A model generated the notes under the pieces. The model did no database searches. It worked only from the letters and a program-made list of their open reading frames with translations, and was not told where the DNA came from. Of a DNA stretch of 64,000 nucleotides, positions 1 through 64,000 are shown in pieces. This DNA is from a virus. Taxonomy: Duplodnaviria > Heunggongvirae > Uroviricota > Caudoviricetes. The position numbers and the translations under genes are program-made. The number at the start of each line of letters is the position of its first letter. Within the stretch, counting starts at the first letter, position 1. The stretch is taken from positions 1-64,000 of the IMG/VR virus record IMGVR_UViG_3300010396_000003. One strand, given 5' to 3'.

Positions 1-49
1 CCGTTTAAATCTTTAAGAGCTCCGTCCAACGTCATTGACCAGATCGGTG

Positions 50-406
50 TCAAGAGCACCTTCGCTTTGTCGTAAACATTTTTGAGAATAGCTTTCTCGT
101 TGTCGCCCTGTAGAGCGATTGCCTGTTTCCGGTAAACCAATCAAGGTACGCTCGCGCTAAATCCCCGTCATTTGCGTAGTCACTTGGATTTGGTGCATTA
201 CGCAAAGCGTCTTCCAATGGATTTACGTTGTTAAATTTAATACCTTTCGCGCCACATTCTCCGCAAACTGGCTTCCAATCACGTACAAATGAATTCACGT
301 TGTCTTCGTTTTCATGCCCATTGGGGCATGTCCATTTCATGACCTGTGACATGTCTTTATCCTTTCGAAGCCTCCAATTGAAGGATTTATCCCTTTGGTG
401 CCGCAA
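50..406 (-). CDS. hypothetical Cys-rich protein (CxxGHx...CGECG zinc-ribbon-like)
   Basis: 118-aa ORF with paired Cys/His motifs (CPNGHEN...VCGECG). No family recognised. Confidence 0.35.
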   Translation of the reverse strand: MRHQRDKSFNWRLRKDKDMSQVMKWTCPNGHENEDNVNSFVRDWKPVCGECGAKGIKFNNVNPLEDALRNAPNPSDYANDGDLARAYLDWFTGNRQSLYRATTRKLFSKMFTTKRRCS

Positions 407-1058
407 GATAATTTTTCAAAGCAAGAATAAGTGACGCAACCTGCGCCTCAGAAAGATAAGCGCAATGGTAATCGAACTCGCTACCGATTTGAAGCAACAT
501 TACACCGTCGCCCAATGATTCATCTGCCGCGCTCACGTTTATGCGTGTGGCTTCGGTCGTAGCGACCGAGGCAAAGAAGTCTTGTCGTGTTATTTTTGCA
601 TAGCCAATCTGTTTCGCAGCCAGTCTGGCCGCTCTATTAAACTGCGCCGTTGTACATTTCGAGAAGTCGAGACCGTTTAATGACATGCGTTCTTGAATGG
701 TTTCGGCGGCAGAAATATCGACATTAAGCAATTCTGAAATTTGTTCCGTGGCGCGATTCACGCTACCCTCCGCAAGCAATTTGTGGCACAAGTTACCGAT
801 CGTTGTCTCAAACCGCTGATGTTTGCAGCGATTGGCGCGTTGTGATTGACGTACAATGTTTTTATTCTCCACTTCCTCGGCGCGCTCCAAATGACGAAGG
901 ATGCGGTTGGCACCATTCTTGGCAGTCATTGGTTGCGCACCGGATAGCTTCATCGCTAATTCAAATCCAGCATTTAAGCGACCATCAGAGATGGAGTTTC
1001 CGTCAAGATCCATCGAGTTAAAAGTATCCGCAAGAACTTTGTGATGAATATTAAACAT
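387..1058 (-). CDS. hypothetical protein
   Basis: 223-aa ORF on the same strand as its neighbours; no recognisable motif. Confidence 0.35.
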   Translation of the reverse strand: MFNIHHKVLADTFNSMDLDGNSISDGRLNAGFELAMKLSGAQPMTAKNGANRILRHLERAEEVENKNIVRQSQRANRCKHQRFETTIGNLCHKLLAEGSVNRATEQISELLNVDISAAETIQERMSLNGLDFSKCTTAQFNRAARLAAKQIGYAKITRQDFFASVATTEATRINVSAADESLGDGVMLLQIGSEFDYHCAYLSEAQVASLILALKNYLAAPKG

Positions 1059-1197
1059 TTATTCCGCCTCCCTAATGTCTACTGCACCGAGAGGAATGTT
1101 ATTGTCGTCGCACCAACGAACAGCAAGATCAAACCCATCAAAGATCAGTGGTGCGGAAATATTGTTTCCATCTATATCAAAGACGGCATAAAACATA

Positions 1198-1695
1198 TTA
1201 ATCACGCGCCCTCCCTTCTAAAATCTTTACCGGATTGCTGTCCGGTCGAGCATGACCGCGCATCACGCGAACCCATGCTGCATTGATTTCTTGGCGGTGA
1301 CGCCAGGGAGATTGAAGGAAACCGGTCGCCACGGATAGCATGACCTGTTTGCGATTGCCGAGTACTCCATATCGCCGGCGCCATTCTTCGATTTGCGAGT
1401 CGCCAAGGATGCCTACCACATTCGCTGCTTTTGCTAAATGCTCTGCGAGTCGAATACCAGCATAAATCGCCAGCCGTGTCGCTGCATCCATCTCAGCACG
1501 CGGCAACATATCACGGAATTGCGCAGGTGTAGCATCCTGCTGTTCGAAGGACCAATGGTCATCGCGCTTAGGAATAAAGACGGGAACATGATCGGTTTGC
1601 CGACTATAAATCGAGCGTGATTTCGAAGACCGCGGAGATGCGGTACCGCGCGCACGGCGTGTTTCCCATGCTTTCAAGGCAGCGGCAGATGACAT
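1198..1695 (-). CDS. hypothetical protein
   Basis: 165-aa ORF sitting between other minus-strand genes. Confidence 0.3.
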   Translation of the reverse strand: MSSAAALKAWETRRARGTASPRSSKSRSIYSRQTDHVPVFIPKRDDHWSFEQQDATPAQFRDMLPRAEMDAATRLAIYAGIRLAEHLAKAANVVGILGDSQIEEWRRRYGVLGNRKQVMLSVATGFLQSPWRHRQEINAAWVRVMRGHARPDSNPVKILEGRARD

Positions 1696-1697
1696 CG

Positions 1698-2024
1698 TTA
1701 GGCTACTCGCTTTCTGGCGGACCCGCGATGCCTGCCATCCATTTCCGCCCGGAATTTTGCGAAGACCAGTTTTGCGTGGTGTGACTTGTGGCAGGTTTCA
1801 TGAGCCAACGTGCGGTTCACCGGACGATTGTCCGAGTGATTGTTGTTTTTGTGATGGATGGTGATATCCACCGGAATCGGCGGACAGGTTGCGTTACCAA
1901 AATCAACCTTTGCGTCGTAGAGCAAAGGCTTACCACAGAAAAAGCACTTTTCACTCTCAAGGAAATGCCAAAGCAGCTCTCTACTCTTGCCCAGTTCACG
2001 GCGAATTGCTTTCGACATCGCCAT
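1698..2024 (-). CDS. HNH endonuclease
   Basis: Cys pair CFFCG followed by ITIHHKNNNHSDNRPVNRTLAHETCHKSHH, a classic HNH His/Asn/His arrangement with the zinc Cys pairs. Confidence 0.6.
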   Translation of the reverse strand: MAMSKAIRRELGKSRELLWHFLESEKCFFCGKPLLYDAKVDFGNATCPPIPVDITIHHKNNNHSDNRPVNRTLAHETCHKSHHAKLVFAKFRAEMDGRHRGSARKRVA

Positions 2025-2207
2025 ATCGAACCATCTCCTCTCTAAACGGTCTAAGTAACTGCTTACTTTTTTACGGTCTTACGTATTATAAACTTACTGT
2101 TTAACTTTTTCAAGGTCTAAGTAAGGCGAAGGTAAGGCGAAGTTCTGTATTGAAACTACGTATGTAATGGAATAACTTGTCTAGTTACGTCTAATTGCGG
2201 ACAACCG

Positions 2208-2915
2208 TCAGGAAGGAACACCCTCTAATATTTTAGTTTGTGCCGTGAGAGCCGCTTCCTTTTCTTTCTTCCAGAATTCTACGATTGCAGGAACTGCCTC
2301 GGGACGGGTAAAGCCGGGGTGCGGCCAAAACTCTACTTCGGTATTCATTACCAAGATGCGGAAGTCGTTCGCAAAAAGTTCGGAAATTGAAGCATGCCAG
2401 GTTCCGGGACCATAATACTTTGGAGGATTGAATCCGCGAAGCTTGCAGTAATCGCCATATACTGTTTTCTCTGCTTCTTCGTTTCCATCCTTTTCTTTGC
2501 GGACGGATTTTGCGATGTATTGTTTAACTACATGTCCATATTCATGAGCAACTAAATAGCGGGTCATTGCCGGATGTGGCGGGATTCGTTTCCCTTGCAA
2601 GACGATATAGGGCATCCATGGATATTCCCGGTCTTTCGATTCAACTTTATAGTTATATTCGAATCCAGTGTGACCATTCGTGCGAGACTCATTTTCTCTA
2701 TGCAACACACAGATGGTTACGTCTCTATCGATTGGAAATGTAGCAACACATCGGTCAGATTCTACCCGGACAACGTCCAGGTTATGTGCATAGCACGGAG
2801 TGGGATCAACAACTTCGCTATGTCCGTAGCTTCCTACTGGCAATCTGAAATAGGGTTTACCGTCGAACGGCCAAATCAAATCTTCGGAGCAATGTTCGGT
2901 TATCTTAATCTTCAT
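2208..2915 (-). CDS. putative zinc metallopeptidase (HExxH)
   Basis: VAHEYGHVV HExxH motif in a 235-aa protein. Family (ImmA/SprT-like or other) not resolvable by eye. Confidence 0.45.
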   Translation of the reverse strand: MKIKITEHCSEDLIWPFDGKPYFRLPVGSYGHSEVVDPTPCYAHNLDVVRVESDRCVATFPIDRDVTICVLHRENESRTNGHTGFEYNYKVESKDREYPWMPYIVLQGKRIPPHPAMTRYLVAHEYGHVVKQYIAKSVRKEKDGNEEAEKTVYGDYCKLRGFNPPKYYGPGTWHASISELFANDFRILVMNTEVEFWPHPGFTRPEAVPAIVEFWKKEKEAALTAQTKILEGVPS

Positions 2916-3502
2916 TATTCATTTCTCGCGGATTGTACTGATATTTCTGCTTCAGATTCGAGGGCGGCAACGTGTTCCTGCACCTGGTCGAAACGATTAA
3001 ATGGAATTCCAATAAGGATCCAGATTTTTTTTGGTGGCGGCATTGTATCAATCGTATCCATTCGTTTGTCGCTAGTAGGATCGGCTAACAGTTCCGCGAG
3101 CTCGTCTGGATTCCAGAACTCCGTTAGATCAAGTTCAGAATCTTTAAGAGATTCAACATCCCAGGTTAGATCAACCTCGTTTGTCCTATTGTCGGCTATC
3201 GCCAGTCTCTTTGCGCGCTTGTCATTTGCATTTAAATCTGTGCGCTTTACGGCAACAAGCTCATCACCCTGTGTTTCGACAACAATAACTTTTTTATATC
3301 CCTGCGATTTTGCTGCATCGAGAGTCTTGTTTCCGCCGAGCGCCACCTGATTCTGATCAACAACAATCGATCTGCCGGCACCAAGCTCTCGAATCGACTT
3401 TTCGAGCATGGTTCGGCCGCGCTTATTACCCTTATTGGTATTCTTCTGGTCAGGCTTTATGTCACCGATCGGAATAACGGTCACTTTTGGCGTGTCGCTC
3501 AT
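2915..3502 (-). CDS. ParB-like nuclease domain protein
   Basis: N-terminal IPIGDIKPD...EKSIRELGAGRSIVVD...ALGGNKTLDAA resembles the ParB/Srx N-terminal domain. ATGA overlap with the upstream gene. Confidence 0.45.
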   Translation of the reverse strand: MSDTPKVTVIPIGDIKPDQKNTNKGNKRGRTMLEKSIRELGAGRSIVVDQNQVALGGNKTLDAAKSQGYKKVIVVETQGDELVAVKRTDLNANDKRAKRLAIADNRTNEVDLTWDVESLKDSELDLTEFWNPDELAELLADPTSDKRMDTIDTMPPPKKIWILIGIPFNRFDQVQEHVAALESEAEISVQSARNE

Positions 3503-3504
3503 TT

Positions 3505-3759
3505 TTACCTCGGCGCTCGATCAATACTTGAATCTTCTTCTCGCCGTTGTTTTGCTGTAGCGGTTCGGTAATCTTCACGGACGCATCGAATCGTTTTTGC
3601 GGATACACCAAATCGTTTGGCTACAACCGCGGTAGAAAGACCATCAACAAGAAGAAGTTTGATAATTTTTTCTCGGTCAATAGCGTCTAACCGAAAATTG
3701 GGGAGTTTGCGCCAGTCTTTATTCCAAGATTCCTTCTCTTGGACCGTTGCTTTAGTCAT
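3505..3759 (-). CDS. small HTH DNA-binding protein (terminase-small/resolvase-type HTH)
   Basis: 84 aa; LSTAVVAKRFGVSAKTIRCV is a helix-turn-helix. Confidence 0.4.
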   Translation of the reverse strand: MTKATVQEKESWNKDWRKLPNFRLDAIDREKIIKLLLVDGLSTAVVAKRFGVSAKTIRCVREDYRTATAKQRREEDSSIDRAPR

Positions 3760-3910
3760 GTCATAAAAAGGTATGGGGAAGTTTTTGAATTGTCAACAGA
3801 TAACTATTTCTGCCTTAAAGGTTTAACCTTGCGCTCATAATGGCTCGGTTTTGTTATAAATATTCTGCCGGTGAGACCAAACTGTTCGGAGATATTTCAA
3901 GGTGGGTATT

Positions 3911-4243
3911 TTATTCGTTACTTATAGAAACCAATATATCCCCGTGACAGGATTGATGTGGAAAACACCAACATCCCAATACTTTACCGCGGAGCTCTTT
4001 CTTGGCGTCGGCTCTAAATTTTCCCTGTTCTGGGCGCATAATCCACTCACGATATTTCTCAATTACTTGTTCTCGCGTGCCATCTGTTCCAATCTTAAAT
4101 TGATTACCCCACTTCGAGGGACGACCGATATAGATATCAAACTTCTCTTGCTTGCAATGAACAACCCGCGGAGCGCCAATGCGGCGCAATTCCGCTTTCT
4201 GTAAGAGGCGTTTCTCACGTTCATCCACAAATAGGGTTGTCAT
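3911..4243 (-). CDS. DUF4326 family protein
   Basis: GNQF...VLGCWCFPHQSCHGDILV matches the DUF4326 signature (CWC.P..CH.D.L). Paralog at 54282-54602. Confidence 0.55.
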   Translation of the reverse strand: MTTLFVDEREKRLLQKAELRRIGAPRVVHCKQEKFDIYIGRPSKWGNQFKIGTDGTREQVIEKYREWIMRPEQGKFRADAKKELRGKVLGCWCFPHQSCHGDILVSISNE

Positions 4244-4418
4244 GTCGATTTCCTGTGAGCATGTTCTTTTGCCGCTTGAGCTAATCGCTCAGGATCGAAA
4301 TCGAATCCTGTGACCACTACAGACGTTTGTGTGGCAAACATCACAGATGACCTCAATCCATACGCGACCAGTAACCATACCGGCTCCGTCACTTTGACAC
4401 CATAGGCGTAGGTTCGTA

Positions 4419-4952
4419 TTAATCATCGCCCTCCTCCCAGATAATATCTTCCTCGCAGATGCCGAGGCGATAATTAAATTTGCGCCACCAGCAAAACTTC
4501 CCATCCGGCCAGAAACCCCAATGTCGCCGGCGCGGCCCTTTTAGGATTAAGTTCCAGCTTGGCTTTTTCAGATCACGGATAATAACGCGATGGCGCCACT
4601 CTGCGGGCCGGAGCAGGATCGAGCCTGGCTTATGTTGGAGGATGCCAACATCGGTTTGTTCATCATAGCCACCTTTTAGGATTATGCTAACAAAATCCCA
4701 TGGGTGACAATGAAGGGCCAAATCATAATCGCTGCGGCAGAATTTATGTAGATAGACTCCACCGATTGGCGTAGAGAAAATAATATACCGGATAAGTAAG
4801 GGATCGCTATCGGGACCGACAATGCGCTTATGCAGGAATTTGAATCGACCGATTTTCATCGCGCTCTCTAATAATTTTTGCGTATTGCTCTGGCACTTCC
4901 CATGAAAATATTCCCTGCCTTCCACGAAGTGGAATCGGCTCAGATAATTCAA
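4419..4952 (-). CDS. hypothetical protein (possible cupin-like HxH protein)
   Basis: 177-aa ORF containing LHCHPWDF. Start probably at a later Met because it overlaps the upstream gene by about 125 nt. Confidence 0.3.
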   Translation of the reverse strand: MNYLSRFHFVEGREYFHGKCQSNTQKLLESAMKIGRFKFLHKRIVGPDSDPLLIRYIIFSTPIGGVYLHKFCRSDYDLALHCHPWDFVSIILKGGYDEQTDVGILQHKPGSILLRPAEWRHRVIIRDLKKPSWNLILKGPRRRHWGFWPDGKFCWWRKFNYRLGICEEDIIWEEGDD

Positions 4953-5286
4953 TTAAATTATCAGGATCGGTCAGCCAAGCATAACGTCCATCAGCATAGT
5001 TCCCCCAATGTTCTTCCCGCTCAGAAATCGAGCTCCGCACTTCCTCGGTTCGTCTACAACTAATTAATTTAGAGATACAAACGACCGCACCATACGGCAT
5101 TGGGCGCGGAAGCCAAATATCTGAATCGATTACCGCCGCATCTTCTCGCGTAATCCGGCGCTTTGCTGCATGAATAGCGATATAACCACGAACCATCGTG
5201 GACCAATGACGTGTTTCGTTCACTTTAATCTTGAGGGACATTGCGGTTGCCCATGGCTGCCACAATGAAATACACGGTATCTTCAA
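4828..5286 (-). CDS. ASCH/PUA-like domain protein
   Basis: N-terminal ISLWQPWATAM...GYIAIHAAK resembles ASCH domain proteins. Confidence 0.4.
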   Translation of the reverse strand: MKIPCISLWQPWATAMSLKIKVNETRHWSTMVRGYIAIHAAKRRITREDAAVIDSDIWLPRPMPYGAVVCISKLISCRRTEEVRSSISEREEHWGNYADGRYAWLTDPDNLIELSEPIPLRGRQGIFSWEVPEQYAKIIRERDENRSIQIPA

Positions 5287-5708
5287 AATGGCTCGCTATC
5301 TTCCGCGATGAAAACTCGGATATCCACGCCTGGATTCTTCCGGTATCTCTTTGTAATCGTTGCAACTGCAATCTGCGCATCGTCTCTATAGCAAATTCCA
5401 GTTAAGGCGTCGCCGATCGACCTAACCAGTTTGTCGTAATCAGGCTTTGTGTCTTTATATGGATTAGTTTTCCGATTACTCTTGGGGCGCTGAAAATAAA
5501 AATCGCATTCAAGGATTACAGGGCCGGAATCAACCATTTCAGCTCCAGCTTTTTGCATGGCTTCTTGCGCCATCCAAGCGACTTCTTGCCGCCACGGCTT
5601 TAATCTATTACTGACGTCAAGCATGATTGGCTTTCCGGTTCTATAGTTGAGCATTACTTTTTTCGATCCCTGCGGAACTGGAATCCCAAGAACAGAAAAT
5701 GCAATCAT
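5283..5708 (-). CDS. rusA: RusA-family Holliday junction resolvase
   Basis: LGIPVPQGSKK N-terminal motif and PDYDKLVRSIGDALTGICYRDDAQI catalytic region typical of RusA; 141 aa. Confidence 0.8.
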   Translation of the reverse strand: MIAFSVLGIPVPQGSKKVMLNYRTGKPIMLDVSNRLKPWRQEVAWMAQEAMQKAGAEMVDSGPVILECDFYFQRPKSNRKTNPYKDTKPDYDKLVRSIGDALTGICYRDDAQIAVATITKRYRKNPGVDIRVFIAEDSEPF

Positions 5709-6028
5709 TGCAATATGCCGATACTGCGCGAGTACTCCATGTATTTAAGAACTCTTTCCTTCTTTATGTTAATGCGCCTGTGAATGTCGTCATCATCATC
5801 CATGAAATGATGAATTTCGTTGAGCATCGACATGATGCCGAGAACGTCGCAGAACTCACCATATAAACGCTGGAGATTGTCGAGTGGCTGCGCCTGCTGC
5901 TTTAAATCCGCTTCTCTTGCCGCGTCTTGTATTTCACGCGGACCAAAGATCTGCGCCTTGATAGCGCGTTGCCCAAGCTCACAACATTCCTCTACTAGCT
6001 TGGAAAAAAGATATTCATCTGTTTTCAT
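5705..6028 (-). CDS. MazG-like nucleotide pyrophosphohydrolase domain protein
   Basis: LVEECCELGQRAIKA resembles the MazG EExGE helix. 107 aa. Confidence 0.35.
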   Translation of the reverse strand: MKTDEYLFSKLVEECCELGQRAIKAQIFGPREIQDAAREADLKQQAQPLDNLQRLYGEFCDVLGIMSMLNEIHHFMDDDDDIHRRINIKKERVLKYMEYSRSIGILQ

Positions 6029-6427
6029 TTAGTTCTTCTTTCGCGGATCGAAACCAGGCGGCATCGTGTTTCTAATAACCATGGGCGACAGCGCAACGGG
6101 AACCAAACGTCGACATTCTGTGCAAAAAAACGCAAATGCCGTTCGGCCGTCAGGAAACTTTATTTCCTCAAAAAATACGTCAACCGGGTCGGCGCTGCAA
6201 TCCTGATGTGGACAACGCGCTTTTGGTTGTGGTTTTGGGTTCTGTGAGTGCGGAATAACCTCATCGTCCGGAGTTGTTACTACCGCCCCGGACGGAAACG
6301 GAACCACATTCTCGGCCGGTGTTTCGGCATGAAACGGGTCATTACATTCCTGCATCTTACCTTCTGTATCTATTAATTTCGGCAATCCCCTCATGCCAGC
6401 ACACTGAGGACAGCGAGTCTCTGTCAT
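6029..6427 (-). CDS. hypothetical Cys-rich protein
   Basis: 132 aa with CPQC...CPHQDC...CTEC motifs. Confidence 0.35.
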   Translation of the reverse strand: MTETRCPQCAGMRGLPKLIDTEGKMQECNDPFHAETPAENVVPFPSGAVVTTPDDEVIPHSQNPKPQPKARCPHQDCSADPVDVFFEEIKFPDGRTAFAFFCTECRRLVPVALSPMVIRNTMPPGFDPRKKN

Positions 6428-6435
6428 TCGATCTC

Positions 6436-8226
6436 CTAAAATAGCGTATCGGAAAGTTTAATTTGACCTTGCCCTACAACTTCTACCACCTTACGCGCGA
6501 CCAAACGGCTTATATATGCGTCACGCGAAGAACGTTTGTATCCGGTTTCTTCATCCAAACCTTCGCGGTCGACCGGAGAATTGCCGTATCGAAGCAAACA
6601 TTCTAATATTTTCTTTTCACCAAGTGGCAGTTTTCTTAGCCAATAATCACGCAGGTCTTCACCTGATGGTAGTGGTTCGTAGTCAGAACCGAGGGCGTCA
6701 ACGCCTTCCTGGGTTGGCAGGATAAGTGAACCATTTAAGCGTACATAGGATTTTGTAATCAAACGGCTCACATAAGCATCCCGACTGGAACGTTTATAAC
6801 CGGTAAGCACCGAAAGCTGATCGCGATCCACACCGTCCGGATATTGGGCAGCGGCTATTAGAATGGCTCGCTCACCGACCGGAATATCGCCATTACCATT
6901 AGACGTGGATGGCCGTAAGGCTATATGCGGTCGCTTTGGCTCTGGCGTGACCGTAAAAGGCTCATTTCGCCTTACTTCGACGTTTACCTCCATATCCGAC
7001 AGAAGTGGCTTTATTTTGGCTATTAGGCGGTCTGCCTCGCGTTTAAAGCGTTCCAACTCCTCAGATCGCTTCCGAAAGCTGTTTTCAGCCATTATCGATA
7101 TCCTTTTGGCTGTTTCTTCCAGGGCGCGCTTGATTTCGTCGGGTTGAATCGGCGAGTTATCGAAACCAACGGCATTGATCTTAACAAGGACTTTCACAAC
7201 ATCCTCCAGTAATTTTTCAAAGCTGGAGATTTGTTTTTTGAGTTTTAGGGTATCGCCAGAAGACGTAGCCGCTACGGGTATGTGGCGAATCTGTTGTTTA
7301 AGATCCGCAATTTCACGGCGCAATTCCTTTTCTGTTCTCGCCTTTTCCTCTGCTGTTTTTGGAAGGTCTGCCAATTTCGGCAAAAGAGCCTTAATCTCGT
7401 CCGGCGCCGGCGGAGGCTCAATCGCATATTTCATGGCTTCCTGTCCGTGCGGCGTTGTGATCTCGCCAATTTTTACCAGAATACGCTCGCGCGATATCGC
7501 GCGCCCGAGAGCAAAGAAGTTTCCAGGATCGAGCAACTGGATCTCTTTGTAAAATTCAGCCATTTCATCCTTAGGAACACTCAACTCATCTGCCGCGCGT
7601 TTCCGGTTAATCGTCTCAAATGTGGGACCGATAAGACGATTTAAGAGCATGCTGCTGGCATCTTTACTGAGTGACGCTAAGCGTTGCGTGGCAAAACAGG
7701 GAACGAGCATGCGCTTGCGGCCGCGCGTACAAAGCGCAGTCATGGAATCGATGGCTATCGAATCGCCCTTACCTTTTTCGGGGCAAAACATATGTGCTTC
7801 GTCTACGATAACTAAACACGGCTTCCAGAGACTTTTGGGCGTTTCAACTAATCCCTCGAGAAACAACTTCACCCATTCATGGCGCAGGGATGGTTTAAGT
7901 TCCGAGATATCGCAGATACAAGACGCATGGAGTTCACGCAGGCGCAGTGCGAGCAATGCAGCGGACCGCGGATGGATTTCTGTCTCGCCACCTTTGCCTG
8001 CGGTAGCAAGAACAAAGTCAAACTTCTCCCGCATCGGGGCGAATTCACCCTCAGGATCAATCACGATAATGCGGATTTTATCGAACGCCTGTTCGATGAT
8101 CCGTTTAAGCAAAACCGTCTTACCGCCGCCAGAATCTGCTGTAACCAACAAGCGCGTGGCGAGCAACGTTGTAATGTCGATCGCCACGTTCTTGTGGTTG
8201 TGCTTACCTATAACAATTTGACTCAT
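6436..8226 (-). CDS. HerA/FtsK-like P-loop ATPase with C-terminal tandem winged-helix repeats
   Basis: Walker A TADSGGGKTVLLKR and Walker B LVIVDEAHMF with the IIVIDPEGEF motif of DUF87/HerA-like ATPases. Central coiled coil. Two C-terminal about 65-aa repeats, each TGYKRSSRDAY(V/I)SRL, with a matching intragenic DNA repeat. Confidence 0.55.
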   Translation of the reverse strand: MSQIVIGKHNHKNVAIDITTLLATRLLVTADSGGGKTVLLKRIIEQAFDKIRIIVIDPEGEFAPMREKFDFVLATAGKGGETEIHPRSAALLALRLRELHASCICDISELKPSLRHEWVKLFLEGLVETPKSLWKPCLVIVDEAHMFCPEKGKGDSIAIDSMTALCTRGRKRMLVPCFATQRLASLSKDASSMLLNRLIGPTFETINRKRAADELSVPKDEMAEFYKEIQLLDPGNFFALGRAISRERILVKIGEITTPHGQEAMKYAIEPPPAPDEIKALLPKLADLPKTAEEKARTEKELRREIADLKQQIRHIPVAATSSGDTLKLKKQISSFEKLLEDVVKVLVKINAVGFDNSPIQPDEIKRALEETAKRISIMAENSFRKRSEELERFKREADRLIAKIKPLLSDMEVNVEVRRNEPFTVTPEPKRPHIALRPSTSNGNGDIPVGERAILIAAAQYPDGVDRDQLSVLTGYKRSSRDAYVSRLITKSYVRLNGSLILPTQEGVDALGSDYEPLPSGEDLRDYWLRKLPLGEKKILECLLRYGNSPVDREGLDEETGYKRSSRDAYISRLVARKVVEVVGQGQIKLSDTLF

Positions 8227-8231
8227 GTGAG

Positions 8232-9110
8232 TTAGCTAATAATGTTGACATCCACCCGATCGGAAAGCCACGCCTTGATGGCAGCGGCAGCGCCAATCTT
8301 CCAGCGCCCACCATCACCTTCAAAAAGCGCGAGTTGAATATTGTTATTAGGTGTCGTTTTGGCGCGAAAAACAAAGTCAGAAACAGGCTGATCGATTTCC
8401 GCGAATGTGCGATATGGGGCTAGGCTGACCATCGGCTTAAGGATCGTTTCTTCCTTAAGTGAAATACCCTTGGTTACAGCTACGCGTTGCGTAAAACCAT
8501 CGTCTTCATGCTTAGTGACAGCTTCCGCGCTGATCTTTGACGCAATCTGGAGAACATAATCCAAGTCACGTTTAAACGATCCGTCATCGTTCTCGATCTT
8601 AACGCGTTGGAAACCCTGTTGTGCGGCAATGATAAAACTTTCCGGATCCATCCATGTTCCGAAATTGAATGACCTGCACTCAGGATATTTGGCGCGAATA
8701 AGCACGCGGCGGCGTGCGAATTCGTCCGTCATGATATTAATAAACGCAACTTCGAATGGATTGACAATTTGAACCACAAAAGATTCGCTTTCTTCATTAA
8801 GGGAATCTGCGCTGGCTTCAAAAAAGTCAACCAATCCTTGTAACGTTGAGCAAGTCACTTCTGACGGCGAAGGATTCTTGATTAAATGCAATTCGCGGTC
8901 AAAGTAGGTCAAACCGTCGATCTCGAATTGATTTGGCTTTGTCTGACCCTGAATGTACTTCAGAAATTCCGTAAGCATCGTTTCCTCACTGAGTTTGTTG
9001 GGATATGGACTTCTCTGATCCAAATAGGTTTTCTTGGCGCGGATCGTGCGCAAAGGCTTTAATAACCGCCCCCTGACGCGACAGATACATACTGCCGGCG
9101 ACCGGTTCAA
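8232..9110 (-). CDS. hypothetical protein
   Basis: 292-aa ORF. True start likely Met45 (about 8978), giving a 4-8 nt overlap with the upstream ORF instead of 125 nt. Confidence 0.4.
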   Translation of the reverse strand: MNRSPAVCICRVRGRLLKPLRTIRAKKTYLDQRSPYPNKLSEETMLTEFLKYIQGQTKPNQFEIDGLTYFDRELHLIKNPSPSEVTCSTLQGLVDFFEASADSLNEESESFVVQIVNPFEVAFINIMTDEFARRRVLIRAKYPECRSFNFGTWMDPESFIIAAQQGFQRVKIENDDGSFKRDLDYVLQIASKISAEAVTKHEDDGFTQRVAVTKGISLKEETILKPMVSLAPYRTFAEIDQPVSDFVFRAKTTPNNNIQLALFEGDGGRWKIGAAAAIKAWLSDRVDVNIIS

Positions 9111-9342
9111 TGGATGGAATCTTTGATTTTGTGGTTAGCGTGATAATGGCACCGGACCGATCAGGAAACGGATTGAACTCAAATTCAAGGGTCAGTGTCC
9201 GCTTCTTTTCTGCATCCGTATTGGGATCATTAATGCTCTTTAAAACCTGCAGAAGTTCGTGCTGAAAACGTTCTTCAACCGAACCGCCACAGATATTATT
9301 GAGACTAAGTGTTTCCTTGTAATCCAGACTTACTTCGCCCAT
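8986..9342 (-). CDS. hypothetical protein
   Basis: 118-aa ORF continuing the minus-strand operon. Confidence 0.35.
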   Translation of the reverse strand: MGEVSLDYKETLSLNNICGGSVEERFQHELLQVLKSINDPNTDAEKKRTLTLEFEFNPFPDRSGAIITLTTKSKIPSIEPVAGSMYLSRQGAVIKAFAHDPRQENLFGSEKSISQQTQ

Positions 9343-9517
9343 CTTTTCCCTCCTCGTTTTTACAATTTTTACATTCCAGATTTTCGTTGATAAAAGGAGT
9401 TGTGCTCACGCTGAAACCCATTACAGCACCCAAGTTGACTAACTGCTTAGCGTGTTTAACACAAGCTATCGTGTCGTTCCCTGGCCAGTGGACTACGTAC
9501 ATCGTTTCGCCGCTCAT
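9305..9517 (-). CDS. hypothetical small protein
   Basis: 70-aa ORF with CKNCKNEEG. Confidence 0.25.
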   Translation of the reverse strand: MSGETMYVVHWPGNDTIACVKHAKQLVNLGAVMGFSVSTTPFINENLECKNCKNEEGKDGRSKSGLQGNT

Positions 9518-10248
9518 TTCCTTTTTGTCCTAACCGACTCTTTTGATTTCGGATGGACTTCGATTCCACCAACAATCGATACAGCATCCTTTCCGAGCCT
9601 ATCTACAATCGGTTTGATCTTTTTTTCGTCCGGTGAGAGAAACTCCTTCTTTACAAGTTTTGGATTAGTGATTACAAAGATCCAGCTTCTGCGCAGCGAT
9701 ATGCCAGCCTGCTTTGGAACAGAGCTCTGAACCATTATTGGAGGCGGCGGTGCAGATGCGGCTTGTTCAAGGACGATATCGGCCGCTTCATGCTCGCCGG
9801 CTGCGGCCAATTCGGCAGCCTCTGTCATGGCTTGCGCTTCCTGCGCTTCTTTGGCGAGCCGTTGTTCTTCATCACGGCGTTCCTGATCTTCCTTTTCGCA
9901 TTTCTGACGCCAAGCCTCTCGGCGCTCCTGTAGAAGGAGGTCGGCCTGTTCGTAAGGGCGCAACAGAATTGAACGTATTCCGGTGAGGAACTTGTGAACC
10001 TTATTGGCCGCTTCGATCGGTTCATCTATGCCGCGCTTTACCTCATTCTTCCTAGTGGCAATGATAGTCATGAGTGAACCACTCGCCTCATAATCATCAT
10101 TTGAATTGATCTGTAAATCCTTCGCTTGTGCGAGCGCAACCAGCGATTCAGATAGCGACTTTTGGATCTTCCCGGCGTCATACGTCGGCGCCATTGGCGG
10201 CGCTTCTGGTATAGCGACCAAATCTTTCTGTTCTGTATCTGTAGTCAT
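9514..10248 (-). CDS. hypothetical acidic coiled-coil protein
   Basis: 244 aa with a Glu/Arg/Ala-rich helical segment. Immediately upstream of the SPFH gene and translationally coupled to it. Confidence 0.4.
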   Translation of the reverse strand: MTTDTEQKDLVAIPEAPPMAPTYDAGKIQKSLSESLVALAQAKDLQINSNDDYEASGSLMTIIATRKNEVKRGIDEPIEAANKVHKFLTGIRSILLRPYEQADLLLQERREAWRQKCEKEDQERRDEEQRLAKEAQEAQAMTEAAELAAAGEHEAADIVLEQAASAPPPPIMVQSSVPKQAGISLRRSWIFVITNPKLVKKEFLSPDEKKIKPIVDRLGKDAVSIVGGIEVHPKSKESVRTKRK

Positions 10249-11207
10249 TAACGTCCCTGTCCGGCGGTCATTGTCTTGTCTGGTTCTATAGTTTGGGTGG
10301 CGACAACATTACCAACTGTAATTGCGTTACGAATTTCCGACAGGAACCCTTGTATCGCATTCGGAGAATGCGGCAAAAGAATGGTGTTGCTGTGATTGCT
10401 GCCGGCAATTTTTGCCAGAGTGTCAAAGTATTGTGTCAATACAACCATTGCCACCGCATCTTGCGGGTCAGAGTGGGTGGCATTAGCAAGATCCTCTACC
10501 GACTTGCGCAAACCCTCGATAATCGCTTGGCGTTCTCCAGCGATACCTTCACCCTGTAGAATTTTCGACTGTTTCTCCGCTTCTGCTTCCGCTACTAATT
10601 TGATCCGGTTTGCTTCACCTTGAGCCTTTGCAGCTTGCTGGCTCCGCTGCGCCGCCTGAACGGCATTCATTGCTTCCTTAACATCAACACTTGGAATTAC
10701 GTCTTTTATGAGCGTCTTGACGACCTCGTAGCCATAGTTTTCCATTTGATCGTTCAACGCCTTCGTAATATCGCCTCCCACTTGCGACTGTTGAGAATAG
10801 ACTTCATCGAGGTTCAGCGACGGCAAATGTCCAAGAATCGTGTTGTATGCAAGCGACGCCATTTGCTTTGTTGGTTCGGATATGTTGTAAAAAGCCTCCA
10901 TTGCTTTGGCCGGAAGAATCTTGTACTGAATGGACAGCGGCATTGAGATAAAAGTACCATCCTTCGTTTTTGCCTCAACGTTTGTATCGAACTGTTGAAC
11001 CTTAAGACTTAACCTGGCAACAACTTTATCAGTGAATGGATTTTTGAAGTTTAGTCCGGATGTGGCTACACACTTGAACTTTCCGAAGCGCTGGACAATT
11101 GCCGCACTCGCCTGCTCAACAGTAAAGAAACTATTGAATGCGACAATCAAAACAAAGATGCAAAGGATAGCCAATCCGAATAAACCGAAAATTCCAGTAG
11201 CGCTCAT
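10248..11207 (-). CDS. SPFH/band-7 (stomatin/prohibitin/HflKC-like) membrane protein
   Basis: N-terminal TM helix, SPFH core (IVQRFGKF...) and a C-terminal AQGEANRIKLVAEAEAEKQSKILQGEGIAGERQAI coiled coil typical of band-7 proteins. Confidence 0.75.
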   Translation of the reverse strand: MSATGIFGLFGLAILCIFVLIVAFNSFFTVEQASAAIVQRFGKFKCVATSGLNFKNPFTDKVVARLSLKVQQFDTNVEAKTKDGTFISMPLSIQYKILPAKAMEAFYNISEPTKQMASLAYNTILGHLPSLNLDEVYSQQSQVGGDITKALNDQMENYGYEVVKTLIKDVIPSVDVKEAMNAVQAAQRSQQAAKAQGEANRIKLVAEAEAEKQSKILQGEGIAGERQAIIEGLRKSVEDLANATHSDPQDAVAMVVLTQYFDTLAKIAGSNHSNTILLPHSPNAIQGFLSEIRNAITVGNVVATQTIEPDKTMTAGQGR

Positions 11208-11216
11208 ATCTTCTCC

Positions 11217-11858
11217 TTAGAGTCCTTTAAGGCTCATACTGTGATTCATTTTCCAGGTTGTGATGTGTAAAGCAGACCCAAAGACACTATAATCATGTTT
11301 GTCTTCAAAATCTTTTTTCTTGTATGTTCCATTGTCCAAAAGCTGGACGGCAACTCGCCGGCGCTTCATAAACCTACTAATTGGCGATGTTTCTCGGCCA
11401 TCAAATTCAGGCAATCCAAGCGCATATCCGGCAAGTTGGATCGCAACCCACGGCTGAATAATGACCGTTGTCTTGATATCGATGATGGCTTCATCGTTGT
11501 TGAAAAATCCTTCGCGGTCGATCCGCATGCCGTAATGCATTCCGTTGTACGTCGCAAAATGTTGACATTCGATGCGACGCGGCTTAAAGCCAGTATCTTC
11601 ACGAAACTTAATCCATCCCTCGAGTCGCCACTTGGCATCATCTGGAACCGAATCAAAATCAAGCGTACCTTCATCGTAATAATGCGTTGCCAGATGAACC
11701 GAATGCCCAAATCGCGACTTCTTTTCGAGAATGTCTTCACGAATACCATCGTAAGAAACGAGTCCAGAGTGATCAAGGCACCTAGTAACCGCCGGTATCT
11801 CAATTGATCCCCGATAGTAACGATGCGTCGCTTCATCAAATGAAAATCTTTCCGTCAA
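11217..11858 (-). CDS. PD-(D/E)XK nuclease (YqaJ/Cas4/RecB-like exonuclease)
   Basis: MRIDREGFFNNDEAIIDIKTT carries the D...E/D-x-K core. Confidence 0.45.
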   Translation of the reverse strand: MTERFSFDEATHRYYRGSIEIPAVTRCLDHSGLVSYDGIREDILEKKSRFGHSVHLATHYYDEGTLDFDSVPDDAKWRLEGWIKFREDTGFKPRRIECQHFATYNGMHYGMRIDREGFFNNDEAIIDIKTTVIIQPWVAIQLAGYALGLPEFDGRETSPISRFMKRRRVAVQLLDNGTYKKKDFEDKHDYSVFGSALHITTWKMNHSMSLKGL

Positions 11859-12466
11859 GCAGCAACCTTTGTCTCGTTAGCTGTAGCCAAAAATGACTTT
11901 TCGTCGGTTTCGAGTGCCAACTTCTGAGCAATCGCCCAGTCTTCTGCCGGCAAACTGTAGGTGTGCGGCGGGTGAATACAGAAATAGGATTCGATGTTTC
12001 GTGTTGATCGATTCAAACGCTCGACTCGCGCACCCGGCCGAACGCGGTAGAGCCGGTCGCCAACCTGTAATTCAAATGCATTGTCCTTTTCGAATTGCTT
12101 GTTCTGTTCCTCGGTTAGCAACGAACAGAGCAAAGACCGCGCGCGCTTTCGCGCTTCTTCGCGCTTCTTTTCCTCTTCCGCAATCTTCTGTTTTTCTTCC
12201 GGCGTCAATTCACGCGGTACTTTTAAATTGTATGTGCCGGACGCAAATACCCACTGCTCCAGATAGGATTGATAAGAAACGTTTGTCATAACCGTTATGG
12301 TTGCGGCCGTTCCTGTCTGGATATATTGAATGTAGGGATCGTAGGTGTAATTCCCCGTCGTGTAGTTACCCATCTGGTAAAGCATCCCAAATTGATTCAC
12401 GGAACTCATTGTGGCGGCCACCCCTCCGGATCGGACGGGACATACATTTCTTTTGCGACAACGCAT
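11855..12466 (-). CDS. hypothetical protein
   Basis: 203-aa ORF with a coiled-coil patch (EEKQKIAEEEKKREEARKRA). Confidence 0.35.
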   Translation of the reverse strand: MRCRKRNVCPVRSGGVAATMSSVNQFGMLYQMGNYTTGNYTYDPYIQYIQTGTAATITVMTNVSYQSYLEQWVFASGTYNLKVPRELTPEEKQKIAEEEKKREEARKRARSLLCSLLTEEQNKQFEKDNAFELQVGDRLYRVRPGARVERLNRSTRNIESYFCIHPPHTYSLPAEDWAIAQKLALETDEKSFLATANETKVAA

Positions 12467-12765
12467 TTGTGCCCGCTTTGACTTCCTTCGACATAAGCGT
12501 TGCGGAAATAGACACGCCGTCGCTTCGCTGAGCCGGATTCTTTTGGGTCAATGTAAATATGAAATCCTGCCCTATAGCCACCAATAATTCCGGTGTTTAC
12601 ATGACCACCTTTCGCGGTTATCCACTGATCAAGCGGAACCAATTTGGAATCATTTAAGCACATGACCGCGAATTCCGGCTTTGATTTCGAACCGGCAAAC
12701 TCCTTCCAACCGGTTTCGATTAAAGAGACCGGATCGAGCTTACTGTAATTCTTATCTAGGCACAT
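12406..12765 (-). CDS. hypothetical protein
   Basis: 119-aa ORF between recombination genes. Confidence 0.3.
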   Translation of the reverse strand: MCLDKNYSKLDPVSLIETGWKEFAGSKSKPEFAVMCLNDSKLVPLDQWITAKGGHVNTGIIGGYRAGFHIYIDPKESGSAKRRRVYFRNAYVEGSQSGHKCVVAKEMYVPSDPEGWPPQ

Positions 12766-12768
12766 TTT

Positions 12769-12993
12769 TCATCCACCAACCATTGCCGGTATTGCCAGAA
12801 TTCTTTCGGCATCGGGATCAAACGAATCAATTTGCTCACCTTGGTTACCCTTATTATTGACGCGGAAGGTGGCGTAGCCCTTAGACCGAAATTCATTAAA
12901 CCGCTTACGCGCCGCTTCTACTTGCGACATATCGCCCTTGTCCCACTGGAGGCGTGAATCACCAGTTTGATCGAGTATCGCTAGCGTTCCCAT
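12769..12993 (-). CDS. hypothetical protein
   Basis: 74-aa ORF. Confidence 0.3.
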   Translation of the reverse strand: MGTLAILDQTGDSRLQWDKGDMSQVEAARKRFNEFRSKGYATFRVNNKGNQGEQIDSFDPDAERILAIPAMVGG

Positions 12994-13013
12994 TTATTCG
13001 TTCTCCCTTCGGG

Positions 13014-14129
13014 TTACTGCCGTCCACCCGATTGAATTTCACTAAGGATGGATGCCAATTGAGATTTTTTGAGATCCTTCGGTTCGGAAACCTTGTGGTT
13101 TTGTTTGAGGTATTTTGTTACCTCATCCTTCTTCCAGCCGGCAGCAAATGATCTGTCCCAAAAATCCTTAATATCGGCTGGCAGAAGATATGGATCCTTG
13201 TCGCCGGTCAAAGTCTGTTCCTGGACCTGGGTCTGTACCTGTGGCTGTATTTCCGGTTCTTTTTGTGGCTGAATATTGATCGTTTCCGGTTCAACTTGGG
13301 TCTGTGCTTGTTGTTCCTCTTTATGTTCCGGAACCCGATCAGTCACGCGGCGTACTTCGGTAGGCACGGCTTGATGAATCGCGTCATTACCTTCGATATC
13401 GTCTCGTTCTTCGTAACGAGAAACAATTTCGGAGAGCTGTTGGAGTTTGCGACTCTTTGCAGGAAGGCGCTTTGCCAATTTGCGGATTGCGGATATCGTC
13501 CAGCCGCTTTCCCAAAAGGTTGTCCACTTATCGCTATTTGGTTGTTTTGAGCAGTTACGGCGCCGACCAATTTCCTCGAAATCAAGGTATTCATAATCGA
13601 TCGTTCCATCCATGAATTCAATTAGCGCGTATGCTCCGATTGCCGTTGGGCGCTTGCGCTCACCGTTGCCTGGCTGGTGATACAGAATTTTGCGGGGTGC
13701 AAGGTGGCGCTGAAAAGTATCGCTCTGATAGACAACTTCTGCCGTAAAGAGTTTAACGTCGCCGGTCTCATATGCTTTTTGGACGTAATACTTATAGGAT
13801 GGTTGAAACTGCGCCTGGGTGCCGTACTTGATAAGCCAGCCCATTCCAAGCGATGGATGTAGTGGGCAATCCGCCTCGGCGGCTTCAAATGCTGCAAGTA
13901 GGACACTGTTGGGATCGCAATCCGCCAGACTGCTTCCCGGTTTGCTGTTGGCAACCGATTTCTGGATAGCGGTCGTCAAACCAATCACAAATCGATTGGC
14001 CGCTTCCTCTTTAACCTCGCCTTCGCGCCGGGGGATACGATCCAAAAACTTTTCCTTCTGTCCGCCGATAAACTCGATCATGGTCTTGACTGGTTTGACG
14101 ATAGATTGTTGCTGTGCGGGAGCGGTCAT
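13014..14129 (-). CDS. RecT-like single-strand annealing protein
   Basis: CDPNSVLLAAFEAAEADCPLHPSLGMGWLIKYG...QFQPSYKYYVQKAYETG resembles the RecT core. Low-complexity Q/E/P-rich C-terminus. Confidence 0.5.
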   Translation of the reverse strand: MTAPAQQQSIVKPVKTMIEFIGGQKEKFLDRIPRREGEVKEEAANRFVIGLTTAIQKSVANSKPGSSLADCDPNSVLLAAFEAAEADCPLHPSLGMGWLIKYGTQAQFQPSYKYYVQKAYETGDVKLFTAEVVYQSDTFQRHLAPRKILYHQPGNGERKRPTAIGAYALIEFMDGTIDYEYLDFEEIGRRRNCSKQPNSDKWTTFWESGWTISAIRKLAKRLPAKSRKLQQLSEIVSRYEERDDIEGNDAIHQAVPTEVRRVTDRVPEHKEEQQAQTQVEPETINIQPQKEPEIQPQVQTQVQEQTLTGDKDPYLLPADIKDFWDRSFAAGWKKDEVTKYLKQNHKVSEPKDLKKSQLASILSEIQSGGRQ

Positions 14130-14509
14130 ATTTTCCTCTTTCTTAATTGTCTTTCTATAATCCTCGCTAAATGTGATGACAATGATCTGGACGCCTTCTT
14201 CGCATCTCTGATCAACAAGAGTCTTATACTTTCCGGAATATAAACAGATATTCCTTCACGTATCCTCGATGGTATTGGTTCGGAATGGCGTTTAATGTAG
14301 GAGCGAATAGTCTGAGAGTCTTTAAACCATTCTCCATGTACGTTCAGTGCCTTAAATTTACGATGAAATCTAGCTTCATCATCTCTAGAACCGGGTACAA
14401 CACCAAGGAGCTTAGTTTGAAGATTTTCGGCTCGTGCCACGGGATTTGTTGAGAACCCGATTTTAATTAGGTTTCCGCGCTCCGAAAAATAGACCCACGA
14501 TTTCTTCAT
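14126..14509 (-). CDS. T5orf172/MUG113 (GIY-YIG-like) domain protein
   Basis: VYFSERGNLIKIGFSTNPVARAENLQ...GEWF matches the T5orf172 pattern. Confidence 0.45.
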   Translation of the reverse strand: MKKSWVYFSERGNLIKIGFSTNPVARAENLQTKLLGVVPGSRDDEARFHRKFKALNVHGEWFKDSQTIRSYIKRHSEPIPSRIREGISVYIPESIRLLLIRDAKKASRSLSSHLARIIERQLRKRKI

Positions 14510-14667
14510 TTTTTCGACAATCCAACCCTAATTAATCGCTCAGCCACCTTGGAATTCGACCGCTCCTCTTTCCTGGCTATGGATTCGATTGCTTCCAGCA
14601 ATTCCACGGGAATGTAGATAGAAAAGGTTACAAATCTCGAACCCTTCTTCGCTTTTTCTTCTGCCAT
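14506..14667 (-). CDS. ribbon-helix-helix (CopG/Arc-like) transcriptional regulator
   Basis: 53-aa ORF, not in the supplied track (<60 aa): MAEEKAKKGSRFVTFSIYIPVELLEAIESIAKEERRSNSKVAERLIRVGLSKK. A beta-strand then two helices typical of RHH. Its stop overlaps the start of the T5orf172 gene (ATGA). Consensus sigma70 promoter just upstream. Confidence 0.45.
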   Translation of the reverse strand: MAEEKAKKGSRFVTFSIYIPVELLEAIESIARKEERSNSKVAERLIRVGLSKK

Positions 14668-14680
14668 GATTGATGGACGA

Positions 14681-14708
14681 AATATACAGGAACGCTTTTT
14701 TGTGTCAA
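14681..14708 (-). promoter_or_regulatory. sigma70-type promoter for the minus-strand RHH operon (TTGACA-16nt-TATATT), nearly leaderless
   Basis: Reverse complement of 14703-14708 is TTGACA, then a 16-nt spacer, then reverse complement of 14681-14686 is TATATT. The ATG of the RHH ORF lies about 13 nt after the -10. Confidence 0.5.
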
Positions 14709-14924
14709 TAGTAAAAATATATTTTTTCTATAGGCTGTGGAAACTACCAACTATTGAAGAAAAACCACCAAGCGGCTAAACCAATTCCGCTTATGCCGAC
14801 GATAATCAGCGCGACCGCAAGTAGAATTATGGCTAGAATACGCACATAGAGTTGAGTATGTATTCTCATTGCGTAGGAAGGTACATTAAGGCGAAGGAAA
14901 AGGGAATACTAATTATTCGCTGGA

Positions 14925-14980
14925 ACGTAGCGGCGTTTTATGTTATAATGGTACCGTAACTTGTAAATAAAGGAGTAACT
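14925..14980 (+). promoter_or_regulatory. extended -10 promoter (TGtTATAAT) and AGGAG RBS for plus-strand gene 14981-15352
   Basis: tatgTTATAATgg at about 14947-14956 and aaaggagtaactATG immediately before 14981. Confidence 0.5.
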
Positions 14981-15352
14981 ATGCGCTACGTTTCGTTGTT
15001 AGCTGTGCTCTTGATGTTGGGACCAATCGCTTCGGCAAAACCACACTGGTATTCCAGTAAAAGATTTTGGATTGCCCTTGGTATTCAGACTGCGGCAATG
15101 TCGGCAGATTACGCGGAATCACAGCATGCATTTCACCATGGCGCTATTGAGGCTGATCCGCTATTTGGTGAACGGCAGCCGAGCTTTGGAAGGATGTTTT
15201 CTATCGGATTGCCAATTGAAGTTGGCTATGCTTATGCGGATTACAAATTATCCGTTTCTAAACATAAGCTACTGCGTATTATTTCGCCGGCGCCAACTCT
15301 CTATCAGGTCGAAGAACATTCTTATTTGGCGGCAAAGGCAGCCAGTTATTGA
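14981..15352 (+). CDS. secreted hypothetical protein (signal peptide)
   Basis: Only plus-strand gene in the first 44 kb. N-terminal LLAVLLMLGPIASAKP signal peptide with its own promoter and RBS, so it looks like a moron-type accessory gene. Confidence 0.5.
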   Translation: MRYVSLLAVLLMLGPIASAKPHWYSSKRFWIALGIQTAAMSADYAESQHAFHHGAIEADPLFGERQPSFGRMFSIGLPIEVGYAYADYKLSVSKHKLLRIISPAPTLYQVEEHSYLAAKAASY

Positions 15353-15627
15353 TTCTGATATTTCTCAACGAAATCTCCGACCTGTGATAGGGCAATCGCT
15401 TTTGCTACCATAGCATCGATTGAATTTTGAAGTTCCTTCTCTGCATCCGCCTGCACAAAATTCAAGCTACTATAGCTAATCGACTTCTCCGCTTTATGAC
15501 CATTACACTCCGCCGTGATCTTCTGACTGTATTTTGTTATTGCCACTATCGTCAGCGTCACCCTGTAATCGTCTTTCGTGACAATCTTCTCTATTTTTTT
15601 AGTTTGATCCATATATCCAAACCTCAT
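15346..15627 (-). CDS. hypothetical protein
   Basis: 93-aa ORF at the 3' end of the tail operon. Confidence 0.3.
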   Translation of the reverse strand: MRFGYMDQTKKIEKIVTKDDYRVTLTIVAITKYSQKITAECNGHKAEKSISYSSLNFVQADAEKELQNSIDAMVAKAIALSQVGDFVEKYQNQ

Positions 15628-18600
15628 AAATATCCCATAAAGGAGGTGTATTGACAGAAAATTTTACTTGAACCAAGTTAAGTGGTTGGTTGGGACTCAG
15701 AGATATGGTATCGGTCTGTAATGGACGTGAGCCTCCAACAAAACTGTAAATTGTGGTCCATGTATTGCCACCATCGAGACTATATGAAACAGTTCCATCA
15801 CCACTGTTTGGTCTAACCTGAGAAAGTAGATTTAGCGTTAACGCATTCCACTTCTGCGTGAGAGGAGGAAAGCCGGCGTGAATCCAATTTCTAGGTCCAC
15901 CAACTGCAATTGTTGCGAATGTAGAAAAATTACCGTCAGCCCATGCGATTAATGTGCCAGACGGTCCCATGGGTTGCCAGGCCGTGCTTATTCCATCATC
16001 TTGCAGTAGAGTTGGGGAAATTAATATATTGTTTCCACTTTGCGCGCCTGTTCCGCCATCGGAATTTCCTACAGTTCCCTGCGATGATCCGGCCGTCGCT
16101 GTTCTGATACTACCGACAAAAAATCTCCATTGTCCGTCAATGGCATTTTCTTTGATCGTATCGTGCTGATAAATTACAGTGCCTCCCTGAGGAACTGTAA
16201 TTCCAAGTGGTGGAGGATCATCGAAAAACACATAGATCAAAGTATCGTAAGGTAATCCTGTTATCGATGCGCCGGAAAAGTTAAGATCAGCATAACCGCC
16301 AAGTCGCATTGTAAATGGCGCAATTACAATTGTTGCGCTCGATCCACCATCCACACTCGTGAGGGGATTGCTTAGTGGAATGTAACCGGTCCATGCCGGC
16401 GATGCTGTATTAAGAGCTCCGCTTTCAAGATCTACCGCACCTGGTCCACTACCGGCAAGAAAGACCGGGAAAATATTGACACTTCCCAGTTGTTGCGTCT
16501 GATTTCCAAAAGAATTGAACGAGAGCGCTTGTAGAAATATCGTGCTTCCGACAAGAGATGGATCGTATTGATATGCGATCGATGCTTCATCTAATCTGAG
16601 AAACGTATCGTTTGTAGAATGGCTGCTAGCCGACGTTCCCATTAAACCGCGATAAAGTGTTGTCAAATTATAATCGGGTCCGGTTGGTGGCGTTCCTGCT
16701 CCAGTAAGGGTAGCTGTTTCATACGAAAGAAATTCATAATTTCCGTTCGTTATTATTACAGATAACGTTACAGGGAAACTCTGGCTTGCTGCCGCGCTAG
16801 ATACACTTTCTAATGTCGAAAGTGGTGTATTCATGGATACAGAAAGTGTGTTAGTAGTATCGGGATTTGAGCCACCATAGGATGCTAGGTTAGCCGTTAA
16901 TAGTCCATGCCTTGCAGGTGTGCTTACTTGACCATTTGGGCTTTGTTGTGTAATTAAAGGATTATAAGATGTTGTCGACCAGGCGGCCGCCTGTGGATTT
17001 GTAACCGGTGTACTTGAAATTGTTCCTGAATAGTTGGCTGTAAACCCGGCGCTACTTGCTGAAGCCACAGTCACAGATGTCTGATCAAGGATCGTATTGG
17101 TATCAAAAAATGTAACAACATCTCCGATCACAACTGCATTAGAACCAGTATTCGTTCCTGTTACAGTAAGGGTTCCGCCGCCGGCAACAACGTTCGTAAT
17201 TAATACACAAGAATGAACACCGAGTGCCATATAAATTGTGCAACCACCCCAATTCGGTGTATTGCCACTTACAAAAAGATAAAGAATATTGCCAGCATAA
17301 AGATTGGCGCGCGAAGGAACTTCGACAATGATAAGATTTGTGTCGCCCGCTGATAATTGTCCAATACCGACCGGCATAGATGGAATAATCGGCTGTTTCG
17401 GATAAAGACTTGGATTCCCGGTTGCCCAAGGAAAATCTTCGGCAGTAATCGTTATTCCCTTTTCAGGATCATCAACCATCTTAATAATGCGAGCCGCAGT
17501 GTTAGATAGCCCGAGAATTGAATCATTTATTTCGATGATATCCATTGGATCAAGCCAGATAAAAGTGCTCGGAACTCGGAAGATATAAGTGTTGCGAATA
17601 TAAACATTACGCTGAACCCTCATGTTCGCGGCGAACTGAGCTGCTGGTAATGTGCAAATAAAATCATAAGATTTCGGAGGTTCTAATCTTAAGCCAAATT
17701 GCTCAATTGCCGCGTCGTCAGATTCCACACATACGTCGCTGTTGTAATTATTAGTACGAACATTCCATTCAACTTCGACACGGTTATAAGCATCTTGCCA
17801 TGCGGAACGACTAACCTTGATCGGCGCTTCGGTCTTATCCATTACATAGTCGGAATCTCCGAATGAATACACAGGTTGAGTCGGGGGTGTATATTGAACA
17901 CCATTGGCAATTGCTGTCGTCGTTCCAAAAGGCATACATTTCATTACGCCTTCAGACCAAAACACACCAACTTGCCCGGCTTCACAAATTTCTCCTATGA
18001 CTGAGGCGACCGATCTCTGACTCTCAAGGAAAAGGCTTATAAAGAAATTGTTTGCCACCCAAAAATCGTGCGCAATTCCTTGTAGGCTATTATCAATAAA
18101 TGCTCCTTCAAACCCGATACCAAAGTAAGGATTTGTCAGTAATTGTTGGATGCAATCTGATGGAGAAGCATCTACGATACCATTTCCAAATTGATAAGGT
18201 CCGGCAATTTCAAAACTGAAATTTGGAACTTCTGGAGTATATCCAAGATAGAGTCCATTACTTGCTACATATGAAAGTTGTGTATATCCGATAGCTTCGC
18301 CAGGGAAATTTGAGCTTAAATATGACCAGGGCGCCTGCCCTTGAGCGCCCTCAAAAAATGTGAGGTTTAGAGTGTTTGGAGCATTGTTATCAATATTTGG
18401 ATTCTTATAACCATATTGAATTGTTACTCCCTGTCCGGCGTCGCCAGGATTGAATAGATACTTTCCGCTATTTGGATTGTATTCTCCAATTGAAGGACTA
18501 CCACTGGTCGGCGTTAACGGCACTCCAGATGGATAATACGATACACCGAAATCAGCATAATAATAAGGTTGATTATCTACCGTTATTTGATATGGCGGCA

Positions 18601-19231
18601 AGAATGGAACAATCGAAACCTCTTCGTTTATATTATTATATCTATAATAAGAATATGTGATTGTTATCTCTGACCCTGTATCTGCTGAGTTGAATGTATA
18701 CGTTCCCGTAGTAGGGTCAATATGGTATTGTCCGGGTCCTGGAGATGTTGAGACACGACTAAATGGGACTCGCTGCGTTCCGGAATACGTAATGGATCCA
18801 GGCGAGCCATAATCATTAACGGTGACACTATATGGCGAAGATTTCCCAGTTCCCTGGTCTTGCGCGAAAAGAGCTGCTTGGGATACCGTATAATTGTAAG
18901 AAGGTCCGGTAACTGTATATGTTTCCGATACATTTTGAACGACGAACTTACCCGTACTATCCCAAACACTTAGAAGATTTATACATTGACCGTAGCAAAG
19001 AATGGCAATAATCGACGCAGAATATACGTATTGCGTTCCAGACTTTCCTAGGCCGGACCCACCTGGTTGACTTGCCTTCTTTGATGAAAAGGCGCCGTAC
19101 CATACGAGCGTGGAAGCTATTCGGCGCTGACCAATAAGGATAGGAATGGCTTTACCAAGGATTGCTTGGTTTGTGAAAATGTGGTTGTATCGCGTTGAAA
19201 CATATTGCTGTCTTTGTGTTAACAATCCCAT
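15599..19231 (-). CDS. tail host-specificity/central fibre protein (GTA gp15 / lambda J-like position)
   Basis: 1210-aa Ser/Thr/Gly/Asn-rich beta protein immediately after the NlpC/P60 tail peptidase, in the position of the host specificity protein in GTA-like tail modules. Confidence 0.55.
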   Translation of the reverse strand: MGLLTQRQQYVSTRYNHIFTNQAILGKAIPILIGQRRIASTLVWYGAFSSKKASQPGGSGLGKSGTQYVYSASIIAILCYGQCINLLSVWDSTGKFVVQNVSETYTVTGPSYNYTVSQAALFAQDQGTGKSSPYSVTVNDYGSPGSITYSGTQRVPFSRVSTSPGPGQYHIDPTTGTYTFNSADTGSEITITYSYYRYNNINEEVSIVPFLPPYQITVDNQPYYYADFGVSYYPSGVPLTPTSGSPSIGEYNPNSGKYLFNPGDAGQGVTIQYGYKNPNIDNNAPNTLNLTFFEGAQGQAPWSYLSSNFPGEAIGYTQLSYVASNGLYLGYTPEVPNFSFEIAGPYQFGNGIVDASPSDCIQQLLTNPYFGIGFEGAFIDNSLQGIAHDFWVANNFFISLFLESQRSVASVIGEICEAGQVGVFWSEGVMKCMPFGTTTAIANGVQYTPPTQPVYSFGDSDYVMDKTEAPIKVSRSAWQDAYNRVEVEWNVRTNNYNSDVCVESDDAAIEQFGLRLEPPKSYDFICTLPAAQFAANMRVQRNVYIRNTYIFRVPSTFIWLDPMDIIEINDSILGLSNTAARIIKMVDDPEKGITITAEDFPWATGNPSLYPKQPIIPSMPVGIGQLSAGDTNLIIVEVPSRANLYAGNILYLFVSGNTPNWGGCTIYMALGVHSCVLITNVVAGGGTLTVTGTNTGSNAVVIGDVVTFFDTNTILDQTSVTVASASSAGFTANYSGTISSTPVTNPQAAAWSTTSYNPLITQQSPNGQVSTPARHGLLTANLASYGGSNPDTTNTLSVSMNTPLSTLESVSSAAASQSFPVTLSVIITNGNYEFLSYETATLTGAGTPPTGPDYNLTTLYRGLMGTSASSHSTNDTFLRLDEASIAYQYDPSLVGSTIFLQALSFNSFGNQTQQLGSVNIFPVFLAGSGPGAVDLESGALNTASPAWTGYIPLSNPLTSVDGGSSATIVIAPFTMRLGGYADLNFSGASITGLPYDTLIYVFFDDPPPLGITVPQGGTVIYQHDTIKENAIDGQWRFFVGSIRTATAGSSQGTVGNSDGGTGAQSGNNILISPTLLQDDGISTAWQPMGPSGTLIAWADGNFSTFATIAVGGPRNWIHAGFPPLTQKWNALTLNLLSQVRPNSGDGTVSYSLDGGNTWTTIYSFVGGSRPLQTDTISLSPNQPLNLVQVKFSVNTPPLWDIYEVWIYGSN

Positions 19232-19232
19232 T

Positions 19233-19700
19233 TTAAATCCACCTGCGCAATCTAAAAAACCTGCGTTTTCTTCCCTTTAAAAATCCTTCATTGGTACCAT
19301 GCGATCCGGTAACGCCGATTCCTTTTACGGTATGAATAACAAAATTCGGCCAGTCTACAACGATTGCTCCGTGCGTATAACTCCAAGCTACTTTATAGAG
19401 AACGAAATCTGCGGCTTTAACATCTTCCTCTTTGATCTCATCTGTAAATCTCAACATCATTTCCAGATATTGTTTATCTTCGTACCCTTTGCGCAACCAT
19501 TGCTGTGGATCCCAATATGGAAGCTTAAAATCTTCCACATAACCAGCTTCCACCGACACTCCCTTCGGCAGACCGGCGCAATCACAACCAATTCCTTTTT
19601 TGTCTTCATGATCGTGATAGGGTGTTCCAATCCACGTTTTAGAAATTTCAACCAATGCGTTACGTTCAATTATTATACGATCTTCTTTGTTTATATTCAT
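19233..19700 (-). CDS. NlpC/P60 family tail-associated cell-wall peptidase
   Basis: GTPYHDHEDKKGIGCDCAGL (catalytic Cys) and a downstream SYTHGAIVV His motif; 155 aa. Confidence 0.75.
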   Translation of the reverse strand: MNINKEDRIIIERNALVEISKTWIGTPYHDHEDKKGIGCDCAGLPKGVSVEAGYVEDFKLPYWDPQQWLRKGYEDKQYLEMMLRFTDEIKEEDVKAADFVLYKVAWSYTHGAIVVDWPNFVIHTVKGIGVTGSHGTNEGFLKGRKRRFFRLRRWI

Positions 19701-20677
19701 TATAATGCTACCGTTGGATCGGGTACGAGTGGTTGACCACCGAAGTTTGTTTGATTATTAAAACCGTTAGTACACATATAAAGTGTCTTATTGCAGCCAG
19801 CATACATCGTAAAAGTATCTCCCGTCGCCACAGGAAATGGCATTGGAGCATTAAGTAAAATTTGAGTGTTGTTATTCAGGTTTTTAATGTAACCAAAAAG
19901 ACCCTTATTCTGCCCACTTGTAAAGACAACATAGCCCTGAGTGAAGGTGATAATTCCATTCCACCACGGTGCTGTGTCGGCACCGTTCGCAAGATTTATT
20001 TGAAGTGACGAGCTCCCTGACGCTACAGAATTAAATAATTGATAAGCAGCCCGATTTAACGTACAACCAGGACTAAATAATTGAAACCTGCAACTCGTTT
20101 GAATTAAGTTTGGAGGTGTAACCAGGTTCAGTTGGTATAACATATCTGCTACTTCAAATTCCGCATGATCACGTGCTAAATCGCCAATTTTAGTAACGGT
20201 CCCCAAAAAAGATGTGATAACGCCGCGATTCATTCCGATTGTATAATCCTCGCCAATTCCCCAGTAAAACGTGTAGACAGCTACCGTGGCCGCATCGAAG
20301 AGGCCAGAGGCGATAGTTTTCATAAGTGGAAATTCGGTTCCAGGATAAAATACAGTCGGCATCGCATTGGGATCGACACTGACTGTAAGAGACATCGTAT
20401 TTGCTTTAGGAGTATAGGAAGATTCATATTGAATCGCGCCCCTTTGCCATATTCCATATTTTGATGGGTAATATATTCCTGAAGCTGTCGAAAACCCAAA
20501 CGGGAATCCACCAAACGGACCAGAACCAAATCCAATGCCGGTCGTACTAACCGGGATCTGAGCAGTTGTCGCCGGTATAACCTCACCGTTGGCTAATACG
20601 ATAGCAAAGCAATCTGCTTTATTAACTGCCGTCGCGTTTTGTAACCATGTAATTAAAGAAGCTGGAAGATTCTTCAT
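19700..20677 (-). CDS. tail protein (DUF2163/BR0599-like position)
   Basis: 325-aa protein between the distal tail proteins and NlpC/P60, matching GTA-like tail synteny. Confidence 0.4.
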   Translation of the reverse strand: MKNLPASLITWLQNATAVNKADCFAIVLANGEVIPATTAQIPVSTTGIGFGSGPFGGFPFGFSTASGIYYPSKYGIWQRGAIQYESSYTPKANTMSLTVSVDPNAMPTVFYPGTEFPLMKTIASGLFDAATVAVYTFYWGIGEDYTIGMNRGVITSFLGTVTKIGDLARDHAEFEVADMLYQLNLVTPPNLIQTSCRFQLFSPGCTLNRAAYQLFNSVASGSSSLQINLANGADTAPWWNGIITFTQGYVVFTSGQNKGLFGYIKNLNNNTQILLNAPMPFPVATGDTFTMYAGCNKTLYMCTNGFNNQTNFGGQPLVPDPTVAL

Positions 20678-20684
20678 TTAAATC

Positions 20685-22232
20685 CTAATTAGCCAAAATA
20701 GGTAACACTTGTAAGGTGGAGGTGGTAAATCCCTGTGGGTCGTTTTTTAGAATTAGTGCGCCTGATGTTCCATTCGTCGAACAACGAAGAGTGAAGGTTA
20801 TATTAGCTCCAGCCGAATAAGTTACAGTGGAAAAACCTCCACCACCGCCGTTTTGGGTACCAACTGTGGTTGTACTCAAATTAGATGTGTGCGATAGTGC
20901 AAAATTATTAGTTCCGTCAGATACTGCGCAACTAACCTGTTGAAACGAAGCATTGTTAACTTCCACCGGCATCCAGTATCTAACATCAGCACGATATGGC
21001 CCCCCAGTGCCTGGAAATGTAACTCCGACACTAAGGATCGTTGTCGTACCGCTAATCGTCACGTTACTGGCAAGAGTTGCGGAGGCTAGTGTGGGTGTAT
21101 AACCAGCTCCTGTATTCGTCACTGTTTGATTGGGCCAAGTTCCTGTGACAGAAATTCCAGTTCCCGCTACCAAACCTGGGCTCGCTGTTCCCGTGCCACC
21201 GTTGGCTACGGATACGGGCGTCGACAATGCCACCGTTTGGTTTGGAAACGATCCTGAGACTCCGATACCAGTTCCCGCAACTAATGACGGAGACGCTGTG
21301 CCGGTTCCACCGTTTGCCACAGAAACTGGCGTAGAGAGTGCCACCGTTTGGTTTGGAAACGATCCGCTTAGCGATATTCCGGTTCCCGCCACCAAGGAAG
21401 GCGTCGCTGTGCCGGTTCCACCATTTGCCACAGAAACTGGCGTAGAGAGCGCCACCGTTTGGTTCGGAAACAATCCTGAGACCACGATTCCCGTTCCACC
21501 AACCAAACTTGGAGACGCTGTGCCCGTGCCGCCATTCGCCACGGATACAGGAGTAGATAAAGAAACGGTCTGATTTGGAAACGATCCGCTTACGCCGATT
21601 CCAGTGCCAGCCACCAGAGCCGGAGATGCTGTTCCGGTCCCACCGTAAGCAACGGCAAGAGGTGAAGAAAGAGTTAGAGACGTAAAAGAAGGCGATGCGA
21701 CCACCGCAACCGTCTGCGTCGGCCACGATCCCGTTACGGAGATATTCGAACCGGCGACAATCCCGCCACTACTTCCGCCAGCAGTACCGCGAGAAAGCTC
21801 AATCCATATAGAACCCTTAAGAAGTAATTCAAGACTAAATGCCGTCGAGCAATTAAACGTGCCGTTAAGCGAAAGATTCGTGCCACTACTTAGAGTTGTA
21901 TTCGTGTCGCCACACAGAAAGTGGATTACTTGCCCTTGAAAGCCGCCCGTAAAATTCGTGATCGCCGTAGCACCTGTATTCGCTGTAACCCAATTTGAAT
22001 AATTTGCAACCGATGGCGTCGGCGAATTGACAGTCAGTGTAGAAAATCCGCCGATAAGCGTATCCAACAGATTGTTGAAGTTATATTGCAGACACGCTCC
22101 CCAATTCGTCGTCGCCTGGAGAACCGGAACTTCAAACCCTACGTTCGTGGAACTGGTACACGTCTGTTGTGCTGACGCGCGCCCCGCACCGAATAAGAGC
22201 GCTAAAATAAAAATGAACATAAATTTCTTCAT
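20685..22232 (-). CDS. tandem-repeat beta-rich protein with Sec signal peptide (tail fibre/adhesin-like)
   Basis: Start reassigned to MKKFMFIFILALLFGAGRASA (GAGGA RBS 7 nt upstream; the supplied ORF extends to 22316). Five copies of a 37-aa repeat ALSTPVSVANGGTGTASPSLVAGTGIGVSGSFPNQTV. Confidence 0.5.
   Translation of the reverse strand: MKKFMFIFILALLFGAGRASAQQTCTSSTNVGFEVPVLQATTNWGACLQYNFNNLLDTLIGGFSTLTVNSPTPSVANYSNWVTANTGATAITNFTGGFQGQVIHFLCGDTNTTLSSGTNLSLNGTFNCSTAFSLELLLKGSIWIELSRGTAGGSSGGIVAGSNISVTGSWPTQTVAVVASPSFTSLTLSSPLAVAYGGTGTASPALVAGTGIGVSGSFPNQTVSLSTPVSVANGGTGTASPSLVGGTGIVVSGLFPNQTVALSTPVSVANGGTGTATPSLVAGTGISLSGSFPNQTVALSTPVSVANGGTGTASPSLVAGTGIGVSGSFPNQTVALSTPVSVANGGTGTASPGLVAGTGISVTGTWPNQTVTNTGAGYTPTLASATLASNVTISGTTTILSVGVTFPGTGGPYRADVRYWMPVEVNNASFQQVSCAVSDGTNNFALSHTSNLSTTTVGTQNGGGGGFSTVTYSAGANITFTLRCSTNGTSGALILKNDPQGFTTSTLQVLPILAN
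21130..21705 (-). repeat. five tandem 111-nt direct repeats inside gene 20685-22232
   Basis: Visible as near-identical DNA blocks. They generate the spurious alternate-frame ORFs 21064-21726 and 21130-21573. Confidence 0.7.
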
Positions 22233-22240
22233 TATTATCC

Positions 22241-23383
22241 TCATAGCAGAATAGACCTGAAAGTAACCTTGGAAATACTCCATAACTGATAAAGGGATTG
22301 TTCGGTTCCGTCCCAAGAATCAGTATTAAACCTGCAACGCTGATAGAACGTAAAATCAGCGGTGATTGGTTGTGCTGCCGGTGGCGCCCCGGCAAAAGTT
22401 ATAAGACCGTTAGGAAAAGATTGATCTGTCGTCGTCTGATTATAACCACTAGGGGAAGACCAACGTTCTAATTGCGCGCCCCAAGATTGAACGGTGACAG
22501 CCGAAGAAGCAGGTGGCTGTCTAATCATTCCAGTCATAATAGAATTTGGGAAACTATCTGTTGTCATTGTCACACTAAACCGCGACCATATACCAGAAAG
22601 ATTACATACGACTACGGATGATTGCGCAAATAAATCCCCTATCTGTATTTCAACGTTTGCTGTTCCGGATGCCACTCGAAGCCAAATTGAAAACGTATAC
22701 GTGGTATTCGATTCACTTGAAGTTGATTGGTAAATATAAGATGTCTGTGAACCACTTGTAGAAGGAAAAGAAATTGTAGCTGCGGTTGTAGTTCCATTTG
22801 GAGCTACGGCCGCATTATTTGTAACAACCGGATTAGAAGATGAACCTGTATTTCCAAGAATCCATACAGCAGGATTATCAAAAACTTCCGAATAAAGAAA
22901 AAGATTTTCTACTCCAAGATTCCATTGTTGTCCGGATGTTTGCGGCGCTTGGGGTATCGAGATACCGTTAATATAAACATTTGATGGGAATCCAAACTGA
23001 ATTAAATCTTGCATCCCATAACTGGTATTACGGACAAGTTGAAATTGACGATTTGAGCCGTCGCCGTAACCCAGAAGCTGACCGATACAACTTGAATCGT
23101 AAGGATCCTGGTATAGCCAGCTATTTGCCGCTCCTTGCATTTTTCCAAAAAATCCGACCAACTTCTGTATCGCCGAACTCGTTTGTGATGCCGTCCAATC
23201 GCCTTTAGCGTAAGGAATATCGACTTCATACATCCAAATCGGGAATTGCATTAGAGCAATACGGACTTCACCGCGCTCGTCGGATGGTGTTTGAACGAGC
23301 GATTTATAGACAGGATATTTTTTCACGGGAAAGGCAAGTGCCCAATTCCCTGGATCCTGTGAAGGGAAGATTATATTGCTCAT
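22241..23383 (-). CDS. distal tail protein (Dit/gp12-like position)
   Basis: 380-aa protein immediately after the tape measure gene (ATGA overlap). Confidence 0.4.
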   Translation of the reverse strand: MSNIIFPSQDPGNWALAFPVKKYPVYKSLVQTPSDERGEVRIALMQFPIWMYEVDIPYAKGDWTASQTSSAIQKLVGFFGKMQGAANSWLYQDPYDSSCIGQLLGYGDGSNRQFQLVRNTSYGMQDLIQFGFPSNVYINGISIPQAPQTSGQQWNLGVENLFLYSEVFDNPAVWILGNTGSSSNPVVTNNAAVAPNGTTTAATISFPSTSGSQTSYIYQSTSSESNTTYTFSIWLRVASGTANVEIQIGDLFAQSSVVVCNLSGIWSRFSVTMTTDSFPNSIMTGMIRQPPASSAVTVQSWGAQLERWSSPSGYNQTTTDQSFPNGLITFAGAPPAAQPITADFTFYQRCRFNTDSWDGTEQSLYQLWSISKVTFRSILL

Positions 23384-26289
23384 GCTGCGTTCCTCTTTCT
23401 CATTTCTGTCATAACCAAGGAAGTCACCAGTTCTCCATGTTCCCTTAAAGCATCTTGCATGCCGCGCGTAGAAATCGCATTAACAGTGGGTGCGTAGTGA
23501 ATATTGACCGATGGACCACCGTTTCCATTTGTTGCTGCCGTTTGAATAAAATTAGCCACCTTAGGCGGTAAAACCATTTCACCAGCGTGAACAACGGCCG
23601 GCACAGCGTTTCCACTAACTCCCGGAACAATTCCCCCTTTATCGAAAGCGAGGGCTGCGGCAAAGACGATCGGTGCCACAATCAAGTCCAGTGGGAATGG
23701 AACGGAAGTCATTGCCTTGGCGGCGGCAGTTCTAGCTGCACTAAATTTCATTTCCACATCGTCTGCTAAAGATTGGGCCTTTTGTTGTTTACTGAGCGTG
23801 GTAGAAATTACATATTTCTTGATCTCGGCTCCGATCCATGCTTCAGCCATCTTCATAACGGAAGTTATGAAAGAAGTGGCAAGAGACGTCCAAGCCTGTT
23901 GCATCGTGCGGGCAAAAGACTGTCCATGTTCAAGCATTTTTATAAAGCCAGAATTAAAACTATCTACGCCCTGGGTAAGGGCATCTTTCATGGCATCCTG
24001 AATACCCTTCCAACTAATAATCATATCCTTTGAATTTCGGTCCATCTGGACTGCTAGTTTTTCCAAATCTAGCCTTAGACTTGTTATTGTCGCCTGATAC
24101 TTCTTAACGTCGGCTTCATCCTGCTCACCCAAGAATGGCTTGTTCTCAATTGCCTGCATCTTTGAGGTCAGATCCTGAATTGTTTGAGAGATCTGCGCCA
24201 TCGCCTCTTGCGTTTTTTCCATGCGGTCATACTCGGCAAATGGACCCTTACCTCGATCTCCAGAACGGGAGATAGCCATAGCCTGTGCTTCTTGTCGCTT
24301 CGCTTCGGCAATATTATTGTCAGTTTGCTGTTTGGCATCGCGATCTTGGATCGCCATGCGTTCACGCTCACCACGCATAAATACAGCGTCGATTTCCTTC
24401 GAGGCTTTTTCTGATTGTGCAGCCAGATCAGCATAATATTTCTGCCAATTAGTTCCCATCGAAGGATGTTCGTGATTCATCTTTTCAATGGCATTACGAT
24501 AAAATGTCGTTAAGCGTTCTGTGCTGTTCTTGTACTGATCTGCCGCACCTTTTGTCGTATAGGCTTCCGCTACCTTCGGCTCTTGTCCCAACTCAATGCG
24601 CATTGCCTGGATACCTAGGGTGGTTTGGCTAATCATATCCAGTGCTGGCTGAAACTTTGCGCGTACTTGATCCGGAGTCCAACCGCCGGACAGAACATTA
24701 CCAGGTCCGGGTGCTAATATTTTTGTTTGTCTAGCAATCTCGTCATCATAATTTTTCTTTTGTGCAGACGCCACATTACCGAGATCCTTTAACTTCTGAT
24801 TAGCTACTTCTCTCGCCGATGTGACTGCTTTTTGATCAGCATCAAGTTGTTGCTTTGAAACATTTTGCTCCTTATCCAAAATCTGCTGTGCTTCTGCTTC
24901 TCGAAACTTATTCATTGCTTCGAGTGCGTCTTGAACCGGTCCTTTGAGAGCAGTAGTAAATTGATTTGTATTTGCTGCACCGCTCCAAAATTGCTGCCAG
25001 TAACCGATATTCTTTTGTTCAAGAAGTTTTCCAAGTTCATCAATACTTTTGGCAATTTCATCATTCATCTGCATGATTTTGAGACGTGCCTCATCGGCAG
25101 CCTCGGCTGGACCATTCATGCTTGGAAGTTTATAGAGTTTGTCGGTTTCCTCTGCGAGTTTTGTTTCCTCTTCGTAAACTTGAGCCGTCTGTTTTACGGC
25201 ATTTTCTGCCCAGTTGCCATACTCATAGCTGAGTTGCTGTACGGCATCCTTCATCTTTGAAATTTTCTCGATAGCTTGGGCGATAATCTGAATAAAGGCA
25301 ACGATAGCAAATACGGCAAATGCGCTGGCAAGTATTGGCGCCAAGCTATCGGAGATAGCACCAAGGCGGGCAAAGGCAAAACCTAACTGTCCAACACCAG
25401 CTTCATAAGCAGCGATACGACCGCTGGAATAAGCAAATGCGCGTGTCAACGATCCGATCTTAGTTTCGGCGTCGGCAGCACCGGCCGCGGCTTCGGTTTC
25501 CTCCGCAATGCCAAGTTCACGCATGGCGATAGCTACGTCGTCGGCAGAAAATCCCTGATTTCTTAGTGCCGACGCGAGATCATTAGAAGCAATACCACTA
25601 TCCAGAAAACTTTTACCCATCCTTGAAGCATTGGTGGATAATTGCGCAGAAGCTGTAGTTGCCGCTTGATTTGCTGCTGTAACATCTCGCGTAGCCGTTG
25701 CATTTTTGGCTATGGCTATGCCAGATTGATAGAGCGCGGCTAATTCCTCATCGGTCACCGCTGCGTTTCGTGCTGTAGCGGCCGCGGCATCCGATGTTGC
25801 AGCCGCAGCAGCCGATTGAGCTGCCGTTTGAGCTTGGGCAGATTCAGCTACTTGGGCTTGCCCAGCTGCCGCTTCAGATAGCGAAGCCTTATATTCTGCC
25901 ATTGAGGCTGTTAACTGTTTTTGGATAAGTGCTTGAGCGGAAAGTTCTGCAGAATACTGTTTGACGAGCGATGCTCCGACCTCTTCGGCACCGCCAGCCT
26001 CAATAATCATCGACTCCGTTTCTTTAAGACCGGCGCTGACTTGGGCAAGAGCGGTTTTTAAGTTTAAAACTTCGGTTGCGTGCGCCTTTACCTGCGGAGA
26101 TGCAGATGTAAACGCACTAGCCGCAGATATAGCTCCGGCCGCCATATCTTTTGCCGAAGCATTATTTTTCATAAACGCTTCGGTCATACTGTTGATGCCG
26201 CCAGTGATTGATTTGGCGGCATCAACTAGTTTCCCGGTCTGCCCAGTATCAACCTCAATACCAATTCGAATTGGATTATTGCTGCTCAT
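23380..26289 (-). CDS. tail tape measure protein
   Basis: 969 aa, Ala/Gln/Glu-rich extended coiled coil with hydrophobic segments, preceded by two small chaperone-like ORFs and followed by distal tail genes. Confidence 0.7.
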   Translation of the reverse strand: MSSNNPIRIGIEVDTGQTGKLVDAAKSITGGINSMTEAFMKNNASAKDMAAGAISAASAFTSASPQVKAHATEVLNLKTALAQVSAGLKETESMIIEAGGAEEVGASLVKQYSAELSAQALIQKQLTASMAEYKASLSEAAAGQAQVAESAQAQTAAQSAAAAATSDAAAATARNAAVTDEELAALYQSGIAIAKNATATRDVTAANQAATTASAQLSTNASRMGKSFLDSGIASNDLASALRNQGFSADDVAIAMRELGIAEETEAAAGAADAETKIGSLTRAFAYSSGRIAAYEAGVGQLGFAFARLGAISDSLAPILASAFAVFAIVAFIQIIAQAIEKISKMKDAVQQLSYEYGNWAENAVKQTAQVYEEETKLAEETDKLYKLPSMNGPAEAADEARLKIMQMNDEIAKSIDELGKLLEQKNIGYWQQFWSGAANTNQFTTALKGPVQDALEAMNKFREAEAQQILDKEQNVSKQQLDADQKAVTSAREVANQKLKDLGNVASAQKKNYDDEIARQTKILAPGPGNVLSGGWTPDQVRAKFQPALDMISQTTLGIQAMRIELGQEPKVAEAYTTKGAADQYKNSTERLTTFYRNAIEKMNHEHPSMGTNWQKYYADLAAQSEKASKEIDAVFMRGERERMAIQDRDAKQQTDNNIAEAKRQEAQAMAISRSGDRGKGPFAEYDRMEKTQEAMAQISQTIQDLTSKMQAIENKPFLGEQDEADVKKYQATITSLRLDLEKLAVQMDRNSKDMIISWKGIQDAMKDALTQGVDSFNSGFIKMLEHGQSFARTMQQAWTSLATSFITSVMKMAEAWIGAEIKKYVISTTLSKQQKAQSLADDVEMKFSAARTAAAKAMTSVPFPLDLIVAPIVFAAALAFDKGGIVPGVSGNAVPAVVHAGEMVLPPKVANFIQTAATNGNGGPSVNIHYAPTVNAISTRGMQDALREHGELVTSLVMTEMRKRNAA

Positions 26290-26611
26290 TTACCTTTGTT
26301 GGATCCAATGCATTCTTCTTGGCGCGCTCAATTGCCGCCTGTACGTGTGGCGGCGCACAGTCGCGATGTTTTGATCTACCGCCAAATTCAGGCATTTGCG
26401 CCATCGGATGCTTGCCCATGTTCATTTGAAGTTTTTCGTTTGTTTTTCTTTCTTCCATACGTTCCGCCTTTCTTTCTGGTCCTGAATATCCACAAAATCC
26501 TCGGAGCAAAAGGTGCTGTGGTGGAAACTCCATCCAGTATTCCAGTAGTTCTATAACGACCGGAAAGTCTTCTCGTCCTACTTGCTCCGATGTCCAGTGA
26601 AGCTCTGTCAT
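26276..26611 (-). CDS. putative tail assembly chaperone (GT-like position)
   Basis: 111-aa ORF directly upstream of the TMP. Confidence 0.3.
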   Translation of the reverse strand: MTELHWTSEQVGREDFPVVIELLEYWMEFPPQHLLLRGFCGYSGPERKAERMEERKTNEKLQMNMGKHPMAQMPEFGGRSKHRDCAPPHVQAAIERAKKNALDPTKVNEQQ

Positions 26612-26625
26612 AAGGCGACAGCGAA

Positions 26626-26994
26626 CTAATTTAAAGTCGAATTCGCCGTCGCCTGATCTTCCCCCGGCTTGCTCGGAAATCCGCTCATTTCCATAAAATC
26701 GGTAAATAATTTTTGGATGAAAACCATGTCGAGCTCTTTAGTAAGCTTTTCTGGCGTCCATTCTTCTTTGCCAATAGCTTTATTGAGCGATAAGCACACA
26801 TAACGGAACGTGCGCGCCGCCCACTCTTCGTTGCCTGGTGCAGGCTCACGACCCACCATTTCTTTGCTCTCTTTAATAAATTCTTCGGCTTGATCAAAAG
26901 AAAGAGGAGAGATATTCAACGTACAACCATCCATCGTTACAGAACGAATTCTTGGCATAGGTGACCTTTGATTGGATTTTGACGCCGGCATCAC
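26626..26994 (-). CDS. putative tail assembly chaperone (G-like position)
   Basis: 122-aa acidic ORF upstream of the TMP. No frameshift slippery site verified. Confidence 0.3.
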   Translation of the reverse strand: MMPASKSNQRSPMPRIRSVTMDGCTLNISPLSFDQAEEFIKESKEMVGREPAPGNEEWAARTFRYVCLSLNKAIGKEEWTPEKLTKELDMVFIQKLFTDFMEMSGFPSKPGEDQATANSTLN

Positions 26995-27118
26995 TGTGGT
27001 GCCGCACTACTGAAGAAACTGAGGATTTTGGCGGGCACTCGATACGGCGATTGAGTGCCCGCGCTAAGGGAGAAGCCAGAAAATGGCTGAGCCTAAACTA
27101 GACGAATGCTTTCTACTG

Positions 27119-27343
27119 TCAAGTAGTTTCTGTATGCGCTTCCGGACTCATACCCTTCGGAAAAAGAATGGCTCCATCCACATGACGATGAGGAGGAAAC
27201 TCGTCTATCAGCATTTCGAGCTTATCGATAAAACGAACAACCTTGGTATAAAATTTCAAGGCTGCGAAACCGAATCCCAGGATCGTCAGAAGATTGCCTA
27301 GGGTAATGGTTCCGTCCCATTTGAACCACGCTGGATTAACCAT
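27119..27343 (-). CDS. small membrane protein
   Basis: 74 aa with one TM segment (LGNLLTILGFGFAALKFY). Confidence 0.3.
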   Translation of the reverse strand: MVNPAWFKWDGTITLGNLLTILGFGFAALKFYTKVVRFIDKLEMLIDEFPPHRHVDGAILFPKGMSPEAHTETT

Positions 27344-27363
27344 TTTTCTGACCCTTACGTTAA

Positions 27364-28131
27364 TTAGTCTTCGTAGAATTCTCCGATGTAGCCAGCAGAA
27401 TTTGCGAACGCCTGACCTTCCAAATCGGAGATTTCATAATCCGCGCGCTTCAAGGGAGCCGTAAGCTTTCCACACTTGCAAGCATAGAGATCGAGATAGT
27501 TCGGAATGCCCGCGGTCAATTCCTGGTACGGCTGCGAAAGCACCATTTCGAACGTTGGACCCCAGCCCTGAACGTGGTTCTGAACGACGAGAACGCGGCC
27601 GCTGGCAATGCCATAGCGATAGGAAATCAACACGCTCTGGTTATTGTCGCCAACGTTGAACCCATAGACACCGGCAGATACGTTGTACTGCCCCGCGGAC
27701 GGAGGACCTGTTACCTTCTGGAAGTTCTGGAGGGTCGAGCCGTAGGTCACACCCATATCTTGGGTGAATGTCGCTGAGTGTGTAACCGTGTAAGACACGG
27801 AGTTGAGCGTTGTTTGTTCCTGAACCTGAGGAACGCCCGAACCTGGTCCGCCCGAGTTGTGCGAACCGGTTGAAATGTTGTCGCCGAAATAGATGTTGTT
27901 CCAAACGTCAATCGAAAAGCGTCCGTAGCCGGCTTTCCAGGTGATCTTCTTATCGGAAATAGCCGTGTCGTCCGGGAACTGGTTCTGACCGCGCAATTCC
28001 TTAATCGTCGCGTCAATCGTGATATCCACGTCCTGCAACGTCGCAAACCATTCTGGCGTTCCCGTATATACGCCGCCAGAGAAACCCACAGGGAGGGCAA
28101 AAAGCTGCCCTGAACCAAACATTATGCGCAT
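27364..28131 (-). CDS. major tail protein candidate
   Basis: 255-aa beta-rich protein in the conserved slot between head-tail joining genes and the chaperone/TMP genes. Confidence 0.4.
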   Translation of the reverse strand: MRIMFGSGQLFALPVGFSGGVYTGTPEWFATLQDVDITIDATIKELRGQNQFPDDTAISDKKITWKAGYGRFSIDVWNNIYFGDNISTGSHNSGGPGSGVPQVQEQTTLNSVSYTVTHSATFTQDMGVTYGSTLQNFQKVTGPPSAGQYNVSAGVYGFNVGDNNQSVLISYRYGIASGRVLVVQNHVQGWGPTFEMVLSQPYQELTAGIPNYLDLYACKCGKLTAPLKRADYEISDLEGQAFANSAGYIGEFYED

Positions 28132-28339
28132 GCCGATACCTCCAAAAGCATCAAAACGACGTTACGAACCAAAACGAACCAATGCTAGGGAAATTTTGTC
28201 CAGATTCCTACCAGCCTGCCATCTCGCCCGTGACTACATGCCCTAGCTCTGCGCTTAAGGGCGGGTCTAGGAAGTATCAGCTTCCGTTAGGAGGGGCGCC
28301 GATCCCGGGACAAGACCAAGCACCCGTTGCTGGAAGAAA

Positions 28340-28825
28340 TTAAACGCCAGTTTCTACGGCAATCCTCCATGCCACCACGATGTTTTCGTCATCAATCTCA
28401 CGTCCCCACTCAGAACCGCCCTCGAGACTTACTTTGGTTACGAGGCCACCTAGGGTTTGCGCCTGGCCTCTTTGTAGAATTTGCCCATTAATCGTGCTTT
28501 GTAATACCACGTCGATCGCGTCGGCAACATAATTGATGGTTGTTTCGGCGGTAGTATTGTCCTGCTGTTCCGATGCGAGATCCGCACGTAGATATAGCCA
28601 GAGGTTATAGTGGATTATGTATTTTGTCAGACCCAGTGCGCTCTGTGAAAATTCTTCCGTTGCAGGACCGCCCTTAAATAGGCATAGCCATGGAATTTGA
28701 GCGGTTGGAACTTCGGTCCATATCTTTGGAACTCTAGTTATCGTGTTACAGAGCTGAGCCAATTGCGGGTTATTGGTCAACAATTGAAAGAGCGCAGTAG
28801 AAATCTGTTCTCGGGATACGTTCAT
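28340..28825 (-). CDS. tail completion/terminator-like protein
   Basis: 161-aa ORF; call is by position only. Confidence 0.3.
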   Translation of the reverse strand: MNVSREQISTALFQLLTNNPQLAQLCNTITRVPKIWTEVPTAQIPWLCLFKGGPATEEFSQSALGLTKYIIHYNLWLYLRADLASEQQDNTTAETTINYVADAIDVVLQSTINGQILQRGQAQTLGGLVTKVSLEGGSEWGREIDDENIVVAWRIAVETGV

Positions 28826-29307
28826 TCTTGGATCACCTTGTTGACGCTAGCTTCCAATTCAGTCTTTATCTTCGGGAAATTCTCTTCTTCGGATGGCGAC
28901 ATAAATGGTCGCTTAATTACTGGAGGGTGATGAACCATTTGCGCGTACACGAGCTTTCCGTCAACGAGAAATTGCAGAGCTCTCTTCTTCACAGGAACAA
29001 CATCAAATGCGCGCGTACCGCCGTATTCATGGTAACGACCATAGAATGAGTTGTTGGTTCCCGCGGCTGTCACCGTGCCTATAATTTTTGGTCCGGCAAC
29101 CTCTATTGGTAATGGACGCACGCTGTTTTTTAGATTACTGGTTTGTGTTTTTAAGACCTGCCCGGAAAGCTTTTCCTCGCGTACATATGTCGCGAGTTGT
29201 CCCATTAAACCTTCAAGTTTTGTGAAGATAACTGATACGATACGCGGTCCCTTATTACGCATCGTTTCAATGAATTGAGGATTAGATTTAAACGTAATCG
29301 TAATCAT
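28822..29307 (-). CDS. head-tail joining protein candidate
   Basis: 161-aa ORF overlapping its neighbours by 4 nt. Confidence 0.3.
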   Translation of the reverse strand: MITITFKSNPQFIETMRNKGPRIVSVIFTKLEGLMGQLATYVREEKLSGQVLKTQTSNLKNSVRPLPIEVAGPKIIGTVTAAGTNNSFYGRYHEYGGTRAFDVVPVKKRALQFLVDGKLVYAQMVHHPPVIKRPFMSPSEEENFPKIKTELEASVNKVIQE

Positions 29308-29984
29308 TAAAGTGTTCGAGCATACGATTCAACGACGGTTTGGACTTCCGGCGGTATAGACCAGTTCTGGTAACGCGTCGATCCGGCGCCGCCTGACATG
29401 GAACGCGTAGCTTCATCCTGATACTTTCTGCGTTTGTAATTCTGCAACACTACAACATTCGCTGCCGTTTGAATGTCGAGCGGCGTTACGTCATAGCCAG
29501 CAGAATATTGCACATTGATATTTTGAACGCCGCGCCAGAATCTGAGCCCGGATCCTAAAGCTGAAAATGGACCGGAAGGCCAACCCCAGGTTCCGTACGT
29601 TCCCCATCCAGTTAAACTTGAACGCAGAGAAATGCTTTTTCCGGTGCCGTCGACTACCCATCCCTGTACGGCATATCCGCTGGATTGTTGCACGGCAATT
29701 CCGTTGATATTAACGGCGGTAACCGATCGGATCGGCCGGTTATTTAGAAATAGACGGTAAGTTCCTTTGCCGTCATACGTTTCATTGAAGTCGCAGATTG
29801 AATTAAATGGCGATTGCGTGAGGTCTCCGTTTTGATCACCATAACCAGTGAGCCATAGAAACATGGAACCCCACGCGGTTATGCATTGCTGGATTACGTC
29901 ATCATCGTTAATACTGGACGCAGATATTCCGGCCCAATTCTTAAAAATCGCAATCGACGTAAGGTCCAGCTTTGAAACTGTCAT
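29307..29984 (-). CDS. head-tail connector/neck protein candidate
   Basis: 225-aa ORF; call is by position only. Confidence 0.3.
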   Translation of the reverse strand: MTVSKLDLTSIAIFKNWAGISASSINDDDVIQQCITAWGSMFLWLTGYGDQNGDLTQSPFNSICDFNETYDGKGTYRLFLNNRPIRSVTAVNINGIAVQQSSGYAVQGWVVDGTGKSISLRSSLTGWGTYGTWGWPSGPFSALGSGLRFWRGVQNINVQYSAGYDVTPLDIQTAANVVVLQNYKRRKYQDEATRSMSGGAGSTRYQNWSIPPEVQTVVESYARTL

Positions 29985-30811
29985 TAGTAAACGTCTCCCG
30001 CCAACACGGCAGATGCAGGCATGTCACCAATGTATTCATACGTTCCCATGTGGGTCGTCCGCATGAACGGCATTAGATATGCCTTATAACCCATCGCGCA
30101 ACAGTCATGAATAAACCAATAATCTTCCGAGTCGTATTCACGCGTTTCTGGATTAATACCGCACTTAAAGAAATCCCAAATTGGACCTGGCAGAGAATTC
30201 GGATCACACCGAGGCTCATACCAGCGATCACTATAAACTTCTTTAAACTTCAAGAAGACCTCTCGCTTCACCATTAAAATACCGGTTCCTAAATGACGAA
30301 CCTGTTCCGGTTTCGCAAGATCAGCAATCGCAGTTTTTCCAGGAAGATAATTGACAACAAAACTGCCACCAATTCGCTTCAATTCTTCTGCGCTATATTC
30401 ACGGCTTCCGGGACGGCGGATAGCGCGCTGAATTCGATCCCACCTAATTTCCTTTCTGACGCAGGGAGCTCCGATGATATCGAGATCGGATTCAAGCATT
30501 GCAATAATATCCTCGGGCTCAAAACCAATATCGGCGTCGATGAATATAGCGTGGGTATATGGTTTTTTTTGACTGTCGAATCCCTGTTTCAAATAAGCAT
30601 CAGCCAGACGATTACGAGCCCGCGAAATCAACGATTCGTTGTATATACTCTGATAGCCCATTTCAATTGGGGGTTCACCGAGAGAACGCATTTTCTCGGA
30701 AAGATCGCGGATCAAATTGGTCAAACGAACAAAAGAATTGTGGTAATTGGAAGTAAGATTTCCCCCATACATCGGGGTTAAAACACAAAGCGATTTACCT
30801 TTAATTGACAA
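29984..30811 (-). CDS. GT-A fold glycosyltransferase (DxD)
   Basis: CVLTPMYGG N-terminus and HAIFIDADIGFEPEDIIAML DxD region typical of GT2-like enzymes. Confidence 0.45.
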   Translation of the reverse strand: MSIKGKSLCVLTPMYGGNLTSNYHNSFVRLTNLIRDLSEKMRSLGEPPIEMGYQSIYNESLISRARNRLADAYLKQGFDSQKKPYTHAIFIDADIGFEPEDIIAMLESDLDIIGAPCVRKEIRWDRIQRAIRRPGSREYSAEELKRIGGSFVVNYLPGKTAIADLAKPEQVRHLGTGILMVKREVFLKFKEVYSDRWYEPRCDPNSLPGPIWDFFKCGINPETREYDSEDYWFIHDCCAMGYKAYLMPFMRTTHMGTYEYIGDMPASAVLAGDVY

Positions 30812-31205
30812 TTGGGAGCCTCGAAAGGTCTTTTATCAAAAAATTCGAACCAATGCTAAGACATTCATGTATTATTCTCTTATGGAACCAAAAACCGTTG
30901 TAGCCCACAATGCACAGCTAACCGGGTCGTTTACGGAATTTCCGAATACAACAATCAAACAATCCGCAGGTTGGAAGGAACTGTCTTACGAAGATATGGA
31001 GAGTGCCGTTGAATACTTTGAACTTCGTGGATGGATTTCCAAAGATCAGGCTGGCATAATTCGTTCTCGTATAGCCAGGAAGCTGTAGGGAAATTGTCTC
31101 CTAAAGTCGCCTGGAAAAAGGTCTAAACCGTGAGCCACCAAAAATTCTGCACCGACTGCAATAAGTGGGTTGTTTTGAAGACAATCCAATCCTGGTCAAT
31201 TCACA

Positions 31206-31727
31206 TTACGAAGTCTTCCCATTTGCGAGCGGTAAAGATACGCTTGGGTCTAGTAAAATCAAGGAAGGAAAGTTCTTCCAAACCTCAGAAATACCGCCAT
31301 CCTTAAATTGCATTCTCATTTCGTCTGTTGGGTTTGCCGGTAATTCCTCAAGATAGAAGTGTGGATTATCTTTTATGTGACACCACTTCGCACCTTCGGC
31401 AAGTCCGCACGATGGCGCCGTGGCAAGAAGTTTCTGCCAAGCCGGATGGCTTAAATTCCAGTCCGGCTGACCCGGCATAATATCTTCCGGAACAAGGTCG
31501 ACAGCATACCCAAAGTTGTGCGCCGAATAACCTCCCGGCGTGTTTGTTACGATCTCTCCCGGTTTCGTTCTTCCTTGAGCATAGAGATTGTCTTCCTGAG
31601 CCCAGGTTCTCATTCCTGCGGTTACTTGGAGCGATAGACTAGGAAGCAATTGATCAAGTTGTATGATGCGTCGCGCAAGTTCTGGATGTATTTCTTTAAG
31701 TCTAGCCTGGGATGTTGCTGTAAACAT
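31206..31727 (-). CDS. peptidase M15 family endolysin (L-Ala-D-Glu / D-Ala-D-Ala peptidase-like)
   Basis: VTAGMRT...GGYSAHNFGYAVDLVP matches the SxHxxGxAxD zinc-binding signature of M15 peptidases. Confidence 0.7.
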   Translation of the reverse strand: MFTATSQARLKEIHPELARRIIQLDQLLPSLSLQVTAGMRTWAQEDNLYAQGRTKPGEIVTNTPGGYSAHNFGYAVDLVPEDIMPGQPDWNLSHPAWQKLLATAPSCGLAEGAKWCHIKDNPHFYLEELPANPTDEMRMQFKDGGISEVWKNFPSLILLDPSVSLPLANGKTS

Positions 31728-32134
31728 TATCGAGACCCCGCACGAACATTATTCGGAATTACATAGATACCGTCGTTCAAGGCGACCGGAATGGTCCATA
31801 TCCAAATGATATGACGGTATGATTTATCGGGGGCGTAATGCCATAAAAGGTGGTTTAGCGTTACAGTTCCCATTGTGTATCCTGCGGCCGTACCCCATAC
31901 TCCGATCGTATTCGGATGTTGACCGATGAAGGGTGCCGTTTCTATACAAGATGGACAATTTATTTCTGCAAAACGCGTACTCGCTGCATCGGCAGAAAAC
32001 GCGGCTGCAAGGATCACATCGGATGCGAGTAATTCTTTATGGGAATTAATATAATGCCACGCTTTTCCAAGCGGATTAGCGGTTGCCGCGCCACAAAATA
32101 TCGATAGACAGATTAATAGAATTAACGTCTTCAT
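31727..32134 (-). CDS. secreted hypothetical protein
   Basis: Signal peptide MKTLILLICLSIFCGAATA. Overlaps the endolysin start (ATGA). Confidence 0.4.
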   Translation of the reverse strand: MKTLILLICLSIFCGAATANPLGKAWHYINSHKELLASDVILAAAFSADAASTRFAEINCPSCIETAPFIGQHPNTIGVWGTAAGYTMGTVTLNHLLWHYAPDKSYRHIIWIWTIPVALNDGIYVIPNNVRAGSR

Positions 32135-32223
32135 TATTCCTCCCCAAAAAAATAAGAGCGCCTTTCCCAGGCGCTCTTATTTAGTGAAAAATTTCGCACA
32201 ACCACCGGATCCACCACGGCCAA

Positions 32224-32631
32224 TTACTGCACGGTGGCGGTTGGATTGGTGGGGGTGTTGGGGTTGGAGGGAAAGCTAGACGGGATCGCCACCGTCGCTA
32301 CGTTGCTTGGTCCACTCGTATTACCAATCGAGTCGACAGTATAAACAACATAGCTGTAGGTGGTGCTTACTGATAGTCCAGCAGCCGGATCGAGGAAGCT
32401 TGTTCCCAATACAAGTGAAGAATTCGCTTTCGTCCAAGTGCCAGAGCTCGTCACACACGTTCCCGTACAACGATAAACATTGTAGCCAGCAATAGGATTA
32501 ACATCCGAACCCTGAGAGGCCGCAGTCCATGATGCCAAAACACCATGTTGTGATGCTCCAGGTGCCTGTGCCATCGCCGGCACAGCGGAGACAATCAAAA
32601 ACAACAAAATAGGAAATAATTTCTTAACCAT
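32224..32631 (-). CDS. secreted fibronectin-III-like domain protein
   Basis: Start reassigned to MVKKLFPILLFLIVSAVPAMA (AGGAG RBS). GYNVYRCTG...TYSYVVYTVDSIGNTSGPS is FN3-like. Confidence 0.4.
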   Translation of the reverse strand: MVKKLFPILLFLIVSAVPAMAQAPGASQHGVLASWTAASQGSDVNPIAGYNVYRCTGTCVTSSGTWTKANSSLVLGTSFLDPAAGLSVSTTYSYVVYTVDSIGNTSGPSNVATVAIPSSFPSNPNTPTNPTATVQ

Positions 32632-32714
32632 CGTTTTCTCCTTTTTATTCAAGAGCCGGATCGTTCCCAGCGCTCCGGCTCCCGATTCGTGCGACCCTTC
32701 ATTGACACACGAAA

Positions 32715-32909
32715 TCAATGAGTTTCGTGATGAACAACCGCTTTTAGATCCATTTTGGGATGACGAAGTGGTTGTGTGATTGTTTGCACCGGCTTGTGAA
32801 ATATATGTTGCACGCCATGCTTAATCCCAACGACACCAGCATGTGCACCATAAATTAATAAACCGGCGAGTGCTATTCCGAGAATTACTTGTGGATCTGC
32901 GCTTTCCAT
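32715..32909 (-). CDS. small membrane protein (holin candidate)
   Basis: 64 aa with a TM helix (ILGIALAGLLIYGAHAGVVGI) and a charged His-rich tail. Confidence 0.3.
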   Translation of the reverse strand: MESADPQVILGIALAGLLIYGAHAGVVGIKHGVQHIFHKPVQTITQPLRHPKMDLKAVVHHETH

Positions 32910-32911
32910 GT

Positions 32912-33655
32912 TTATGCCGCCTTTAGAGCTTGAAGATCAGCCTGTAGGGTTTGGAGATCGAATCCGAAAATTGGGGTCTTCTGTGCTGCTGTCAACCAGT
33001 CTTGGGTAATAATTGCGTAAGCTTCATCAACATATGTCTTCCAAAATTCCCAAGACATTTGCTGGCGCTTTGCCCAAGTAATACATGTACAACCAAGAGA
33101 ACCATAACCAAGAACACAGACACAGTGACCACCGACGATATTTTTATCACTCGTATTGTTCCAGGCTTGTCCTGAGCTGAATTCATTCATCGCAGTCTCT
33201 GTAACGTTAAATCCAATGTCGAGACCGCCAAAGATTGTGATCGCTTGTTTAATTGCTGTTATATTTGAGGTGTCGATCTGAGCCCAGCCCAAAATCTTGC
33301 GATTGGCAATACCGGTAGTGCGCCAGTACTCAAGAACATCCGTAATAACGCAGCCATTGTCGTTCATACCGGTTTGCGGGTCATATCCACTAACAGCGGA
33401 ATAACCACGAATGATGTCCTGAAGGCTCGGAATATATAGACCGTAAGTACGCGAGCTCCATTCCATTTCAAGATGTCCAGGACTGGCGAATGTACAATCC
33501 CCGATTTTGTCATTGCCCATCATTGTCCAGTCGGAGATGTTGTATTCGTAGGCAAATGCCCGCGGCGGATCCGCTAACTTTACGTACTTCGATAAATCAA
33601 GCGTTAGCGGATGTTCTTTGCGCGGCAATTTGCCAAGCTTAAGGCTATTCATCAT
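32912..33655 (-). CDS. papain-like (C1-type) cysteine peptidase
   Basis: KIGDCTFAS (Cys nucleophile context) and GGHCVCVLGYG (His context, compare HAVxxVGYG in papain). Confidence 0.45.
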   Translation of the reverse strand: MMNSLKLGKLPRKEHPLTLDLSKYVKLADPPRAFAYEYNISDWTMMGNDKIGDCTFASPGHLEMEWSSRTYGLYIPSLQDIIRGYSAVSGYDPQTGMNDNGCVITDVLEYWRTTGIANRKILGWAQIDTSNITAIKQAITIFGGLDIGFNVTETAMNEFSSGQAWNNTSDKNIVGGHCVCVLGYGSLGCTCITWAKRQQMSWEFWKTYVDEAYAIITQDWLTAAQKTPIFGFDLQTLQADLQALKAA

Positions 33656-33660
33656 TCACC

Positions 33661-34281
33661 TTAGTAAGATCCGAAATGTAGTGTCCGGTACAACATTGAA
33701 TGCACGTGGATTTTATGTTTTGCCGTGTACGAATCCACCGCTTGGTTACCAGTTTTAACAGTCAACTGTGAATTATACGAACTCACGAAGGTCTTAAGTG
33801 GCAATGGAACCGTGCTCGATGCTAGAGATTCCCTCATGGTCACGGCTTGTCTGCAGTTCGGGATAACAGCTAGCACAGCTGTAACCGTGCCGGCAACAAG
33901 GGCGGACAGTGTAATGATTTTTGCCTGTGTCGCTTGATCTGAAATCTGCGCAAGAGACATAACCTGCGCTTCATCCGACGCGTAGGTATTGATTGCTGCC
34001 TGTAACTGTGAGCATGCGGTTGGAGCAGCACTAGCGGAAGCAGCAGCAAAGTCTGCCGCTAAAACCTTGATAGTTTCCGCGTCAGTATTGATTTTTGATG
34101 CGAGCGCAACGTTAATCGGCTGGCCCTTCGCAATGGCGATGATATTCAGGATGTTGATTAATGCTGGTGCGGCTGCAACCAAGATATTATCAACGGTGGT
34201 CACCCAAGAAGCGGAACATCCGGAAATTACCATCACAAAACACAACGACAGAGCCATAAGTGATTTTGAAAATAGTTTCAT
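33661..34281 (-). CDS. lipoprotein
   Basis: Signal peptide with lipobox VISGC. Ala-rich mature protein. Confidence 0.45.
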   Translation of the reverse strand: MKLFSKSLMALSLCFVMVISGCSASWVTTVDNILVAAAPALINILNIIAIAKGQPINVALASKINTDAETIKVLAADFAAASASAAPTACSQLQAAINTYASDEAQVMSLAQISDQATQAKIITLSALVAGTVTAVLAVIPNCRQAVTMRESLASSTVPLPLKTFVSSYNSQLTVKTGNQAVDSYTAKHKIHVHSMLYRTLHFGSY

Positions 34282-34311
34282 GTTTTCTCCTATGTCAGAA
34301 GAACCTACGGA

Positions 34312-35547
34312 TTATTTCGCACCAATGCCAACAGTTTTTTCGACAACACCCATTGGATCGATAAGTACTTTATTTTCATAATTAAGAGTTTTGTATTCCA
34401 GCCACGCGGTCGCGATAACAATTACTGGACTTATTAAAACCTCGGCAAGTGAATGGGAATGTGGTGCCTGTGGATCGTGCGTCTTAACGGTATACCCCAT
34501 GCCCATTAGTAATTCTTTGAGTTTTAATCCTGGAGATTCTTCTGTTACTGGCGTGTTCGGCTTATAGCTTTGACCAAGAATTCCGATTGTACCGAAATTT
34601 CTGTAGTTACATTTGTTTTGGATTTCGGCTGCAATCGAATAAATTAATGCTTCATTTAGATCGTCGGTTGCTACAGAAAGCAACGGAGCTGTCAATCCTC
34701 GAGCCGTATACTGAAAAAGGCGATTGTCTCGCGGCAAACATGGACCTCCGTATGGCATTCCAAAACGCAAACAAGAACGCCCTACGCGTCGATCAGATCC
34801 GACCGCGTCCAAGACTACGTGTGGATTCGCGCCTAACTTCCTAGCAAGTGCCCCGACCTGGTTGGCAAAGCTAATTTTTGTCGTAAGGGCACAATTAACA
34901 GAGATCTTCGCCAGTTCAGCTTCGATCAATGTCATTACTTTGTATCCCTCTTGAACCTTGTAATTCATCCCACGCTCATATAATTCTGTTGTTAGATCCG
35001 CTGCTTTTTTGCTCGACACACCGAACAAACCGAAGTCTGGATATTGGAGATTATCGATAACACTTCCGAGAGCAATGAATTCAGGCTTATACACCAAGTG
35101 AAATGGAAGTTCCTGCATCGCTTCGCGCAATAATGGCAGAAAAACCTTCTCACAAGATCCAGGTGTGACCGTAGAATTGATGATAAAAACATAGTCAGAA
35201 ATACGGCGCGCATAGACCTCATGCGCAACAGATTTCATGGCTACAATTAGATATTCGTTGGAAAAACTGCCATCGGCAAGACTTGGTGTGAGGGTTATAA
35301 AGCAGCAAGCTTCTGTACCGCGGATAGCATCGAGGACTTGAGCTGTGGCGCGAAGGGTTCTGCCGTGCGTTTTCTTTATTAGACGTTCAAGACCCGGTTC
35401 TTGAACGGGAGCCCTACCGGTGTTAATTGCCAGTACTTTTGTTTCGTCAAGATCGAGGCCAACTACATTAACGTCATTTGCAGCAAATAACGCCGCAATG
35501 GGGCTACCCAACTTCCCCAAACCACATACACAAATGTTTTTGATCAC
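34312..35547 (-). CDS. UDP-glucose/GDP-mannose 6-dehydrogenase family (nucleotide-sugar dehydrogenase)
   Basis: N-terminal Rossmann ICVCGLGKLGSPIAALFA, catalytic GMPYGGPCLPRD (compare GGSCFPKD), 411 aa. Confidence 0.8.
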   Translation of the reverse strand: MIKNICVCGLGKLGSPIAALFAANDVNVVGLDLDETKVLAINTGRAPVQEPGLERLIKKTHGRTLRATAQVLDAIRGTEACCFITLTPSLADGSFSNEYLIVAMKSVAHEVYARRISDYVFIINSTVTPGSCEKVFLPLLREAMQELPFHLVYKPEFIALGSVIDNLQYPDFGLFGVSSKKAADLTTELYERGMNYKVQEGYKVMTLIEAELAKISVNCALTTKISFANQVGALARKLGANPHVVLDAVGSDRRVGRSCLRFGMPYGGPCLPRDNRLFQYTARGLTAPLLSVATDDLNEALIYSIAAEIQNKCNYRNFGTIGILGQSYKPNTPVTEESPGLKLKELLMGMGYTVKTHDPQAPHSHSLAEVLISPVIVIATAWLEYKTLNYENKVLIDPMGVVEKTVGIGAK

Positions 35548-35583
35548 GCACTACAGATACACAAAACGGTGAACCGATGATAA

Positions 35584-36315
35584 TTATTTTTTGTGGGGGC
35601 AATCTTCCCAGTGATAAGATTCGTTTCCAAGTGCCATGTCAATTAGATACCACGTTCCGTCTTTTGCTTTAGCAAAATCAATAGACCAATAATCTCCTAG
35701 TTCGGCGCCGGCTGCTTCAGCCAATGGCGTCAAAAAACTAATTTCTTCTTCCGGCTCATTGTTTAGAATAGCCAGTCGTTCTTTCCACGTTCCTTTGGTA
35801 CCTGGTTCGAATATCATCGGCTGCCCGTTAAAGACTTCTTCCGGCCAATAGGGATGATGACATTCAATTTTCCCGTTGCGGACAAAATAACGACGCTCGC
35901 GATTGATGGGCATTTCACCACGGAAGGCTTTAAATGAAATCTCGAGATCCAGGAATTCGCGGAATACAATTGCTTCATACGGCAAACCGAACAGACCTGC
36001 CAACTCATGGAATTCAAGAAGGGATACTAGGTTTTTGCTCAGTACATTCATATTGGGAACATAGCAAGTATTTTTCCACGAGTGTTTTTCTGACGACAAA
36101 TCGGTTCGAAGAAAAAGAGGGAAGCCAAATTTATCCGCCTCTTTCATGAGGTCACTAACAAGACCAGTAAAGTACGGACATTCATCCCCATCGAAAATCG
36201 GAAACACCTTCTCGCGATCTATCGGGATAATTTTCGTCCGCGGGACAGGAATGCCAAGCTTTGATACGCGCGGAAACCAATAGGTAAGGCTAGTTTTGTA
36301 TGGTTTAGAAGGCAT
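35584..36315 (-). CDS. ATP-grasp-like protein
   Basis: FPLFLRTD...EAIVFREFL...YWSIDFAKAKDGTWYLIDMALGNE resembles ATP-grasp motifs. Start set to the internal Met to limit overlap. Confidence 0.3.
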   Translation of the reverse strand: MPSKPYKTSLTYWFPRVSKLGIPVPRTKIIPIDREKVFPIFDGDECPYFTGLVSDLMKEADKFGFPLFLRTDLSSEKHSWKNTCYVPNMNVLSKNLVSLLEFHELAGLFGLPYEAIVFREFLDLEISFKAFRGEMPINRERRYFVRNGKIECHHPYWPEEVFNGQPMIFEPGTKGTWKERLAILNNEPEEEISFLTPLAEAAGAELGDYWSIDFAKAKDGTWYLIDMALGNESYHWEDCPHKK

Positions 36316-37141
36316 GTCCACACTGATTACAACGGCGCATGCCACCAGCCATCCCGAGGGCGCCACTACCGCATTTCGGACAAGCCTTCTTGGATATAGG
36401 GCCGGATGCATGCGCTATCACCGGTTGACCACTAAGCTGCACCGGTGAATGGTCTTTCGATGTGCGGAAGTAATAGAAATACATCGGTTCGTTGATATAA
36501 TGCTCCGATCGCACAACCTTCAATGTTCGAAGTTCATTCGCCCAACGCGCATCTTCGCCATGTCCGCCCGACATTTTTACTTTTAGCGCGAGCTCTGTCT
36601 TTATCGGATTTACATGGGATAGATCGCGATAGTATGCACTGTCGTCTTCTGACCACTTTGTATATTTCAGCGAATGGTAGGTTGGTTTCTGTTTATTTCC
36701 ATCGATAAATAACTGAATGTTGTAGCCGATGTAGTCGACTCCATCGAGTAACGGATAAATTTTAGAGAAATAATCATCGGCAACGATATCGTCATCATCG
36801 ATAAAAACACTATATTCACCCTTGGCTTGCTCGCGGAGTTGCTGACGGTTCGTACCGAGGTCCATTGATTCATCAAAAATACGGGTCAAGACTTCGACAT
36901 GATAATTTCCGTTACCGATTTGCTGTGTTAGAGAAGACATCAGTCGAGAGAGATATGGTGCGCGTGATGGTTGCGTAAGAATCATCACGGTAAGCTTTGG
37001 ACCGGTGATTTTCGGAGTTTCGATTGAATCCAAAGGCTTCGAGTCTTTCTTTACATCTTCCTCGGGTGTGGCGACTATGGGAGTTCCTTCGCGCACCACA
37101 ACATCAACCTTTGGAAGTGGATCTTTCTTTTTCTCGCTCAT
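36305..37141 (-). CDS. GT2-like glycosyltransferase with C-terminal zinc ribbon
   Basis: MILTQPSRAPYL and the acidic EYSVFIDDDDIVADD DxD stretch. C-terminal CPKCGSG...CNQCGH. Confidence 0.5.
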   Translation of the reverse strand: MSEKKKDPLPKVDVVVREGTPIVATPEEDVKKDSKPLDSIETPKITGPKLTVMILTQPSRAPYLSRLMSSLTQQIGNGNYHVEVLTRIFDESMDLGTNRQQLREQAKGEYSVFIDDDDIVADDYFSKIYPLLDGVDYIGYNIQLFIDGNKQKPTYHSLKYTKWSEDDSAYYRDLSHVNPIKTELALKVKMSGGHGEDARWANELRTLKVVRSEHYINEPMYFYYFRTSKDHSPVQLSGQPVIAHASGPISKKACPKCGSGALGMAGGMRRCNQCGHAF

Positions 37142-37818
37142 GTGTTCTCCATGACTGCTCGTAGTTTTTCGATTGCAGCCTCACGTTCCGGCCGCAATTT
37201 TTCATAAAGCAAATCGGGTCGATCTTTCATATGCCGATCAATGCGTTCCTGGTACGTTTGATCGCATTCCGATCTGCCAAACCAAAAGTGTAAATGATCG
37301 ACAATAATCGGCAAGCATTTTCTTCTATTTAATGCATTCGCGCAATCATTTAGAAATGTATCACCGTAATCGCTCGAAAACCAAGGCGCAATAAAGAAAC
37401 CAACAACGTCCGCCCAGCGTCTATGGACAAAACCGTGTGCGCCAAAATCTTTGTAATAGCCGCCGCTGTCGTATGGATGTGTAAACCAGATTTTATCTGA
37501 AGTTTGGGAGTAGAAATTCTCAACAATGATATCCCACCCATATGTTCGATAAACAACATCATCGTTTGACTGCTGCCATATATCTCCAGTGGCAATCTCA
37601 GCGCATTTATTCCAACAATCGCTCAACGTAATTCTCGGCCCAATAATCTTCTTAACTGCAAGTTGATCAGCCATAGCCGCACTTTCCGTATCATCGTTAT
37701 CGATGTATAGAATTATCTCAATTGGTTTCGATGAGGTAAGCCAAACCGATTCAATCATCCGTTGGAGGATTAGCGGTCGCTTACGCGTTGGCAGAAGTAC
37801 GCTGATCATATGCATCAT
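37138..37818 (-). CDS. glycosyltransferase (GT-A fold)
   Basis: ISVLLPTRKRPLIL and IILYIDNDD motifs. Confidence 0.45.
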   Translation of the reverse strand: MMHMISVLLPTRKRPLILQRMIESVWLTSSKPIEIILYIDNDDTESAAMADQLAVKKIIGPRITLSDCWNKCAEIATGDIWQQSNDDVVYRTYGWDIIVENFYSQTSDKIWFTHPYDSGGYYKDFGAHGFVHRRWADVVGFFIAPWFSSDYGDTFLNDCANALNRRKCLPIIVDHLHFWFGRSECDQTYQERIDRHMKDRPDLLYEKLRPEREAAIEKLRAVMENT

Positions 37819-38533
37819 TCTTCATAAAAAGATTGAAATCAAATTCACGGATAACGCTCCACTCCGGGAGCAAAGAAAGCAATTCGGGACGCTCTGCTTG
37901 CCCGTCATACAATGCCTTTTCTTCTGCTTCAATGAACAAATAACGTGCGTGACGCAATGCTTTCTGTCCGCCAGTTATCATTTGGTTCTCGGCACCCTGG
38001 ATATCCACCCACAATAAATCGATCCGCGGCAACGCATATGCATTAAATAGATAATCCAATGTAAAGCATGGGATACCACCGGGAATCGGCCGAAAATCAT
38101 ACCATGGATTTTTTTCAAGATGTCTGGTCGGCATTCGAACGGAACCGGATCCGCGCCCTTCTGGTGTGTAGCATGCCCAAAAATCGCAATTACCGTTACG
38201 ATCAGATATGGCGCCGTAGAGATGACGTCCAGGAATATGCCTGTCGGCTATTCTGCGGTAATTATCTGGATCCGCTTCAACGGTAACAATAATTGGACTT
38301 TTATCTCTGACCGCTTGAAACATCCACTCGGTGTCTTCTCCACAATATGCTCCCAATTCAACAATACAGGGCGCGACTGGACATGAATTTAAAACACTCA
38401 GAACCGCACGCTGTTCATCTGCACTCGCCATATCTACTCCGGTCTCTGAAATACGGCTACACCAACCAATGACGGAAACACTAAATGATGCCAATTCCTT
38501 TGAGATGCAAAACCGGGATACAAACCGGGACAT
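37781..38533 (-). CDS. FkbM-family methyltransferase
   Basis: IVELGAYCGEDTEWM...IVTVEADPDNYRRI resembles FkbM-domain MTases. Confidence 0.45.
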   Translation of the reverse strand: MSRFVSRFCISKELASFSVSVIGWCSRISETGVDMASADEQRAVLSVLNSCPVAPCIVELGAYCGEDTEWMFQAVRDKSPIIVTVEADPDNYRRIADRHIPGRHLYGAISDRNGNCDFWACYTPEGRGSGSVRMPTRHLEKNPWYDFRPIPGGIPCFTLDYLFNAYALPRIDLLWVDIQGAENQMITGGQKALRHARYLFIEAEEKALYDGQAERPELLSLLPEWSVIREFDFNLFMKNDAYDQRTSANA

Positions 38534-38973
38534 TCTTTACAGGCATCATGAAAGGCGACAATTCCCAGCGGTGTGATGTTATTTTCGTTAAGACTAAGCA
38601 ATTCTGATAGACGCACATCCTGAGTTCCGGAATCGATATGTGCAAAATCAATCTGCCTGAATTGTGAAATTAGCTCTTTCCCTTCGCAATGATGGACCGT
38701 TACCGGCAAATACGATAAGCGTTGACGCCCAGCGGAAATCTTCGTTGCATCAATATCGCAGGTGTGGAGATGTCCATACCCATTGTCGGCTAAAGCTTTG
38801 CCGATCCATTCGGCAGAATCGCCAATATAGAGACCTGTTTCGATACAAACATCTGGCTTCATAATGCGCACGAGTGCATATAAAAGAGCACCAACCTCGA
38901 GCTCTACCCCCATCCATAAACGTTTAACGTAGCGGTCAAACGCTCGCGGGCACTCTGGTAATTTTTGATACAT
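38434..38973 (-). CDS. class I SAM-dependent methyltransferase (CmcI/O-MT-like)
   Basis: VCIETGLYIGDSAEWIGKAL glycine-rich SAM motif and a downstream acidic DIDAT. Confidence 0.45.
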   Translation of the reverse strand: MYQKLPECPRAFDRYVKRLWMGVELEVGALLYALVRIMKPDVCIETGLYIGDSAEWIGKALADNGYGHLHTCDIDATKISAGRQRLSYLPVTVHHCEGKELISQFRQIDFAHIDSGTQDVRLSELLSLNENNITPLGIVAFHDACKECPGLYPGFASQRNWHHLVFPSLVGVAVFQRPE

Positions 38974-39964
38974 CCTTGTTTTCTCCGGCAGAAAGGAGCT
39001 CAGTAAACATTTGTTCCAGGGTGAATTTCTTTCTAACTTTCCACATACCGGCTTCCGCTATTTTTTCTCGCTCATCGTCGTGTTCAAGGTAATATCGAAT
39101 TTGCGCGATATTGTCCGGCATCATTCCCATGTCGTAATAAGAAATCTCTTTACCGTTCTCAAAAAGGCTTAGATTATTTTTGGCTGGTGCTGGAAATTTT
39201 GGATACATCACAAAAGTTCCAGATGCCATAACCTCAAAAACCTTTTCAACGATCAGGCGCGACATTGGCGGCAAACAAAAGAAGATTTTCAATTGACGAT
39301 AGTTTTCCGCAAGCAGCTTCATACTTTCTTCGGAGCGGATCCCGCCGATATCTTGGACCACGGCTTGTCCGACATTGAAATTTAAATCGTTGCCGGCGCC
39401 GCGCGCTAGATTCTCAAGGTATGCTCTACGGGTTGGATAAAGAGTTCCGATAAAACCGATCTCATATCTTTTATCTTTCAAATAGCCGAAGCGCGGGTTA
39501 AACATTTCCGTATCTACTGCAAACGGCATCCATTTTCCGCCAAAACGTTCTGCGTCTTGTACGGCCGGAAAATAGAAATAATTTGCCCAGGTTCGTAGTT
39601 CCATCCAGCGATCGGGAAGTCCAAGATCCGTGCGGCAAAAAGATTCATCGAATTTTGCAACAATGGGAACTTTGATCTTACTCCAGTTTTCAAAACCATA
39701 AACGATATCGAGCCATGGCTGCGTATACTCGTGATACATGCTTAAAATCACGTCGCATTCATTTAATTGCTCAATCGTCGGAGCAAGTTTTCGGAGTTTT
39801 TCTACCTGTAGGATGCTTGGTTGATTGTGGTGGGAGACATTACCTGGGAAAGTAAAATGCAGAACTTCATGTCCCATTCTTTTTAGGACATTGAAATAAC
39901 CACCTACCGCATTCCACCCGCCAAGAACATTGTACGGATGAAGCAAACCAACTTTTTTAGGCAT
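38936..39964 (-). CDS. GT-B glycosyltransferase (CgeB/GT1-like)
   Basis: C-terminal EKVFEVMASGTFVMYP resembles the GT1 E..EA.A.G.P motif. Confidence 0.35.
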   Translation of the reverse strand: MPKKVGLLHPYNVLGGWNAVGGYFNVLKRMGHEVLHFTFPGNVSHHNQPSILQVEKLRKLAPTIEQLNECDVILSMYHEYTQPWLDIVYGFENWSKIKVPIVAKFDESFCRTDLGLPDRWMELRTWANYFYFPAVQDAERFGGKWMPFAVDTEMFNPRFGYLKDKRYEIGFIGTLYPTRRAYLENLARGAGNDLNFNVGQAVVQDIGGIRSEESMKLLAENYRQLKIFFCLPPMSRLIVEKVFEVMASGTFVMYPKFPAPAKNNLSLFENGKEISYYDMGMMPDNIAQIRYYLEHDDEREKIAEAGMWKVRKKFTLEQMFTELLSAGENKDVSKITRVPASV

Positions 39965-39982
39965 GCGCGGATTGTATCATGG

Positions 39983-40393
39983 TTAGTGGCCAGTATATGA
40001 TTGAAAACTCGGCAAGGTTTCCGAATTCCACGTTGGACCAGCACCCGACATTTGCAGACTTCCATTCACCGTGACGTTATTTCCGCCTGCCCACTTGCCG
40101 GTTACGCGGAAAGAGTCGTAAAGACTCGACACGGCAATGGTTCTGTTGCTCGTGTTGGCTGTGCTGGAATAGGTGTCCAGCAATACCGGTGATCCTGCCT
40201 GGGCGCCGTAATCATTTGCTGCATTCGTGGCAGGCGAAGAAATTCCTTCAACGGTGATCGTCATGGAAGACGGCGCGCCGTTAATTGTGTAGCCGACAAT
40301 GAGGTTGCCGGATGCCTGATAAACGGCATTCGGCAGATTCAGTTGGAATCCCGATGCGTCCAAAATGAAATTAATGTTGTTTGTCTCGCTCAT
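39983..40393 (-). CDS. hypothetical beta-rich protein (capsid decoration candidate)
   Basis: 136 aa, Ser/Thr/Asn/Gly-rich, adjacent to the capsid gene. Confidence 0.3.
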   Translation of the reverse strand: MSETNNINFILDASGFQLNLPNAVYQASGNLIVGYTINGAPSSMTITVEGISSPATNAANDYGAQAGSPVLLDTYSSTANTSNRTIAVSSLYDSFRVTGKWAGGNNVTVNGSLQMSGAGPTWNSETLPSFQSYTGH

Positions 40394-40467
40394 ATAACAG
40401 GCGCGTTGTGGTCCAATGCGCGCCCCTGGTCATTTAGAGCACCGTTATTTTTAGCGGTGCACCACGC

Positions 40468-40689
40468 TTAGACGCCCTCTGCTGAACCACCATCGATCGT
40501 GTTCGGGTACGGAGCATTCCCGTAAATATAAGCCTGATAGGCTGTAACCGCCTTTTGGGCGGATATTTGTGCTTTCTGGGCGGAAATCAAAGCTGCTTGT
40601 GCTGCGGCCAATGCTGTATTTGCCGCGGCCAAATTCGCATTTAAAGTGGCTAGCTGTGTCACTTGATTCGAATTGGGAGTATGAGCCAT
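40468..40689 (-). CDS. small Ala-rich protein
   Basis: 73-aa ORF. Confidence 0.25.
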   Translation of the reverse strand: MAHTPNSNQVTQLATLNANLAAANTALAAAQAALISAQKAQISAQKAVTAYQAYIYGNAPYPNTIDGGSAEGV

Positions 40690-40752
40690 TTTTTTTACTC
40701 CTGAAAAAAAGGGCGGCTCAATGTCGAGCCGCCCGGAATTTTCCCGTTTCTC

Positions 40753-42711
40753 TTACCGAGCGTACTGTGCCTCGGCTTTTGCGAGAACGCGATCGAAGAC
40801 CTTACGGAATGCCTTCTTAAGGATCGAGCTCTTTGCAATAACCTTCGCTGCCTTCTCTCCAAAGGTGCGGTAGGCTCCAACAAGAACCTTACCCATACCG
40901 CTGCGCTGTTCATAGTCAAGCAACCAGCGACGGCAGAGATTGACGCGCGGACCGGTGAAGAAATCTTCTCCGAATACCACGGCTGCGATATAGCACGGTG
41001 CCACGAATGATCCGATACCCGTACGGATTGCGGAAACCCAAGGCATATAGTGTGCAAGAACTTCCTGCACATACGTACCAAAGGTCCACTGACGGGTCAC
41101 AACTGGCCACTCAATAGAGTAGTAGTCGCGTTGCACGAGGAATGTACGGACGGCCGGTACACGGCTGTGCGGATATGGATTCGTGTTGATGTCATAAAGC
41201 ATGGTTCCCTGCGGGAACATTGGGTGGAGGCGGATCGGAATTGCGGTTCCACCTGCAGGGTTAATGCTGTACTTGGACTTGTAAGCTCCTACGATGAATC
41301 CGCCAGTTAGTCCGCCGCCGATTTGCTCTGCGCGATCAACTGGGAAGATGAAGGAGTTGGTTCCGCTCGATGAATACATTACAGCCGAATCAAGCGCTTG
41401 ACGAACATCAGCCGACACCCAAATTGCGTCTGGCTGAGCTTGATAGTTGGTCCAGAGGAACTGTAGGTCAGTTTCGATTTGCGAAACCTGGCCGTTTCCT
41501 ACCGGAGTGAACGAACCGCCTCCCATGTCTGTCCAAGAACCGTTTTGGAAGGAATATGTTCCGAGACCATCGAAATCGGTTGGCTGGTAGCTGTTGTCGG
41601 TGCTGAGACCAGCAGCATTTGCAAGCTGTGTTCCGGTTGCAGCAGCGGTGATTTGGTACCACGGCCATGCGGTAATCGCTCCGAGTTTTAGGTTGCCAGT
41701 TGCGGAAGCTACGTTCACACCCCAATACCACGCATAAGCGACCGCACCCTTCATTGCTGCGATCGAAACGTTCACACTTCCAAATGACGCGTTCGGAGTT
41801 GTGGCTACAGCCGAGATGTTGGAGATCTGACTCAAACCGCAAGCTACGTTCGTTGTACTTCCATCAGCGTTGGTACGAACATAGTTCGGTGTCAAACCAT
41901 TTGCTACGGTAGGAGGTGCAGCATAACCAGCCTGACCACCCGGGTTGGTTCCCATTGCGGTAAGCGCAACAACCGCAACATACACGTTTGTTCCGCTTCC
42001 TAGACCGGTACCAGCAACTGCGGTTGCGGTTGGTGTTGTTGCCTGGCCCAACTGGAAGCCGAGATTACCGGTTGCAGTTCCGGAGTTGCCCCACAGGGTA
42101 AGCATTTCTTCCTGGAGGCGCAGACGAGCGAGGTTACGGAAATGCTCGTCCGCGATGTTATCGGTATAACCTTCACCTGCCCACTCAGAGGTGAAGGTCA
42201 ATCCACCTTCCATACCGAGCTCTTTATACGTAGCCAGGTAGTCGATTTCGTTTGGCGTGGCCTCTGCGTTACGCTGCCCTTCTTGCACGCCAGCATAAAC
42301 GTAGGTGGAGTTCGGGTTGCGCGTCGCCTTCCAGTGCGCAGCCGTACCTACGCCGGCATTCACCTTTCCCTGACGTCCGATCATCTGAATAAACGGTGTC
42401 AATAATGGGAAAATAAAATATGCCGGACCGCGGAGATCGAAGAAGTTAAAGCCGGTCTGTGTCGACACACCAGCCTTAATTAGTTCGCGACCAACCTGCT
42501 TAATGAGCGGGTTGTCGAGGAAGCTGCTGCCGCCCCACTTACTGAGGTCGACTTTTCCGCCGCCACCACTCTTGTGGTACGGAGAAGTCATAGGCAATGC
42601 TTCTTCCATTAACGCCTTTATTTGTGGATTGGCATAGACCTTCGCCATGATCTTATTGGACTCGTCTATGCACTTCTTGTAATACCCCTGCGGGATGCTT
42701 GCCTTGATCAT
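40753..42711 (-). CDS. major capsid protein candidate (large, with insertion)
   Basis: 652-aa protein directly downstream of the protease and scaffold genes. Call is by synteny only. Confidence 0.45.
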   Translation of the reverse strand: MIKASIPQGYYKKCIDESNKIMAKVYANPQIKALMEEALPMTSPYHKSGGGGKVDLSKWGGSSFLDNPLIKQVGRELIKAGVSTQTGFNFFDLRGPAYFIFPLLTPFIQMIGRQGKVNAGVGTAAHWKATRNPNSTYVYAGVQEGQRNAEATPNEIDYLATYKELGMEGGLTFTSEWAGEGYTDNIADEHFRNLARLRLQEEMLTLWGNSGTATGNLGFQLGQATTPTATAVAGTGLGSGTNVYVAVVALTAMGTNPGGQAGYAAPPTVANGLTPNYVRTNADGSTTNVACGLSQISNISAVATTPNASFGSVNVSIAAMKGAVAYAWYWGVNVASATGNLKLGAITAWPWYQITAAATGTQLANAAGLSTDNSYQPTDFDGLGTYSFQNGSWTDMGGGSFTPVGNGQVSQIETDLQFLWTNYQAQPDAIWVSADVRQALDSAVMYSSSGTNSFIFPVDRAEQIGGGLTGGFIVGAYKSKYSINPAGGTAIPIRLHPMFPQGTMLYDINTNPYPHSRVPAVRTFLVQRDYYSIEWPVVTRQWTFGTYVQEVLAHYMPWVSAIRTGIGSFVAPCYIAAVVFGEDFFTGPRVNLCRRWLLDYEQRSGMGKVLVGAYRTFGEKAAKVIAKSSILKKAFRKVFDRVLAKAEAQYAR

Positions 42712-42763
42712 TGCCTGTTCCTCCTAAACTCCTTCAATCAATTTCAGTTCGCCGACAGCTAAA

Positions 42764-43639
42764 TTATTCGCCACCATCAAGCGAAGAAATTAGGTGTGAA
42801 AACTGTGGTGCAACAGCCGCTTTTTCGGCCGATGTTACCGGTGCGGGTGCGCCAGTACGCGGTACCGCGTGAATACCAAATGCTTGCTGTGGTGCGTCCT
42901 TAGTGATAACGCCGCTAATATTGTCCGGAACAATCTTCTTACCAAGAACCTCGCCGACACGCATTAGAACGATCTGTTCGATAACTTCTCCAACCTTGGG
43001 ATCGTTATTAAGTGAAAGCAGTGCCTTTTCTACAAATGCGTCCGTAACAACCTTAAGACGCTCTTCAAGCGGCAATGCTGTTGCATTCGAAATGACTTTT
43101 GCAGCAGCATCGGCCGTCGGACCGGCGCCAGCGGCAATCGCAGCCGCAGCAGCGGAAGCTGCTGGAGATGCCGGAGCTTCGGCGTTCACATATTTCTTCA
43201 CAAATTCTTCCTCGGTAATACCCATTGCTGCCGCGCACTTCTTGATTTCATCAGCGTTCATGTTTTTCACCTTCTTATCGGCCTTAGCCGGCGTTGCGGC
43301 AGCGGCAGCAGTTGGTGCCGAAGTCGCTGTTTTACTCAAATCGACTACCTCTTCCGCCTTCATACACTCAGCCATATCGGAATACTTTTGTGCTGCGGCT
43401 TTATGCATATCGGAAAGGTCGTTATGCATGTCGGCATCAGCCTTATGCAAAACAGCCTTTTTGGCATGAAAAGTCTTTTCTTCGTGCGTATCATCAAGCG
43501 CTTCAGCGGTCGCCTTATGAAGATCGTGATGATCCATGTGAGACTTGTGGAGCATCGCGTGTTTTTCGCCCATGGCAACATGTTGCGCTTCGATACCCTT
43601 GTAGAACGAATAAGACTTTTCAAGAATCTTCTCAGCCAT
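42764..43639 (-). CDS. scaffolding protein candidate
   Basis: 291 aa, helical, His/Lys/Ala-rich with an Ala-rich linker, located between protease and capsid. Confidence 0.4.
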   Translation of the reverse strand: MAEKILEKSYSFYKGIEAQHVAMGEKHAMLHKSHMDHHDLHKATAEALDDTHEEKTFHAKKAVLHKADADMHNDLSDMHKAAAQKYSDMAECMKAEEVVDLSKTATSAPTAAAAATPAKADKKVKNMNADEIKKCAAAMGITEEEFVKKYVNAEAPASPAASAAAAAIAAGAGPTADAAAKVISNATALPLEERLKVVTDAFVEKALLSLNNDPKVGEVIEQIVLMRVGEVLGKKIVPDNISGVITKDAPQQAFGIHAVPRTGAPAPVTSAEKAAVAPQFSHLISSLDGGE

Positions 43640-43651
43640 CTCTCCTCCTAC

Positions 43652-44887
43652 TTATGCAACGGCGCGGTGCGCCTGAACCTCTTCAGAAATTTCCTTCGTT
43701 TCTTCATCAACCATTTCAAGTAACGTTCCGATCAAACTCTCGACGTTTTCAGCAAGCATTGCCGGCTGTTTTGAATCTGCGTCTCCCTCCCACTCTTGTT
43801 CCATGCAAATACAGTGAAAGAGGCAAACGATGTCCTGGATTGCAAATGCCATCCTGGAGACTTCCATCATTCCTTTGTTTAATTGACCAAGACTCAAATC
43901 AAGATCGAGAATGCGGCGGCTAACAATCTTGTCCAGACGCTGATTGATATAGCGACGAACCGCCTTGCGCATAATCGTAAATGTTGCCGCCAGCTTCTCT
44001 TTCTCTTCAGAAACATCGATTCCATGTTTCTTGGCAGCAGCCACGATCCGGGCATGCACCCTCGCACGCTCTCCCGAAGGTATTCCTTGCGTCTGATTGA
44101 AACGCGCAAGAGCATTGCGAATATGGGATTTTGTTTTTGCATCACTCGAAAATTTAATAGGCAATTTCCATGTTTCGGTCTTATCCGGATCTCCAACATA
44201 AGCAAATGCAGATGAAGGAAGATCCTCGCCGGCAACACGCTTTGTCTTGCCTTTCACAACATGAATACTTGCCGCCTTCAAAAGTTCAACTTCCTGCTCG
44301 AGCGCAGTAATGCGATCAGCTTGAATAACCGGCGCTTCGGTCTTCGAAAATTTGCGAATTTCTACCGCGCCATCGGTCTTGATATAGGCAAAATGGGCGC
44401 TTGCCAAACATGGATTATCGACTAACGAAACCTCGGAAGGATTCGCAACATAACGCATACAGCCCTTATAGACTGGGTCTGGCGTCATATCGCCAACCTT
44501 ACGGCCGCCCTGGCTGAATCCGGTATAAACGCCCTCATTGACTTTCTTCCATGCGTCGTCATCTACAACCTTAAAACCCATGAAAATTTCTTTTTGATCA
44601 TCGCGGAATTCGTATCCGATACCCTTGCCGACCGCTACGAGTTGGTGCATTTCGCGCAAATTACCGACAGATTTTCCATCTGTGGCTTTCTGCATTTCAT
44701 CGATCCAGGCGCGATAATAAGGTTTTGATTCTTCGTACGCGCAAACTTCATTGTCTTTGTCTGGCTGCTCAGCCGTAACAATGCCCCATACTTCGCGCTT
44801 TTGACTGTCTACCTTGGCGAAGGGGATGAATTTTGAAAACTTATCCATATCAATAGGGACACTAAGGACGTAAACGAACCGATGCAA
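43652..44887 (-). CDS. prohead protease (HK97 S78-like)
   Basis: KREVWGIVTAEQPDKDNEVCAYEESKPYYRAWIDEMQKATDGKSVGNLREMHQ fits the prohead protease N-domain pattern. Long helical C-terminal extension. Confidence 0.45.
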   Translation of the reverse strand: MHRFVYVLSVPIDMDKFSKFIPFAKVDSQKREVWGIVTAEQPDKDNEVCAYEESKPYYRAWIDEMQKATDGKSVGNLREMHQLVAVGKGIGYEFRDDQKEIFMGFKVVDDDAWKKVNEGVYTGFSQGGRKVGDMTPDPVYKGCMRYVANPSEVSLVDNPCLASAHFAYIKTDGAVEIRKFSKTEAPVIQADRITALEQEVELLKAASIHVVKGKTKRVAGEDLPSSAFAYVGDPDKTETWKLPIKFSSDAKTKSHIRNALARFNQTQGIPSGERARVHARIVAAAKKHGIDVSEEKEKLAATFTIMRKAVRRYINQRLDKIVSRRILDLDLSLGQLNKGMMEVSRMAFAIQDIVCLFHCICMEQEWEGDADSKQPAMLAENVESLIGTLLEMVDEETKEISEEVQAHRAVA

Positions 44888-44934
44888 ATGTTTTTTTTAA
44901 TAAGTAAGCAGGAGGGTATTTCTAATGTAGGAAG

Positions 44935-45023
44935 TGGAGGAGCCGAAGGGATTCGAACCCTTAATACCTTACGGTATCGTCTGTTTTCAAAACAGGTGCC
45001 TTGACCATTTCAGCCACGGCTCC
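44935..45023 (-). tRNA. tRNA-Ser(TGA)
   Basis: Hand-folded: acceptor GGAGCCG/CGGCTCC, anticodon loop TTTGAAA, long variable arm, T-loop TTCGAAT, encoded CCA. Confidence 0.65.
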
Positions 45024-45025
45024 CC

Positions 45026-45115
45026 TGGAGGATGACGGCGGAATCGAACCACTAACCGATCTCTCGGTTACCCCACGCTTCGAACGTAGTTGGCGACCAT
45101 TCGCCGGCGCCATCC
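45026..45115 (-). tRNA. tRNA-Ser(CGA)
   Basis: Acceptor GGATGGC/GTCATCC (one GU), anticodon loop TTCGAAG, long variable arm, CCA. Confidence 0.6.
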
Positions 45116-45119
45116 GATA

Positions 45120-45206
45120 TGGCGGAACGTCCGAGACTCGAACTCGGGACACCTTGCGGTGTTCCTGCTTTCCAAGCAGGTGCAGTAGCCACTGTGCCAA
45201 CGTTCC
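45120..45206 (-). tRNA. tRNA-Ser(GGA)
   Basis: Acceptor GGAACGT/ACGTTCC, anticodon loop TTGGAAA, long variable arm, T-arm CCGAGTTCGAGTCTCGG. Confidence 0.65.
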
Positions 45207-45216
45207 GTTATTTTTT

Positions 45217-45302
45217 TGGCGGGGATGGTGAGAATCGAACTCACGACACCTTGCGGTGTTCTATCTTAGCAGGATAGTGCCGTACCACTGGGCCACATCC
45301 CC
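45217..45302 (-). tRNA. tRNA-Ser(GCT)
   Basis: Acceptor GGGGATG/CATCCCC, anticodon loop CTGCTAA, long variable arm. Confidence 0.65.
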
Positions 45303-45346
45303 GAACTTGAGCTAGAACTACTTGACGAATCTTCTGACATTTCGTT

Positions 45347-45565
45347 CTACCCCTTCGTAAGATGGTGCCGATGGCACTCGCGACAGAAATAAATTCGAAG
45401 TTTAGCGCGCAATCCGATCATCGCTTTACGCGCGCGATCCCGGCTTGGATAAGATATTTTGCCGGATTTTTCGCAAACAGGGAATGGTAGCTCTCGATGA
45501 TATTCAAAAGAAACTTCCTCAAGAACGCCCTCGATTACTTCCATAGCAACGCGATAATACCACAA
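45347..45565 (-). CDS. hypothetical small zinc-ribbon protein
   Basis: 72-aa ORF with CEKSG...CRECHRHH inside the tRNA array. Confidence 0.25.
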   Translation of the reverse strand: MWYYRVAMEVIEGVLEEVSFEYHRELPFPVCEKSGKISYPSRDRARKAMIGLRAKLRIYFCRECHRHHLTKG

Positions 45566-45601
45566 ATTACGGCGATAATTACATTGATTACCAGATAGAA
45601 A

Positions 45602-45675
45602 TGGTCCCTATCCGGGGAGTTGAACCCCGCTTGCCGGCTTTTCAGACCGGAGTCTTGCCGCTAGACGAAATAGGG
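45602..45675 (-). tRNA. tRNA-Phe(GAA)
   Basis: Acceptor CCCTATT/GATAGGG (C1-G72), anticodon stem CCGGT/GCCGG, loop CTGAAAA, discriminator A, CCA. Confidence 0.6.
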
Positions 45676-45680
45676 ATTAA

Positions 45681-45754
45681 TGGTAGAGATGCCGGGAATT
45701 GAACCCGGTGCTCGGCTTCCCGAAAGCCGCGATCGACCGTCCATCTACATCTCT
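45681..45754 (-). tRNA. tRNA-Pro(CGG)
   Basis: Acceptor AGAGATG/CATCTCT, anticodon loop TTCGGGA, T-arm CCGGGTTCAATTCCCGG. Confidence 0.6.
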
Positions 45755-45755
45755 A

Positions 45756-45832
45756 TGGTGGCAGAGGCGGGATTCGAACCCGCAGTTCCTTGCTCCCAAA
45801 GCAAGTGGGATAAGCCGTTACCCTACTCCGCC
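45756..45832 (-). tRNA. tRNA-Pro(TGG)
   Basis: Acceptor GGCGGAG/CTCTGCC, anticodon loop TTTGGGA, T-arm GCGGGTTCGAATCCCGC. Confidence 0.65.
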
Positions 45833-46151
45833 AAACTTTGCTTCCACAATTTCATTTTCTGTCGCGGATCGTTTCGCGGTGCAGCTCGAGCCCGCGCGTC
45901 AACTACCTGGTGCAGTGCCAGCGGAAAGATCAATTGTTCAATCTTCGCCGGAATCTTCTCGATCAAGAATTCGTAAAACCACTTCTGCCACATCTTCGGA
46001 TTATGGCGATCATCAAAAACTTGTGGAGTACTCGGCATCGACCAGCAACCAAAACAGTTCATATCTGGTCCACCAGTCGCCAAGTATGTAAGGTTTTGAA
46101 ATGCTGTTATTCCACCGATCGTCGCTATATACACGCTTTCCTCAAAAAAAA

Positions 46152-46226
46152 TGGAGCCGATGGTCACGCTCGAAGTGACAGAGGACGGGTACAAGCCGTC
46201 TGCTTTTCCTCTTAAGCTACATCGGC
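46152..46226 (-). tRNA. tRNA-Thr(TGT)
   Basis: Acceptor GCCGATG/CATCGGC, D-stem GCTT/AAGC, anticodon stem GACGG/CCGTC, loop CTTGTAC, T-arm GTCACTTCGAGCGTGAC. Confidence 0.65.
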
Positions 46227-46372
46227 AATATTTTTACAAAGACGAATCTTTTTACTTCCGTCTTCCAATATGACATGCACGCATTCTTTGCAGTTATTGA
46301 CGTGCTGTCTTTGAGCATCGCTAAGTTCGCTCATACGGTACATTTTTTCAGTAAATGGTATTTCCATAAACT

Positions 46373-46446
46373 TGGAGCGGTTGACGAGAATCGAACTCGC
46401 GCTAAGACGTTGGCAACGTCCTGGACTACCACTATCCGACAACCGC
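46373..46446 (-). tRNA. tRNA-Gly(GCC)
   Basis: Acceptor GCGGTTG/CAACCGC, anticodon loop TTGCCAA, T-arm CGAGTTCGATTCTCG. Confidence 0.65.
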
Positions 46447-46501
46447 AAAAGAGTCGGCATTCGAATGACGCGCTTTCAACGCTACCGACTCTTCAAAGAA
46501 C

Positions 46502-46575
46502 TGGAGCGGGCGACGAGACTTGAACTCGTTTAGTCAGCTTGGAAGGCTGATGCACATCCTATATGCCACACCCGC
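46502..46575 (-). tRNA. tRNA-Gly(TCC)
   Basis: Acceptor GCGGGTG/CGCCCGC, anticodon stem TCAGC/GCTGA, loop CTTCCAA. Confidence 0.65.
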
Positions 46576-46595
46576 AAGAAGGCTATAATAGCCTA

Positions 46596-46934
46596 ATGCC
46601 AATTAAAAATAAAGTCTTACGGTTGGCTAATCAGCGTCGTTATAAAAAGGAAGTGTGGTACCCAGCCAACCGTAAACGACATATCACAACCGTTGTCAAA
46701 AGAAAAAATCAAATACTACGTTACATACGAGACATAAAAAGGAAATCAAAATGTTCTCGCTGTTCGGAAAGCGACCCGCGCTGCTTAGATTTTCATCATC
46801 TAAATAAAAATAAGACAATCTCTTTAAGCCAAGCTGCTGCGAATGGATGGTCTATATGTAGGATAGATAACGAAGTTGCGAAGTGCGAAGTTCTATGCTC
46901 CAACTGTCATCGCAAACTCCACACAAAATGGTAG
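46596..46934 (+). CDS. HNH homing endonuclease-like protein
   Basis: CSRCSESDPRCLDFHHLN...CSNCHRKLH is an HNH motif. Start taken at MPIKNKV to avoid the upstream tRNA. Plus strand inside the minus-strand tRNA array. Confidence 0.5.
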   Translation: MPIKNKVLRLANQRRYKKEVWYPANRKRHITTVVKRKNQILRYIRDIKRKSKCSRCSESDPRCLDFHHLNKNKTISLSQAAANGWSICRIDNEVAKCEVLCSNCHRKLHTKW

Positions 46935-47004
46935 CGGGGGATGGGATCGCACCATCCTAGCCCGGTTTATGAGACCGGTCAGTTCTCTAGAACTGTACCC
47001 CGCG
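46929..47004 (-). tRNA. tRNA-Met/Ile2-type (CAT), atypical C1:U72
   Basis: Anticodon stem CCGGT/ACCGG, loop CTCATAA, T-arm GATGGTGCGATCCCATC. The first acceptor pair is a C-U mismatch and the T-loop has G55. Confidence 0.5.
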
Positions 47005-47011
47005 TCAGACC

Positions 47012-47085
47012 TGGAGCCGCTTGGTGGAATCGGACCGCCGTTTGCTGCTTACCATGCAGCCGTTCTGCCACTGAACTAAAGCGAC
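47012..47085 (-). tRNA. tRNA-Thr(GGT)
   Basis: D-stem GTTC/GAAC, anticodon stem GCTGC/GCAGC, loop ATGGTAA. Confidence 0.6.
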
Positions 47086-47111
47086 CACGAAACTTCATCT
47101 TATCACAAAAT

Positions 47112-47185
47112 TGGTAGGGCGGAGCGGAATCGAACCGCCGTCTTACGATAGAGAGTCGTAGGTCCTGCCATTGAACGACCGCCCC
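47112..47185 (-). tRNA. tRNA-Glu(CTC)-like
   Basis: Acceptor GGGGCGG/CCGCCCT, anticodon stem TACGA/TCGTA, loop CTCTCTA (position 37 is T, which is unusual), T-arm GGCGGTTCGATTCCGCT. Confidence 0.45.
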
Positions 47186-47370
47186 ACTTATTTTTTCCTC
47201 GGCAATAAATCGATTGTCGGAAATTCGTACCAGAGTGCGCGCCGCTTTTCCATTAGCTTATCAAGTTTAGTACTGAGCTCTTTTTCTCCCGCACTAAGCA
47301 CAATATATTCCTCAGTCAGCTTATACATCTCTTCCTGGGCAATTGCCTGATGATCCATTTTGACCTCAAT

Positions 47371-47444
47371 TCTGGAGCCGAGTGAGAGAATCGAACTCTC
47401 GTCTGCGGATTACGAAGCCGCCGTTCTGCCACTGAACTAACCCG
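47371..47444 (-). tRNA. tRNA-Thr(CGT)
   Basis: D-arm GTTCAGTGGCAGAAC, anticodon loop TTCGTAA, T-arm GAGAGTTCGATTCTCTC. Confidence 0.6.
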
Positions 47445-47667
47445 ACTAAATATCTGATGCCTCGCGCGTATGACGATAGTCGCGCGAGCGTTCCGCAACA
47501 TAACTTGAATCCAATTCTTGACCAACGCTATCGACGCGCCAACCATCAACACCGAGAATTCTAATATACTTTCCGACAACCGCATGCTTTGACGGGATCC
47601 ACGCTGTCTGATGCATCGATCCTCGAGATAATTCACATTGAGTATGAGTCATTCATCACCAAAAAAA

Positions 47668-47745
47668 TGGGGCGTCATGTCGGTTTCGATCCGACACTCC
47701 GGGTTCCACAGACCCGTGTGCAAAGCCACTACACCAATGACGCCA
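47668..47745 (-). tRNA. tRNA-His(GTG) with encoded G-1
   Basis: Extra 5' G before acceptor GCGTCAT, anticodon stem CGGGT/ACCCG, loop CTGTGGA, discriminator C. Confidence 0.7.
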
Positions 47746-47884
47746 TCGAAATCTGAAGGCTGGCTGTTTCGTTGCTCGGCGCCAGCCTTCGTTCATGCAC
47801 GCAACCCGAGGCATTATTGGGACAGTTGGTTGCCTCTTCCGCGCTAAGCGGTCTCAACGGGACGACCGAAGGCTACGCGCAATA

Positions 47885-47958
47885 TGGTTCGGGAGGAACG
47901 AGTCGAACGTTCGTCTGCTGAGTCAAAGTCAGCTATGCTGCCTTTACACCACTCCCGA
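47885..47958 (-). tRNA. tRNA-Gln(TTG)
   Basis: Acceptor TCGGGAG/CTCCCGA (U1-A72), anticodon stem GCTGA/TCAGC, loop CTTTGAC. Confidence 0.65.
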
Positions 47959-47963
47959 TCAAA

Positions 47964-48037
47964 TGGTTCCCGGGGGACGAGTCGAACGTCCGTTTCCGCT
48001 TTCAGAGAGCAGCGTCCTGCCTCTAGACGACCCGGGA
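47964..48037 (-). tRNA. tRNA-Gln(CTG)
   Basis: Acceptor TCCCGGG/CCCGGGA, anticodon loop CTCTGAA, T-arm GGACGTTCGACTCGTCC. Confidence 0.6.
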
Positions 48038-48042
48038 TCCGT

Positions 48043-48078
48043 ATGCAAAATTAAACAAATTTGTTTAATTTTGCATAT
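48043..48078. repeat. perfect 36-bp palindrome (tatgcaaaattaaacaaa/tttgtttaattttgcata)
   Basis: Exact inverted repeat between two tRNA genes; candidate protein-binding site or hairpin. Confidence 0.6.
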
Positions 48079-48082
48079 AAAC

Positions 48083-48156
48083 TGGTAGCCCGTGGTCGAA
48101 TCGAACGGCCGTAGTCGGTGTGTAGGACCGATGCTCTACCCCTGAGCTAACGGGCT
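48083..48156 (-). tRNA. tRNA-Val(TAC)
   Basis: D-arm GCTCAGGGGTAGAGC, anticodon stem TCGGT/ACCGA, loop CCTACAC. One C-A mismatch in the T-stem. Confidence 0.6.
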
Positions 48157-48162
48157 TCAAAC

Positions 48163-48246
48163 TGGTGCGTCAGGGGAGATTCGAACTCCCATGTCTTTCG
48201 ACGGAAGGGTTTGAGCCTTCTGCGTATACCGTTCCACCACTGACGC
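48163..48246 (-). tRNA. tRNA-Leu(CAA)
   Basis: Acceptor GCGTCAG/CTGACGC, anticodon stem GAAGG/CCTTC, loop CTCAAAC, long variable arm, T-arm GGGAGTTCGAATCTCCC. Confidence 0.65.
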
Positions 48247-48725
48247 TAATCCTTTTTCTTCGTAAAACTGATCAACTGCAAGTTTACACCAATTGCCGGT
48301 TCCGAAGGTGTTTCATAGTTCGGCGCTACCTGATCAGCATGCAAATAGCCCGTAACCAAGGCCGGCGGTGCACATGTTTCATTTCCATTCGGAGACGTTG
48401 GAATACAGCCCATCACAAAGAATGTTGTCGTCGTCCATGGCGGAGCGACCGTGAATGTAACTCCGAAATTTAGATTTGAATTCCTAACGGCCGGACTATT
48501 AATCCTGCCAGCAAACAGATAGGAATTACCGTCACTCTCTTTCACGCATCCGGTTGGAGAATAAAGAGAGGTACAAAGAACTCCAACTAGAAAATGATCC
48601 GCGGTATTACCTGGCTTCGAATAGTCGTAATTCCAAGAAAGAACAACAGTGCTCTGCGACGTGTTCTGAGCTCGCACACATGTCGCTATCAAAGCCAAGA
48701 AGATTACTTTGAGTAAGACTCGCAT
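48246..48725 (-). CDS. secreted hypothetical protein
   Basis: 159 aa with signal peptide MRVLLKVIFLALIATCVRA, Cys-containing and beta-rich, embedded in the tRNA array. Confidence 0.4.
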   Translation of the reverse strand: MRVLLKVIFLALIATCVRAQNTSQSTVVLSWNYDYSKPGNTADHFLVGVLCTSLYSPTGCVKESDGNSYLFAGRINSPAVRNSNLNFGVTFTVAPPWTTTTFFVMGCIPTSPNGNETCAPPALVTGYLHADQVAPNYETPSEPAIGVNLQLISFTKKKD

Positions 48726-48737
48726 GTTGCCTCAATA

Positions 48738-48830
48738 TGGTGGTCGTCCTGAGAATCGAACTCAGCCGTTGCGCTAATCTGGCGCTTTCGCGGGATTATA
48801 AAGCCCGCCCGCTCTCCAAAGCTGACGACC
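48738..48830 (-). tRNA. atypical 93-nt tRNA-like gene (anticodon unresolved, possibly TAT)
   Basis: Clean acceptor GGTCGTC/GACGACC, discriminator A, CCA and T-arm CTGAGTTCGATTCTCAG. The 5' half does not fold into a standard D/anticodon arrangement; candidate loop CTTTATAAT. Confidence 0.35.
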
Positions 48831-49003
48831 TAAACACGTTTGATATTTTGTGGAAAGTGTTTTTCCATAAGTCCAGACATTTCTTTCTCTGTACCGTATG
48901 GATAATCAGCCCACAATCCACGCTTACCGTCTCCATCTGGATCACACCAGCGGCAACCATTAACAGGCTTGCGCGGATCACCGTTACACCATATGTGATG
49001 TCC

Positions 49004-49081
49004 ATTCATAAATTGGCGGTCCGTACCGGATTTGAACCGGTGTTCTTTTCCGTGACAGGGAAACGGGGACTCCAGACTCCC
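49004..49081 (-). tRNA. tRNA-Asp(GTC)
   Basis: D-arm GGGGAGTCTGGAGTCCCC, anticodon stem TTTCC/GGAAA, loop CTGTCAC, discriminator G. Confidence 0.65.
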
Positions 49082-49113
49082 CTAACGGACCTTATATTTT
49101 AGCCCCGCAAGTA

Positions 49114-49187
49114 GAACAAACTTTGGTAGGGATAAGGGGAATCGAACCCCTGTTCTGTCCTTGAAAGGGACTTATCCTGCCACTAGA
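49114..49187 (-). tRNA. tRNA-Glu(TTC)
   Basis: Acceptor GGGGATA/TATCCCT, anticodon loop CTTTCAA, T-arm AGGGGTTCGATTCCCCT. Confidence 0.6.
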
Positions 49188-49194
49188 CGATATC

Positions 49195-49278
49195 CCCATA
49201 AATTTGGTGCGCGGAGGGAGATTCGAACTCCCACGCCCGAAAGCACCTGGTTCTAAGCCAGGCAAGTCTACCGTTCCA
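49195..49278 (-). tRNA. tRNA-Leu(TAG)
   Basis: Acceptor GCGCGGA/TCCGCGC, anticodon stem CCTGG/CCAGG, loop CTTAGAA, long variable arm. Confidence 0.65.
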
Positions 49279-49562
49279 TCATCCGCGCTAAAAATTAACT
49301 TTAATCTTTTTCTTCTTTCGAATCACGCCATTTCTTCCGTCGACGGCATAATCAATTGTGATCGTCCGCGGCCGGCCAACCTTGCGCGTCCTCGATGCAA
49401 ATATATATTTGCCCAAGTTCTCATCGCAGGCATATTCGACATTATTAGGATTCTCTTTAACGCGTCGCAACGGCAGCGCACATAATCCATAACCAAATGT
49501 TACACCATAATCCCTAATACAACTTCTGCTAACGCGAAACGATGTCATTACTCTCCAATCTG

Positions 49563-49637
49563 GTAGTCCACGGCAGAGTCGAACTGCCTTCTCGACGTTC
49601 GGATCGTCGGATCCTGTCCGTTGAACGAGTGGACCTC
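49563..49637 (-). tRNA. tRNA-Arg(CCG)
   Basis: Anticodon stem CGACG/CGTCG, loop ATCCGAA, T-arm GGCAGTTCGACTCTGCC. Confidence 0.6.
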
Positions 49638-49857
49638 AAACCGCAAATAGTTTCTGCCGCACGCGATACCCTGTTCCGCCATCATTACCATTAAGTTCGA
49701 CCATTTCGATGAATGGGCACTCGTCCAGTTCCGTAATTTCGCAGCATAGACCGTGATATTTGCGGAAGACACGCACCGCATCAGTCGAGCACGTCGCCTC
49801 TACGCACGTTACGCCTAAACCATGATCTCCTTCCCATTCCACTACCCACATGCTCAA
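49636..49857 (-). CDS. hypothetical small protein
   Basis: 73-aa ORF between tRNA genes. Confidence 0.25.
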   Translation of the reverse strand: MSMWVVEWEGDHGLGVTCVEATCSTDAVRVFRKYHGLCCEITELDECPFIEMVELNGNDGGTGYRVRQKLFAV

Positions 49858-49980
49858 TGCTTCCTCCTAATCTCCCGCACGAAATACAATGCTACGCAGC
49901 CGATTAGAATCGCCACGCATCCTACCGCGAAAGCTGCGGCGCCAAGCATGAATCCCAGTATATAACTCACGATTGTCATT

Positions 49981-50055
49981 TGGCAGCTCCACGGAGAATC
50001 GAACTCCGATCTTCTTGTTAGGACCAAGACATCCTTTCCATTGAACGATGGAGCC
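49981..50055 (-). tRNA. tRNA-Arg(CCT)
   Basis: Acceptor GGCTCCA/TGGAGCT, anticodon stem TCTTG/CAAGA, loop GTCCTAA. Confidence 0.6.
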
Positions 50056-50737
50056 AAAAAAAATTGGCGGAGTTATAAGCAGTGGGGTTTATGGCCGCCT
50101 GATATCGCAGGATCGACTACATGCCCGGCGTTTGGATCCTCCGGCGAGCTCGGCTTTTCGTCCGGCGGCTGTCCCTTGGTAATCAGGTCTTTAGTCCCTG
50201 TTCTGCCCACGTCCTCACGGATAGCGGCATCCGCCACAACGAACGGCGTTCTATAATTCACGTTGATGCAAAAAGGAGTTATAAACTCCCGCAACGCGAA
50301 CACGCCGCCCAAGAGCCGTCTGGAAACCGCAGTTTATTCCGGCTGGCTACGAGAGAATTGACCACCAGATTCTTCACATCCGGTGTCGTACCGTCAATTC
50401 AACCAACCCAAGCTGCACGGCTCTATCTCAATACTGACCGAACGTTTAACGCCAACGCCCGCGACTTCACTCGTAATGCGCTGGGCCACTCTCACGAGTT
50501 AAGCTTCCCTATCCCAGCCTTAGTGTGTGATTTCCACACATTCGGGGTCGTGACTTTAGAGTTTCTGTCGCTTCTACGCTAAACCGTCCAACCCTCGCGG
50601 GATTACATGGAATTTTGGCGTAGCCATCCTAGATCGACTTTTTGATTTAAGCTGCCTTTGCTCTGTGGCACCGGAGCCAATCACGGCTAGTCGTCCAACC
50701 GTTGATGTGCGCTTTTCTCGGTCAAGCTTCAAGAAAA
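50056..50737. other. about 680-nt GC-rich noncoding tract within the tRNA array (candidate structured RNA)
   Basis: No protein-like ORF (the 153-aa ORF 50121-50582 is Arg-rich and of low complexity). Higher GC than the flanks, no tRNA fold found, and bounded by tRNA-Arg genes. Confidence 0.3.
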
Positions 50738-50814
50738 TGGTAGGGCGTGAAAGAGTCGAACTTTCGTGTCTGGTTTCGTAGACCAGCCCCTCTATTCCGC
50801 TAGGGTAACGCCCC
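50738..50814 (-). tRNA. tRNA-Arg(ACG)
   Basis: Acceptor GGGGCGT/ACGCCCT, D-stem CCCT/AGGG, anticodon stem CTGGT/ACCAG, loop CTACGAA. Confidence 0.65.
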
Positions 50815-50847
50815 ATTAAAATTGAACGCCACTAATATATATCAATT

Positions 50848-50925
50848 TTGGTGCGGCTGGTGAGATTTGAACTCACAAAAATACGAGTCTGAGTCGTACG
50901 CGTATGCCGGACTCCGCCACAGCCG
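50848..50925 (-). tRNA. atypical tRNA with Leu anticodon CAG but short variable arm
   Basis: Acceptor GCGGCTG/CAGCCGC, discriminator A, anticodon stem TACGA/TCGTA, loop CTCAGAC, 5-nt variable region, enlarged D-arm GCGGAGTCCGGCATACGCG. Confidence 0.45.
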
Positions 50926-51114
50926 CTAAGCTTTTTCTAATATATCTTGTATCGGATTAAAACAATCCGGCCGATCATACATAATGTATCGCCAAGTGTT
51001 TTTCGGCGCAAATATAGAAGCAGATCCATCACTAAAATAGCGGTCTTTGATTGTGTAAATCAAAGTATCACCTTTAATACGGACCTTCTCGCCGATATTA
51101 AATTTTGGCTTCAA
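50926..51114 (-). CDS. hypothetical small protein
   Basis: 62-aa ORF immediately downstream of a tRNA. Confidence 0.25.
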   Translation of the reverse strand: MKPKFNIGEKVRIKGDTLIYTIKDRYFSDGSASIFAPKNTWRYIMYDRPDCFNPIQDILEKA

Positions 51115-51125
51115 GTTTAGCCTTG

Positions 51126-51212
51126 GTTAAAAAAATGGTGGATGGTGAAGGACTCGAACCTTCGTAGCTCCAAGGAGCGCCTGGGTTACAGTCAGGTAGA
51201 ATTGCCGCTATC
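51126..51212 (-). tRNA. tRNA-Tyr(GTA)
   Basis: Acceptor GGATGGT/ACCATCC, anticodon loop CTGTAAC, long variable arm GCTCCTTGGAGC, T-arm GAAGGTTCGAGTCCTTC. Confidence 0.6.
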
Positions 51213-51327
51213 TCAACCATCCGAAAATTATCGTGATAGTGACCCCATATTGCGCTTTCGCGCGGCGGGAGTTTGCTGGTCACCCTGGACCCGAAGGCAC
51301 CCACTCCCGAGGTATATATCACGAACT

Positions 51328-51414
51328 TGGTGCGCGAGAGAGGATTCGAACCTCCACGCCGTAAATTGGCACAACGCCCTCAACGTTGCGTGTCTGCCTT
51401 TCCACCACTCGCGC
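51328..51414 (-). tRNA. tRNA-Leu(GAG)
   Basis: Acceptor GCGCGAG/CTCGCGC, anticodon stem CAACG/CGTTG, loop TTGAGGG, long variable arm. Confidence 0.65.
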
Positions 51415-51419
51415 AAATC

Positions 51420-51493
51420 TGGTACCGGCGTCTAGAATCGAACTAGCGTCACACGATTATCGGTCGTGGGCTCTGCCACTGAGCTACGCCGGC
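51420..51493 (-). tRNA. tRNA-Ile(GAT)
   Basis: D-arm GCTCAGTGGCAGAGC, anticodon stem CACGA/TCGTG, loop CCGATAA. Confidence 0.6.
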
Positions 51494-51501
51494 ACAAAAA
51501 T

Positions 51502-51576
51502 TGGAGGTGAGGGTGAGAATTGAACTCACGAATAAAGGTTTTGCAGACCTTCGCCTTACCACTTGGCTACCCCACC
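51502..51576 (-). tRNA. tRNA-Cys(GCA)
   Basis: Acceptor GGTGGGG/CCTCACC, anticodon stem AAGGT/ACCTT, loop CTGCAAA. Confidence 0.65.
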
Positions 51577-51577
51577 A

Positions 51578-51653
51578 TGGTAGCTCCGGCGTGAATCGAA
51601 CACGCTTGTACTCGTTTAGAAGACGAGTGCCTATTCCTGTCGGCCACGGAGCC
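51578..51653 (-). tRNA. tRNA-Arg(TCT)
   Basis: Acceptor GGCTCCG/CGGAGCT, anticodon stem CTCGT/ACGAG, loop CTTCTAA. Confidence 0.6.
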
Positions 51654-51656
51654 AAA

Positions 51657-51681
51657 CCGCGTCACGCCGTACAGGCGTGAC
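51657..51681. terminator. 10-bp perfect hairpin gcgtcacgcc-gtaca-ggcgtgacgc (possible bidirectional terminator)
   Basis: Perfect stem with a 5-nt loop. TTTAGAG follows on the plus strand and GGTTTGG on the minus strand. Confidence 0.45.
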
Positions 51682-51898
51682 GCTTTAGAGCATTCTTACT
51701 GTGAAATTGGATCTCACATGCCTTGCAAAATGCGCGAGACATGCGAGCCAACTTTAAACGTTCAGAGTGAGCGAAAATACCAGCGTAGTTACCGAATCGG
51801 CTATGAGATGCCTTATGGACTCCCTTGCCGACCTTACGCCCTTTCCTTCCGCCATCGTGACCCATCTTTGACCTCCTCTAGTACTTACCTAGGGAAAG

Positions 51899-52603
51899 TC
51901 ATCGGCGGTCTCCTTGTTCTTGTTCATGTTTTCTCCGAAACCAATCACGAATCTGGACTAATTCTTTTTTATTACACTTAAACTTAAAATGTTTTGTCTC
52001 AGTCCTGAATCGGGTTTTTGGAACCACATCGTCATTTTCAATTACCCATTCAGTGTACTGCACTTTAGTGGTCTCGCTCCAGGTGCGAAACCAATATTTT
52101 GATTTACGCCGATTTTCGATTAGCTCCCAATTAGATCCGTCCGAAAGAGGAATTCTGGTTATCTCGTCTTTCACACGATCTCTGTGTCGCCAAGGGCGCC
52201 GGCACCGATCGGAAGTCTTTTGCAGAATTCCGGCTTCATCGCGAAAGAAATCAGGAGTGGTCTGATGGCGTACCGCTCCTAAGCCTTCGGCATGAACGTA
52301 ATATGCGAGATGCCCCAATAGGTGCGCGCCAATCATCGAGCGCTTGTCATTCACCCGACAAATCTCGGAATAGACGTCATCCCATTTCCGGCCTACTTGA
52401 CCATCAAGGAACCGATACAACGGTGAGAGTTTGTCTCCCTGCGACTTCCGATCAAAGCCTCGATGCTTTGGATGCATCGAAACGTGAGACGGTGAATTCT
52501 CGAAATCGTTGCGGCTTTCTTGCTGAAATAGTTTAACTTCGCCTTTTTCAAAACCGCCGTGTCGGCCGGTTTCGATGATTACTTCTTTCATATCGGAACG
52601 CAT
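51899..52603 (-). CDS. hypothetical protein
   Basis: Start reassigned to MRSDMKEVII (GGAGGA RBS) because the longer ORF would overlap tRNA-Asn; basic and aromatic-rich, about 234 aa. Confidence 0.4.
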   Translation of the reverse strand: MRSDMKEVIIETGRHGGFEKGEVKLFQQESRNDFENSPSHVSMHPKHRGFDRKSQGDKLSPLYRFLDGQVGRKWDDVYSEICRVNDKRSMIGAHLLGHLAYYVHAEGLGAVRHQTTPDFFRDEAGILQKTSDRCRRPWRHRDRVKDEITRIPLSDGSNWELIENRRKSKYWFRTWSETTKVQYTEWVIENDDVVPKTRFRTETKHFKFKCNKKELVQIRDWFRRKHEQEQGDRR

Positions 52604-52689
52604 GTTTGTGGATCCTCCGCCACTACATACTTCTGCATTCCATGGTTCACCTCCTAATGAAGATCGTACCCAAAATGGGTACATAAAAA

Positions 52690-52766
52690 TGGCTGGCACC
52701 CCCGGACTCGAACCGGGACCGTTCTCCTTAACAGGGAGACGTCCTACCGAATTGGACCAGATGCCA
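52690..52766 (-). tRNA. tRNA-Asn(GTT)
   Basis: Acceptor TGGCATC/GGTGCCA, D-arm GTCCAATTCGGTAGGAC, anticodon stem TCTCC/GGAGA, loop CTGTTAA. Confidence 0.65.
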
Positions 52767-52868
52767 TCATATATAAGTTTTTAGATAATCGGCTTGATTA
52801 CCGTTTGGCGCTTGCCGATTTTTTCCATGGCGCTATTAAGCGCCGACCACACAACTCTTCTCATAATT

Positions 52869-52945
52869 TGGTGCGGGACGCGAGGCTTGAACTCGCAAAA
52901 CCCAGGGTTTAAACCTGGTACGTATGCCGATTCCGTCAGTCCCGC
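52869..52945 (-). tRNA. atypical tRNA with Leu anticodon TAA but short variable arm
   Basis: Acceptor GCGGGAC/GTCCCGC, discriminator A, anticodon stem CCAGG/CCTGG, loop TTTAAAC, 5-nt variable region. D-arm ACGGAATCGGCATACGT is similar to that of the CAG tRNA at 50848. Confidence 0.45.
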
Positions 52946-53065
52946 AAATCTGACCGGCAATTTATCTAATTCGATTAAGGAAATCATCGAGGCGCAGATA
53001 TCGCGTCTCTATATGGAGGGAACAGCGTTCGTTGTATCGTAAGAACTTCATCGTTAACCCTTAAT

Positions 53066-53108
53066 AAGAAGGGCGGTATTAGGTAGTGAGCCTGCCCGCC
53101 CTTCACCT
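53066..53108 (-). terminator. rho-independent terminator candidate downstream of gene 53176-53439
   Basis: Minus-strand reading: GAAGGGCGG-loop-CCGCCCTTC followed by TTATTAAGGG. Confidence 0.4.
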
Positions 53109-53175
53109 ACCGCTTTAATCTACCATTTGGGTCAAGAACAACGCAGCACGAAGAATAGCGCTGTTTTATTTTTTG

Positions 53176-53439
53176 TCAAGTGGAAGAAAAAATAAATTCG
53201 TGCGGCTCGAGAATTTTTAGATGATCCAATTGTATTGGAATTTCGGCCGCAGCAAACGTATACGAATTAGTGTTATCGTTAAAAGCCTCACGGAGCATAT
53301 CCCAAAGATCAGAGCCAACCCATAATCGCTTAGGATCCCGCGGTCCTGTTACTGGATCAGAATAACGTTGCCTAAAATCCTGGAGTTCTCTGGAAACTTC
53401 CGTGTAGGGCCAACTATCTACGTGTCGGATTTGCTCCAT
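53176..53439 (-). CDS. hypothetical protein
   Basis: 87-aa acidic ORF. Confidence 0.3.
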   Translation of the reverse strand: MEQIRHVDSWPYTEVSRELQDFRQRYSDPVTGPRDPKRLWVGSDLWDMLREAFNDNTNSYTFAAAEIPIQLDHLKILEPHEFIFSST

Positions 53440-53483
53440 AATGGTGGGAGTTTATAAAAGAGGCGGGAGAGATAAAAGCATTT

Positions 53484-53669
53484 TTACGCAGCCTTATTCT
53501 TTGCTCGATAGCGGGCTTGCGCCGCTCGATTCTTACACCTGTGTTCAAAGTATTGATGGGTGCGGGAAATCGGTTTAAAGGATCTTCCGCACCCACAGAT
53601 ACATTTACGCTTTTGCGAGCTCTGCTTCGAGAACTGCGAGCTCGTTGTCAAGGGCTGTGCGCTTTTCAT
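53484..53669 (-). CDS. small basic zinc-ribbon protein
   Basis: 61 aa with CICGCG...H..C and a KNRAAQARYRAKNKAA tail. Confidence 0.3.
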   Translation of the reverse strand: MKSAQPLTTSSQFSKQSSQKRKCICGCGRSFKPISRTHQYFEHRCKNRAAQARYRAKNKAA

Positions 53670-53907
53670 CCGGTGTCTTCAAGGTTTCACGACGAGCCTT
53701 GACTGCCTTAATACGAGCAGCCAGACGGTCGCGGTTCTTTGCCTTGATCTCCCTGCGAATTGACTGAGCATTCTCAGCGATCCACTCCGGAAGTTCAACG
53801 CCCAGTTCCTTGGCCTCATTTTCAAGCGCACGGGCATATGCAGACAGTTCTAGTAAATCATCAATGTCCATGCGATTAAGTGTTGCACTCTTGAGTTCGA
53901 TTAACAT
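53605..53907 (-). CDS. hypothetical coiled-coil protein
   Basis: Start reassigned to MLIELK (AAGGAAAGGAGG RBS); about 100 aa, helical. Confidence 0.35.
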   Translation of the reverse strand: MLIELKSATLNRMDIDDLLELSAYARALENEAKELGVELPEWIAENAQSIRREIKAKNRDRLAARIKAVKARRETLKTPDEKRTALDNELAVLEAELAKA

Positions 53908-53987
53908 GGGCGACCTTTCCTCCTTTCCTTTGGAATATCGTGGCGTCGGCATCTCAGGCCAGACTAATTTCCTTCTTTTTGCAGACT

Positions 53988-54263
53988 TTACTTTCTTACC
54001 TCACGCTGCTTTCGCGCATCCGCACTGTGTCGGTCAAGCAGTGCAGGCCTTCCCCATCGCAGGTAATAACTTAGCCAGCGAGTGAACCGCTTCCACGAAT
54101 TTGGAGGCTTATCGAGACCGCCGTCGCTCGGAGGCACAAGGCTGCGCGGCTCATCCGTGGTTCCTGTCCAGTAATGGTGACGCGCAGGTGCGCCGATCAT
54201 GTGCCTAATTCCGGGAGAATAACCGCCTCCCTTAAACATCGGCCCTCTGACTGCATCGCTCAT
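53988..54263 (-). CDS. hypothetical protein
   Basis: 91-aa ORF preceded by the conserved leader AACCACAAGGGAGGCACGGA-ATG shared with the next gene. Confidence 0.35.
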   Translation of the reverse strand: MSDAVRGPMFKGGGYSPGIRHMIGAPARHHYWTGTTDEPRSLVPPSDGGLDKPPNSWKRFTRWLSYYLRWGRPALLDRHSADARKQREVRK

Positions 54264-54281
54264 TCCGTGCCTCCCTTGTGG

Positions 54282-54602
54282 TTAGCTGTTGGCAATTTCT
54301 AGCAGAACATCGGCGTGGCACGGCTGATCGAGTGGGCAAAAACAAGCCAAGTCTTTGCCGCGAAGTTCTGATCTGATCGCTTCTAACATCCCACTTTTGA
54401 TGTGTACGTACTCGCAGAAACATGCAATCGAATCCTCGATCGATCGGACGGCGAAGTAGCCCGTAATGCCTATTTGCACGCCCGGTCGCATTTTCTTTGT
54501 GATTACAAATGGGTTTCCGAATTTACCGGGCCGGGTGACGCAAACGGTATTCTCTGGCATTCGCCATCCCTTCGTGCGCTTGCGCTGAATCCGTTTCGGC
54601 AT
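54282..54602 (-). CDS. DUF4326 family protein (second paralog)
   Basis: GKFGNPF...DLACFCPLDQPCHADVLL, the same signature as 3911-4243. Confidence 0.55.
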   Translation of the reverse strand: MPKRIQRKRTKGWRMPENTVCVTRPGKFGNPFVITKKMRPGVQIGITGYFAVRSIEDSIACFCEYVHIKSGMLEAIRSELRGKDLACFCPLDQPCHADVLLEIANS

Positions 54603-54763
54603 TCCGTGCCTCCCTTGTGGTTAGGAAACGTGGCGTCGGCATCTCAGCCGAAGATTGCATTTGTCGCCTTCACCGCAGCGAGTGCCATACTATCGGCCTG
54701 CGGATCATCGTCTCGGCAGCAATCCATTGTTTTGATGCTCTGCGCATTGCGCCACGAAACTGT

Positions 54764-56251
54764 TTATATCGTTACCTTCGATAAAACACCATCATAGGCG
54801 CCACTTAATTTCAAAAGTGGTGCATCCATAATTTCATCGACAAGGCTGTAGCGGTTAGTCCGCATGGTCTGAACCAGGTTCGGCAATGCATAATAATCGA
54901 TCCTTGTACCACGAAGATCAAATACTTGCATGTCGATGCCTGCGTGACGCATGGAACTAATTAGCGTTTCATATCCGCCGTCACAATGATACAGGTAAAC
55001 AGGCAAATCCTTGCTGAACTTATCCGCATAAGCCTTGTGGACATCCGGAAAAAACGGCGGCGTGTTTTCTTGGGCATCGGAAACGATGGCAACTCCATCG
55101 ATATCGTGTCCGTTTTCAAGAATCCACTTCAAACCGCAGCCCACAGACGTTCCTCCATCGGCTTTAATATAGCGTGTCTTGGCTTTGATTGCGTCTAGGG
55201 ACATGCCCGTAACGTCAATCGCGTGCGGAGCCGTATCAAAGAACACCAAATACACCTTCCCCTTAACCATCTTGGCAAGAGTAGCTGACACTTCTACGGC
55301 AACGTTAATCGCTTGGCTCATCGATCCCGACTTATCTCCGAGAACAACCCAATTGCCATCAACGCCTGCATTCTGCAGTTTGCGCTCCTGAACGCCACGA
55401 AGTTTTTCCTTGAGTTCCTCGTCTTCGATTGCCTCTGCCGCAGTCGTAGCCTTAAGTAGGTTATCAGAGCTCTTGGCTGCGCGCGTCAATGCTTCCTCGA
55501 ACGCTCCGCGGAGTGCAGAATTCGCCTTTACTCCAAGACGCTCCAACATTTTCGTATTGTTGATAACCTCGTTGGCAGTCATCTGCTTCATCAGCGCAAG
55601 GACAAGATCCGGTTCCTTCGCCTTTTCACCGAGGGCACCGATTGCAATCAGGAACGGAATCTTGCGGGTCATAATCGTTCCCGCCGCTTCGAGTGGAGTC
55701 ATGTTCTTGAGGTTGGCAACAGCCTCAAACAATGAACCGCTCGGATATGGAGCCTTTTTCTTATCGAGTGTCCGTCCGTGCAGAAAGATATTAGCAAACT
55801 CAGCCGGCTTCACATGCACAAGGCTATAGAGAGACCGCATCGTTTCCCTGTGCTGCAATGCCATACGCTCGAAGCGCGGTGCGTTCGCCTCCGCCTTCTT
55901 TAGATATGCAGCAACCAGACGGGACATTGTTGACATACGTCCCGGCAACTTGACATCCATTGCAAAATGCAATGCCTTGAGAAGTTCACGCGGATTGAGT
56001 ATCGTCAAATGAGCCCATGAGTTTTCCGCGAGTTCGACAGGGAAGTCATTGGCCGACAAAGATACGATCGGCAATGCCACCTTCGCATCGCGGATCTGTC
56101 CCTTTGAACGATCCCAGGCAATCAGGTGCGCCAAGAATTCCGGTTCCTTCTTTGCCGCTTCTCGACCGAGAGGAACGTATTCTTTCAGTTCGCCGTGGGT
56201 CGAACGCGTCAATTCTGAAATAATTCTGTTCTTGGTCAATCCAGTTTCCAT
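54764..56251 (-). CDS. Ro60/Rsr-like TROVE + vWA protein candidate
   Basis: 495 aa. The C-terminal part has a von Willebrand A MIDAS (VVLGDKSGSMS ... DGGTSVG ... VSDAQEN) after a long helical-repeat N-terminal region, which is the Ro60 domain order. Two permuted tRNA-mimic (YrlA-like) RNA modules lie 1.7-2 kb upstream on the same strand. Confidence 0.45.
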   Translation of the reverse strand: METGLTKNRIISELTRSTHGELKEYVPLGREAAKKEPEFLAHLIAWDRSKGQIRDAKVALPIVSLSANDFPVELAENSWAHLTILNPRELLKALHFAMDVKLPGRMSTMSRLVAAYLKKAEANAPRFERMALQHRETMRSLYSLVHVKPAEFANIFLHGRTLDKKKAPYPSGSLFEAVANLKNMTPLEAAGTIMTRKIPFLIAIGALGEKAKEPDLVLALMKQMTANEVINNTKMLERLGVKANSALRGAFEEALTRAAKSSDNLLKATTAAEAIEDEELKEKLRGVQERKLQNAGVDGNWVVLGDKSGSMSQAINVAVEVSATLAKMVKGKVYLVFFDTAPHAIDVTGMSLDAIKAKTRYIKADGGTSVGCGLKWILENGHDIDGVAIVSDAQENTPPFFPDVHKAYADKFSKDLPVYLYHCDGGYETLISSMRHAGIDMQVFDLRGTRIDYYALPNLVQTMRTNRYSLVDEIMDAPLLKLSGAYDGVLSKVTI

Positions 56252-56263
56252 GTTCGACCTCCG

Positions 56264-56998
56264 TTAAGATAATTTCCGGTTCTTCAAATATTCTTCAATT
56301 ACCGCAAAATCAAGACCGCGCTTCTTACAGAATTCCTCTGGATCGCGGTTGCCTTTTTCCTTATTACAACGCTTGCACGCGGTCACGAAATTAAACTCAT
56401 TATTGTCGCCGCCTAGTTCGAGTGGGCGCCAATGGTCAATCGTTAATAGCGTCTTTCCCATCGGCACGGCGCAATATAGGCACTTGAATCCATCGGCTGC
56501 CCATATCTTCTGCTGGACGGCACCAGAAATGGCGTAGCGCAACTTCCGATGAAAAATCTTCGGAATCGTTGCGCCCTGTCCGTTTGGCTTCGGTCCAACA
56601 AGGATCTCGGGATCATCGGTGCGCTGAATAAAGTCTGACCATTCATCGACGGTCAATTCTTTGAAATTAATGTCGGTATCGTTGCAACAAATGTCCGGCA
56701 TCGTGTCGGGCAGAAACAAACACATCGCATCTGAATCGGAGCCAACAATAATCCCATTGATACGGACTAAGTTTCCGATATCACCATATAATGCCGGACG
56801 GCCGCTCAACTTCATCAAATAAAATCTGTCGTCGCTCTTTGGCATCAGAGAACCTTCCGAATTAACGCAGTAAATAAAAACATCGCAACAATCGCAGCCA
56901 TAAACCAAATAGCGGCCGTCAAGCGCACAACAATATAGGCATGTTCTATGAACCATATGGTAAAGATCATAAAGACCGCCAAGCCAGCAATGATCCAT
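56264..56998 (-). CDS. HNH endonuclease domain protein
   Basis: C-terminal CLYCAVPMGKTLLTIDHWRPLELGGDNNEFNFVTACKRCNKEKG is an HNH motif. N-terminal Cys-rich domain unknown; the true start may be an internal Met. Confidence 0.5.
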   Translation of the reverse strand: MDHCWLGGLYDLYHMVHRTCLYCCALDGRYLVYGCDCCDVFIYCVNSEGSLMPKSDDRFYLMKLSGRPALYGDIGNLVRINGIIVGSDSDAMCLFLPDTMPDICCNDTDINFKELTVDEWSDFIQRTDDPEILVGPKPNGQGATIPKIFHRKLRYAISGAVQQKIWAADGFKCLYCAVPMGKTLLTIDHWRPLELGGDNNEFNFVTACKRCNKEKGNRDPEEFCKKRGLDFAVIEEYLKNRKLS

Positions 56999-57100
56999 AC
57001 TTTCATAAATTTGGTGTCCGCCTTAGCAGACAGTAGTCGGTTAAATAATCAACAATTCCATAACCGTGATAACCCACAATCAACAACCAACAATCAACAG

Positions 57101-57117
57101 AATAGTTGCGATATAAT
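57101..57117. repeat. perfect palindrome TTGCGATATAATCGCAA containing a TATAAT box
   Basis: Exact 7-bp arms around ATA, inside a 260-nt CAA-rich noncoding tract. Confidence 0.5.
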
Positions 57118-57261
57118 CGCAATCACCTTGTCGGTGGAAGTTGAAGCGCGGTTATCGTACCGAATGGACGCTGCGCTTTTATCGAGTGCACAGTCCTCTA
57201 GACTACTCTCTCCCGCCTCGGCGGACATTGAATCGACGGCAAGGCAGCCTGTCGAAATTGT

Positions 57262-57588
57262 TTAGGAAACTTTTGATTTGGCTGGCACTAACTCGCCAAG
57301 CACATCGTCATCGCGCTCGTAGTTCTGGACGTTCACGCTTTGGTTTGTCGATTTAATCGCTTCGTCCAGAATTCGAATCTCACGTGCGACTTTGGTTATC
57401 GTATTGTCCAGAGCCACTACATCATAAAGAGGCTCGATAACCTGGTGCTTGTCGGCATTGGCACCATAATGGACGGTCTGCCGATGCGAATTTTCATTGC
57501 GAAGACTTACAAGTTCACCGTGGCGTGTCGTTAGGGTCTGCTTCCACGCTATTGCTGCCGAGATTGTGATTGGTCCCTTCATGATCAC
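57262..57588 (-). CDS. hypothetical protein
   Basis: 108-aa ORF. Confidence 0.3.
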   Translation of the reverse strand: MIMKGPITISAAIAWKQTLTTRHGELVSLRNENSHRQTVHYGANADKHQVIEPLYDVVALDNTITKVAREIRILDEAIKSTNQSVNVQNYERDDDVLGELVPAKSKVS

Positions 57589-57772
57589 CCTTTCTCAAAT
57601 CGTAGATTGCGAACGGCTCAAACTCACCGCAAATTCCGTAACCGATACCAACCTTTTGCGTGGTGTGTAGTTCAGGATCCGTCTCACCAAACTCTCCCGT
57701 TAGGGAAAATGCGAACCTCGCCACTCCGCACTTATTACAACTATAAACAATAACGAACGGAGGTTTGTTCAT
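57515..57772 (-). CDS. hypothetical small Cys-containing protein
   Basis: Start taken at MNKPPFVIVYSCNKCG, just downstream of tRNA-Ala. Overlaps the previous ORF, so one of the two may be wrong. Confidence 0.25.
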   Translation of the reverse strand: MNKPPFVIVYSCNKCGVARFAFSLTGEFGETDPELHTTQKVGIGYGICGEFEPFAIYDLRKGDHEGTNHNLGSNSVEADPNDTPR

Positions 57773-57776
57773 AAAA

Positions 57777-57850
57777 TGGTGGAGGAAAGGAGAATCGAAC
57801 TCCCTCTTACTGGGTGCAGACCAGTCGTCATTCCGGTAGACCATTCCCCC
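57777..57850 (-). tRNA. tRNA-Ala(TGC)
   Basis: Acceptor GGGGGAA/TTCCTCC with the G3-U70 wobble pair, anticodon stem ACTGG/CCAGT, loop TCTGCAC, T-arm GGGAGTTCGATTCTCCT. Confidence 0.6.
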
Positions 57851-57954
57851 ATAAATTTACTGGCGTCAAGTCGTTTTGCTTTCGGCTTAGCCGAACGATT
57901 AGCAGTCGTGTAAGCAAAACAGTGGACGCCAAAATCAACTGCCACAAAGAAAGA

Positions 57955-58100
57955 TTGACGCTAAGTCTTAGTGCTTTTTTTTACGCGCTCTACCACTGAG
58001 CTATAGGCTCCGTTTGGGAGCCTAGTTGGATTCGAACCAACGACCTCGGTCTCCATCAGGACATGTAAGCCCTAAAGTGAGCGTCAAGAAATATTGACGG
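57955..58100 (-). ncRNA. Y-RNA-like (YrlA-type) tRNA mimic, module 1
   Basis: Minus-strand order: T-arm GUUGGUUCGAAUCCAAC, then acceptor 3' strand UAGGCUC, then closing loop CCAAACG, then acceptor 5' strand GAGCCUA, then U8 A9 and a canonical D-arm GCUCAGUGGUAGAGC. No anticodon arm. The flanks UUGACGCU/AGCGUCAA can pair into a long bulged helix. Confidence 0.4.
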
Positions 58101-58140
58101 AAAGTCGAGAGAGGTAAAATTCATTGTTCCTCAAAAGGAA

Positions 58141-58165
58141 GTCCCCCATTGGCGGGGACTGTGGG
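58141..58165 (-). terminator. rho-independent terminator (GUCCCC-GCCAAU-GGGGGAC + UUCCUUUUG) after module 2
   Basis: Reverse complement of 58141-58165 forms a 6-7 bp GC stem followed by a U-rich tract. Confidence 0.5.
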
Positions 58166-58345
58166 TATGAGCCACAACATGTAACCTGCTCTACAGTGTC
58201 CGTCAAAACTGAATTGGCGCAAAATCTAGCACGGTTAACTTCGTGTCTTTGCCATTAGACTAGCCCCTCACAGTTGATGAGGGGCCTAGGATTCGAACCT
58301 AGAACTCGACCTTATGATGGTCGCGTGTATCGTACTAAGTGTGCG
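58166..58345 (-). ncRNA. Y-RNA-like (YrlA-type) tRNA mimic, module 2
   Basis: Same permuted layout as module 1: T-arm CUAGGUUCGAAUCCUAG, acceptor 3' GCCCCUC, loop AUCAACUGU, acceptor 5' GAGGGGC, then UA and D-arm GUCUAAUGGCAAAGAC. The flanks GGCGCA/UGCGCC pair. Confidence 0.4.
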
Positions 58346-58510
58346 CCAAACTTAATCCCGGAAATCGTTCTGCTTTGTCCTTTCGGACGCCGGATTTGAA
58401 CCGGTTCTTCACTTTAATGGAGTGATGCTGAACCAATCAGCACGTGTAAGCCGAACAGTGCCGGGAATAGGAGAATAAACGTTTACTTGGTTTCGTGTCA
58501 AGGACAATCT

Positions 58511-58831
58511 TTAAGAAGTTCCAGCAGTAACTCGCACATGGCAGCGATGAATAAATGGATACTGTACATCTAAAATAGCAACACGGCACTCGTAACGTTC
58601 TTTGAATAGTCGGATTATTTCTTGAAGGTTAGCCCAAGCAATCGATCCCGATTCTTTCTGCGCTTGTTGGAGAAGATCACCGGAAGGCATTAATCGAATA
58701 GTTGGATTATCCGGTATGAGCGTATAGGCATAAATTTCCGCTGTATCGCCGCCGTATCCGTTACACCCATGAAAGGCATCGCTCAGTTCAGACCATGCTC
58801 GTAATGCTTGACGGATAGTAATATCATTCAT
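58511..58831 (-). CDS. hypothetical protein
   Basis: 106-aa ORF. Confidence 0.3.
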   Translation of the reverse strand: MNDITIRQALRAWSELSDAFHGCNGYGGDTAEIYAYTLIPDNPTIRLMPSGDLLQQAQKESGSIAWANLQEIIRLFKERYECRVAILDVQYPFIHRCHVRVTAGTS

Positions 58832-59205
58832 TATTCGATCTTTCTACCATCAAACGATATAGCTCTCGCCTCTCCGCTTCCTTTAACCTCATATTCGATA
58901 GCGCATTCGTAGCCCGTATAAGAAAATGTGCGCAAGGTATCTCCGGCAAATCCTAGACTAGCTCCAATTTCATAATTGGATTCTTTTGATGAGTGTAAAT
59001 AAATAGTTATCCTTTTGGGCCAAGACTCCGGATGTTTTTGGATAATGTCCTGCGCGACATTAATCGCCCTCACTAGCGAAGAGTTGTCAATCGCGGCGGG
59101 AAACTGTGAATAAAAACTATTGTGCTGATTGGGACTAAATTTTTTTATGAGATTTTGCAACGTGTCGCGCTGAAACCTTTCTGTTAATTTTTCGGCGTAA
59201 CTCAC
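58831..59205 (-). CDS. hypothetical protein
   Basis: 124-aa ORF coupled to the ABC ATPase gene (ATGA overlap). Confidence 0.3.
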   Translation of the reverse strand: MSYAEKLTERFQRDTLQNLIKKFSPNQHNSFYSQFPAAIDNSSLVRAINVAQDIIQKHPESWPKRITIYLHSSKESNYEIGASLGFAGDTLRTFSYTGYECAIEYEVKGSGEARAISFDGRKIE

Positions 59206-60008
59206 AGCGTCCTAAACCTTTCTTTAATTTCTCGCGTAAAATCTGTGAAGCGCGGACTCGTAATAATGTTTTCATGCCAACAAAGATCACGGTCAATCAA
59301 ATCGTAGACCTCGACAATACGCGCACCCGGAATGATGCGGCCGGCAGCATCATGATCACGTCCCATAAGCCAAAGATGATCCGCAACGCTAGCGGCGGCG
59401 GTCACATCATGGGTCGTAAGGATAATTGTATTGAACTCGTTGAGATTTGCGATCTGCTGGATAAGCTTTCCAGTTTTTTCGAGCATAAGCATATCCAGCC
59501 CACTAAACGGTTCATCGAGTATCAGGAAATGATCCGAGCAAAGAACCTGCTGAATAATCGCAATGCGTTGGCGCTGTCCACCCGATAACTGAACAGGATA
59601 AAGATTAATCTTGTCCGCGAGCTCGAAAAGCTCCAGATACTTCATTACGCGTTCCTTGGCTCCATTGGGATCCTTGCGCTTAGCTGCAAGCACGAGATTT
59701 GACAGTATCGTTCGATGCCAGAATAGTGGATAGTCCTGTGCGACAACACCAACCATTCCCGGATGAACAGCCTTGCCGCCATCAAGATAGACCTGTCCGG
59801 ACGTTGGTTGGTTCAGTCCTGAGATAATTCGAAACATCTGCGTTTTGCCGATTCCGCTAGGACCGAGAAAGCCCACAACTTGTCCTCTGCCGTCAGTGCG
59901 AATGATTTCTTTGATTTCGGCGCATACGTTACGCAGAATCGGCTTGCCATCATAGGACAGGCAAACATTGTCGATTTTTAGAAGGGTCGGTCCGTAAGAG
60001 CAGTTCAC
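59202..60008 (-). CDS. ABC transporter ATP-binding protein (NitT/TauT SsuB-like)
   Basis: Walker A GPSGIGKT, Q-loop, signature LSGGQRQR, Walker B FLILDEPFSGLD, H-loop TTHD. Confidence 0.8.
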   Translation of the reverse strand: MNCSYGPTLLKIDNVCLSYDGKPILRNVCAEIKEIIRTDGRGQVVGFLGPSGIGKTQMFRIISGLNQPTSGQVYLDGGKAVHPGMVGVVAQDYPLFWHRTILSNLVLAAKRKDPNGAKERVMKYLELFELADKINLYPVQLSGGQRQRIAIIQQVLCSDHFLILDEPFSGLDMLMLEKTGKLIQQIANLNEFNTIILTTHDVTAAASVADHLWLMGRDHDAAGRIIPGARIVEVYDLIDRDLCWHENIITSPRFTDFTREIKERFRTL

Positions 60009-60223
60009 TTATTCTCCCTTAGCCATTCCAAAGCCCCGGCATAAATATCGGCATAGCCGCTTGCAAAGCCTTTATAGAGTTCATTGCGCGTCTTTTGCGG
60101 TAGCGAGTAGTAACAATCACCGCAAAATGATTGCCGTACTTTCTTTTTATTTCCGCAAGCAGCACATGTCGCGGAGAAAAGATCATCCCAAGCGATTTTG
60201 TCGGCCGATTTTGATAGCGGCAT
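60005..60223 (-). CDS. small Cys-rich protein
   Basis: 72 aa with CAACGNKKK...CGDCYY. Confidence 0.3.
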   Translation of the reverse strand: MPLSKSADKIAWDDLFSATCAACGNKKKVRQSFCGDCYYSLPQKTRNELYKGFASGYADIYAGALEWLRENK

Positions 60224-60514
60224 TTAGTTCACCGGCCAAATACAGGCATGACTCTTGCCATCATGTGTAAAGGTGCCGCTCCAGGTACTTTCCGGCTCGT
60301 ATGTTCCTAGATTTACTTCCGAAACAGGACTGAAATCATTGCCCTCAGAATCTTTTGCCACAACTATTTCGGTTTCCGGTGGCAGCTTTTCTAGTATTTC
60401 GATCAATTCTTTCACCGTCATTGCCGCTCCAACGTAAGGTCGGCATATGGACAGAAAATGCGGCGCATAACTCCGATTGCCCAATCCTGTCCCAAGCCAA
60501 CCAGAAGAATGCAA
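60224..60514 (-). CDS. hypothetical protein
   Basis: 96-aa ORF. Confidence 0.3.
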   Translation of the reverse strand: MHSSGWLGTGLGNRSYAPHFLSICRPYVGAAMTVKELIEILEKLPPETEIVVAKDSEGNDFSPVSEVNLGTYEPESTWSGTFTHDGKSHACIWPVN

Positions 60515-61206
60515 ATCTGGATGGCAAGGACTGCCGATAAGTGAAAATGCTTATTCTGGTCGAGTAATAGCGTTCCGATGCCTCCACCTTCGCGCGAGAT
60601 CCCCTCAACAAGACTCAACATCATCCAACCCATTGCTGCATTTTGTCGTAGGGCGTCGAATGTCTTGTCGACTTGCCCATAAACAACAACCTCAAGCGAC
60701 GTCCGCCACTCCTGCATTCCTAGCGTTCGCGCTAGATCGAATTGCTCTTTGGGAACGCTCGCAATCACATCCGCCATGCTCACGATGTAAAACACAGTTA
60801 CAGAGAACACCAAGAGATAGACTTTTAATTCGTGCCCGTCCGCAGCCATAAGTGTAAAAAAGAAACTCAGGCCGGCAAGAGACAGGAAGCGGAGTTTTCC
60901 GATGAAAGATACAATCGGACGAAAAAATGGCATCACCGAGGCGTAGGCGAGTCCAAGCGTGATGATCGTAGCCCAAAATAAGGCTTCAAGATTAAGCAAG
61001 AAACTTGTGATGAGCTCGGCGCCCAAGCCTTCGCTTTTCCAAAGATAAGCAAGGGAGCTAAGGACCTCACCTGGCTTTGGCAGGAAGACAAATGGCGATA
61101 AAAACCAAATAGCAAAAAAGATCGCCAATTGGACGCCGATCAACACGCGCATCGTGTTGTGTGAAATTACTTTATTAGGAGTGACTAGATCCAGCAGCTT
61201 TCGCAT
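60418..61206 (-). CDS. ABC transporter permease (binding-protein-dependent transport TM component)
   Basis: Six predicted TM segments and a conserved EAA-like loop region; 262 aa. Confidence 0.55.
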   Translation of the reverse strand: MRKLLDLVTPNKVISHNTMRVLIGVQLAIFFAIWFLSPFVFLPKPGEVLSSLAYLWKSEGLGAELITSFLLNLEALFWATIITLGLAYASVMPFFRPIVSFIGKLRFLSLAGLSFFFTLMAADGHELKVYLLVFSVTVFYIVSMADVIASVPKEQFDLARTLGMQEWRTSLEVVVYGQVDKTFDALRQNAAMGWMMLSLVEGISREGGGIGTLLLDQNKHFHLSAVLAIQICILLVGLGQDWAIGVMRRIFCPYADLTLERQ

Positions 61207-61492
61207 TCGTGTGTTCCAATTTGTCGATTTCGCCAGCTACGTGGTTGAGAACAGCTTTAAGTTCTGATGGCATGAAATTCGTTGTAAGTGGCGGATTGGC
61301 TGGAAGCGTAAAATTTCGCAAGTGGGCAGCCGCGGCATCGCGTCCACGTTCAAAACCACGTTGTTCGGCGGTCTTGATCGATTCTTTTAGACCCGTAGCA
61401 GCCTCTTTGATTCGGTCGGTAAATGGTTTGACTATTGCGTTATGGAAATCTTCGATTGCATTGTCCAACTTCTTGCCGTGTTCTTCAAACAT
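61175..61492 (-). CDS. hypothetical protein
   Basis: 105-aa helical ORF. Confidence 0.3.
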   Translation of the reverse strand: MFEEHGKKLDNAIEDFHNAIVKPFTDRIKEAATGLKESIKTAEQRGFERGRDAAAAHLRNFTLPANPPLTTNFMPSELKAVLNHVAGEIDKLEHTNAKAAGSSHS

Positions 61493-61670
61493 AGCATATC
61501 TCCTTTACGAGATTTAGAGAGGACATAACCAACATTGGAACACAGAAGTAGCTAATATCCTCTCCACCTAAAAGATAAATAACAAAACAGATGAGCATCA
61601 TACCGACGAAACGATACCAGAGTGGCGCTAGCGGTTCTCGATCTGTATGCTCATCCATTCAAAATTCTCC

Positions 61671-63461
61671 TTAACTTCCGCTGAGTGTGATTTCAACGCG
61701 CCGGTTCTGTGCACGGCCATCCGACGTATCGTTAGATGCAATTGGGTTATCGTCTCCGTGTCCGGCAACGCGAAAACGGCTACGCGGGAAGTTTGACGGC
61801 GCGGCTTTTTGCAGCCAATCCGCCACAGCCTCGGCACGGTTACCGGATAGCAGGTTATTCGTCTGTTGCGAACCGGTATTATCTGTGTATCCATCAATCT
61901 TTATAGCTAGGCCGGTAATCGCCAACGAATCCTTCAATTCTTGCATCGTGGCAATGCCGTCCGGAGTTAGTTGTGCACTACCGCTATCGAAATTGATGTG
62001 ATAGGCACGCTTTGAAACAATGGGACCATTAACGTCAGCAGAATAATTCTGAGTTGCAGCATCGCCCCCAGCGTTATTCATTATTGCTTCTGCCCCGGTC
62101 ACAAAAGACTTATCCTCAATATCCTTGACGTTGGGAATGGGCGTGTCTTTGAATAGCTGTGGATATTGCTGCATATCCACGTTCGCAAATACATTGTACG
62201 TGGAACGGAAATTGTCGTTTGTTCCAGGCATCAGGCCAAAAAGGATTTGTTCATCAGCCATGTTGTTTACCGCCGAACCACCAAGGCTTACACGTAAACC
62301 CTGGGAGTCTGTTTGTTGGACGCCCTTAAAATATTTGTACCAATACGCTTCGTCCTGATCATTGTAGAATTTCGCGGAAATGGCAGCAGCTTTATGCAAA
62401 CACTGATCGAAAGCATTAAGCTGGTCTCCAGCCTCAAGCGTTGCGGCAAGCATGCCCTCAATCTCTGAATGGTTCTTTGTGAAAAAAGCCTCTGGTCCAA
62501 GTATCACGGCTGGCATCTGTGAACTGTATTGTTTGGAACTTACAATCTTGACGAGACCGCCGCGCTGTGTGGCGATATTGACGTCTCCCGGCGTCCACGT
62601 TACAACTGCATTCACGCAAACGTGTTTCGTTTCCCCTGTCAGCTTTCCGTCTTTCACAACCTTGCGATCTTCGCAATAATTCGAGTTGTATTGTTCGGCA
62701 GCTTTCAAGTAATCGGGAGAATTAACCCAGTTGACGGCATCTGGATCATAAGTCTTTTCATCGGGGTTATTGGGAATGTTATTGTCGCCCTCCCACTTTA
62801 GCGCAATATTCCAATCTCCATCCCGAAGGACTCCAGCGACAAGAATTCCACGTGCGGCTTGTGGATTAGTCTTAATTTCAGGTGCGGCCATGAAAGCATC
62901 TTCGCCACGGCTATATCCGGTCGCTCCAATTACTTTGGCTTGCCATTCCTGACCAAGCTTCTTTAGTTGAGGATTGAGCCCGGCAAGGAACTGACCGCTT
63001 CCATCACCCATGATAATTACGAAGTTGGCTCCAGCTGAACACTGATTCGCGCCGTCATGCAATTCCTTCGCACAACTAATCAGATCCTGTTGCATTTGGC
63101 TCGTGTCGTCCTGTCGAAACAATTGCAAATTAACACCGTGCTTCTGCATCAGTGAATTCTCGGTGGTGGCTTGTCCGCCGTTTGCATAAATCAGGTTAGC
63201 TTGGGCATTCCATTCCCATACTTCGCCACGGACAAGCGTGGCTGGAACATTTGCCGGTGTATCACTTGGTAGTGGTTGCGGATCGACATTGGCAACCTGT
63301 GCGGTTTTTAGGTCAGGCAAAATTATTTTGGTCGGAACAAGCGCTTTCATAATCCCTGGTGTCGGGATCCAGCCGGCATTCATCGCACCACGCAATCCAA
63401 AGATGAAAGCAAGAACGAGAACAACAATTCCTGCAATTTTTGCTCCTGGTCTAACTGCCAT
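61671..63461 (-). CDS. membrane-anchored periplasmic protein with C-terminal OmpA-like peptidoglycan-binding domain (possible substrate-binding component)
   Basis: N-terminal TM anchor and a large periplasmic domain. C-terminal IDGYTDNTGSQQTNNLLSGNRAEAVADWL...GHGDDNPIASNDTSDGRAQNRRVEI is the OmpA_C signature. Confidence 0.55.
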   Translation of the reverse strand: MAVRPGAKIAGIVVLVLAFIFGLRGAMNAGWIPTPGIMKALVPTKIILPDLKTAQVANVDPQPLPSDTPANVPATLVRGEVWEWNAQANLIYANGGQATTENSLMQKHGVNLQLFRQDDTSQMQQDLISCAKELHDGANQCSAGANFVIIMGDGSGQFLAGLNPQLKKLGQEWQAKVIGATGYSRGEDAFMAAPEIKTNPQAARGILVAGVLRDGDWNIALKWEGDNNIPNNPDEKTYDPDAVNWVNSPDYLKAAEQYNSNYCEDRKVVKDGKLTGETKHVCVNAVVTWTPGDVNIATQRGGLVKIVSSKQYSSQMPAVILGPEAFFTKNHSEIEGMLAATLEAGDQLNAFDQCLHKAAAISAKFYNDQDEAYWYKYFKGVQQTDSQGLRVSLGGSAVNNMADEQILFGLMPGTNDNFRSTYNVFANVDMQQYPQLFKDTPIPNVKDIEDKSFVTGAEAIMNNAGGDAATQNYSADVNGPIVSKRAYHINFDSGSAQLTPDGIATMQELKDSLAITGLAIKIDGYTDNTGSQQTNNLLSGNRAEAVADWLQKAAPSNFPRSRFRVAGHGDDNPIASNDTSDGRAQNRRVEITLSGS

Positions 63462-63479
63462 ACTTAGCTCCTTTCGAAT

Positions 63480-63989
63480 TTACTTGAGTAGAGAATTGAA
63501 ATCGTCGGTTCCGGTCGCGGCCGCTTGTCGATTAATTGGGATTGCGGATGACTGCGCTCCTGCTGGTCCAAGCAAGAATGCGGTATCTTTATTCCCCGGA
63601 TTAAGAGCTTGTTGTTCATAGCGCGATAGAGCATCAAGAGCATCCGCTTCAATCGCACCATTCTTCACATCCATCTTATCCATGAAGGTTTCGGCAACGC
63701 GCTGGAAGTCATCGATCGCGCCAAGTTTTCTGCCGGCGTCTTCGGCGAGGAATTCCATTGTCTGGTTGAACATGTCGTCTTCTTGCGCATCACCGCTAAT
63801 TAAACGCTTAGCCTTCTGCAAGGCTCCATAAGCTGCGTTAACAGTCTTGTATTGGATTTCAGCTTGCTTCACCTGGTCTTCGGTGTCCTCGATTAAATAT
63901 TGGATGTGGACGTCCCACTTCGTTAGAAGGTCGTAAACCTTGCGCGTCTTATCAAGTAGATTTTGATAGCCATCGTTCGCTTGCTTCAA
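63480..63989 (-). CDS. hypothetical protein
   Basis: 169-aa helical ORF. The 5' end may continue beyond the window edge. Confidence 0.3.
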   Translation of the reverse strand: MKQANDGYQNLLDKTRKVYDLLTKWDVHIQYLIEDTEDQVKQAEIQYKTVNAAYGALQKAKRLISGDAQEDDMFNQTMEFLAEDAGRKLGAIDDFQRVAETFMDKMDVKNGAIEADALDALSRYEQQALNPGNKDTAFLLGPAGAQSSAIPINRQAAATGTDDFNSLLK

Positions 63990-64000
63990 TCTTGCTGCAT

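Follow-up and report, generated by a model that had tools for sequence, protein, structure and literature searches.

What does a run of sugar-activation, sugar-transfer and methylation genes decorate when it stands between the capsid gene and the neck genes of a phage? The DNA analysed here (the window, 64,000 nucleotides) comes from a large uncultivated soil phage with 34 tRNA genes. A first-pass annotation had suggested glycosylation and methylation of virion proteins. We favour, at a probability of about 0.5, a reading in which virion proteins are glycosylated in the cytoplasm and receive an oligosaccharide that is methylated and bears uronic acid.

Gene content of the cassette

All seven contiguous minus-strand ORFs at 34312-39964 were found, and each scored above the Pfam gathering cut-off in the family that the first-pass annotation had named, which bears out its seven-gene cluster of sugar activation, transfer and methylation (Table 1). 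The likely start codons of FkbM (38431) and ATP-grasp (36315) give genes shorter than the ORFs. The dehydrogenase was recognised correctly: its Rossmann GxGxxG and GGPCLPRD motifs are visible, and its score against TIGR03026, 'nucleotide sugar dehydrogenase', is 248 bits, above the cut-off of 190. No substrate-specific NCBIfam equivalog was passed. From its membership of the UDP-Glc/GDP-Man dehydrogenase family, it is predicted to make a uronic-acid donor. The further transferase noted among the neck genes (275 aa) gave only a sub-threshold Anp1 match in the Pfam scan, and its AlphaFold model (pLDDT 94.5) has a GT-A fold, with D92/D94 invariant and S-E-D-Y conserved.

Table 1. Features of the cassette and its flanks, in window coordinates
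Feature	Position	Strand	Evidence
Major capsid protein-like gene, 652 aa	40753..42711	-	PHROG 13692, 4e-69; tblastn
Intrinsic-terminator-like hairpin	40711..40734	-	Consensus match
73-aa Ala/Gln-rich gene	40468..40689	-	blastp to relatives' small ORFs
136-aa Ser/Thr-rich acidic protein ('decoration' gene)	39983..40393	-	Relatives' homologues
GT-B glycosyltransferase	38936..39964	-	Pfam Glyco_trans_1_2 PF13524, E 2e-13
Class I SAM methyltransferase (MT24)	38434..38973	-	Pfam Methyltransf_24, 4e-10
FkbM methyltransferase	37781..38431 (ORF to 38533)	-	FkbM / Methyltransf_21 6e-15; passes TIGR01444
GT2 (GT-A)	37138..37818	-	Glycos_transf_2 1e-6; PHROG 14945 glycosyltransferase 1e-28
GT2zn (GT2 + zinc ribbon)	36305..37141	-	Glycos_transf_2 8e-6; PHROG 14775 4e-33
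ATP-grasp R2K.3	35584..36315 (ORF to 36411)	-	Pfam R2K_3 PF14243, 1e-11
Nucleotide-sugar 6-dehydrogenase	34312..35547	-	Three UDPG_MGDP_dh domains 6e-30, 7e-21, 5e-12
Window-specific lysis/envelope insertion	31206..34281	-	No tblastn match at relatives' loci
275-aa GT-A-fold glycosyltransferase	29984..30811	-	PHROG 1574; AlphaFold model
Head-tail adaptor gene	29307..29984	-	PHROG 442; synteny

Translational coupling had been claimed throughout. It is seen at GT2/GT2zn (4-nt overlap), GT2zn/ATP-grasp (11-nt overlap), MT24/FkbM (start 2 nt past the stop) and 275-aa GT-A/adaptor, but not at the remaining junctions, which have 18-36 nt gaps or ambiguous starts. The 275-aa GT-A stop overlaps the adaptor start by 1 nt, so this last cassette gene is read together with the neck genes.

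Position of the cassette in related phages

The capsid gene matched the 'major capsid protein' of Arthrobacter phage Mufasa8 and Brevundimonas phages in tblastn, and its C-terminal extension of ~80 aa is found only in the window phage and L001/L002. The capsid and decoration genes had been placed directly upstream of the cassette; they do lie on this side, but the hairpin and the 73-aa gene, previously unlisted, separate the capsid gene from the 136-aa gene. The hairpin (10-bp stem, 8 G-C pairs, T7 tail) begins 19 nt past the capsid stop and, judged by its sequence, would reduce downstream cassette expression relative to the capsid protein. The 73-aa protein matched small ORFs after the capsid gene in L002, L003, L004, L005, L013 and L015 (blastp E 1e-10 to 8e-5). 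In some relatives the homologue of the 136-aa protein (24% Ser/Thr) forms the N-terminal domain of a longer, head-fibre-like protein of 600-1160 aa; a scan of one of these, from L007, showed collagen repeats and F5/8 type C domains.

Among 21 IMG/VR relatives (capsid identity 66-75%), every contig that extends far enough to show the locus carries some form of the cassette, with the capsid gene on one side and, as the downstream boundary in all of them, the head-tail adaptor. The genes are arranged as capsid, small gene or fibre (when present), GT-B, variable tailoring genes, GT2, GT2zn, dehydrogenase (when present), 275-aa GT-A and adaptor, and this order recurs in L036 at 65% capsid identity. 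GT-B and 275-aa GT-A are the core genes, present in every such contig; the L013 cassette is reduced to these two. In a more distant cultured relative, Brevundimonas phage Polewnik (capsid identity 32%), the capsid gene is followed by a small gene and the connector without a cassette, so that the cassette is an insertion placed precisely where head and neck genes meet. Across 11 genomes, pairwise identity correlated with that of the capsid for GT-B (r = 0.89) and 275-aa GT-A (r = 0.97; Mantel p ~2e-4), a co-divergence that would appear for any stably linked gene. The core pair, GT-B and 275-aa GT-A, dates back to the ancestor of the lineage.

The lysis genes named as neighbours are partly as described. 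The M15 endolysin and a lipoprotein with a lipobox are present, but no Pfam or NCBIfam family matches the 'papain-like peptidase' (32912-33655), which hits only PHROG 19005, of unknown function. The insertion also holds a 247-aa Cys/His protein, a 64-aa one-TM holin-like protein, a secreted fn3-like protein and a signal-peptide protein. None of it gave a tblastn match in any relative's locus, where the dehydrogenase or GT2zn directly abuts 275-aa GT-A. The block is thus a window-specific insertion that splits the cassette, not a functional neighbour.

Membrane-linked components

The eight enzymes lack transmembrane segments and signal peptides (Kyte-Doolittle hydropathy over 19 residues peaks at <= 1.7), and no flippase (Wzx), polymerase (Wzy), ligase, Gtr-type or priming phosphoglycosyltransferase gene was found. 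These results give good support to the earlier view that this is not a classical seroconversion cassette. Soluble peripheral transferases can also act on lipid-linked host intermediates, and many polysaccharide transferases are peripheral, without membrane segments. The cassette might then remodel the envelope at the cytoplasmic face (O-antigen, capsule or a teichoic-type polymer), and the changed surface would exclude other phages or keep progeny from re-adsorbing to debris. Polymorphic glycosyltransferase clusters of large phages have been so interpreted (Iyer et al. 2021, PMC7824862). RmlT, PglA and PimA are among the structural matches, surface polysaccharides typically carry uronic acids and O-methyl, pyruvyl and deacetylated sugars, and the window cassette abuts envelope-directed proteins. 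However, that closeness is seen only in the window phage, and the missing priming, flippase, polymerase and Gtr-type components argue against this role. The fixed capsid/connector site, vertical co-divergence with the capsid and lineage-restricted GT-B are also unlike a host-adapted moron. The 34 tRNA genes point to a virulent phage, as does a scan of the larger ORFs that gave no integrase match; to such a phage a late surface change would be of little benefit. We consider envelope remodelling unlikely.

Core transferases and DNA modification

The AF2 model of GT-B (pLDDT 93.5) has a GT4-like fold and matched BshA/PglA/MshA/PimA in Foldseek (E 5e-11 and weaker) as well as DNA-bound T4 alpha-glucosyltransferase (E 7e-9). 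Its close homologues (~75) are metagenomic, the next best falling to E 6e-6, and zero matches were found among 50,697 phage records. The family is essentially restricted to this phage lineage, and this near-confinement fits a lineage-specific acceptor. The fold matches themselves do not discriminate between acceptors.

The best structural matches of GT-B, which include BshA, MshA, tetrahydrobiopterin glucosyltransferase and methylmannose-polysaccharide mannosyltransferase, stand alongside two methyltransferases, and could point to a soluble cytoplasmic product for phage metabolism with no macromolecule decorated. Such a product would be a methylated oligosaccharide resembling mycobacterial polymethylated polysaccharides, or a glycosylated small molecule such as a thiol or pterin. 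This leaves the obligatory capsid/connector site and the high tailoring turnover unexplained, four transferases of three fold types exceed the usual need, and there is no phage precedent. We regard it as very improbable.

A different target would be the phage DNA, with the methylated, uronic-acid oligosaccharide placed on hydroxymethylated pyrimidines and shielding the genome from host nucleases. Remote homologues of 275-aa GT-A (30-39% identity) lie in the replication module of T4-like phages, between gp46 and gp45, e.g. in Sinorhizobium phage phiM12 and Stenotrophomonas phage DLP6. On the T4-like contig L037, the homologue adjoins a dTDP-sugar isomerase and lies ~8 kb from a Tet_JBP gene. 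In Bacillus phage SP-15, a UDP-glucose dehydrogenase and glycosyltransferase cluster is ascribed to its glucuronate-bearing DNA base (PMC5977210). DNA-glycan clusters elsewhere also combine sequential transferases with sugar-tailoring enzymes, known DNA-modifying GT-B enzymes have BshA and MshA as top structural matches, as here, and the GT2zn zinc ribbon could bind DNA. Nearly all relatives have GT2, in some cases as a fusion with the following gene; among cultured phages, homologues of GT2 occur in Pelagibacter phage HTVC008M and in Streptomyces phages, where they lie among DNA-metabolism genes.

Against DNA as the target, the DNA-glycan clusters on record lie beside C5-methyltransferase, 5mYOX/TET or thymidylate-synthase-like genes, and neither these nor a hydroxymethylase were found in ~84 kb of the 152-kb genome (the cassette, the larger ORFs of the window and 10 kb past each window end). 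The cassette lies within the head/neck block in all relatives, never in a replication module. The transferases are neutral to acidic (pI 5.6-7.1), MT24 and FkbM belong to small-molecule/sugar O-methyltransferase families rather than to DNA methyltransferase families, and the phage homologues of GT2zn are in actinophage groups linked to virion glycosylation. DNA hypermodification is improbable on this evidence, yet it is a live rival, given the 275-aa GT-A homologues in T4-like replication modules and the TET/JBP gene near one of them.

Tailoring genes

MT24 (in L002, L003 and L015), FkbM (0 to 3 copies per relative) and the dehydrogenase (in L002-L005, L015, L021, L023-L025 and L036) are accessory. 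Further accessory genes of the relatives encode class I methyltransferases, pyruvyl transferase, polysaccharide deacetylase, a GT-D-like protein and epimerase/dehydratase. Such turnover is the pattern expected for an exposed glycan under diversifying selection.

The R2K.3 ATP-grasp, a predicted amidoligase, had been counted as a pathway member. It occurs in the window phage and in none of the 21 relatives' cassettes, and its homologues (49-53% identity) lie on other phage-like contigs, in the neighbourhood of replication or NAD-metabolism genes. It is probably an independently inserted hitch-hiker. If it takes part, amidation of the uronic-acid carboxylate would be the chemically obvious role.

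Proposed function

Under virion glycosylation, the dehydrogenase would take a nucleotide sugar of the host, with UDP-glucose the most likely, and oxidise it to the uronic acid. The four soluble transferases (GT-B, the two GT2 and 275-aa GT-A) would then assemble a short oligosaccharide on a head-protein residue exposed at the surface, and FkbM and MT24 would O-methylate its sugars. The capsid protein is the sole candidate acceptor present in all relatives; the 73-aa protein and the 136-aa protein, the latter not universal among relatives, are further candidates, and no acceptor motif was found. Transcription would come by read-through from the head operon, with the post-capsid terminator holding the cassette below the level of the capsid protein; its position suggests late expression. 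With tailoring genes swapped from one relative to the next, the displayed glycan would differ from phage to phage, and a particle coated with a strain-specific glycan is the most likely outcome.

The earlier proposal of virion glycosylation gains comparative support from the fixed site, the co-divergence with the capsid and the homology to mycobacteriophage Che8 gp108. We infer this function rather than observe it, because the acceptor is a candidate, the fold matches suit other acceptors equally and the DNA rival is live.

Comparison with known systems

To our knowledge, glycan coating of the virus particle has so far been shown only in phages of mycobacteria. GT2zn starts with a disordered Lys/Glu/Pro segment and ends in a zinc ribbon (36317-36382, CPKCGS..GG..CNQCG), which is kept in all relatives and in L004/L021 is also found on a different enzyme. 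In tblastn against the 50,697 phage records, GT2zn matched only Mycobacterium, Gordonia and Actinoplanes phages, including Che8 gp108 (blastp 30% identity over 199 aa, E 1e-23 in a three-protein database). It is a homologue of the GT2 domain of gp108 and of phiAsp2 Pas33. MT24 shares its Pfam family with the C-terminal half of gp108 and with phiAsp2 Pas34, although a direct comparison of MT24 with gp108 by hhalign detected no similarity (probability 2.5%). According to Freeman et al. 2023 as relayed in PMC11256854 and PMC12619734, the capsid and tail-tube subunits of Che8-type phages bear glycans. Unlike that report on Che8, the C-termini of the window's capsid and putative tail-tube proteins lack Ser/Thr richness. 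Che8 gp108 joins GT2 and Methyltransf_24 in one protein, and the cassette has both families as separate genes.

Cassette enzymes

The window belongs to a 152,445-bp metagenomic contig (ENA ERZ27256653), and seven tightly packed ORFs filled the cassette region on the minus strand (see table). The first-pass annotation had proposed a family for each of the seven. When Pfam was run on every ORF all of these families were recovered above the curated threshold, and PHROGs and NCBIfam concurred wherever models exist. Likely start codons shortened the FkbM and ATP-grasp ORFs. Real overlaps or near-abutments were observed at four junctions, and 18-36-nt gaps or ambiguous starts at the others.

Coordinates of the cassette and neighbouring features in the window
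Feature	Position	Strand	Family or remark
Putative tail tube	27364-28131		
275-aa GT-A	29984-30811	minus	PHROG 1574
Lysis/envelope block, six genes	31206-34281	minus	downstream of dehydrogenase, between head and neck genes
Three-domain UDP-glucose/GDP-mannose-type dehydrogenase	34312-35547	minus	PF03721, PF00984, PF03720
R2K.3 ATP-grasp	likely start 36315	minus	PF14243
GT2zn, second GT2 with CxxC...CxxC zinc ribbon at its end	36305-37141	minus	Pfam; ribbon 36317-36382
GT2 glycosyltransferase	37138-37818	minus	Pfam
FkbM methyltransferase	likely start 38431	minus	Pfam
Class I methyltransferase	38434-38973	minus	Pfam Methyltransf_24, PF13578
GT-B glycosyltransferase	38936-39964	minus	Pfam Glyco_trans_1_2
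73-aa gene	40468-40689		conserved
Terminator-like hairpin	40711-40734		predicted
Capsid gene, 652 aa	40753-42711	minus	preceded by protease-like and scaffold-like genes; C-terminal extension 40753-40990
tRNA array, 33 genes	44935-52945	minus	
34th tRNA gene	57781-57850	minus	

The dehydrogenase translation contained the catalytic-cysteine motif GGPCLPRD and a Rossmann GxGxxG motif. It scored 248.5 bits against TIGR03026 'nucleotide sugar dehydrogenase' (cut-off 189.8 bits), and its closest solved relatives were UDP-glucose 6-dehydrogenases (E 9e-50). None of the substrate equivalog cut-offs searched (AglM, TuaD, Ugd, WecC, TviB) was reached, the best being AglM with 187 versus 670 bits. Because the enzyme passed the subfamily model and no substrate-specific equivalog, its substrate can be called only probable; from its closest solved relatives it is likely that of the UDP-glucose 6-dehydrogenases. 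The ATP-grasp protein matched PF14243 with 45.8 bits (cut-off 26.3), and this family is also present in its homologues; the biochemical function of the R2K.3 family is not known (PMC4431377).

A further glycosyltransferase had been proposed among the neck genes. Its Pfam match to Anp1 stayed below threshold, but the AF2 model of this 275-aa protein (pLDDT 94.5) showed a GT-A fold, with D92 and D94 of the DxD motif invariant. The best solved match in Foldseek was STIV A197 (E 2.5e-8), followed by Mnn9, LH3, COLGALT1, and RmlT, and comparison with viral GT-A proteins gave TM values of 0.72-0.79. The GT-B model (pLDDT 93.5) was GT4-like. Sequence searches of solved structures with the ATP-grasp protein, GT-B, and a 275-aa GT-A profile gave nothing significant. 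PHROG 1574 homologues of the 275-aa GT-A were also observed in the gp46/gp45 slot of phages phiM12 (L034, 4974-5951) and DLP6 (L035, 4974-5831), and on the T4-like contig L037 (9001-9795). These T4-like homologues may be unrecognised DNA glycosyltransferases.

The zinc ribbon (CxxCGS..GG..CNQCG) terminated GT2zn in every relative. It also ended a different enzyme, a methyltransferase fusion, in two related loci (L004 and L021; L004 16079-16144), and phages of the L007 type carried it in an ORF that precedes the capsid gene by about 7 kb (L007 2972-3040). In appearance the ribbon is a portable module for docking or binding.

None of the eight enzymes carried a membrane segment or signal peptide (maximum 19-residue hydropathy ≤1.7); neighbours within the lysis/envelope insertion do carry them. 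Inside the cassette no Pfam family of a flippase, polymerase, ligase, priming transferase, or membrane transferase was found. The acceptor of the sugars must therefore be reachable from the cytoplasm.

Genomic setting

In the direction of transcription the order was tRNA array, protease-like gene, scaffold-like gene, capsid gene, hairpin, 73-aa gene, and 136-aa protein. The window held 34 tRNA genes, and the main array, directly upstream of the head-protease-like gene, covered nearly all amino acids and explains why no long ORFs lie at 45-53 kb. Such an array probably indicates a large phage with a virulent lifestyle. The strong terminator-like hairpin was predicted right after the capsid gene, before the 73-aa gene and the cassette. 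Of the two genes between capsid and cassette, the conserved 73-aa gene and that of the Ser/Thr-rich 136-aa protein, the former had been missed in the first-pass annotation. A promoter scan gave fewer sigma-70-like sites than shuffled sequence, so no promoter is claimed.

The lysis/envelope block consisted of a lipobox lipoprotein, a 247-aa Cys/His protein (PHROG 19005, no Pfam match), a 64-aa holin-like protein with one membrane segment, a Ser/Thr-rich fn3-like secreted protein, a signal-peptide protein, and an M15 endolysin. After it came the genes for the 275-aa GT-A, head-tail adaptor, neck, tail tube, and tape measure. The capsid protein carried a basic, helical C-terminal extension of about 80 aa (residues ~573-652), shared only with the related loci L001 and L002; in the other relatives the protein ended at about residue 559-573.

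Several other genes were observed away from the cassette. The stretch 59202-63461 held unusual phage cargo: the gene of a 596-aa protein whose C-terminus is an OmpA domain and, close by, one for an ABC-transporter ATPase and one with weak, sub-threshold Pfam similarity to permeases. The OmpA-domain gene, like the lipoprotein gene, hints that the host is a diderm. At 6436-14129 there were genes for a HerA/DUF87-like ATPase, SPFH/Band 7, and RecT, and a Ku gene lay just past window position 1 (flank L038). In the other flank, some 2-6 kb past window position 64000 (L039 4180-7707), we observed an adenylosuccinate-synthetase-family gene and a NAMPT-type gene; the former is possibly PurZ-like, which would imply 2-aminoadenine DNA.

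No near relative of the contig was found among 50,697 deposited phage genomes, and megablast of 34000-40500 against the phage records gave zero matches. Capsid peptide patterns likewise found no relative in 185,579 species genomes.

Conserved order and variable slots among relatives

A capsid-protein scan of IMG/VR gave 21 related loci at 66-75% identity, and protein look-ups added two further sets. By tblastn and ORF maps, every locus long enough showed one architecture: capsid, small gene or fibre, GT-B, variable slot, GT2, GT2zn, second variable slot, 275-aa GT-A, adaptor. GT2 and GT2zn were sometimes fused or duplicated. The variable slots held differing combinations of FkbM and class I methyltransferases, polysaccharide pyruvyl transferase, polysaccharide deacetylase, a GT-D-like protein, epimerase/dehydratase, and dehydrogenase, and one locus (L013) retained only GT-B and the 275-aa GT-A. 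Pairwise identities of GT-B (r 0.89) and the 275-aa GT-A (r 0.97) went in parallel with capsid-protein identities (Mantel p about 2e-4). GT-B had about 75 close homologues, all metagenomic, and almost nothing beyond; tblastn of GT-B against the phage records gave no match.

In Brevundimonas phage Polewnik, a cultured, distant relative by capsid type, the capsid gene was followed by a small gene and the connector with no cassette between. The cassette is thus an addition at the head/neck junction which is stable in this lineage. A homologue of the 136-aa protein formed the N-terminal domain of 600-1160-aa proteins in some relatives (L007 11639-14971 and the equivalents in L010, L014, and L017), and in other relatives it was absent. 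The one long protein scanned, that of L007, combined triple-helix repeats of the collagen type with two discoidin (F5/8 type C) domains. These long proteins are likely head fibres.

No relative had the lysis/envelope block or the ATP-grasp gene at the locus, and it follows that an insertion has split the window cassette. A partnership of the cassette with the lipoprotein, peptidase, and endolysin was considered and rejected, as the relatives do without these genes at the site. On other phage-like contigs, homologues of the ATP-grasp protein (49-53% identity) had genes for DnaB, ribonucleotide reductase, and NAD salvage as neighbours; the protein probably arrived in the cassette independently. 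A role of this enzyme in amidating a uronic acid is weakened by these replication and NAD-salvage neighbourhoods, and by the lack of such a gene in the cassette of any relative.

Selfish elements target the dehydrogenase gene in two relatives. In L036 (6618-9017) an intein with Hint and LAGLIDADG matches interrupted the gene, and in L002 (18707-20367) a GIY-YIG homing endonuclease lay beside a truncated dehydrogenase copy.

Candidate acceptors of the proposed glycan

Among all 50,697 deposited phage records the matches of GT2zn came only from Mycobacterium, Gordonia, and Actinoplanes phages. With the GT2 domain of gp108 from mycobacteriophage Che8 it gave a tblastn E value of 2e-11 in these records and 30% identity over 199 aa by blastp. 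The gp108 C-terminus and the class I methyltransferase of the window both passed PF13578, but hhalign profile-sequence comparison gave a probability of 2.5%; the methyltransferase profile thus showed no specific relationship to the gp108 C-terminus. According to papers citing Freeman et al. 2023 (Cell Host Microbe 31:1216), Che8-type phages have their glycans on the subunits of capsid and tail tube. The acceptor sites there are reported at the C-termini of these subunits; in the window, the last 30 residues of the capsid protein and of the putative tail tube were not Ser/Thr-rich.

A rival reading is that the cassette transferases build a glycan on hypermodified DNA. The structural neighbours of GT-B (BshA, MshA, PglA, and T4 alpha-glucosyltransferase) are the same as those reported for DNA-modifying phage GT-B enzymes, and remote homologues of the 275-aa GT-A sit between gp46 and gp45 in T4-like phages. 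The L037 homologue lies beside a dTDP-sugar isomerase gene, about 8 kb from a TET/JBP gene, and a dehydrogenase-plus-glycosyltransferase cluster in SP-15 is ascribed to the glucuronate-bearing base of that phage. Described DNA-glycan clusters, however, adjoin C5-methyltransferase, TET, or thymidylate-synthase-like genes. Thymidylate-synthase-like hydroxymethylase, 5mYOX/TET-JBP, and C5-cytosine methyltransferase were absent from the cassette, from 20 of the larger remaining ORFs of the window, and from the Pfam-annotated genes up to 10 kb beyond each end (about 84 of 152 kb). Both cassette methyltransferases also fell outside the DNA methyltransferase families, and in the window and all relatives the cassette lay between capsid and head-tail adaptor, never in a replication or nucleotide-metabolism module. 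As discriminators between a protein and a DNA acceptor, both the isoelectric points of the transferases and the fold matches (GT-B, 275-aa GT-A) were too weak to decide.

Polymorphic glycosyltransferase clusters of large phages have also been proposed to act on the host envelope. Such a role is possible for the peripheral transferases. For the cassette it fits poorly, since export or priming genes are absent, the core genes have been inherited vertically, and the phage has a virulent look.

Considering the gp108 homology, the fixed position between capsid and connector, the continuous operon shared with the adaptor gene, and the way tailoring enzymes turn over, glycosylation of the virion is the best supported reading. 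We give a probability of about one half to the cassette attaching to virion proteins a short glycan that is methylated, contains uronic acid, and varies from one relative to another. The only candidate acceptor common to all relatives is the capsid protein; the 136-aa protein, N-terminal anchor of the long head-fibre-like proteins in some of them, would be a candidate without being universal.

A wider proposal is more tentative. The lineage of large, tRNA-rich soil siphophages might carry a capsid-linked 'glycan serotype' locus, in which a fixed pair of capsid-wired core transferases is combined with an exchangeable tailoring set, and each phage would wear a different sugar coat on its head. 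The tailoring set would comprise uronic-acid formation, O-methylation, pyruvylation, de-N-acetylation, and epimerisation, and the conserved zinc ribbon would dock the enzymes onto the procapsid. Such a locus would be the viral counterpart of O-antigen diversification and the first case of virion glycosylation outside actinobacteriophages.

Significance

To our knowledge, mycobacteriophages are the only phages whose own virion glycosylation has been demonstrated (in 2023), and elsewhere it was regarded as rare. If the virion reading is true, the trait extends to a soil phage lineage that is abundant, unrelated to these, and probably grows on diderm hosts, and such a locus can bring its own nucleotide-sugar chemistry and be much more complex. 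Hypervariability among close relatives would then imply selection on the particle surface, possibly for stability of the particle, adhesion to soil or biofilm matrix, or escape from grazers or from defences that sense capsids. The cassette would also offer a toolbox of soluble protein-glycosylating enzymes. If instead the DNA rival is true, a new complex DNA glycan is encoded in a head module, which is equally worth knowing.

Comparison with known systems

Functionally, the closest known system is the Che8-type cassette. Che8 gp108-110 likewise comprise phage-encoded soluble transferases and an O-methyltransferase domain, GT2zn is homologous to the GT2 domain of gp108, and Methyltransf_24 is found in both; for Che8, glycans on capsid and tail tube are reported in the citing papers. 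The Che8 system has only three genes, placed at the right end of the genome of a temperate actinophage of 59 kb, whereas the window has eight genes inside the head/neck block of a tRNA-rich phage of about 152 kb with 41-52% G+C. The window adds GT-B, the 275-aa GT-A, the nucleotide-sugar dehydrogenase, the FkbM enzyme, and the ATP-grasp protein; its Methyltransf_24 enzyme is a separate gene without detectable pairwise similarity to gp108, and the GT25 enzyme of Che8 (gp110) has no counterpart in the cassette.

Architecturally, the closest system is the glycosyltransferase/O-methyltransferase/glycosyltransferase cassette Pas33-Pas35 of Actinoplanes phage phiAsp2. Among proteins of cultured phages, GT2zn matched Pas33 best (32% identity, E 6e-19), and Pas34 carries Methyltransf_24. 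The three genes lie behind structural genes of the same strand and are annotated as translationally coupled. However, they come after the tail genes and not between capsid and connector, they include no dehydrogenase and no GT-B, and their function is putative.

Giant and archaeal viruses also glycosylate their particles, as seen in the capsid glycans with methylated sugars of chlorovirus PBCV-1, the clade-specific fibril glycan clusters of mimiviruses, and A197 of STIV. They resemble the window system in having their own soluble transferases and sugar-tailoring enzymes with clade-specific cluster content, and a PBCV-1 protein and collagen-lysine glycosyltransferase-like giant-virus proteins appeared in the viral fold search with the 275-aa GT-A. 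Their hosts are eukaryotic or archaeal and their capsid lineages unrelated, however, and the link is one of fold similarity only (TM 0.45-0.6).

Gtr-type and O-antigen seroconversion cassettes of temperate phages need a flippase and a membrane transferase and adjoin integration modules. They share phage-borne glycosyltransferases with the window cassette, which in contrast has no membrane proteins; no integrase match was found among the larger ORFs scanned.

DNA-hypermodification clusters (T4 alpha/beta-glucosyltransferases; the 5mYOX/C5-MT-associated transferases of Pyle et al., bioRxiv 10.1101/2023.12.21.572611; SP-15) likewise combine sequential GT-A and GT-B enzymes with tailoring enzymes and have the same generic structural neighbours, and SP-15 provides a precedent for the dehydrogenase. 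The remote homologues of the 275-aa GT-A in T4-like phages belong to replication modules. Unlike them, the window cassette has no adjacent base-hydroxymethylating or DNA-methylating enzyme and lies in the head module, not in a replication module.

Compared with the Che8-type family, the window system belongs to a different phage lineage and probably has a diderm host. It differs substantially in its genomic position, two additional transferase types, a dehydrogenase of its own, and lineage-wide hypervariability.

What the first reader, a model, noticed from the sequence alone, without database searches (positions are those of the whole stretch)
44935..52945. Minus-strand array of about 34 tRNA genes decoding 18 amino acids, with interleaved HNH genes and small ORFs
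Hand folding identifies Ser x4, Phe, Pro x2, Thr x3, Gly x2, CAT, Glu x2, His (encoded G-1), Gln x2, Val, Leu x3 canonical, Asp, Arg x4, Tyr, Ile, Cys and Asn, and further along Ala at 57777, almost all with encoded CCA. Lys and Trp were not found, and the CAT gene is atypical (C1:U72). That is a near-complete translation set, typical of jumbo phages or of bacterial tRNA arrays. The interleaved HNH endonuclease (46596-46934, plus strand), secreted protein (48246-48725) and small ORFs suggest mobile-endonuclease-driven array growth.
Basis: seen in the sequence. Interest (0 to 1): 0.65.

Follow-up and report, generated by a model that had tools for sequence, protein, structure and literature searches.

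The report
Phage tRNA gene array, 35 genes
A complete 152-kb soil-type phage genome carries a real cluster of 35 transfer-RNA genes; such clusters are well known in large phages, but this one holds several oddly shaped tRNAs, two of which break the textbook rule for leucine tRNAs.

Summary
It calls none in 20 shuffles of the window. All 34 encode CCA, and all have different anticodons.

- **Rfam:** 31 pass the tRNA model.
- **35th gene:** I found one that both tools miss, at 48738-48830. It is a long-variable-arm tRNA with anticodon UAU. It belongs to a family in at least 9 related phages, with strong covariation.
- **Genome:** the array sits in a circularly assembled genome of about 152.3 kb, between a Ro60-like/Y-RNA module and the head genes. 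This is a large phage, not a jumbo phage and not a bacterial array.
- **Missing:** Lys, Trp and elongator-Met tRNAs are absent from the 83 kb examined. The CAT gene is initiator-type.
- **Unusual members:**
  - two tRNA-Leu (CAG, UAA) with short variable loops but otherwise full bacterial Leu identity elements; 18 such genes occur across the clade;
  - an (8/4) tRNA-Ser(CGA), a shape already known in phages;
  - an initiator-like tRNA with a tRNA-Sec-like D arm.
- **HNH gene:** it is real, and its homologues sit at varying places in relatives' arrays. No recent duplication supports endonuclease-driven growth.

Verdict: a known kind of system with new variants inside it.

The parts
52869..52945 (-). 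tRNA-Leu(UAA), 77 nt, SHORT 5-nt variable loop (class-I shape). Has A73, A15:U48, G18G19, A20a and a 3-bp D stem with G13.A22. First gene of the array.
   Evidence: ARAGORN; Rfam 53.3 bits. 61/77 identical to E. coli leuW, against 42/77 to metT. UUA codons align to Leu in homologues.
52690..52766 (-). tRNA-Asn(GUU)
   Evidence: ARAGORN; Rfam 59.6 bits
51899..52699 (-). ORF in the 1036-nt spacer (called as 234 aa, 51899-52603); function unknown
   Evidence: Homologues at 36-44% identity; no Pfam or PHROG hit
51578..51653 (-). tRNA-Arg(UCU)
   Evidence: ARAGORN; Rfam 51.0 bits
51502..51576 (-). tRNA-Cys(GCA)
   Evidence: ARAGORN; Rfam 68.2 bits
51420..51493 (-). tRNA-Ile(GAU)
   Evidence: ARAGORN; Rfam 55.7 bits
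51328..51414 (-). tRNA-Leu(GAG), long variable arm
   Evidence: ARAGORN; Rfam 47.9 bits
51136..51222 (-). tRNA-Tyr(GUA), long variable arm (bacterial type)
   Evidence: ARAGORN; Rfam 46.5 bits
50849..50926 (-). tRNA-Leu(CAG), 78 nt, SHORT 5-nt variable loop. Has A73, G1-C72/C2-G71/G3-C70 and a class-II-type D arm (GCGG...ACGC).
   Evidence: ARAGORN; Rfam 60.1 bits; alignment. CUG codons align to Leu in 13 of 14 conserved columns.
50738..50814 (-). tRNA-Arg(ACG)
   Evidence: ARAGORN; Rfam 52.4 bits
49981..50055 (-). tRNA-Arg(CCU)
   Evidence: ARAGORN; Rfam 48.5 bits
49561..49635 (-). tRNA-Arg(CCG); weakest member (G1.U72, two G.U pairs in the D stem, A32, 4-nt variable loop)
   Evidence: ARAGORN. 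Not reported by Rfam even at E<=10. The MFE fold is not a cloverleaf.
49205..49288 (-). tRNA-Leu(UAG), long variable arm
   Evidence: ARAGORN; Rfam 50.9 bits
49124..49197 (-). tRNA-Glu(UUC)
   Evidence: ARAGORN; Rfam 58.3 bits
49014..49091 (-). tRNA-Asp(GUC)
   Evidence: ARAGORN; Rfam 57.9 bits
48738..48830 (-). NEW 35th gene: 93-nt tRNA with a long variable arm and a UAU-centred anticodon loop (UUUAUAA). 7-bp acceptor, 4-bp D stem with a tetraloop, perfect T arm, A73, CCA.
   Evidence: Seen. It is the only extra hit of an acceptor+T-arm+NCCA scan of both strands. Fold. The family occurs in 9 phages: 97.3% of cells paired and 21/25 pairs compensatory, against <=47% paired when partners are slid. 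Missed by ARAGORN and Rfam.
48246..48725 (-). ORF of 159 aa with a signal-peptide-like N terminus; orphan
   Evidence: Only itself found in 5.8 billion proteins; no Pfam or PHROG hit
48163..48246 (-). tRNA-Leu(CAA), long variable arm
   Evidence: ARAGORN; Rfam 50.2 bits
48083..48156 (-). tRNA-Val(UAC)
   Evidence: ARAGORN; Rfam 53.1 bits
47964..48037 (-). tRNA-Gln(CUG)
   Evidence: ARAGORN; Rfam 54.1 bits
47885..47958 (-). tRNA-Gln(UUG)
   Evidence: ARAGORN; Rfam 59.9 bits
47668..47743 (-). tRNA-His(GUG) with encoded G-1 and C73
   Evidence: ARAGORN; Rfam 51.4 bits; flank read
47373..47446 (-). tRNA-Thr(CGU)
   Evidence: ARAGORN; Rfam 57.4 bits
47112..47185 (-). tRNA-Glu(CUC)
   Evidence: ARAGORN; Rfam 53.4 bits
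47012..47085 (-). tRNA-Thr(GGU)
   Evidence: ARAGORN; Rfam 51.3 bits
46929..47004 (-). Initiator-type tRNA(CAU). C1/U72 mismatch; acceptor stem otherwise identical to E. coli tRNA-fMet; A11:U24; only 2 of the 3 G-C pairs in the anticodon stem; 6-bp D stem with a 4-nt loop lacking G18G19; T loop UGCGAUC (G55).
   Evidence: ARAGORN; alignment with metZ and metT; fold. Not reported by Rfam.
46563..46934 (+). Free-standing HNH endonuclease gene (alternative start at 46596) on the opposite strand. It fills the Met-Gly spacer.
   Evidence: PHROG 3106, E 6e-20. Homologues lie inside relatives' tRNA arrays at other positions.
46502..46575 (-). tRNA-Gly(UCC)
   Evidence: ARAGORN; Rfam 56.3 bits
46373..46446 (-). 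tRNA-Gly(GCC)
   Evidence: ARAGORN; Rfam 59.8 bits
46152..46226 (-). tRNA-Thr(UGU)
   Evidence: ARAGORN; Rfam 50.4 bits
45756..45832 (-). tRNA-Pro(UGG)
   Evidence: ARAGORN; Rfam 62.7 bits
45681..45754 (-). tRNA-Pro(CGG)
   Evidence: ARAGORN; Rfam 47.1 bits
45602..45675 (-). tRNA-Phe(GAA)
   Evidence: ARAGORN; Rfam 49.4 bits
45217..45302 (-). tRNA-Ser(GCU)
   Evidence: ARAGORN; Rfam 60.1 bits
45120..45206 (-). tRNA-Ser(GGA)
   Evidence: ARAGORN; Rfam 54.8 bits
45026..45115 (-). tRNA-Ser(CGA) of the (8/4) shape: 8-bp acceptor stem, 4-bp T stem, 5-bp D stem with a tetraloop, 7-bp variable arm, U73
   Evidence: The ARAGORN drawing and the unconstrained MFE give the same 8/4 fold. G8-C65 pairs while A49/C65 does not; this is unique among 640 tRNAs screened. 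The best Rfam hit is tRNA-Sec at 28.2 bits.
44935..45023 (-). tRNA-Ser(UGA); last gene, 47 nt before the prohead-protease gene
   Evidence: ARAGORN; Rfam 54.9 bits
57777..57850 (-). tRNA-Ala(UGC) with G3:U70, A73 and CCA; set apart, just downstream of the Y-like RNAs
   Evidence: ARAGORN; Rfam 50.6 bits and its alignment; read
53152..53179 (-). Promoter-like site TTGACA-N16-TATTCT, about 200 nt upstream of the first array gene (inferred)
   Evidence: It is one of only two minus-strand matches to TTGAC-N15-19-TAWWMT in the window.
54764..56251 (-). Ro60/Rsr-like protein (helical-repeat ring plus vWA domain); neighbour of the array
   Evidence: AF2 model with pLDDT 80. The top 13 PDB fold hits are all Ro60/TROVE. 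PHROG 850 'RNA-binding protein'. No Pfam TROVE hit.
57952..58470 (-). Three tandem Y-RNA-like genes: Y1 57952-58087, Y2 58210-58352, Y3 58350-58470. A promoter-like site lies at 58472-58501.
   Evidence: Rfam YrlA over the full model, 40.9 bits against a cut-off of 69. Folds with z -4.1, -6.0 and -4.5. The same permuted tRNA-like module lies upstream of the Ro60-like gene in 39/74 loci.

Best explanation
This is a genuine phage-encoded tRNA gene cluster. It has 34 tRNA genes in 8 kb (44935-52945, counting the hidden UAU gene) and tRNA-Ala 4.8 kb upstream. All are co-oriented with the protein genes of a complete, circularly assembled tailed-phage genome of about 152.3 kb. The cluster lies between a Ro60-like/Y-RNA module and the head-morphogenesis genes.

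**Shown**
- The genes exist and fold as tRNAs.
- Every one ends in an encoded CCA.
- The 35 anticodons are all different.
- Under standard wobble rules (with U34 reading all four codons in the Ala, Val and Pro boxes, my assumption) they cover every sense codon except Lys AAA/AAG, Trp UGG and elongator Met AUG.
- Related phages that share the Ro60-like gene carry comparable arrays.

**Inferred**
- The genes are transcribed with the interspersed small ORFs as a few polycistronic precursors, perhaps starting at the TTGACA-N16-TATTCT site at 53179.
- Host RNase P cuts them out, and 3' exonucleases trim them. Spacers of 1-10 nt and the encoded CCA fit that pathway.
- Host synthetases charge them.
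- They give the phage its own, nearly complete, non-redundant decoding pool. This keeps phage translation running when the host tRNA pool is unsuitable, depleted or cleaved.

Several members have altered architecture. I take these to be functional variants that host synthetases still accept, not decay products:
- two tRNA-Leu without the long arm;
- an 8/4 tRNA-Ser;
- a long-arm tRNA(UAU), most likely tRNA-Ile for AUA;
- an initiator-like tRNA with a tRNA-Sec-like D arm.
For: - **Detection:** ARAGORN 34/34, with 0 calls in 20 shuffles. Rfam passes 31 at 46-68 bits.
- **Ends and spacing:** CCA in all; spacers listed.
- **Phage context:** prohead protease/scaffold/MCP directly downstream, with 56-71% identical homologues in IMG/VR viral contigs. 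The two ends of the contig overlap by 141 bp.
- **Independent assemblies:** three carry the locus.
- **Clade:** Ro60-like-bearing relatives (contigs of 104-157 kb) have 21-31 tRNAs within 10 kb.
- **Codon meaning:** CUG, UUA and UCG codons of window genes align to conserved Leu, Leu and Ser in homologues. AUA has an Ile-like profile.
- **Short-arm Leu:** both keep A73 and a Leu-type D arm. E. coli LeuRS needs A73 and the D/T elbow, not the long arm (PMC9976931).
- **8/4 Ser:** the fold appears, and (8/4) tRNA-Ser is already described in phages (PMC5389517).
- **UAU family:** covariation.
- **Function:** precedents in PMC10264068, PMC11464382 and PMC11555353.
Against: - No expression, processing or charging data exist; the host is unknown.
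- Promoter-like and terminator-like sites are not enriched over shuffles (14 against 18.4, and 15 against 16.3).
- The set does not track the phage's own codon demand. There are tRNAs for AGG (0.3% of codons) but none for Lys (5.3%) or Trp (1.5%).
- Four members fail the general Rfam tRNA model. Arg-ccg does not fold as a cloverleaf by MFE, so some may be non-functional or not used in translation.
- 69 kb of the genome could not be read, so Lys and Trp genes may lie elsewhere.
- IMG/VR relatives found through the prohead protease have no tRNAs upstream of it, so the array is not fixed at this position.
Confidence: 0.85

Rival explanations
1. The array exists mainly as a counter-defence. It supplies replacement or nuclease-resistant tRNAs when host anticodon or variable-loop nucleases (PrrC/RloC, PARIS, retron effectors, Septu, OLD) destroy host tRNAs. 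The altered shapes (Leu without the long arm, A32 in Arg-ccg, odd elbows) would be escape variants.
For: Published cases:
- T5 tRNAs resist anticodon nucleases through loop changes (PMC10264068).
- A T5 tRNA-Lys neutralises PARIS (PMC11464382).
- Phage tRNAs evade retrons (PMC11555353).
- Septu cuts the variable loop of the class-II tRNA-Tyr (PMC13096335).

In this data: the set is complete and non-redundant rather than tuned to phage codon use, and short-arm Leu recurs in the clade.
Against: - tRNA-Lys, the classic target of PrrC and PARIS, is missing here.
- tRNA-Tyr keeps its long arm.
- No defence system or host is known.
- This overlaps with the best explanation rather than excluding it.
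Confidence: 0.3
2. Classical codon compensation: the phage supplies tRNAs for codons that it uses more than its host does.
For: This is the oldest and most widely accepted hypothesis (summarised in PMC10264068). At 47% G+C the phage may differ from a high-G+C soil host. One relative's protein sits in a Terriglobales MAG.
Against: - Phage codon usage is flat.
- The array covers common and rare codons alike, including AGG, AGA and CGG at 0.3-0.5% each, yet omits Lys at 5.3%.
- The host is unknown, so no direct test was possible.
Confidence: 0.25
3. The array grew, and is maintained, by the embedded homing endonuclease, which copies or amplifies flanking tRNA genes.
For: - The HNH gene is confirmed.
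- Its homologues lie next to different tRNA genes in related arrays.
- T4 SegB in the tRNA cluster promotes inheritance and segmental amplification of tRNA genes (PMC2330249, PMC13096335).
- Isoacceptors are clustered (Ser x4, Pro x2, Gly x2, Gln x2), which suggests old local duplications.
Against: - No pair of tRNAs is more than 77% identical.
- There are no long direct repeats.
- There is only one endonuclease gene for 34 tRNA genes.
- The HNH gene is on the opposite strand, and the public gene callers did not call it.
Confidence: 0.15
4. It is a bacterial chromosomal or plasmid tRNA array, or a set of decayed tRNA pseudogenes or an assembly artefact, and not a working phage feature.
For: Bacterial tRNA arrays of more than 20 genes exist (my own knowledge). 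Four members fail the Rfam tRNA model.
Against: - The contig is a circular 152-kb assembly with head, tail, portal-type and Mu-F-like genes.
- Relatives are in IMG/VR.
- The locus is identical in independent assemblies.
- Cloverleaves are intact, CCA is present in all, and all 35 anticodons are distinct.
Confidence: 0.03

Closest known systems
tRNA clusters of large lytic phages, especially subcluster C1 mycobacteriophages (Bxz1, Momo, ET08)
   Same: - Momo: 154.5-kb genome with 34 tRNA genes (PMC4472892).
- Bxz1 encodes a Ro-like RNA-binding protein (gp220) and a PurA-like adenylosuccinate synthetase. This phage has a Ro60-like protein and an adenylosuccinate synthetase too.
- YrlA-like RNAs lie next to Ro60 in mycobacteriophages (PMC4201824).
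   Different: - No detectable sequence similarity: Ro60-like against gp220 gives BLASTP E 0.38 and hhalign probability 1.3%.
- No nucleotide match to any of 50,697 phage records.
- 47% G+C.
- No tmRNA was found.
- In Bxz1 only two tRNA genes lie near the Ro gene within the 46 kb read. Here the array abuts the Ro60 module.
- Short-arm Leu and long-arm UAU tRNAs are not, to my knowledge, described for those phages.
T4 and T5 tRNA gene regions with embedded homing endonucleases
   Same: Closely spaced, co-transcribed tRNA genes interleaved with small ORFs and a free-standing endonuclease gene. For T4 segB see PMC2330249 and PMC13096335. The T5 tRNA-region endonucleases are from my own memory.
   Different: The endonuclease here is of the HNH class, not GIY-YIG, and lies on the opposite strand. 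There are 35 genes against 8 in T4 and about 24 in T5 (counts from memory). No cleavage or homing is shown here.
(8/4) tRNA-Ser / allo-tRNAs (Mukai et al. 2017, PMC5389517)
   Same: Ser(CGA) has an 8-bp acceptor stem, a 4-bp T stem, a long V arm, a D stem with a tetraloop, and U73. The paper reports (8/4) tRNA-Ser with serine anticodons in phage tRNA clusters, and UAU as a predominant allo-tRNA anticodon in acidobacterial soil sequences.
   Different: The UAU family here has a 7/5 branch and A73 (8 of 9 members), not 8/4 or 9/3 with G73/U73, so it is not an allo-tRNA by definition. No (8/4) tRNA-His accompanies the Ser; His here is 7/5 with G-1.
Animal mitochondrial tRNA-Leu (no long arm) and nematode nev-tRNAs (long arm with an Ile UAU anticodon)
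   Same: These are the only systems named in the literature I read where tRNA-Leu lacks the long arm (PMC9976931), or where a class-II tRNA carries UAU (PMC3333845).
   Different: - Here the setting is a bacterial virus.
- The short-arm Leu keeps the bacterial class-II D arm and the Levitt pair.
- AUA columns look like Ile, not Leu, unlike nev-tRNA-Ile(UAU), which is charged with Leu.
Huge-phage tRNA complements (Al-Shayeb et al. 2020, PMC7162821)
   Same: The only protein-level matches in the phage collection are to LR7565xx huge-phage records. Those phages also carry large tRNA sets.
   Different: The genome is 152 kb, not over 200 kb. Identity is only 25-34%. No tRNA synthetase or other translation factor was seen in the 83 kb examined.

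Membership tests
Phage-encoded tRNA gene cluster | Several tRNA genes with cloverleaf structure, found by independent methods and above chance | tested here: met
   ARAGORN. Rfam RF00005 passes 31. There are 0 calls in 20 shuffles.
Phage-encoded tRNA gene cluster | Located in a phage genome | tested here: met
   The 152-kb contig is circular. Protease, scaffold, MCP and tail genes are adjacent, with IMG/VR homologues.
Phage-encoded tRNA gene cluster | Genes co-oriented and tightly spaced, compatible with polycistronic transcription | tested here: met
   All are on the minus strand. 13 spacers are <=10 nt.
Phage-encoded tRNA gene cluster | Expression, processing and aminoacylation during infection | not testable with these tools
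   No RNA data and no host.
Jumbo / huge phage | Genome larger than 200 kb | tested here: not met
   The contig is 152,445 bp and its ends overlap by 141 bp.
Bacterial tRNA array | Dense array of more than 20 tRNA genes on a bacterial chromosome or plasmid | tested here: not met
   The density criterion is met (34 genes in 8 kb), but the replicon is a phage genome.
(8/4) tRNA-Ser (allo-tRNA group) | 8-bp acceptor stem with 4-bp T stem, long V arm, long D stem with tetraloop, G73 or U73, serine anticodon | tested here: met
   Ser(CGA): the ARAGORN drawing and the unconstrained MFE agree. G8-C65 pairs while A49/C65 does not. U73. This rests on a single sequence, so there is no covariation test. 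Serylation is not testable.
Bacterial initiator tRNA | Mismatch at 1:72 | tested here: met
   C1/U72. Positions 2-7 and 66-71 are identical to E. coli metZ.
Bacterial initiator tRNA | Three consecutive G-C pairs (29-31:39-41) in the anticodon stem | tested here: not met
   G29-C41, G30-C40, but U31-A39.
Bacterial initiator tRNA | A11:U24 in the D stem | tested here: met
   Read from the sequence and fold. However, the D arm is 6 bp with a 4-nt loop and lacks G18G19, and the T loop has G55.
Bacterial tRNA-Leu (class II) | Long variable arm | tested here: not met
   Leu(CAG) and Leu(UAA) have 5-nt variable loops. Leu(CAA), Leu(UAG) and Leu(GAG) have arms of 13-16 nt.
Bacterial tRNA-Leu (class II) | A73 plus the elbow and D-loop elements needed by E. 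coli LeuRS (R15:U48, G18G19, A20a) | tested here: met
   A73 in all 5, and in all 18 short-arm Leu of the clade. A15:U48 in UAA and G15/U48 in CAG; G18G19 and A20a in both. Criteria taken from PMC9976931.
Ro60-Y RNA (Rsr-YrlA) module | TROVE helical-repeat ring plus vWA domain | tested here: met
   By structure: Foldseek's top 13 hits are all Ro60/TROVE, over the full length, with TM 0.5-0.59. By sequence models it is not met: no Pfam TROVE hit and no PDB sequence hit.
Ro60-Y RNA (Rsr-YrlA) module | YrlA-type RNA (closing stem plus permuted tRNA-like domain) within about 4 kb of the Ro60 gene | tested here: inconclusive
   The Rfam YrlA match covers the whole model but scores 40.9 bits against a gathering score of 69. 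The structure is supported by folds. The same module lies upstream in 39/74 loci, with 56 hits on the gene's strand against 2 on the other. Binding is untested.
Free-standing HNH homing endonuclease | HNH nuclease motif; gene position varies among related genomes | tested here: met
   PHROG HNH families, E 6e-20. Homologues lie beside different tRNA genes in 5 loci. Site-specific cleavage and homing are not testable.

The most novel reading that the evidence does not exclude
This phage clade has rebuilt the class I / class II division of tRNAs. It uses tRNA-Leu that has lost the long variable arm yet is still charged by the bacterial LeuRS. That would be the first such case outside animal mitochondria; 18 distinct genes were seen, and two phages appear to have only such Leu tRNAs. 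It also uses a long-arm tRNA(UAU) to read AUA without lysidine. These shapes may have been selected because host defence nucleases recognise the variable region of class-II tRNAs.
Probability: 0.3. Interest if true: 0.75.

Novelty: new variant of a known kind. Interest (0 to 1): 0.5.

Why it matters
A tRNA array in a 150-kb phage is not news in itself. The content of this one has three consequences.

1. Standard tRNA finders under-report phage tRNAs. A conserved, covarying family was invisible to both ARAGORN and Rfam, so counts of 'missing' isoacceptors in phage surveys may be wrong.
2. If the short-arm tRNA-Leu genes are charged with leucine, a review-level rule fails for a whole phage clade. 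The rule is that Leu tRNAs carry a long arm everywhere except in animal mitochondria. That would give a natural test of which features bacterial LeuRS and the ribosome really need.
3. Large tRNA arrays repeatedly adjoin a divergent Ro60-like protein and tRNA-like Y RNAs. This points to a phage module for tRNA or RNA quality control that could be studied together with the tRNAs.

Tried and rejected
- **Nucleotide search of the array against 50,697 phage records:** no match.
- **BLASTN of single tRNAs against E. coli genomes:** no result, because the queries are too short for that database. I fetched E. coli tRNA genes by coordinates instead.
- **Relatives found through the prohead protease (21 loci):** they share the head and tail genes but have no tRNAs upstream, so they say nothing about the array.
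- **Sigma-70 promoter and terminator scans:** not above shuffles. Only the two matching TTGACA...TATTCT sites are worth noting.
- **AUA read as Leu through the long-arm, A73 tRNA(UAU):** disfavoured. AUA columns in homologue alignments have the same Ile/Val/Leu profile as AUU and AUC (19 columns).
- **CUG or UUA reassigned by the class-I-shaped tRNAs:** rejected, because both align to conserved Leu.
- **Recent duplication inside the array:** rejected.
- **Sequence relationship of the Ro60-like protein to Bxz1 gp220 or to PDB Ro60:** none detectable. Only the fold links them.
- **Looking for Lys and Trp tRNAs elsewhere:** 10 kb beyond each window end holds none. The remaining 69 kb could not be fetched, because look-ups are restricted to window proteins.
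- **Function of the interleaved ORFs:** not assigned. The 159-aa 'secreted' ORF is an orphan, and Pfam and PHROGs are silent on it and on most others.

Full report

ARAGORN on the window returns 34 tRNA genes, all on the minus strand. 33 lie at 44935-52945 and tRNA-Ala lies at 57781-57850. Twenty dinucleotide-preserving shuffles of the window give no call at all.

Rfam's tRNA model passes 28 genes at gathering score. With laxer filters it adds Leu-taa, Thr-tgt and Arg-cct, for 31 genes at 46.5-68.2 bits. Three genes never reach the model, even at E<=10 on a 4.8-kb slice: Ser-cga, the CAT gene and Arg-ccg.

Every gene ends in an encoded CCA. For Ala, ARAGORN's drawing (4-bp T stem, no CCA) is off by one. 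The Rfam alignment gives a 7-bp acceptor stem with G3:U70, a 5-bp T stem, A73 and a CCA ending at 57777. His has G-1 encoded opposite C73. The same genes appear in an independent ENA assembly and in part in Logan and JGI assemblies.

**2. What carries it?**

No phage record matches at the nucleotide level. Protein searches reach only distant metagenomic huge phages.

Exact-protein look-ups place the window on ENA contig ERZ27256653 k141_4613762, which is 152,445 bp. Its two ends both map to window positions 59488-59628 and overlap by 141 bp. This is therefore a circular assembly of about 152.3 kb, a large phage but not a jumbo phage.

Directly downstream of the array lie a prohead-protease-like gene (DUF6582), a scaffold-like gene and the major capsid gene. 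Their homologues in IMG/VR are 56-71% identical. Upstream lie DUF4326, a 495-aa protein, an HNH gene and small RNAs. No tRNA lies in the 10 kb beyond either end of the window. The other 69 kb could not be read.

**3. Anatomy of the array**

The 34 ARAGORN anticodons are all different. Spacers run from 1 nt to 1036 nt. Thirteen spacers are <=10 nt. The longer ones are filled by small same-strand ORFs, and in one case by an HNH gene on the opposite strand.

No pair of tRNAs is more than 77% identical, the best relatives are 70-83% identical, and there are no long repeats.

Codon use in 41 window genes is flat. With strict wobble, 17.6% of codons lack a phage tRNA. If U34 reads whole four-codon boxes (my assumption), what remains is Lys (5.3%), Trp (1.5%), AUA (0.9%) and elongator Met. 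The phage nonetheless carries tRNAs for AGG, AGA and CGG, at 0.3-0.5% each. The set is complete in anticodons rather than matched to demand.

Promoter-like and terminator-like sites are not enriched. However, the only two minus-strand matches to TTGAC-N15-19-TAWWMT in 64 kb both sit at the head of an RNA-gene run. One is at 53179-53152, before the array. The other is at 58501-58472, before the Y-like RNAs.

**4. A hidden 35th gene**

A repeat family pointed to a T-arm-like stretch at 48737-48767. Reading it shows a 93-nt tRNA at 48738-48830(-). Its features are:
- a perfect 7-bp acceptor stem, then a single base before the D stem;
- a 4-bp D stem with a tetraloop;
- an anticodon arm with the loop UUUAUAA, where the pair closing the loop is C/U;
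- a 4-bp variable arm;
- a perfect T arm, A73 and CCA.

A crude scan for acceptor + T arm + NCCA on both strands recovers 32 of the 34 known genes and only this extra one.

The same scan on relatives, followed by a covariance model built from five members, finds the family in nine different phages at 47-104 bits. Ordinary tRNAs score <=38 bits. In the nine-sequence alignment, 97.3% of cells pair and 21 of 25 pairs show changes on both sides. Paired cells fall to <=47% when partners are slid. All nine have UAU and eight have A73. ARAGORN called only two of the nine, and Rfam misses the window's copy.

In homologue alignments, AUA codons have the same Ile/Val/Leu profile as AUU and AUC. The simplest reading is a long-arm tRNA-Ile(UAU). 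Reassignment of AUA to Leu is not supported.

**5. Other non-canonical members**

*Short-arm Leu.* Leu(CAG) and Leu(UAA) have 5-nt variable loops. They keep G1-C72/C2-G71/G3-C70, A73, a 3-bp D stem with G13.A22, G18G19, A20a and U48 opposite A15 or G15. Leu(UAA) is 61/77 identical to E. coli leuW once the arm is ignored, against 42/77 to metT.

Across 71 related loci, 18 distinct Leu-anticodon tRNAs have 4-5-nt variable loops, and all 18 have A73 and CCA. Two phages (L065, L090) show only such Leu genes. CUG and UUA codons align to conserved Leu (13/14 and 11/14 columns).

The tRNA identity review states that E. coli LeuRS needs A73 and the elbow but not the arm. [quoted passage not shown] I found no paper describing short-arm Leu in phages, but that search is limited.

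*8/4 Ser.* Ser(CGA) folds as 8/4 with a tRNA-Sec-like D arm and U73, both by ARAGORN and by free MFE. It is the only clear 8/4 case among 640 clade tRNAs screened. (8/4) tRNA-Ser in phage tRNA clusters is already published (PMC5389517).

*Initiator-type CAT.* The acceptor stem equals E. coli metZ except for U72, and A11:U24 is present. However, only two of the three G-C pairs are there, the D arm is 6 bp with a 4-nt loop, and the T loop has G55.

*Arg(CCG).* This is the weakest gene.

**6. The interleaved genes**

ORF 46563-46934(+) is an HNH endonuclease. Its homologues in five related loci lie inside tRNA arrays, 7-28 nt from different tRNA genes. This looks like a mobile free-standing endonuclease, as with segB in the T4 tRNA cluster (PMC2330249, PMC13096335). 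With no recent duplicates, growth of the array by this route remains conjecture.

The 159-aa 'secreted' ORF has no homologue. The 234/266-aa ORF has a few. The rest have none among relatives.

**7. Surroundings and clade**

The 495-aa protein at 54764-56251 has no TROVE hit in Pfam. Its AlphaFold model (pLDDT 80) matches only Ro60/TROVE structures over its full length, including a Thermus phage Ro60. More than 990 homologues exist.

Upstream lie three tandem Y-RNA-like structures. One matches Rfam YrlA over the whole model at 40.9 bits, against a cut-off of 69. A strict pattern for the permuted tRNA-like module is found within 3.5 kb upstream of the Ro60-like gene in 39 of 74 loci. It gives 56 hits on the gene's strand against 2 on the other.

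About 30 of 71 such loci carry 10 or more tRNA genes within 10 kb, on either side of the Ro60-like gene.

The closest described analogue is the C1 mycobacteriophage group. It has about 155-kb genomes, 34 tRNAs and a Ro-like protein with YrlA (PMC4472892, PMC4201824). It shares no sequence similarity with this phage.

**8. Verdict**

This is a real phage tRNA cluster of a known kind.

Its interest lies inside the array:
- a covarying tRNA family that standard tools miss;
- Leu tRNAs without the long arm across a whole clade;
- a recurring Ro60/Y-RNA neighbour.

Function in translation, charging identity and the selective reason remain inferred.

Noticed in passing
window 54764-56251 (-): The 495-aa protein has a Ro60/TROVE+vWA fold that Pfam TROVE and PDB sequence search do not recognise. 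It belongs to a family of more than 990 metagenomic homologues, at 55-64% identity among the best hits.
   Followed up: yes
window 57952-58087, 58210-58352, 58350-58470 (-): Three tandem Y-RNA-like structures sit upstream of tRNA-Ala and the Ro60-like gene. Each has a closing stem, a T-arm-like hairpin, a closed 'acceptor' hairpin and a D-arm-like hairpin. The same module lies upstream of the Ro60-like gene in 39 of 74 loci.
   Followed up: partly
window 53605-53952 (-) and 56264-56998 (-): A 115-aa coiled-coil-like protein accompanies the Ro60-like gene in 65 of 71 related loci. A 244-aa HNH protein does so in 36 of 71. They may be functional partners rather than chance neighbours.
   Followed up: partly
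window 50926, 49288, 48830, 48246, 47446 (5' ends of Leu-cag, Leu-tag, tRNA-UAU, Leu-caa, Thr-cgt): Five spacer ORFs (56-159 codons) end in a TAG whose G is nucleotide +1 of the next tRNA. RNase P cleavage would therefore remove the last base of the stop codon. These are all five tRNAs whose leader ends in TA.
   Followed up: no
window 53152-53179 and 58472-58501 (-): These are the only two minus-strand matches to TTGAC-N15-19-TAWWMT in the window. Both read TTGACA...TATTCT. One lies ahead of the tRNA array and the other ahead of the Y-like RNAs.
   Followed up: partly
window 54261-54285 and 54600-54624: An exact 25-nt direct repeat (CATTCCGTGCCTCCCTTGTGGTTAG on the + strand). On the minus strand it carries GGGAGG and the ATG start of two successive small genes (the 91-aa ORF and DUF4326).
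   Followed up: no
L042 12670-12827, L044 13617-13695, L059 13737-13814, L062 1061-1215: Related phages hold tRNA-like genes with Arg UCU/CCU loops, a perfect acceptor stem, a T arm and CCA, but no D arm in the usual place. ARAGORN misses them.
   Followed up: no
L042 12482-12664, L044 5013-5103 and 6304-6391, L046 3376-3466, L026 20559-20643, L045 14521-14604, L059 13143-13230: Related arrays contain 84-93-nt tRNAs with Lys, Asn, His, Thr or Gly anticodons (long extra arms or insertions). They also contain suppressor-type cta/tca/tta anticodons.
   Followed up: no
window 59202-63461 (-): The phage encodes an ABC-type ATPase (268 aa), a weakly permease-like protein (262 aa) and a 596-aa protein with an OmpA-like C terminus, just upstream of the RNA genes.
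   Followed up: no
L098 4180-7707 and L101 (beyond the window ends): The same genome encodes NAMPT/NAPRTase, adenylosuccinate synthetase, RusA, Ku and a second DUF4326 gene. The adenylosuccinate synthetase and RusA have annotated counterparts in mycobacteriophage Bxz1 (PurA-like and RusA-like), and Bxz1's PnuC-like nicotinamide-riboside transporter is a looser NAD-salvage parallel.
   Followed up: no
L027 9071-9146: In a relative, an initiator-like tRNA (CGCGGGG...CCCCGCAACCA, also with G55 in the T loop) lies directly upstream of the Ro60-like gene, in the position the Y-like RNAs occupy in other loci (here 819 nt before the gene).
   Followed up: no
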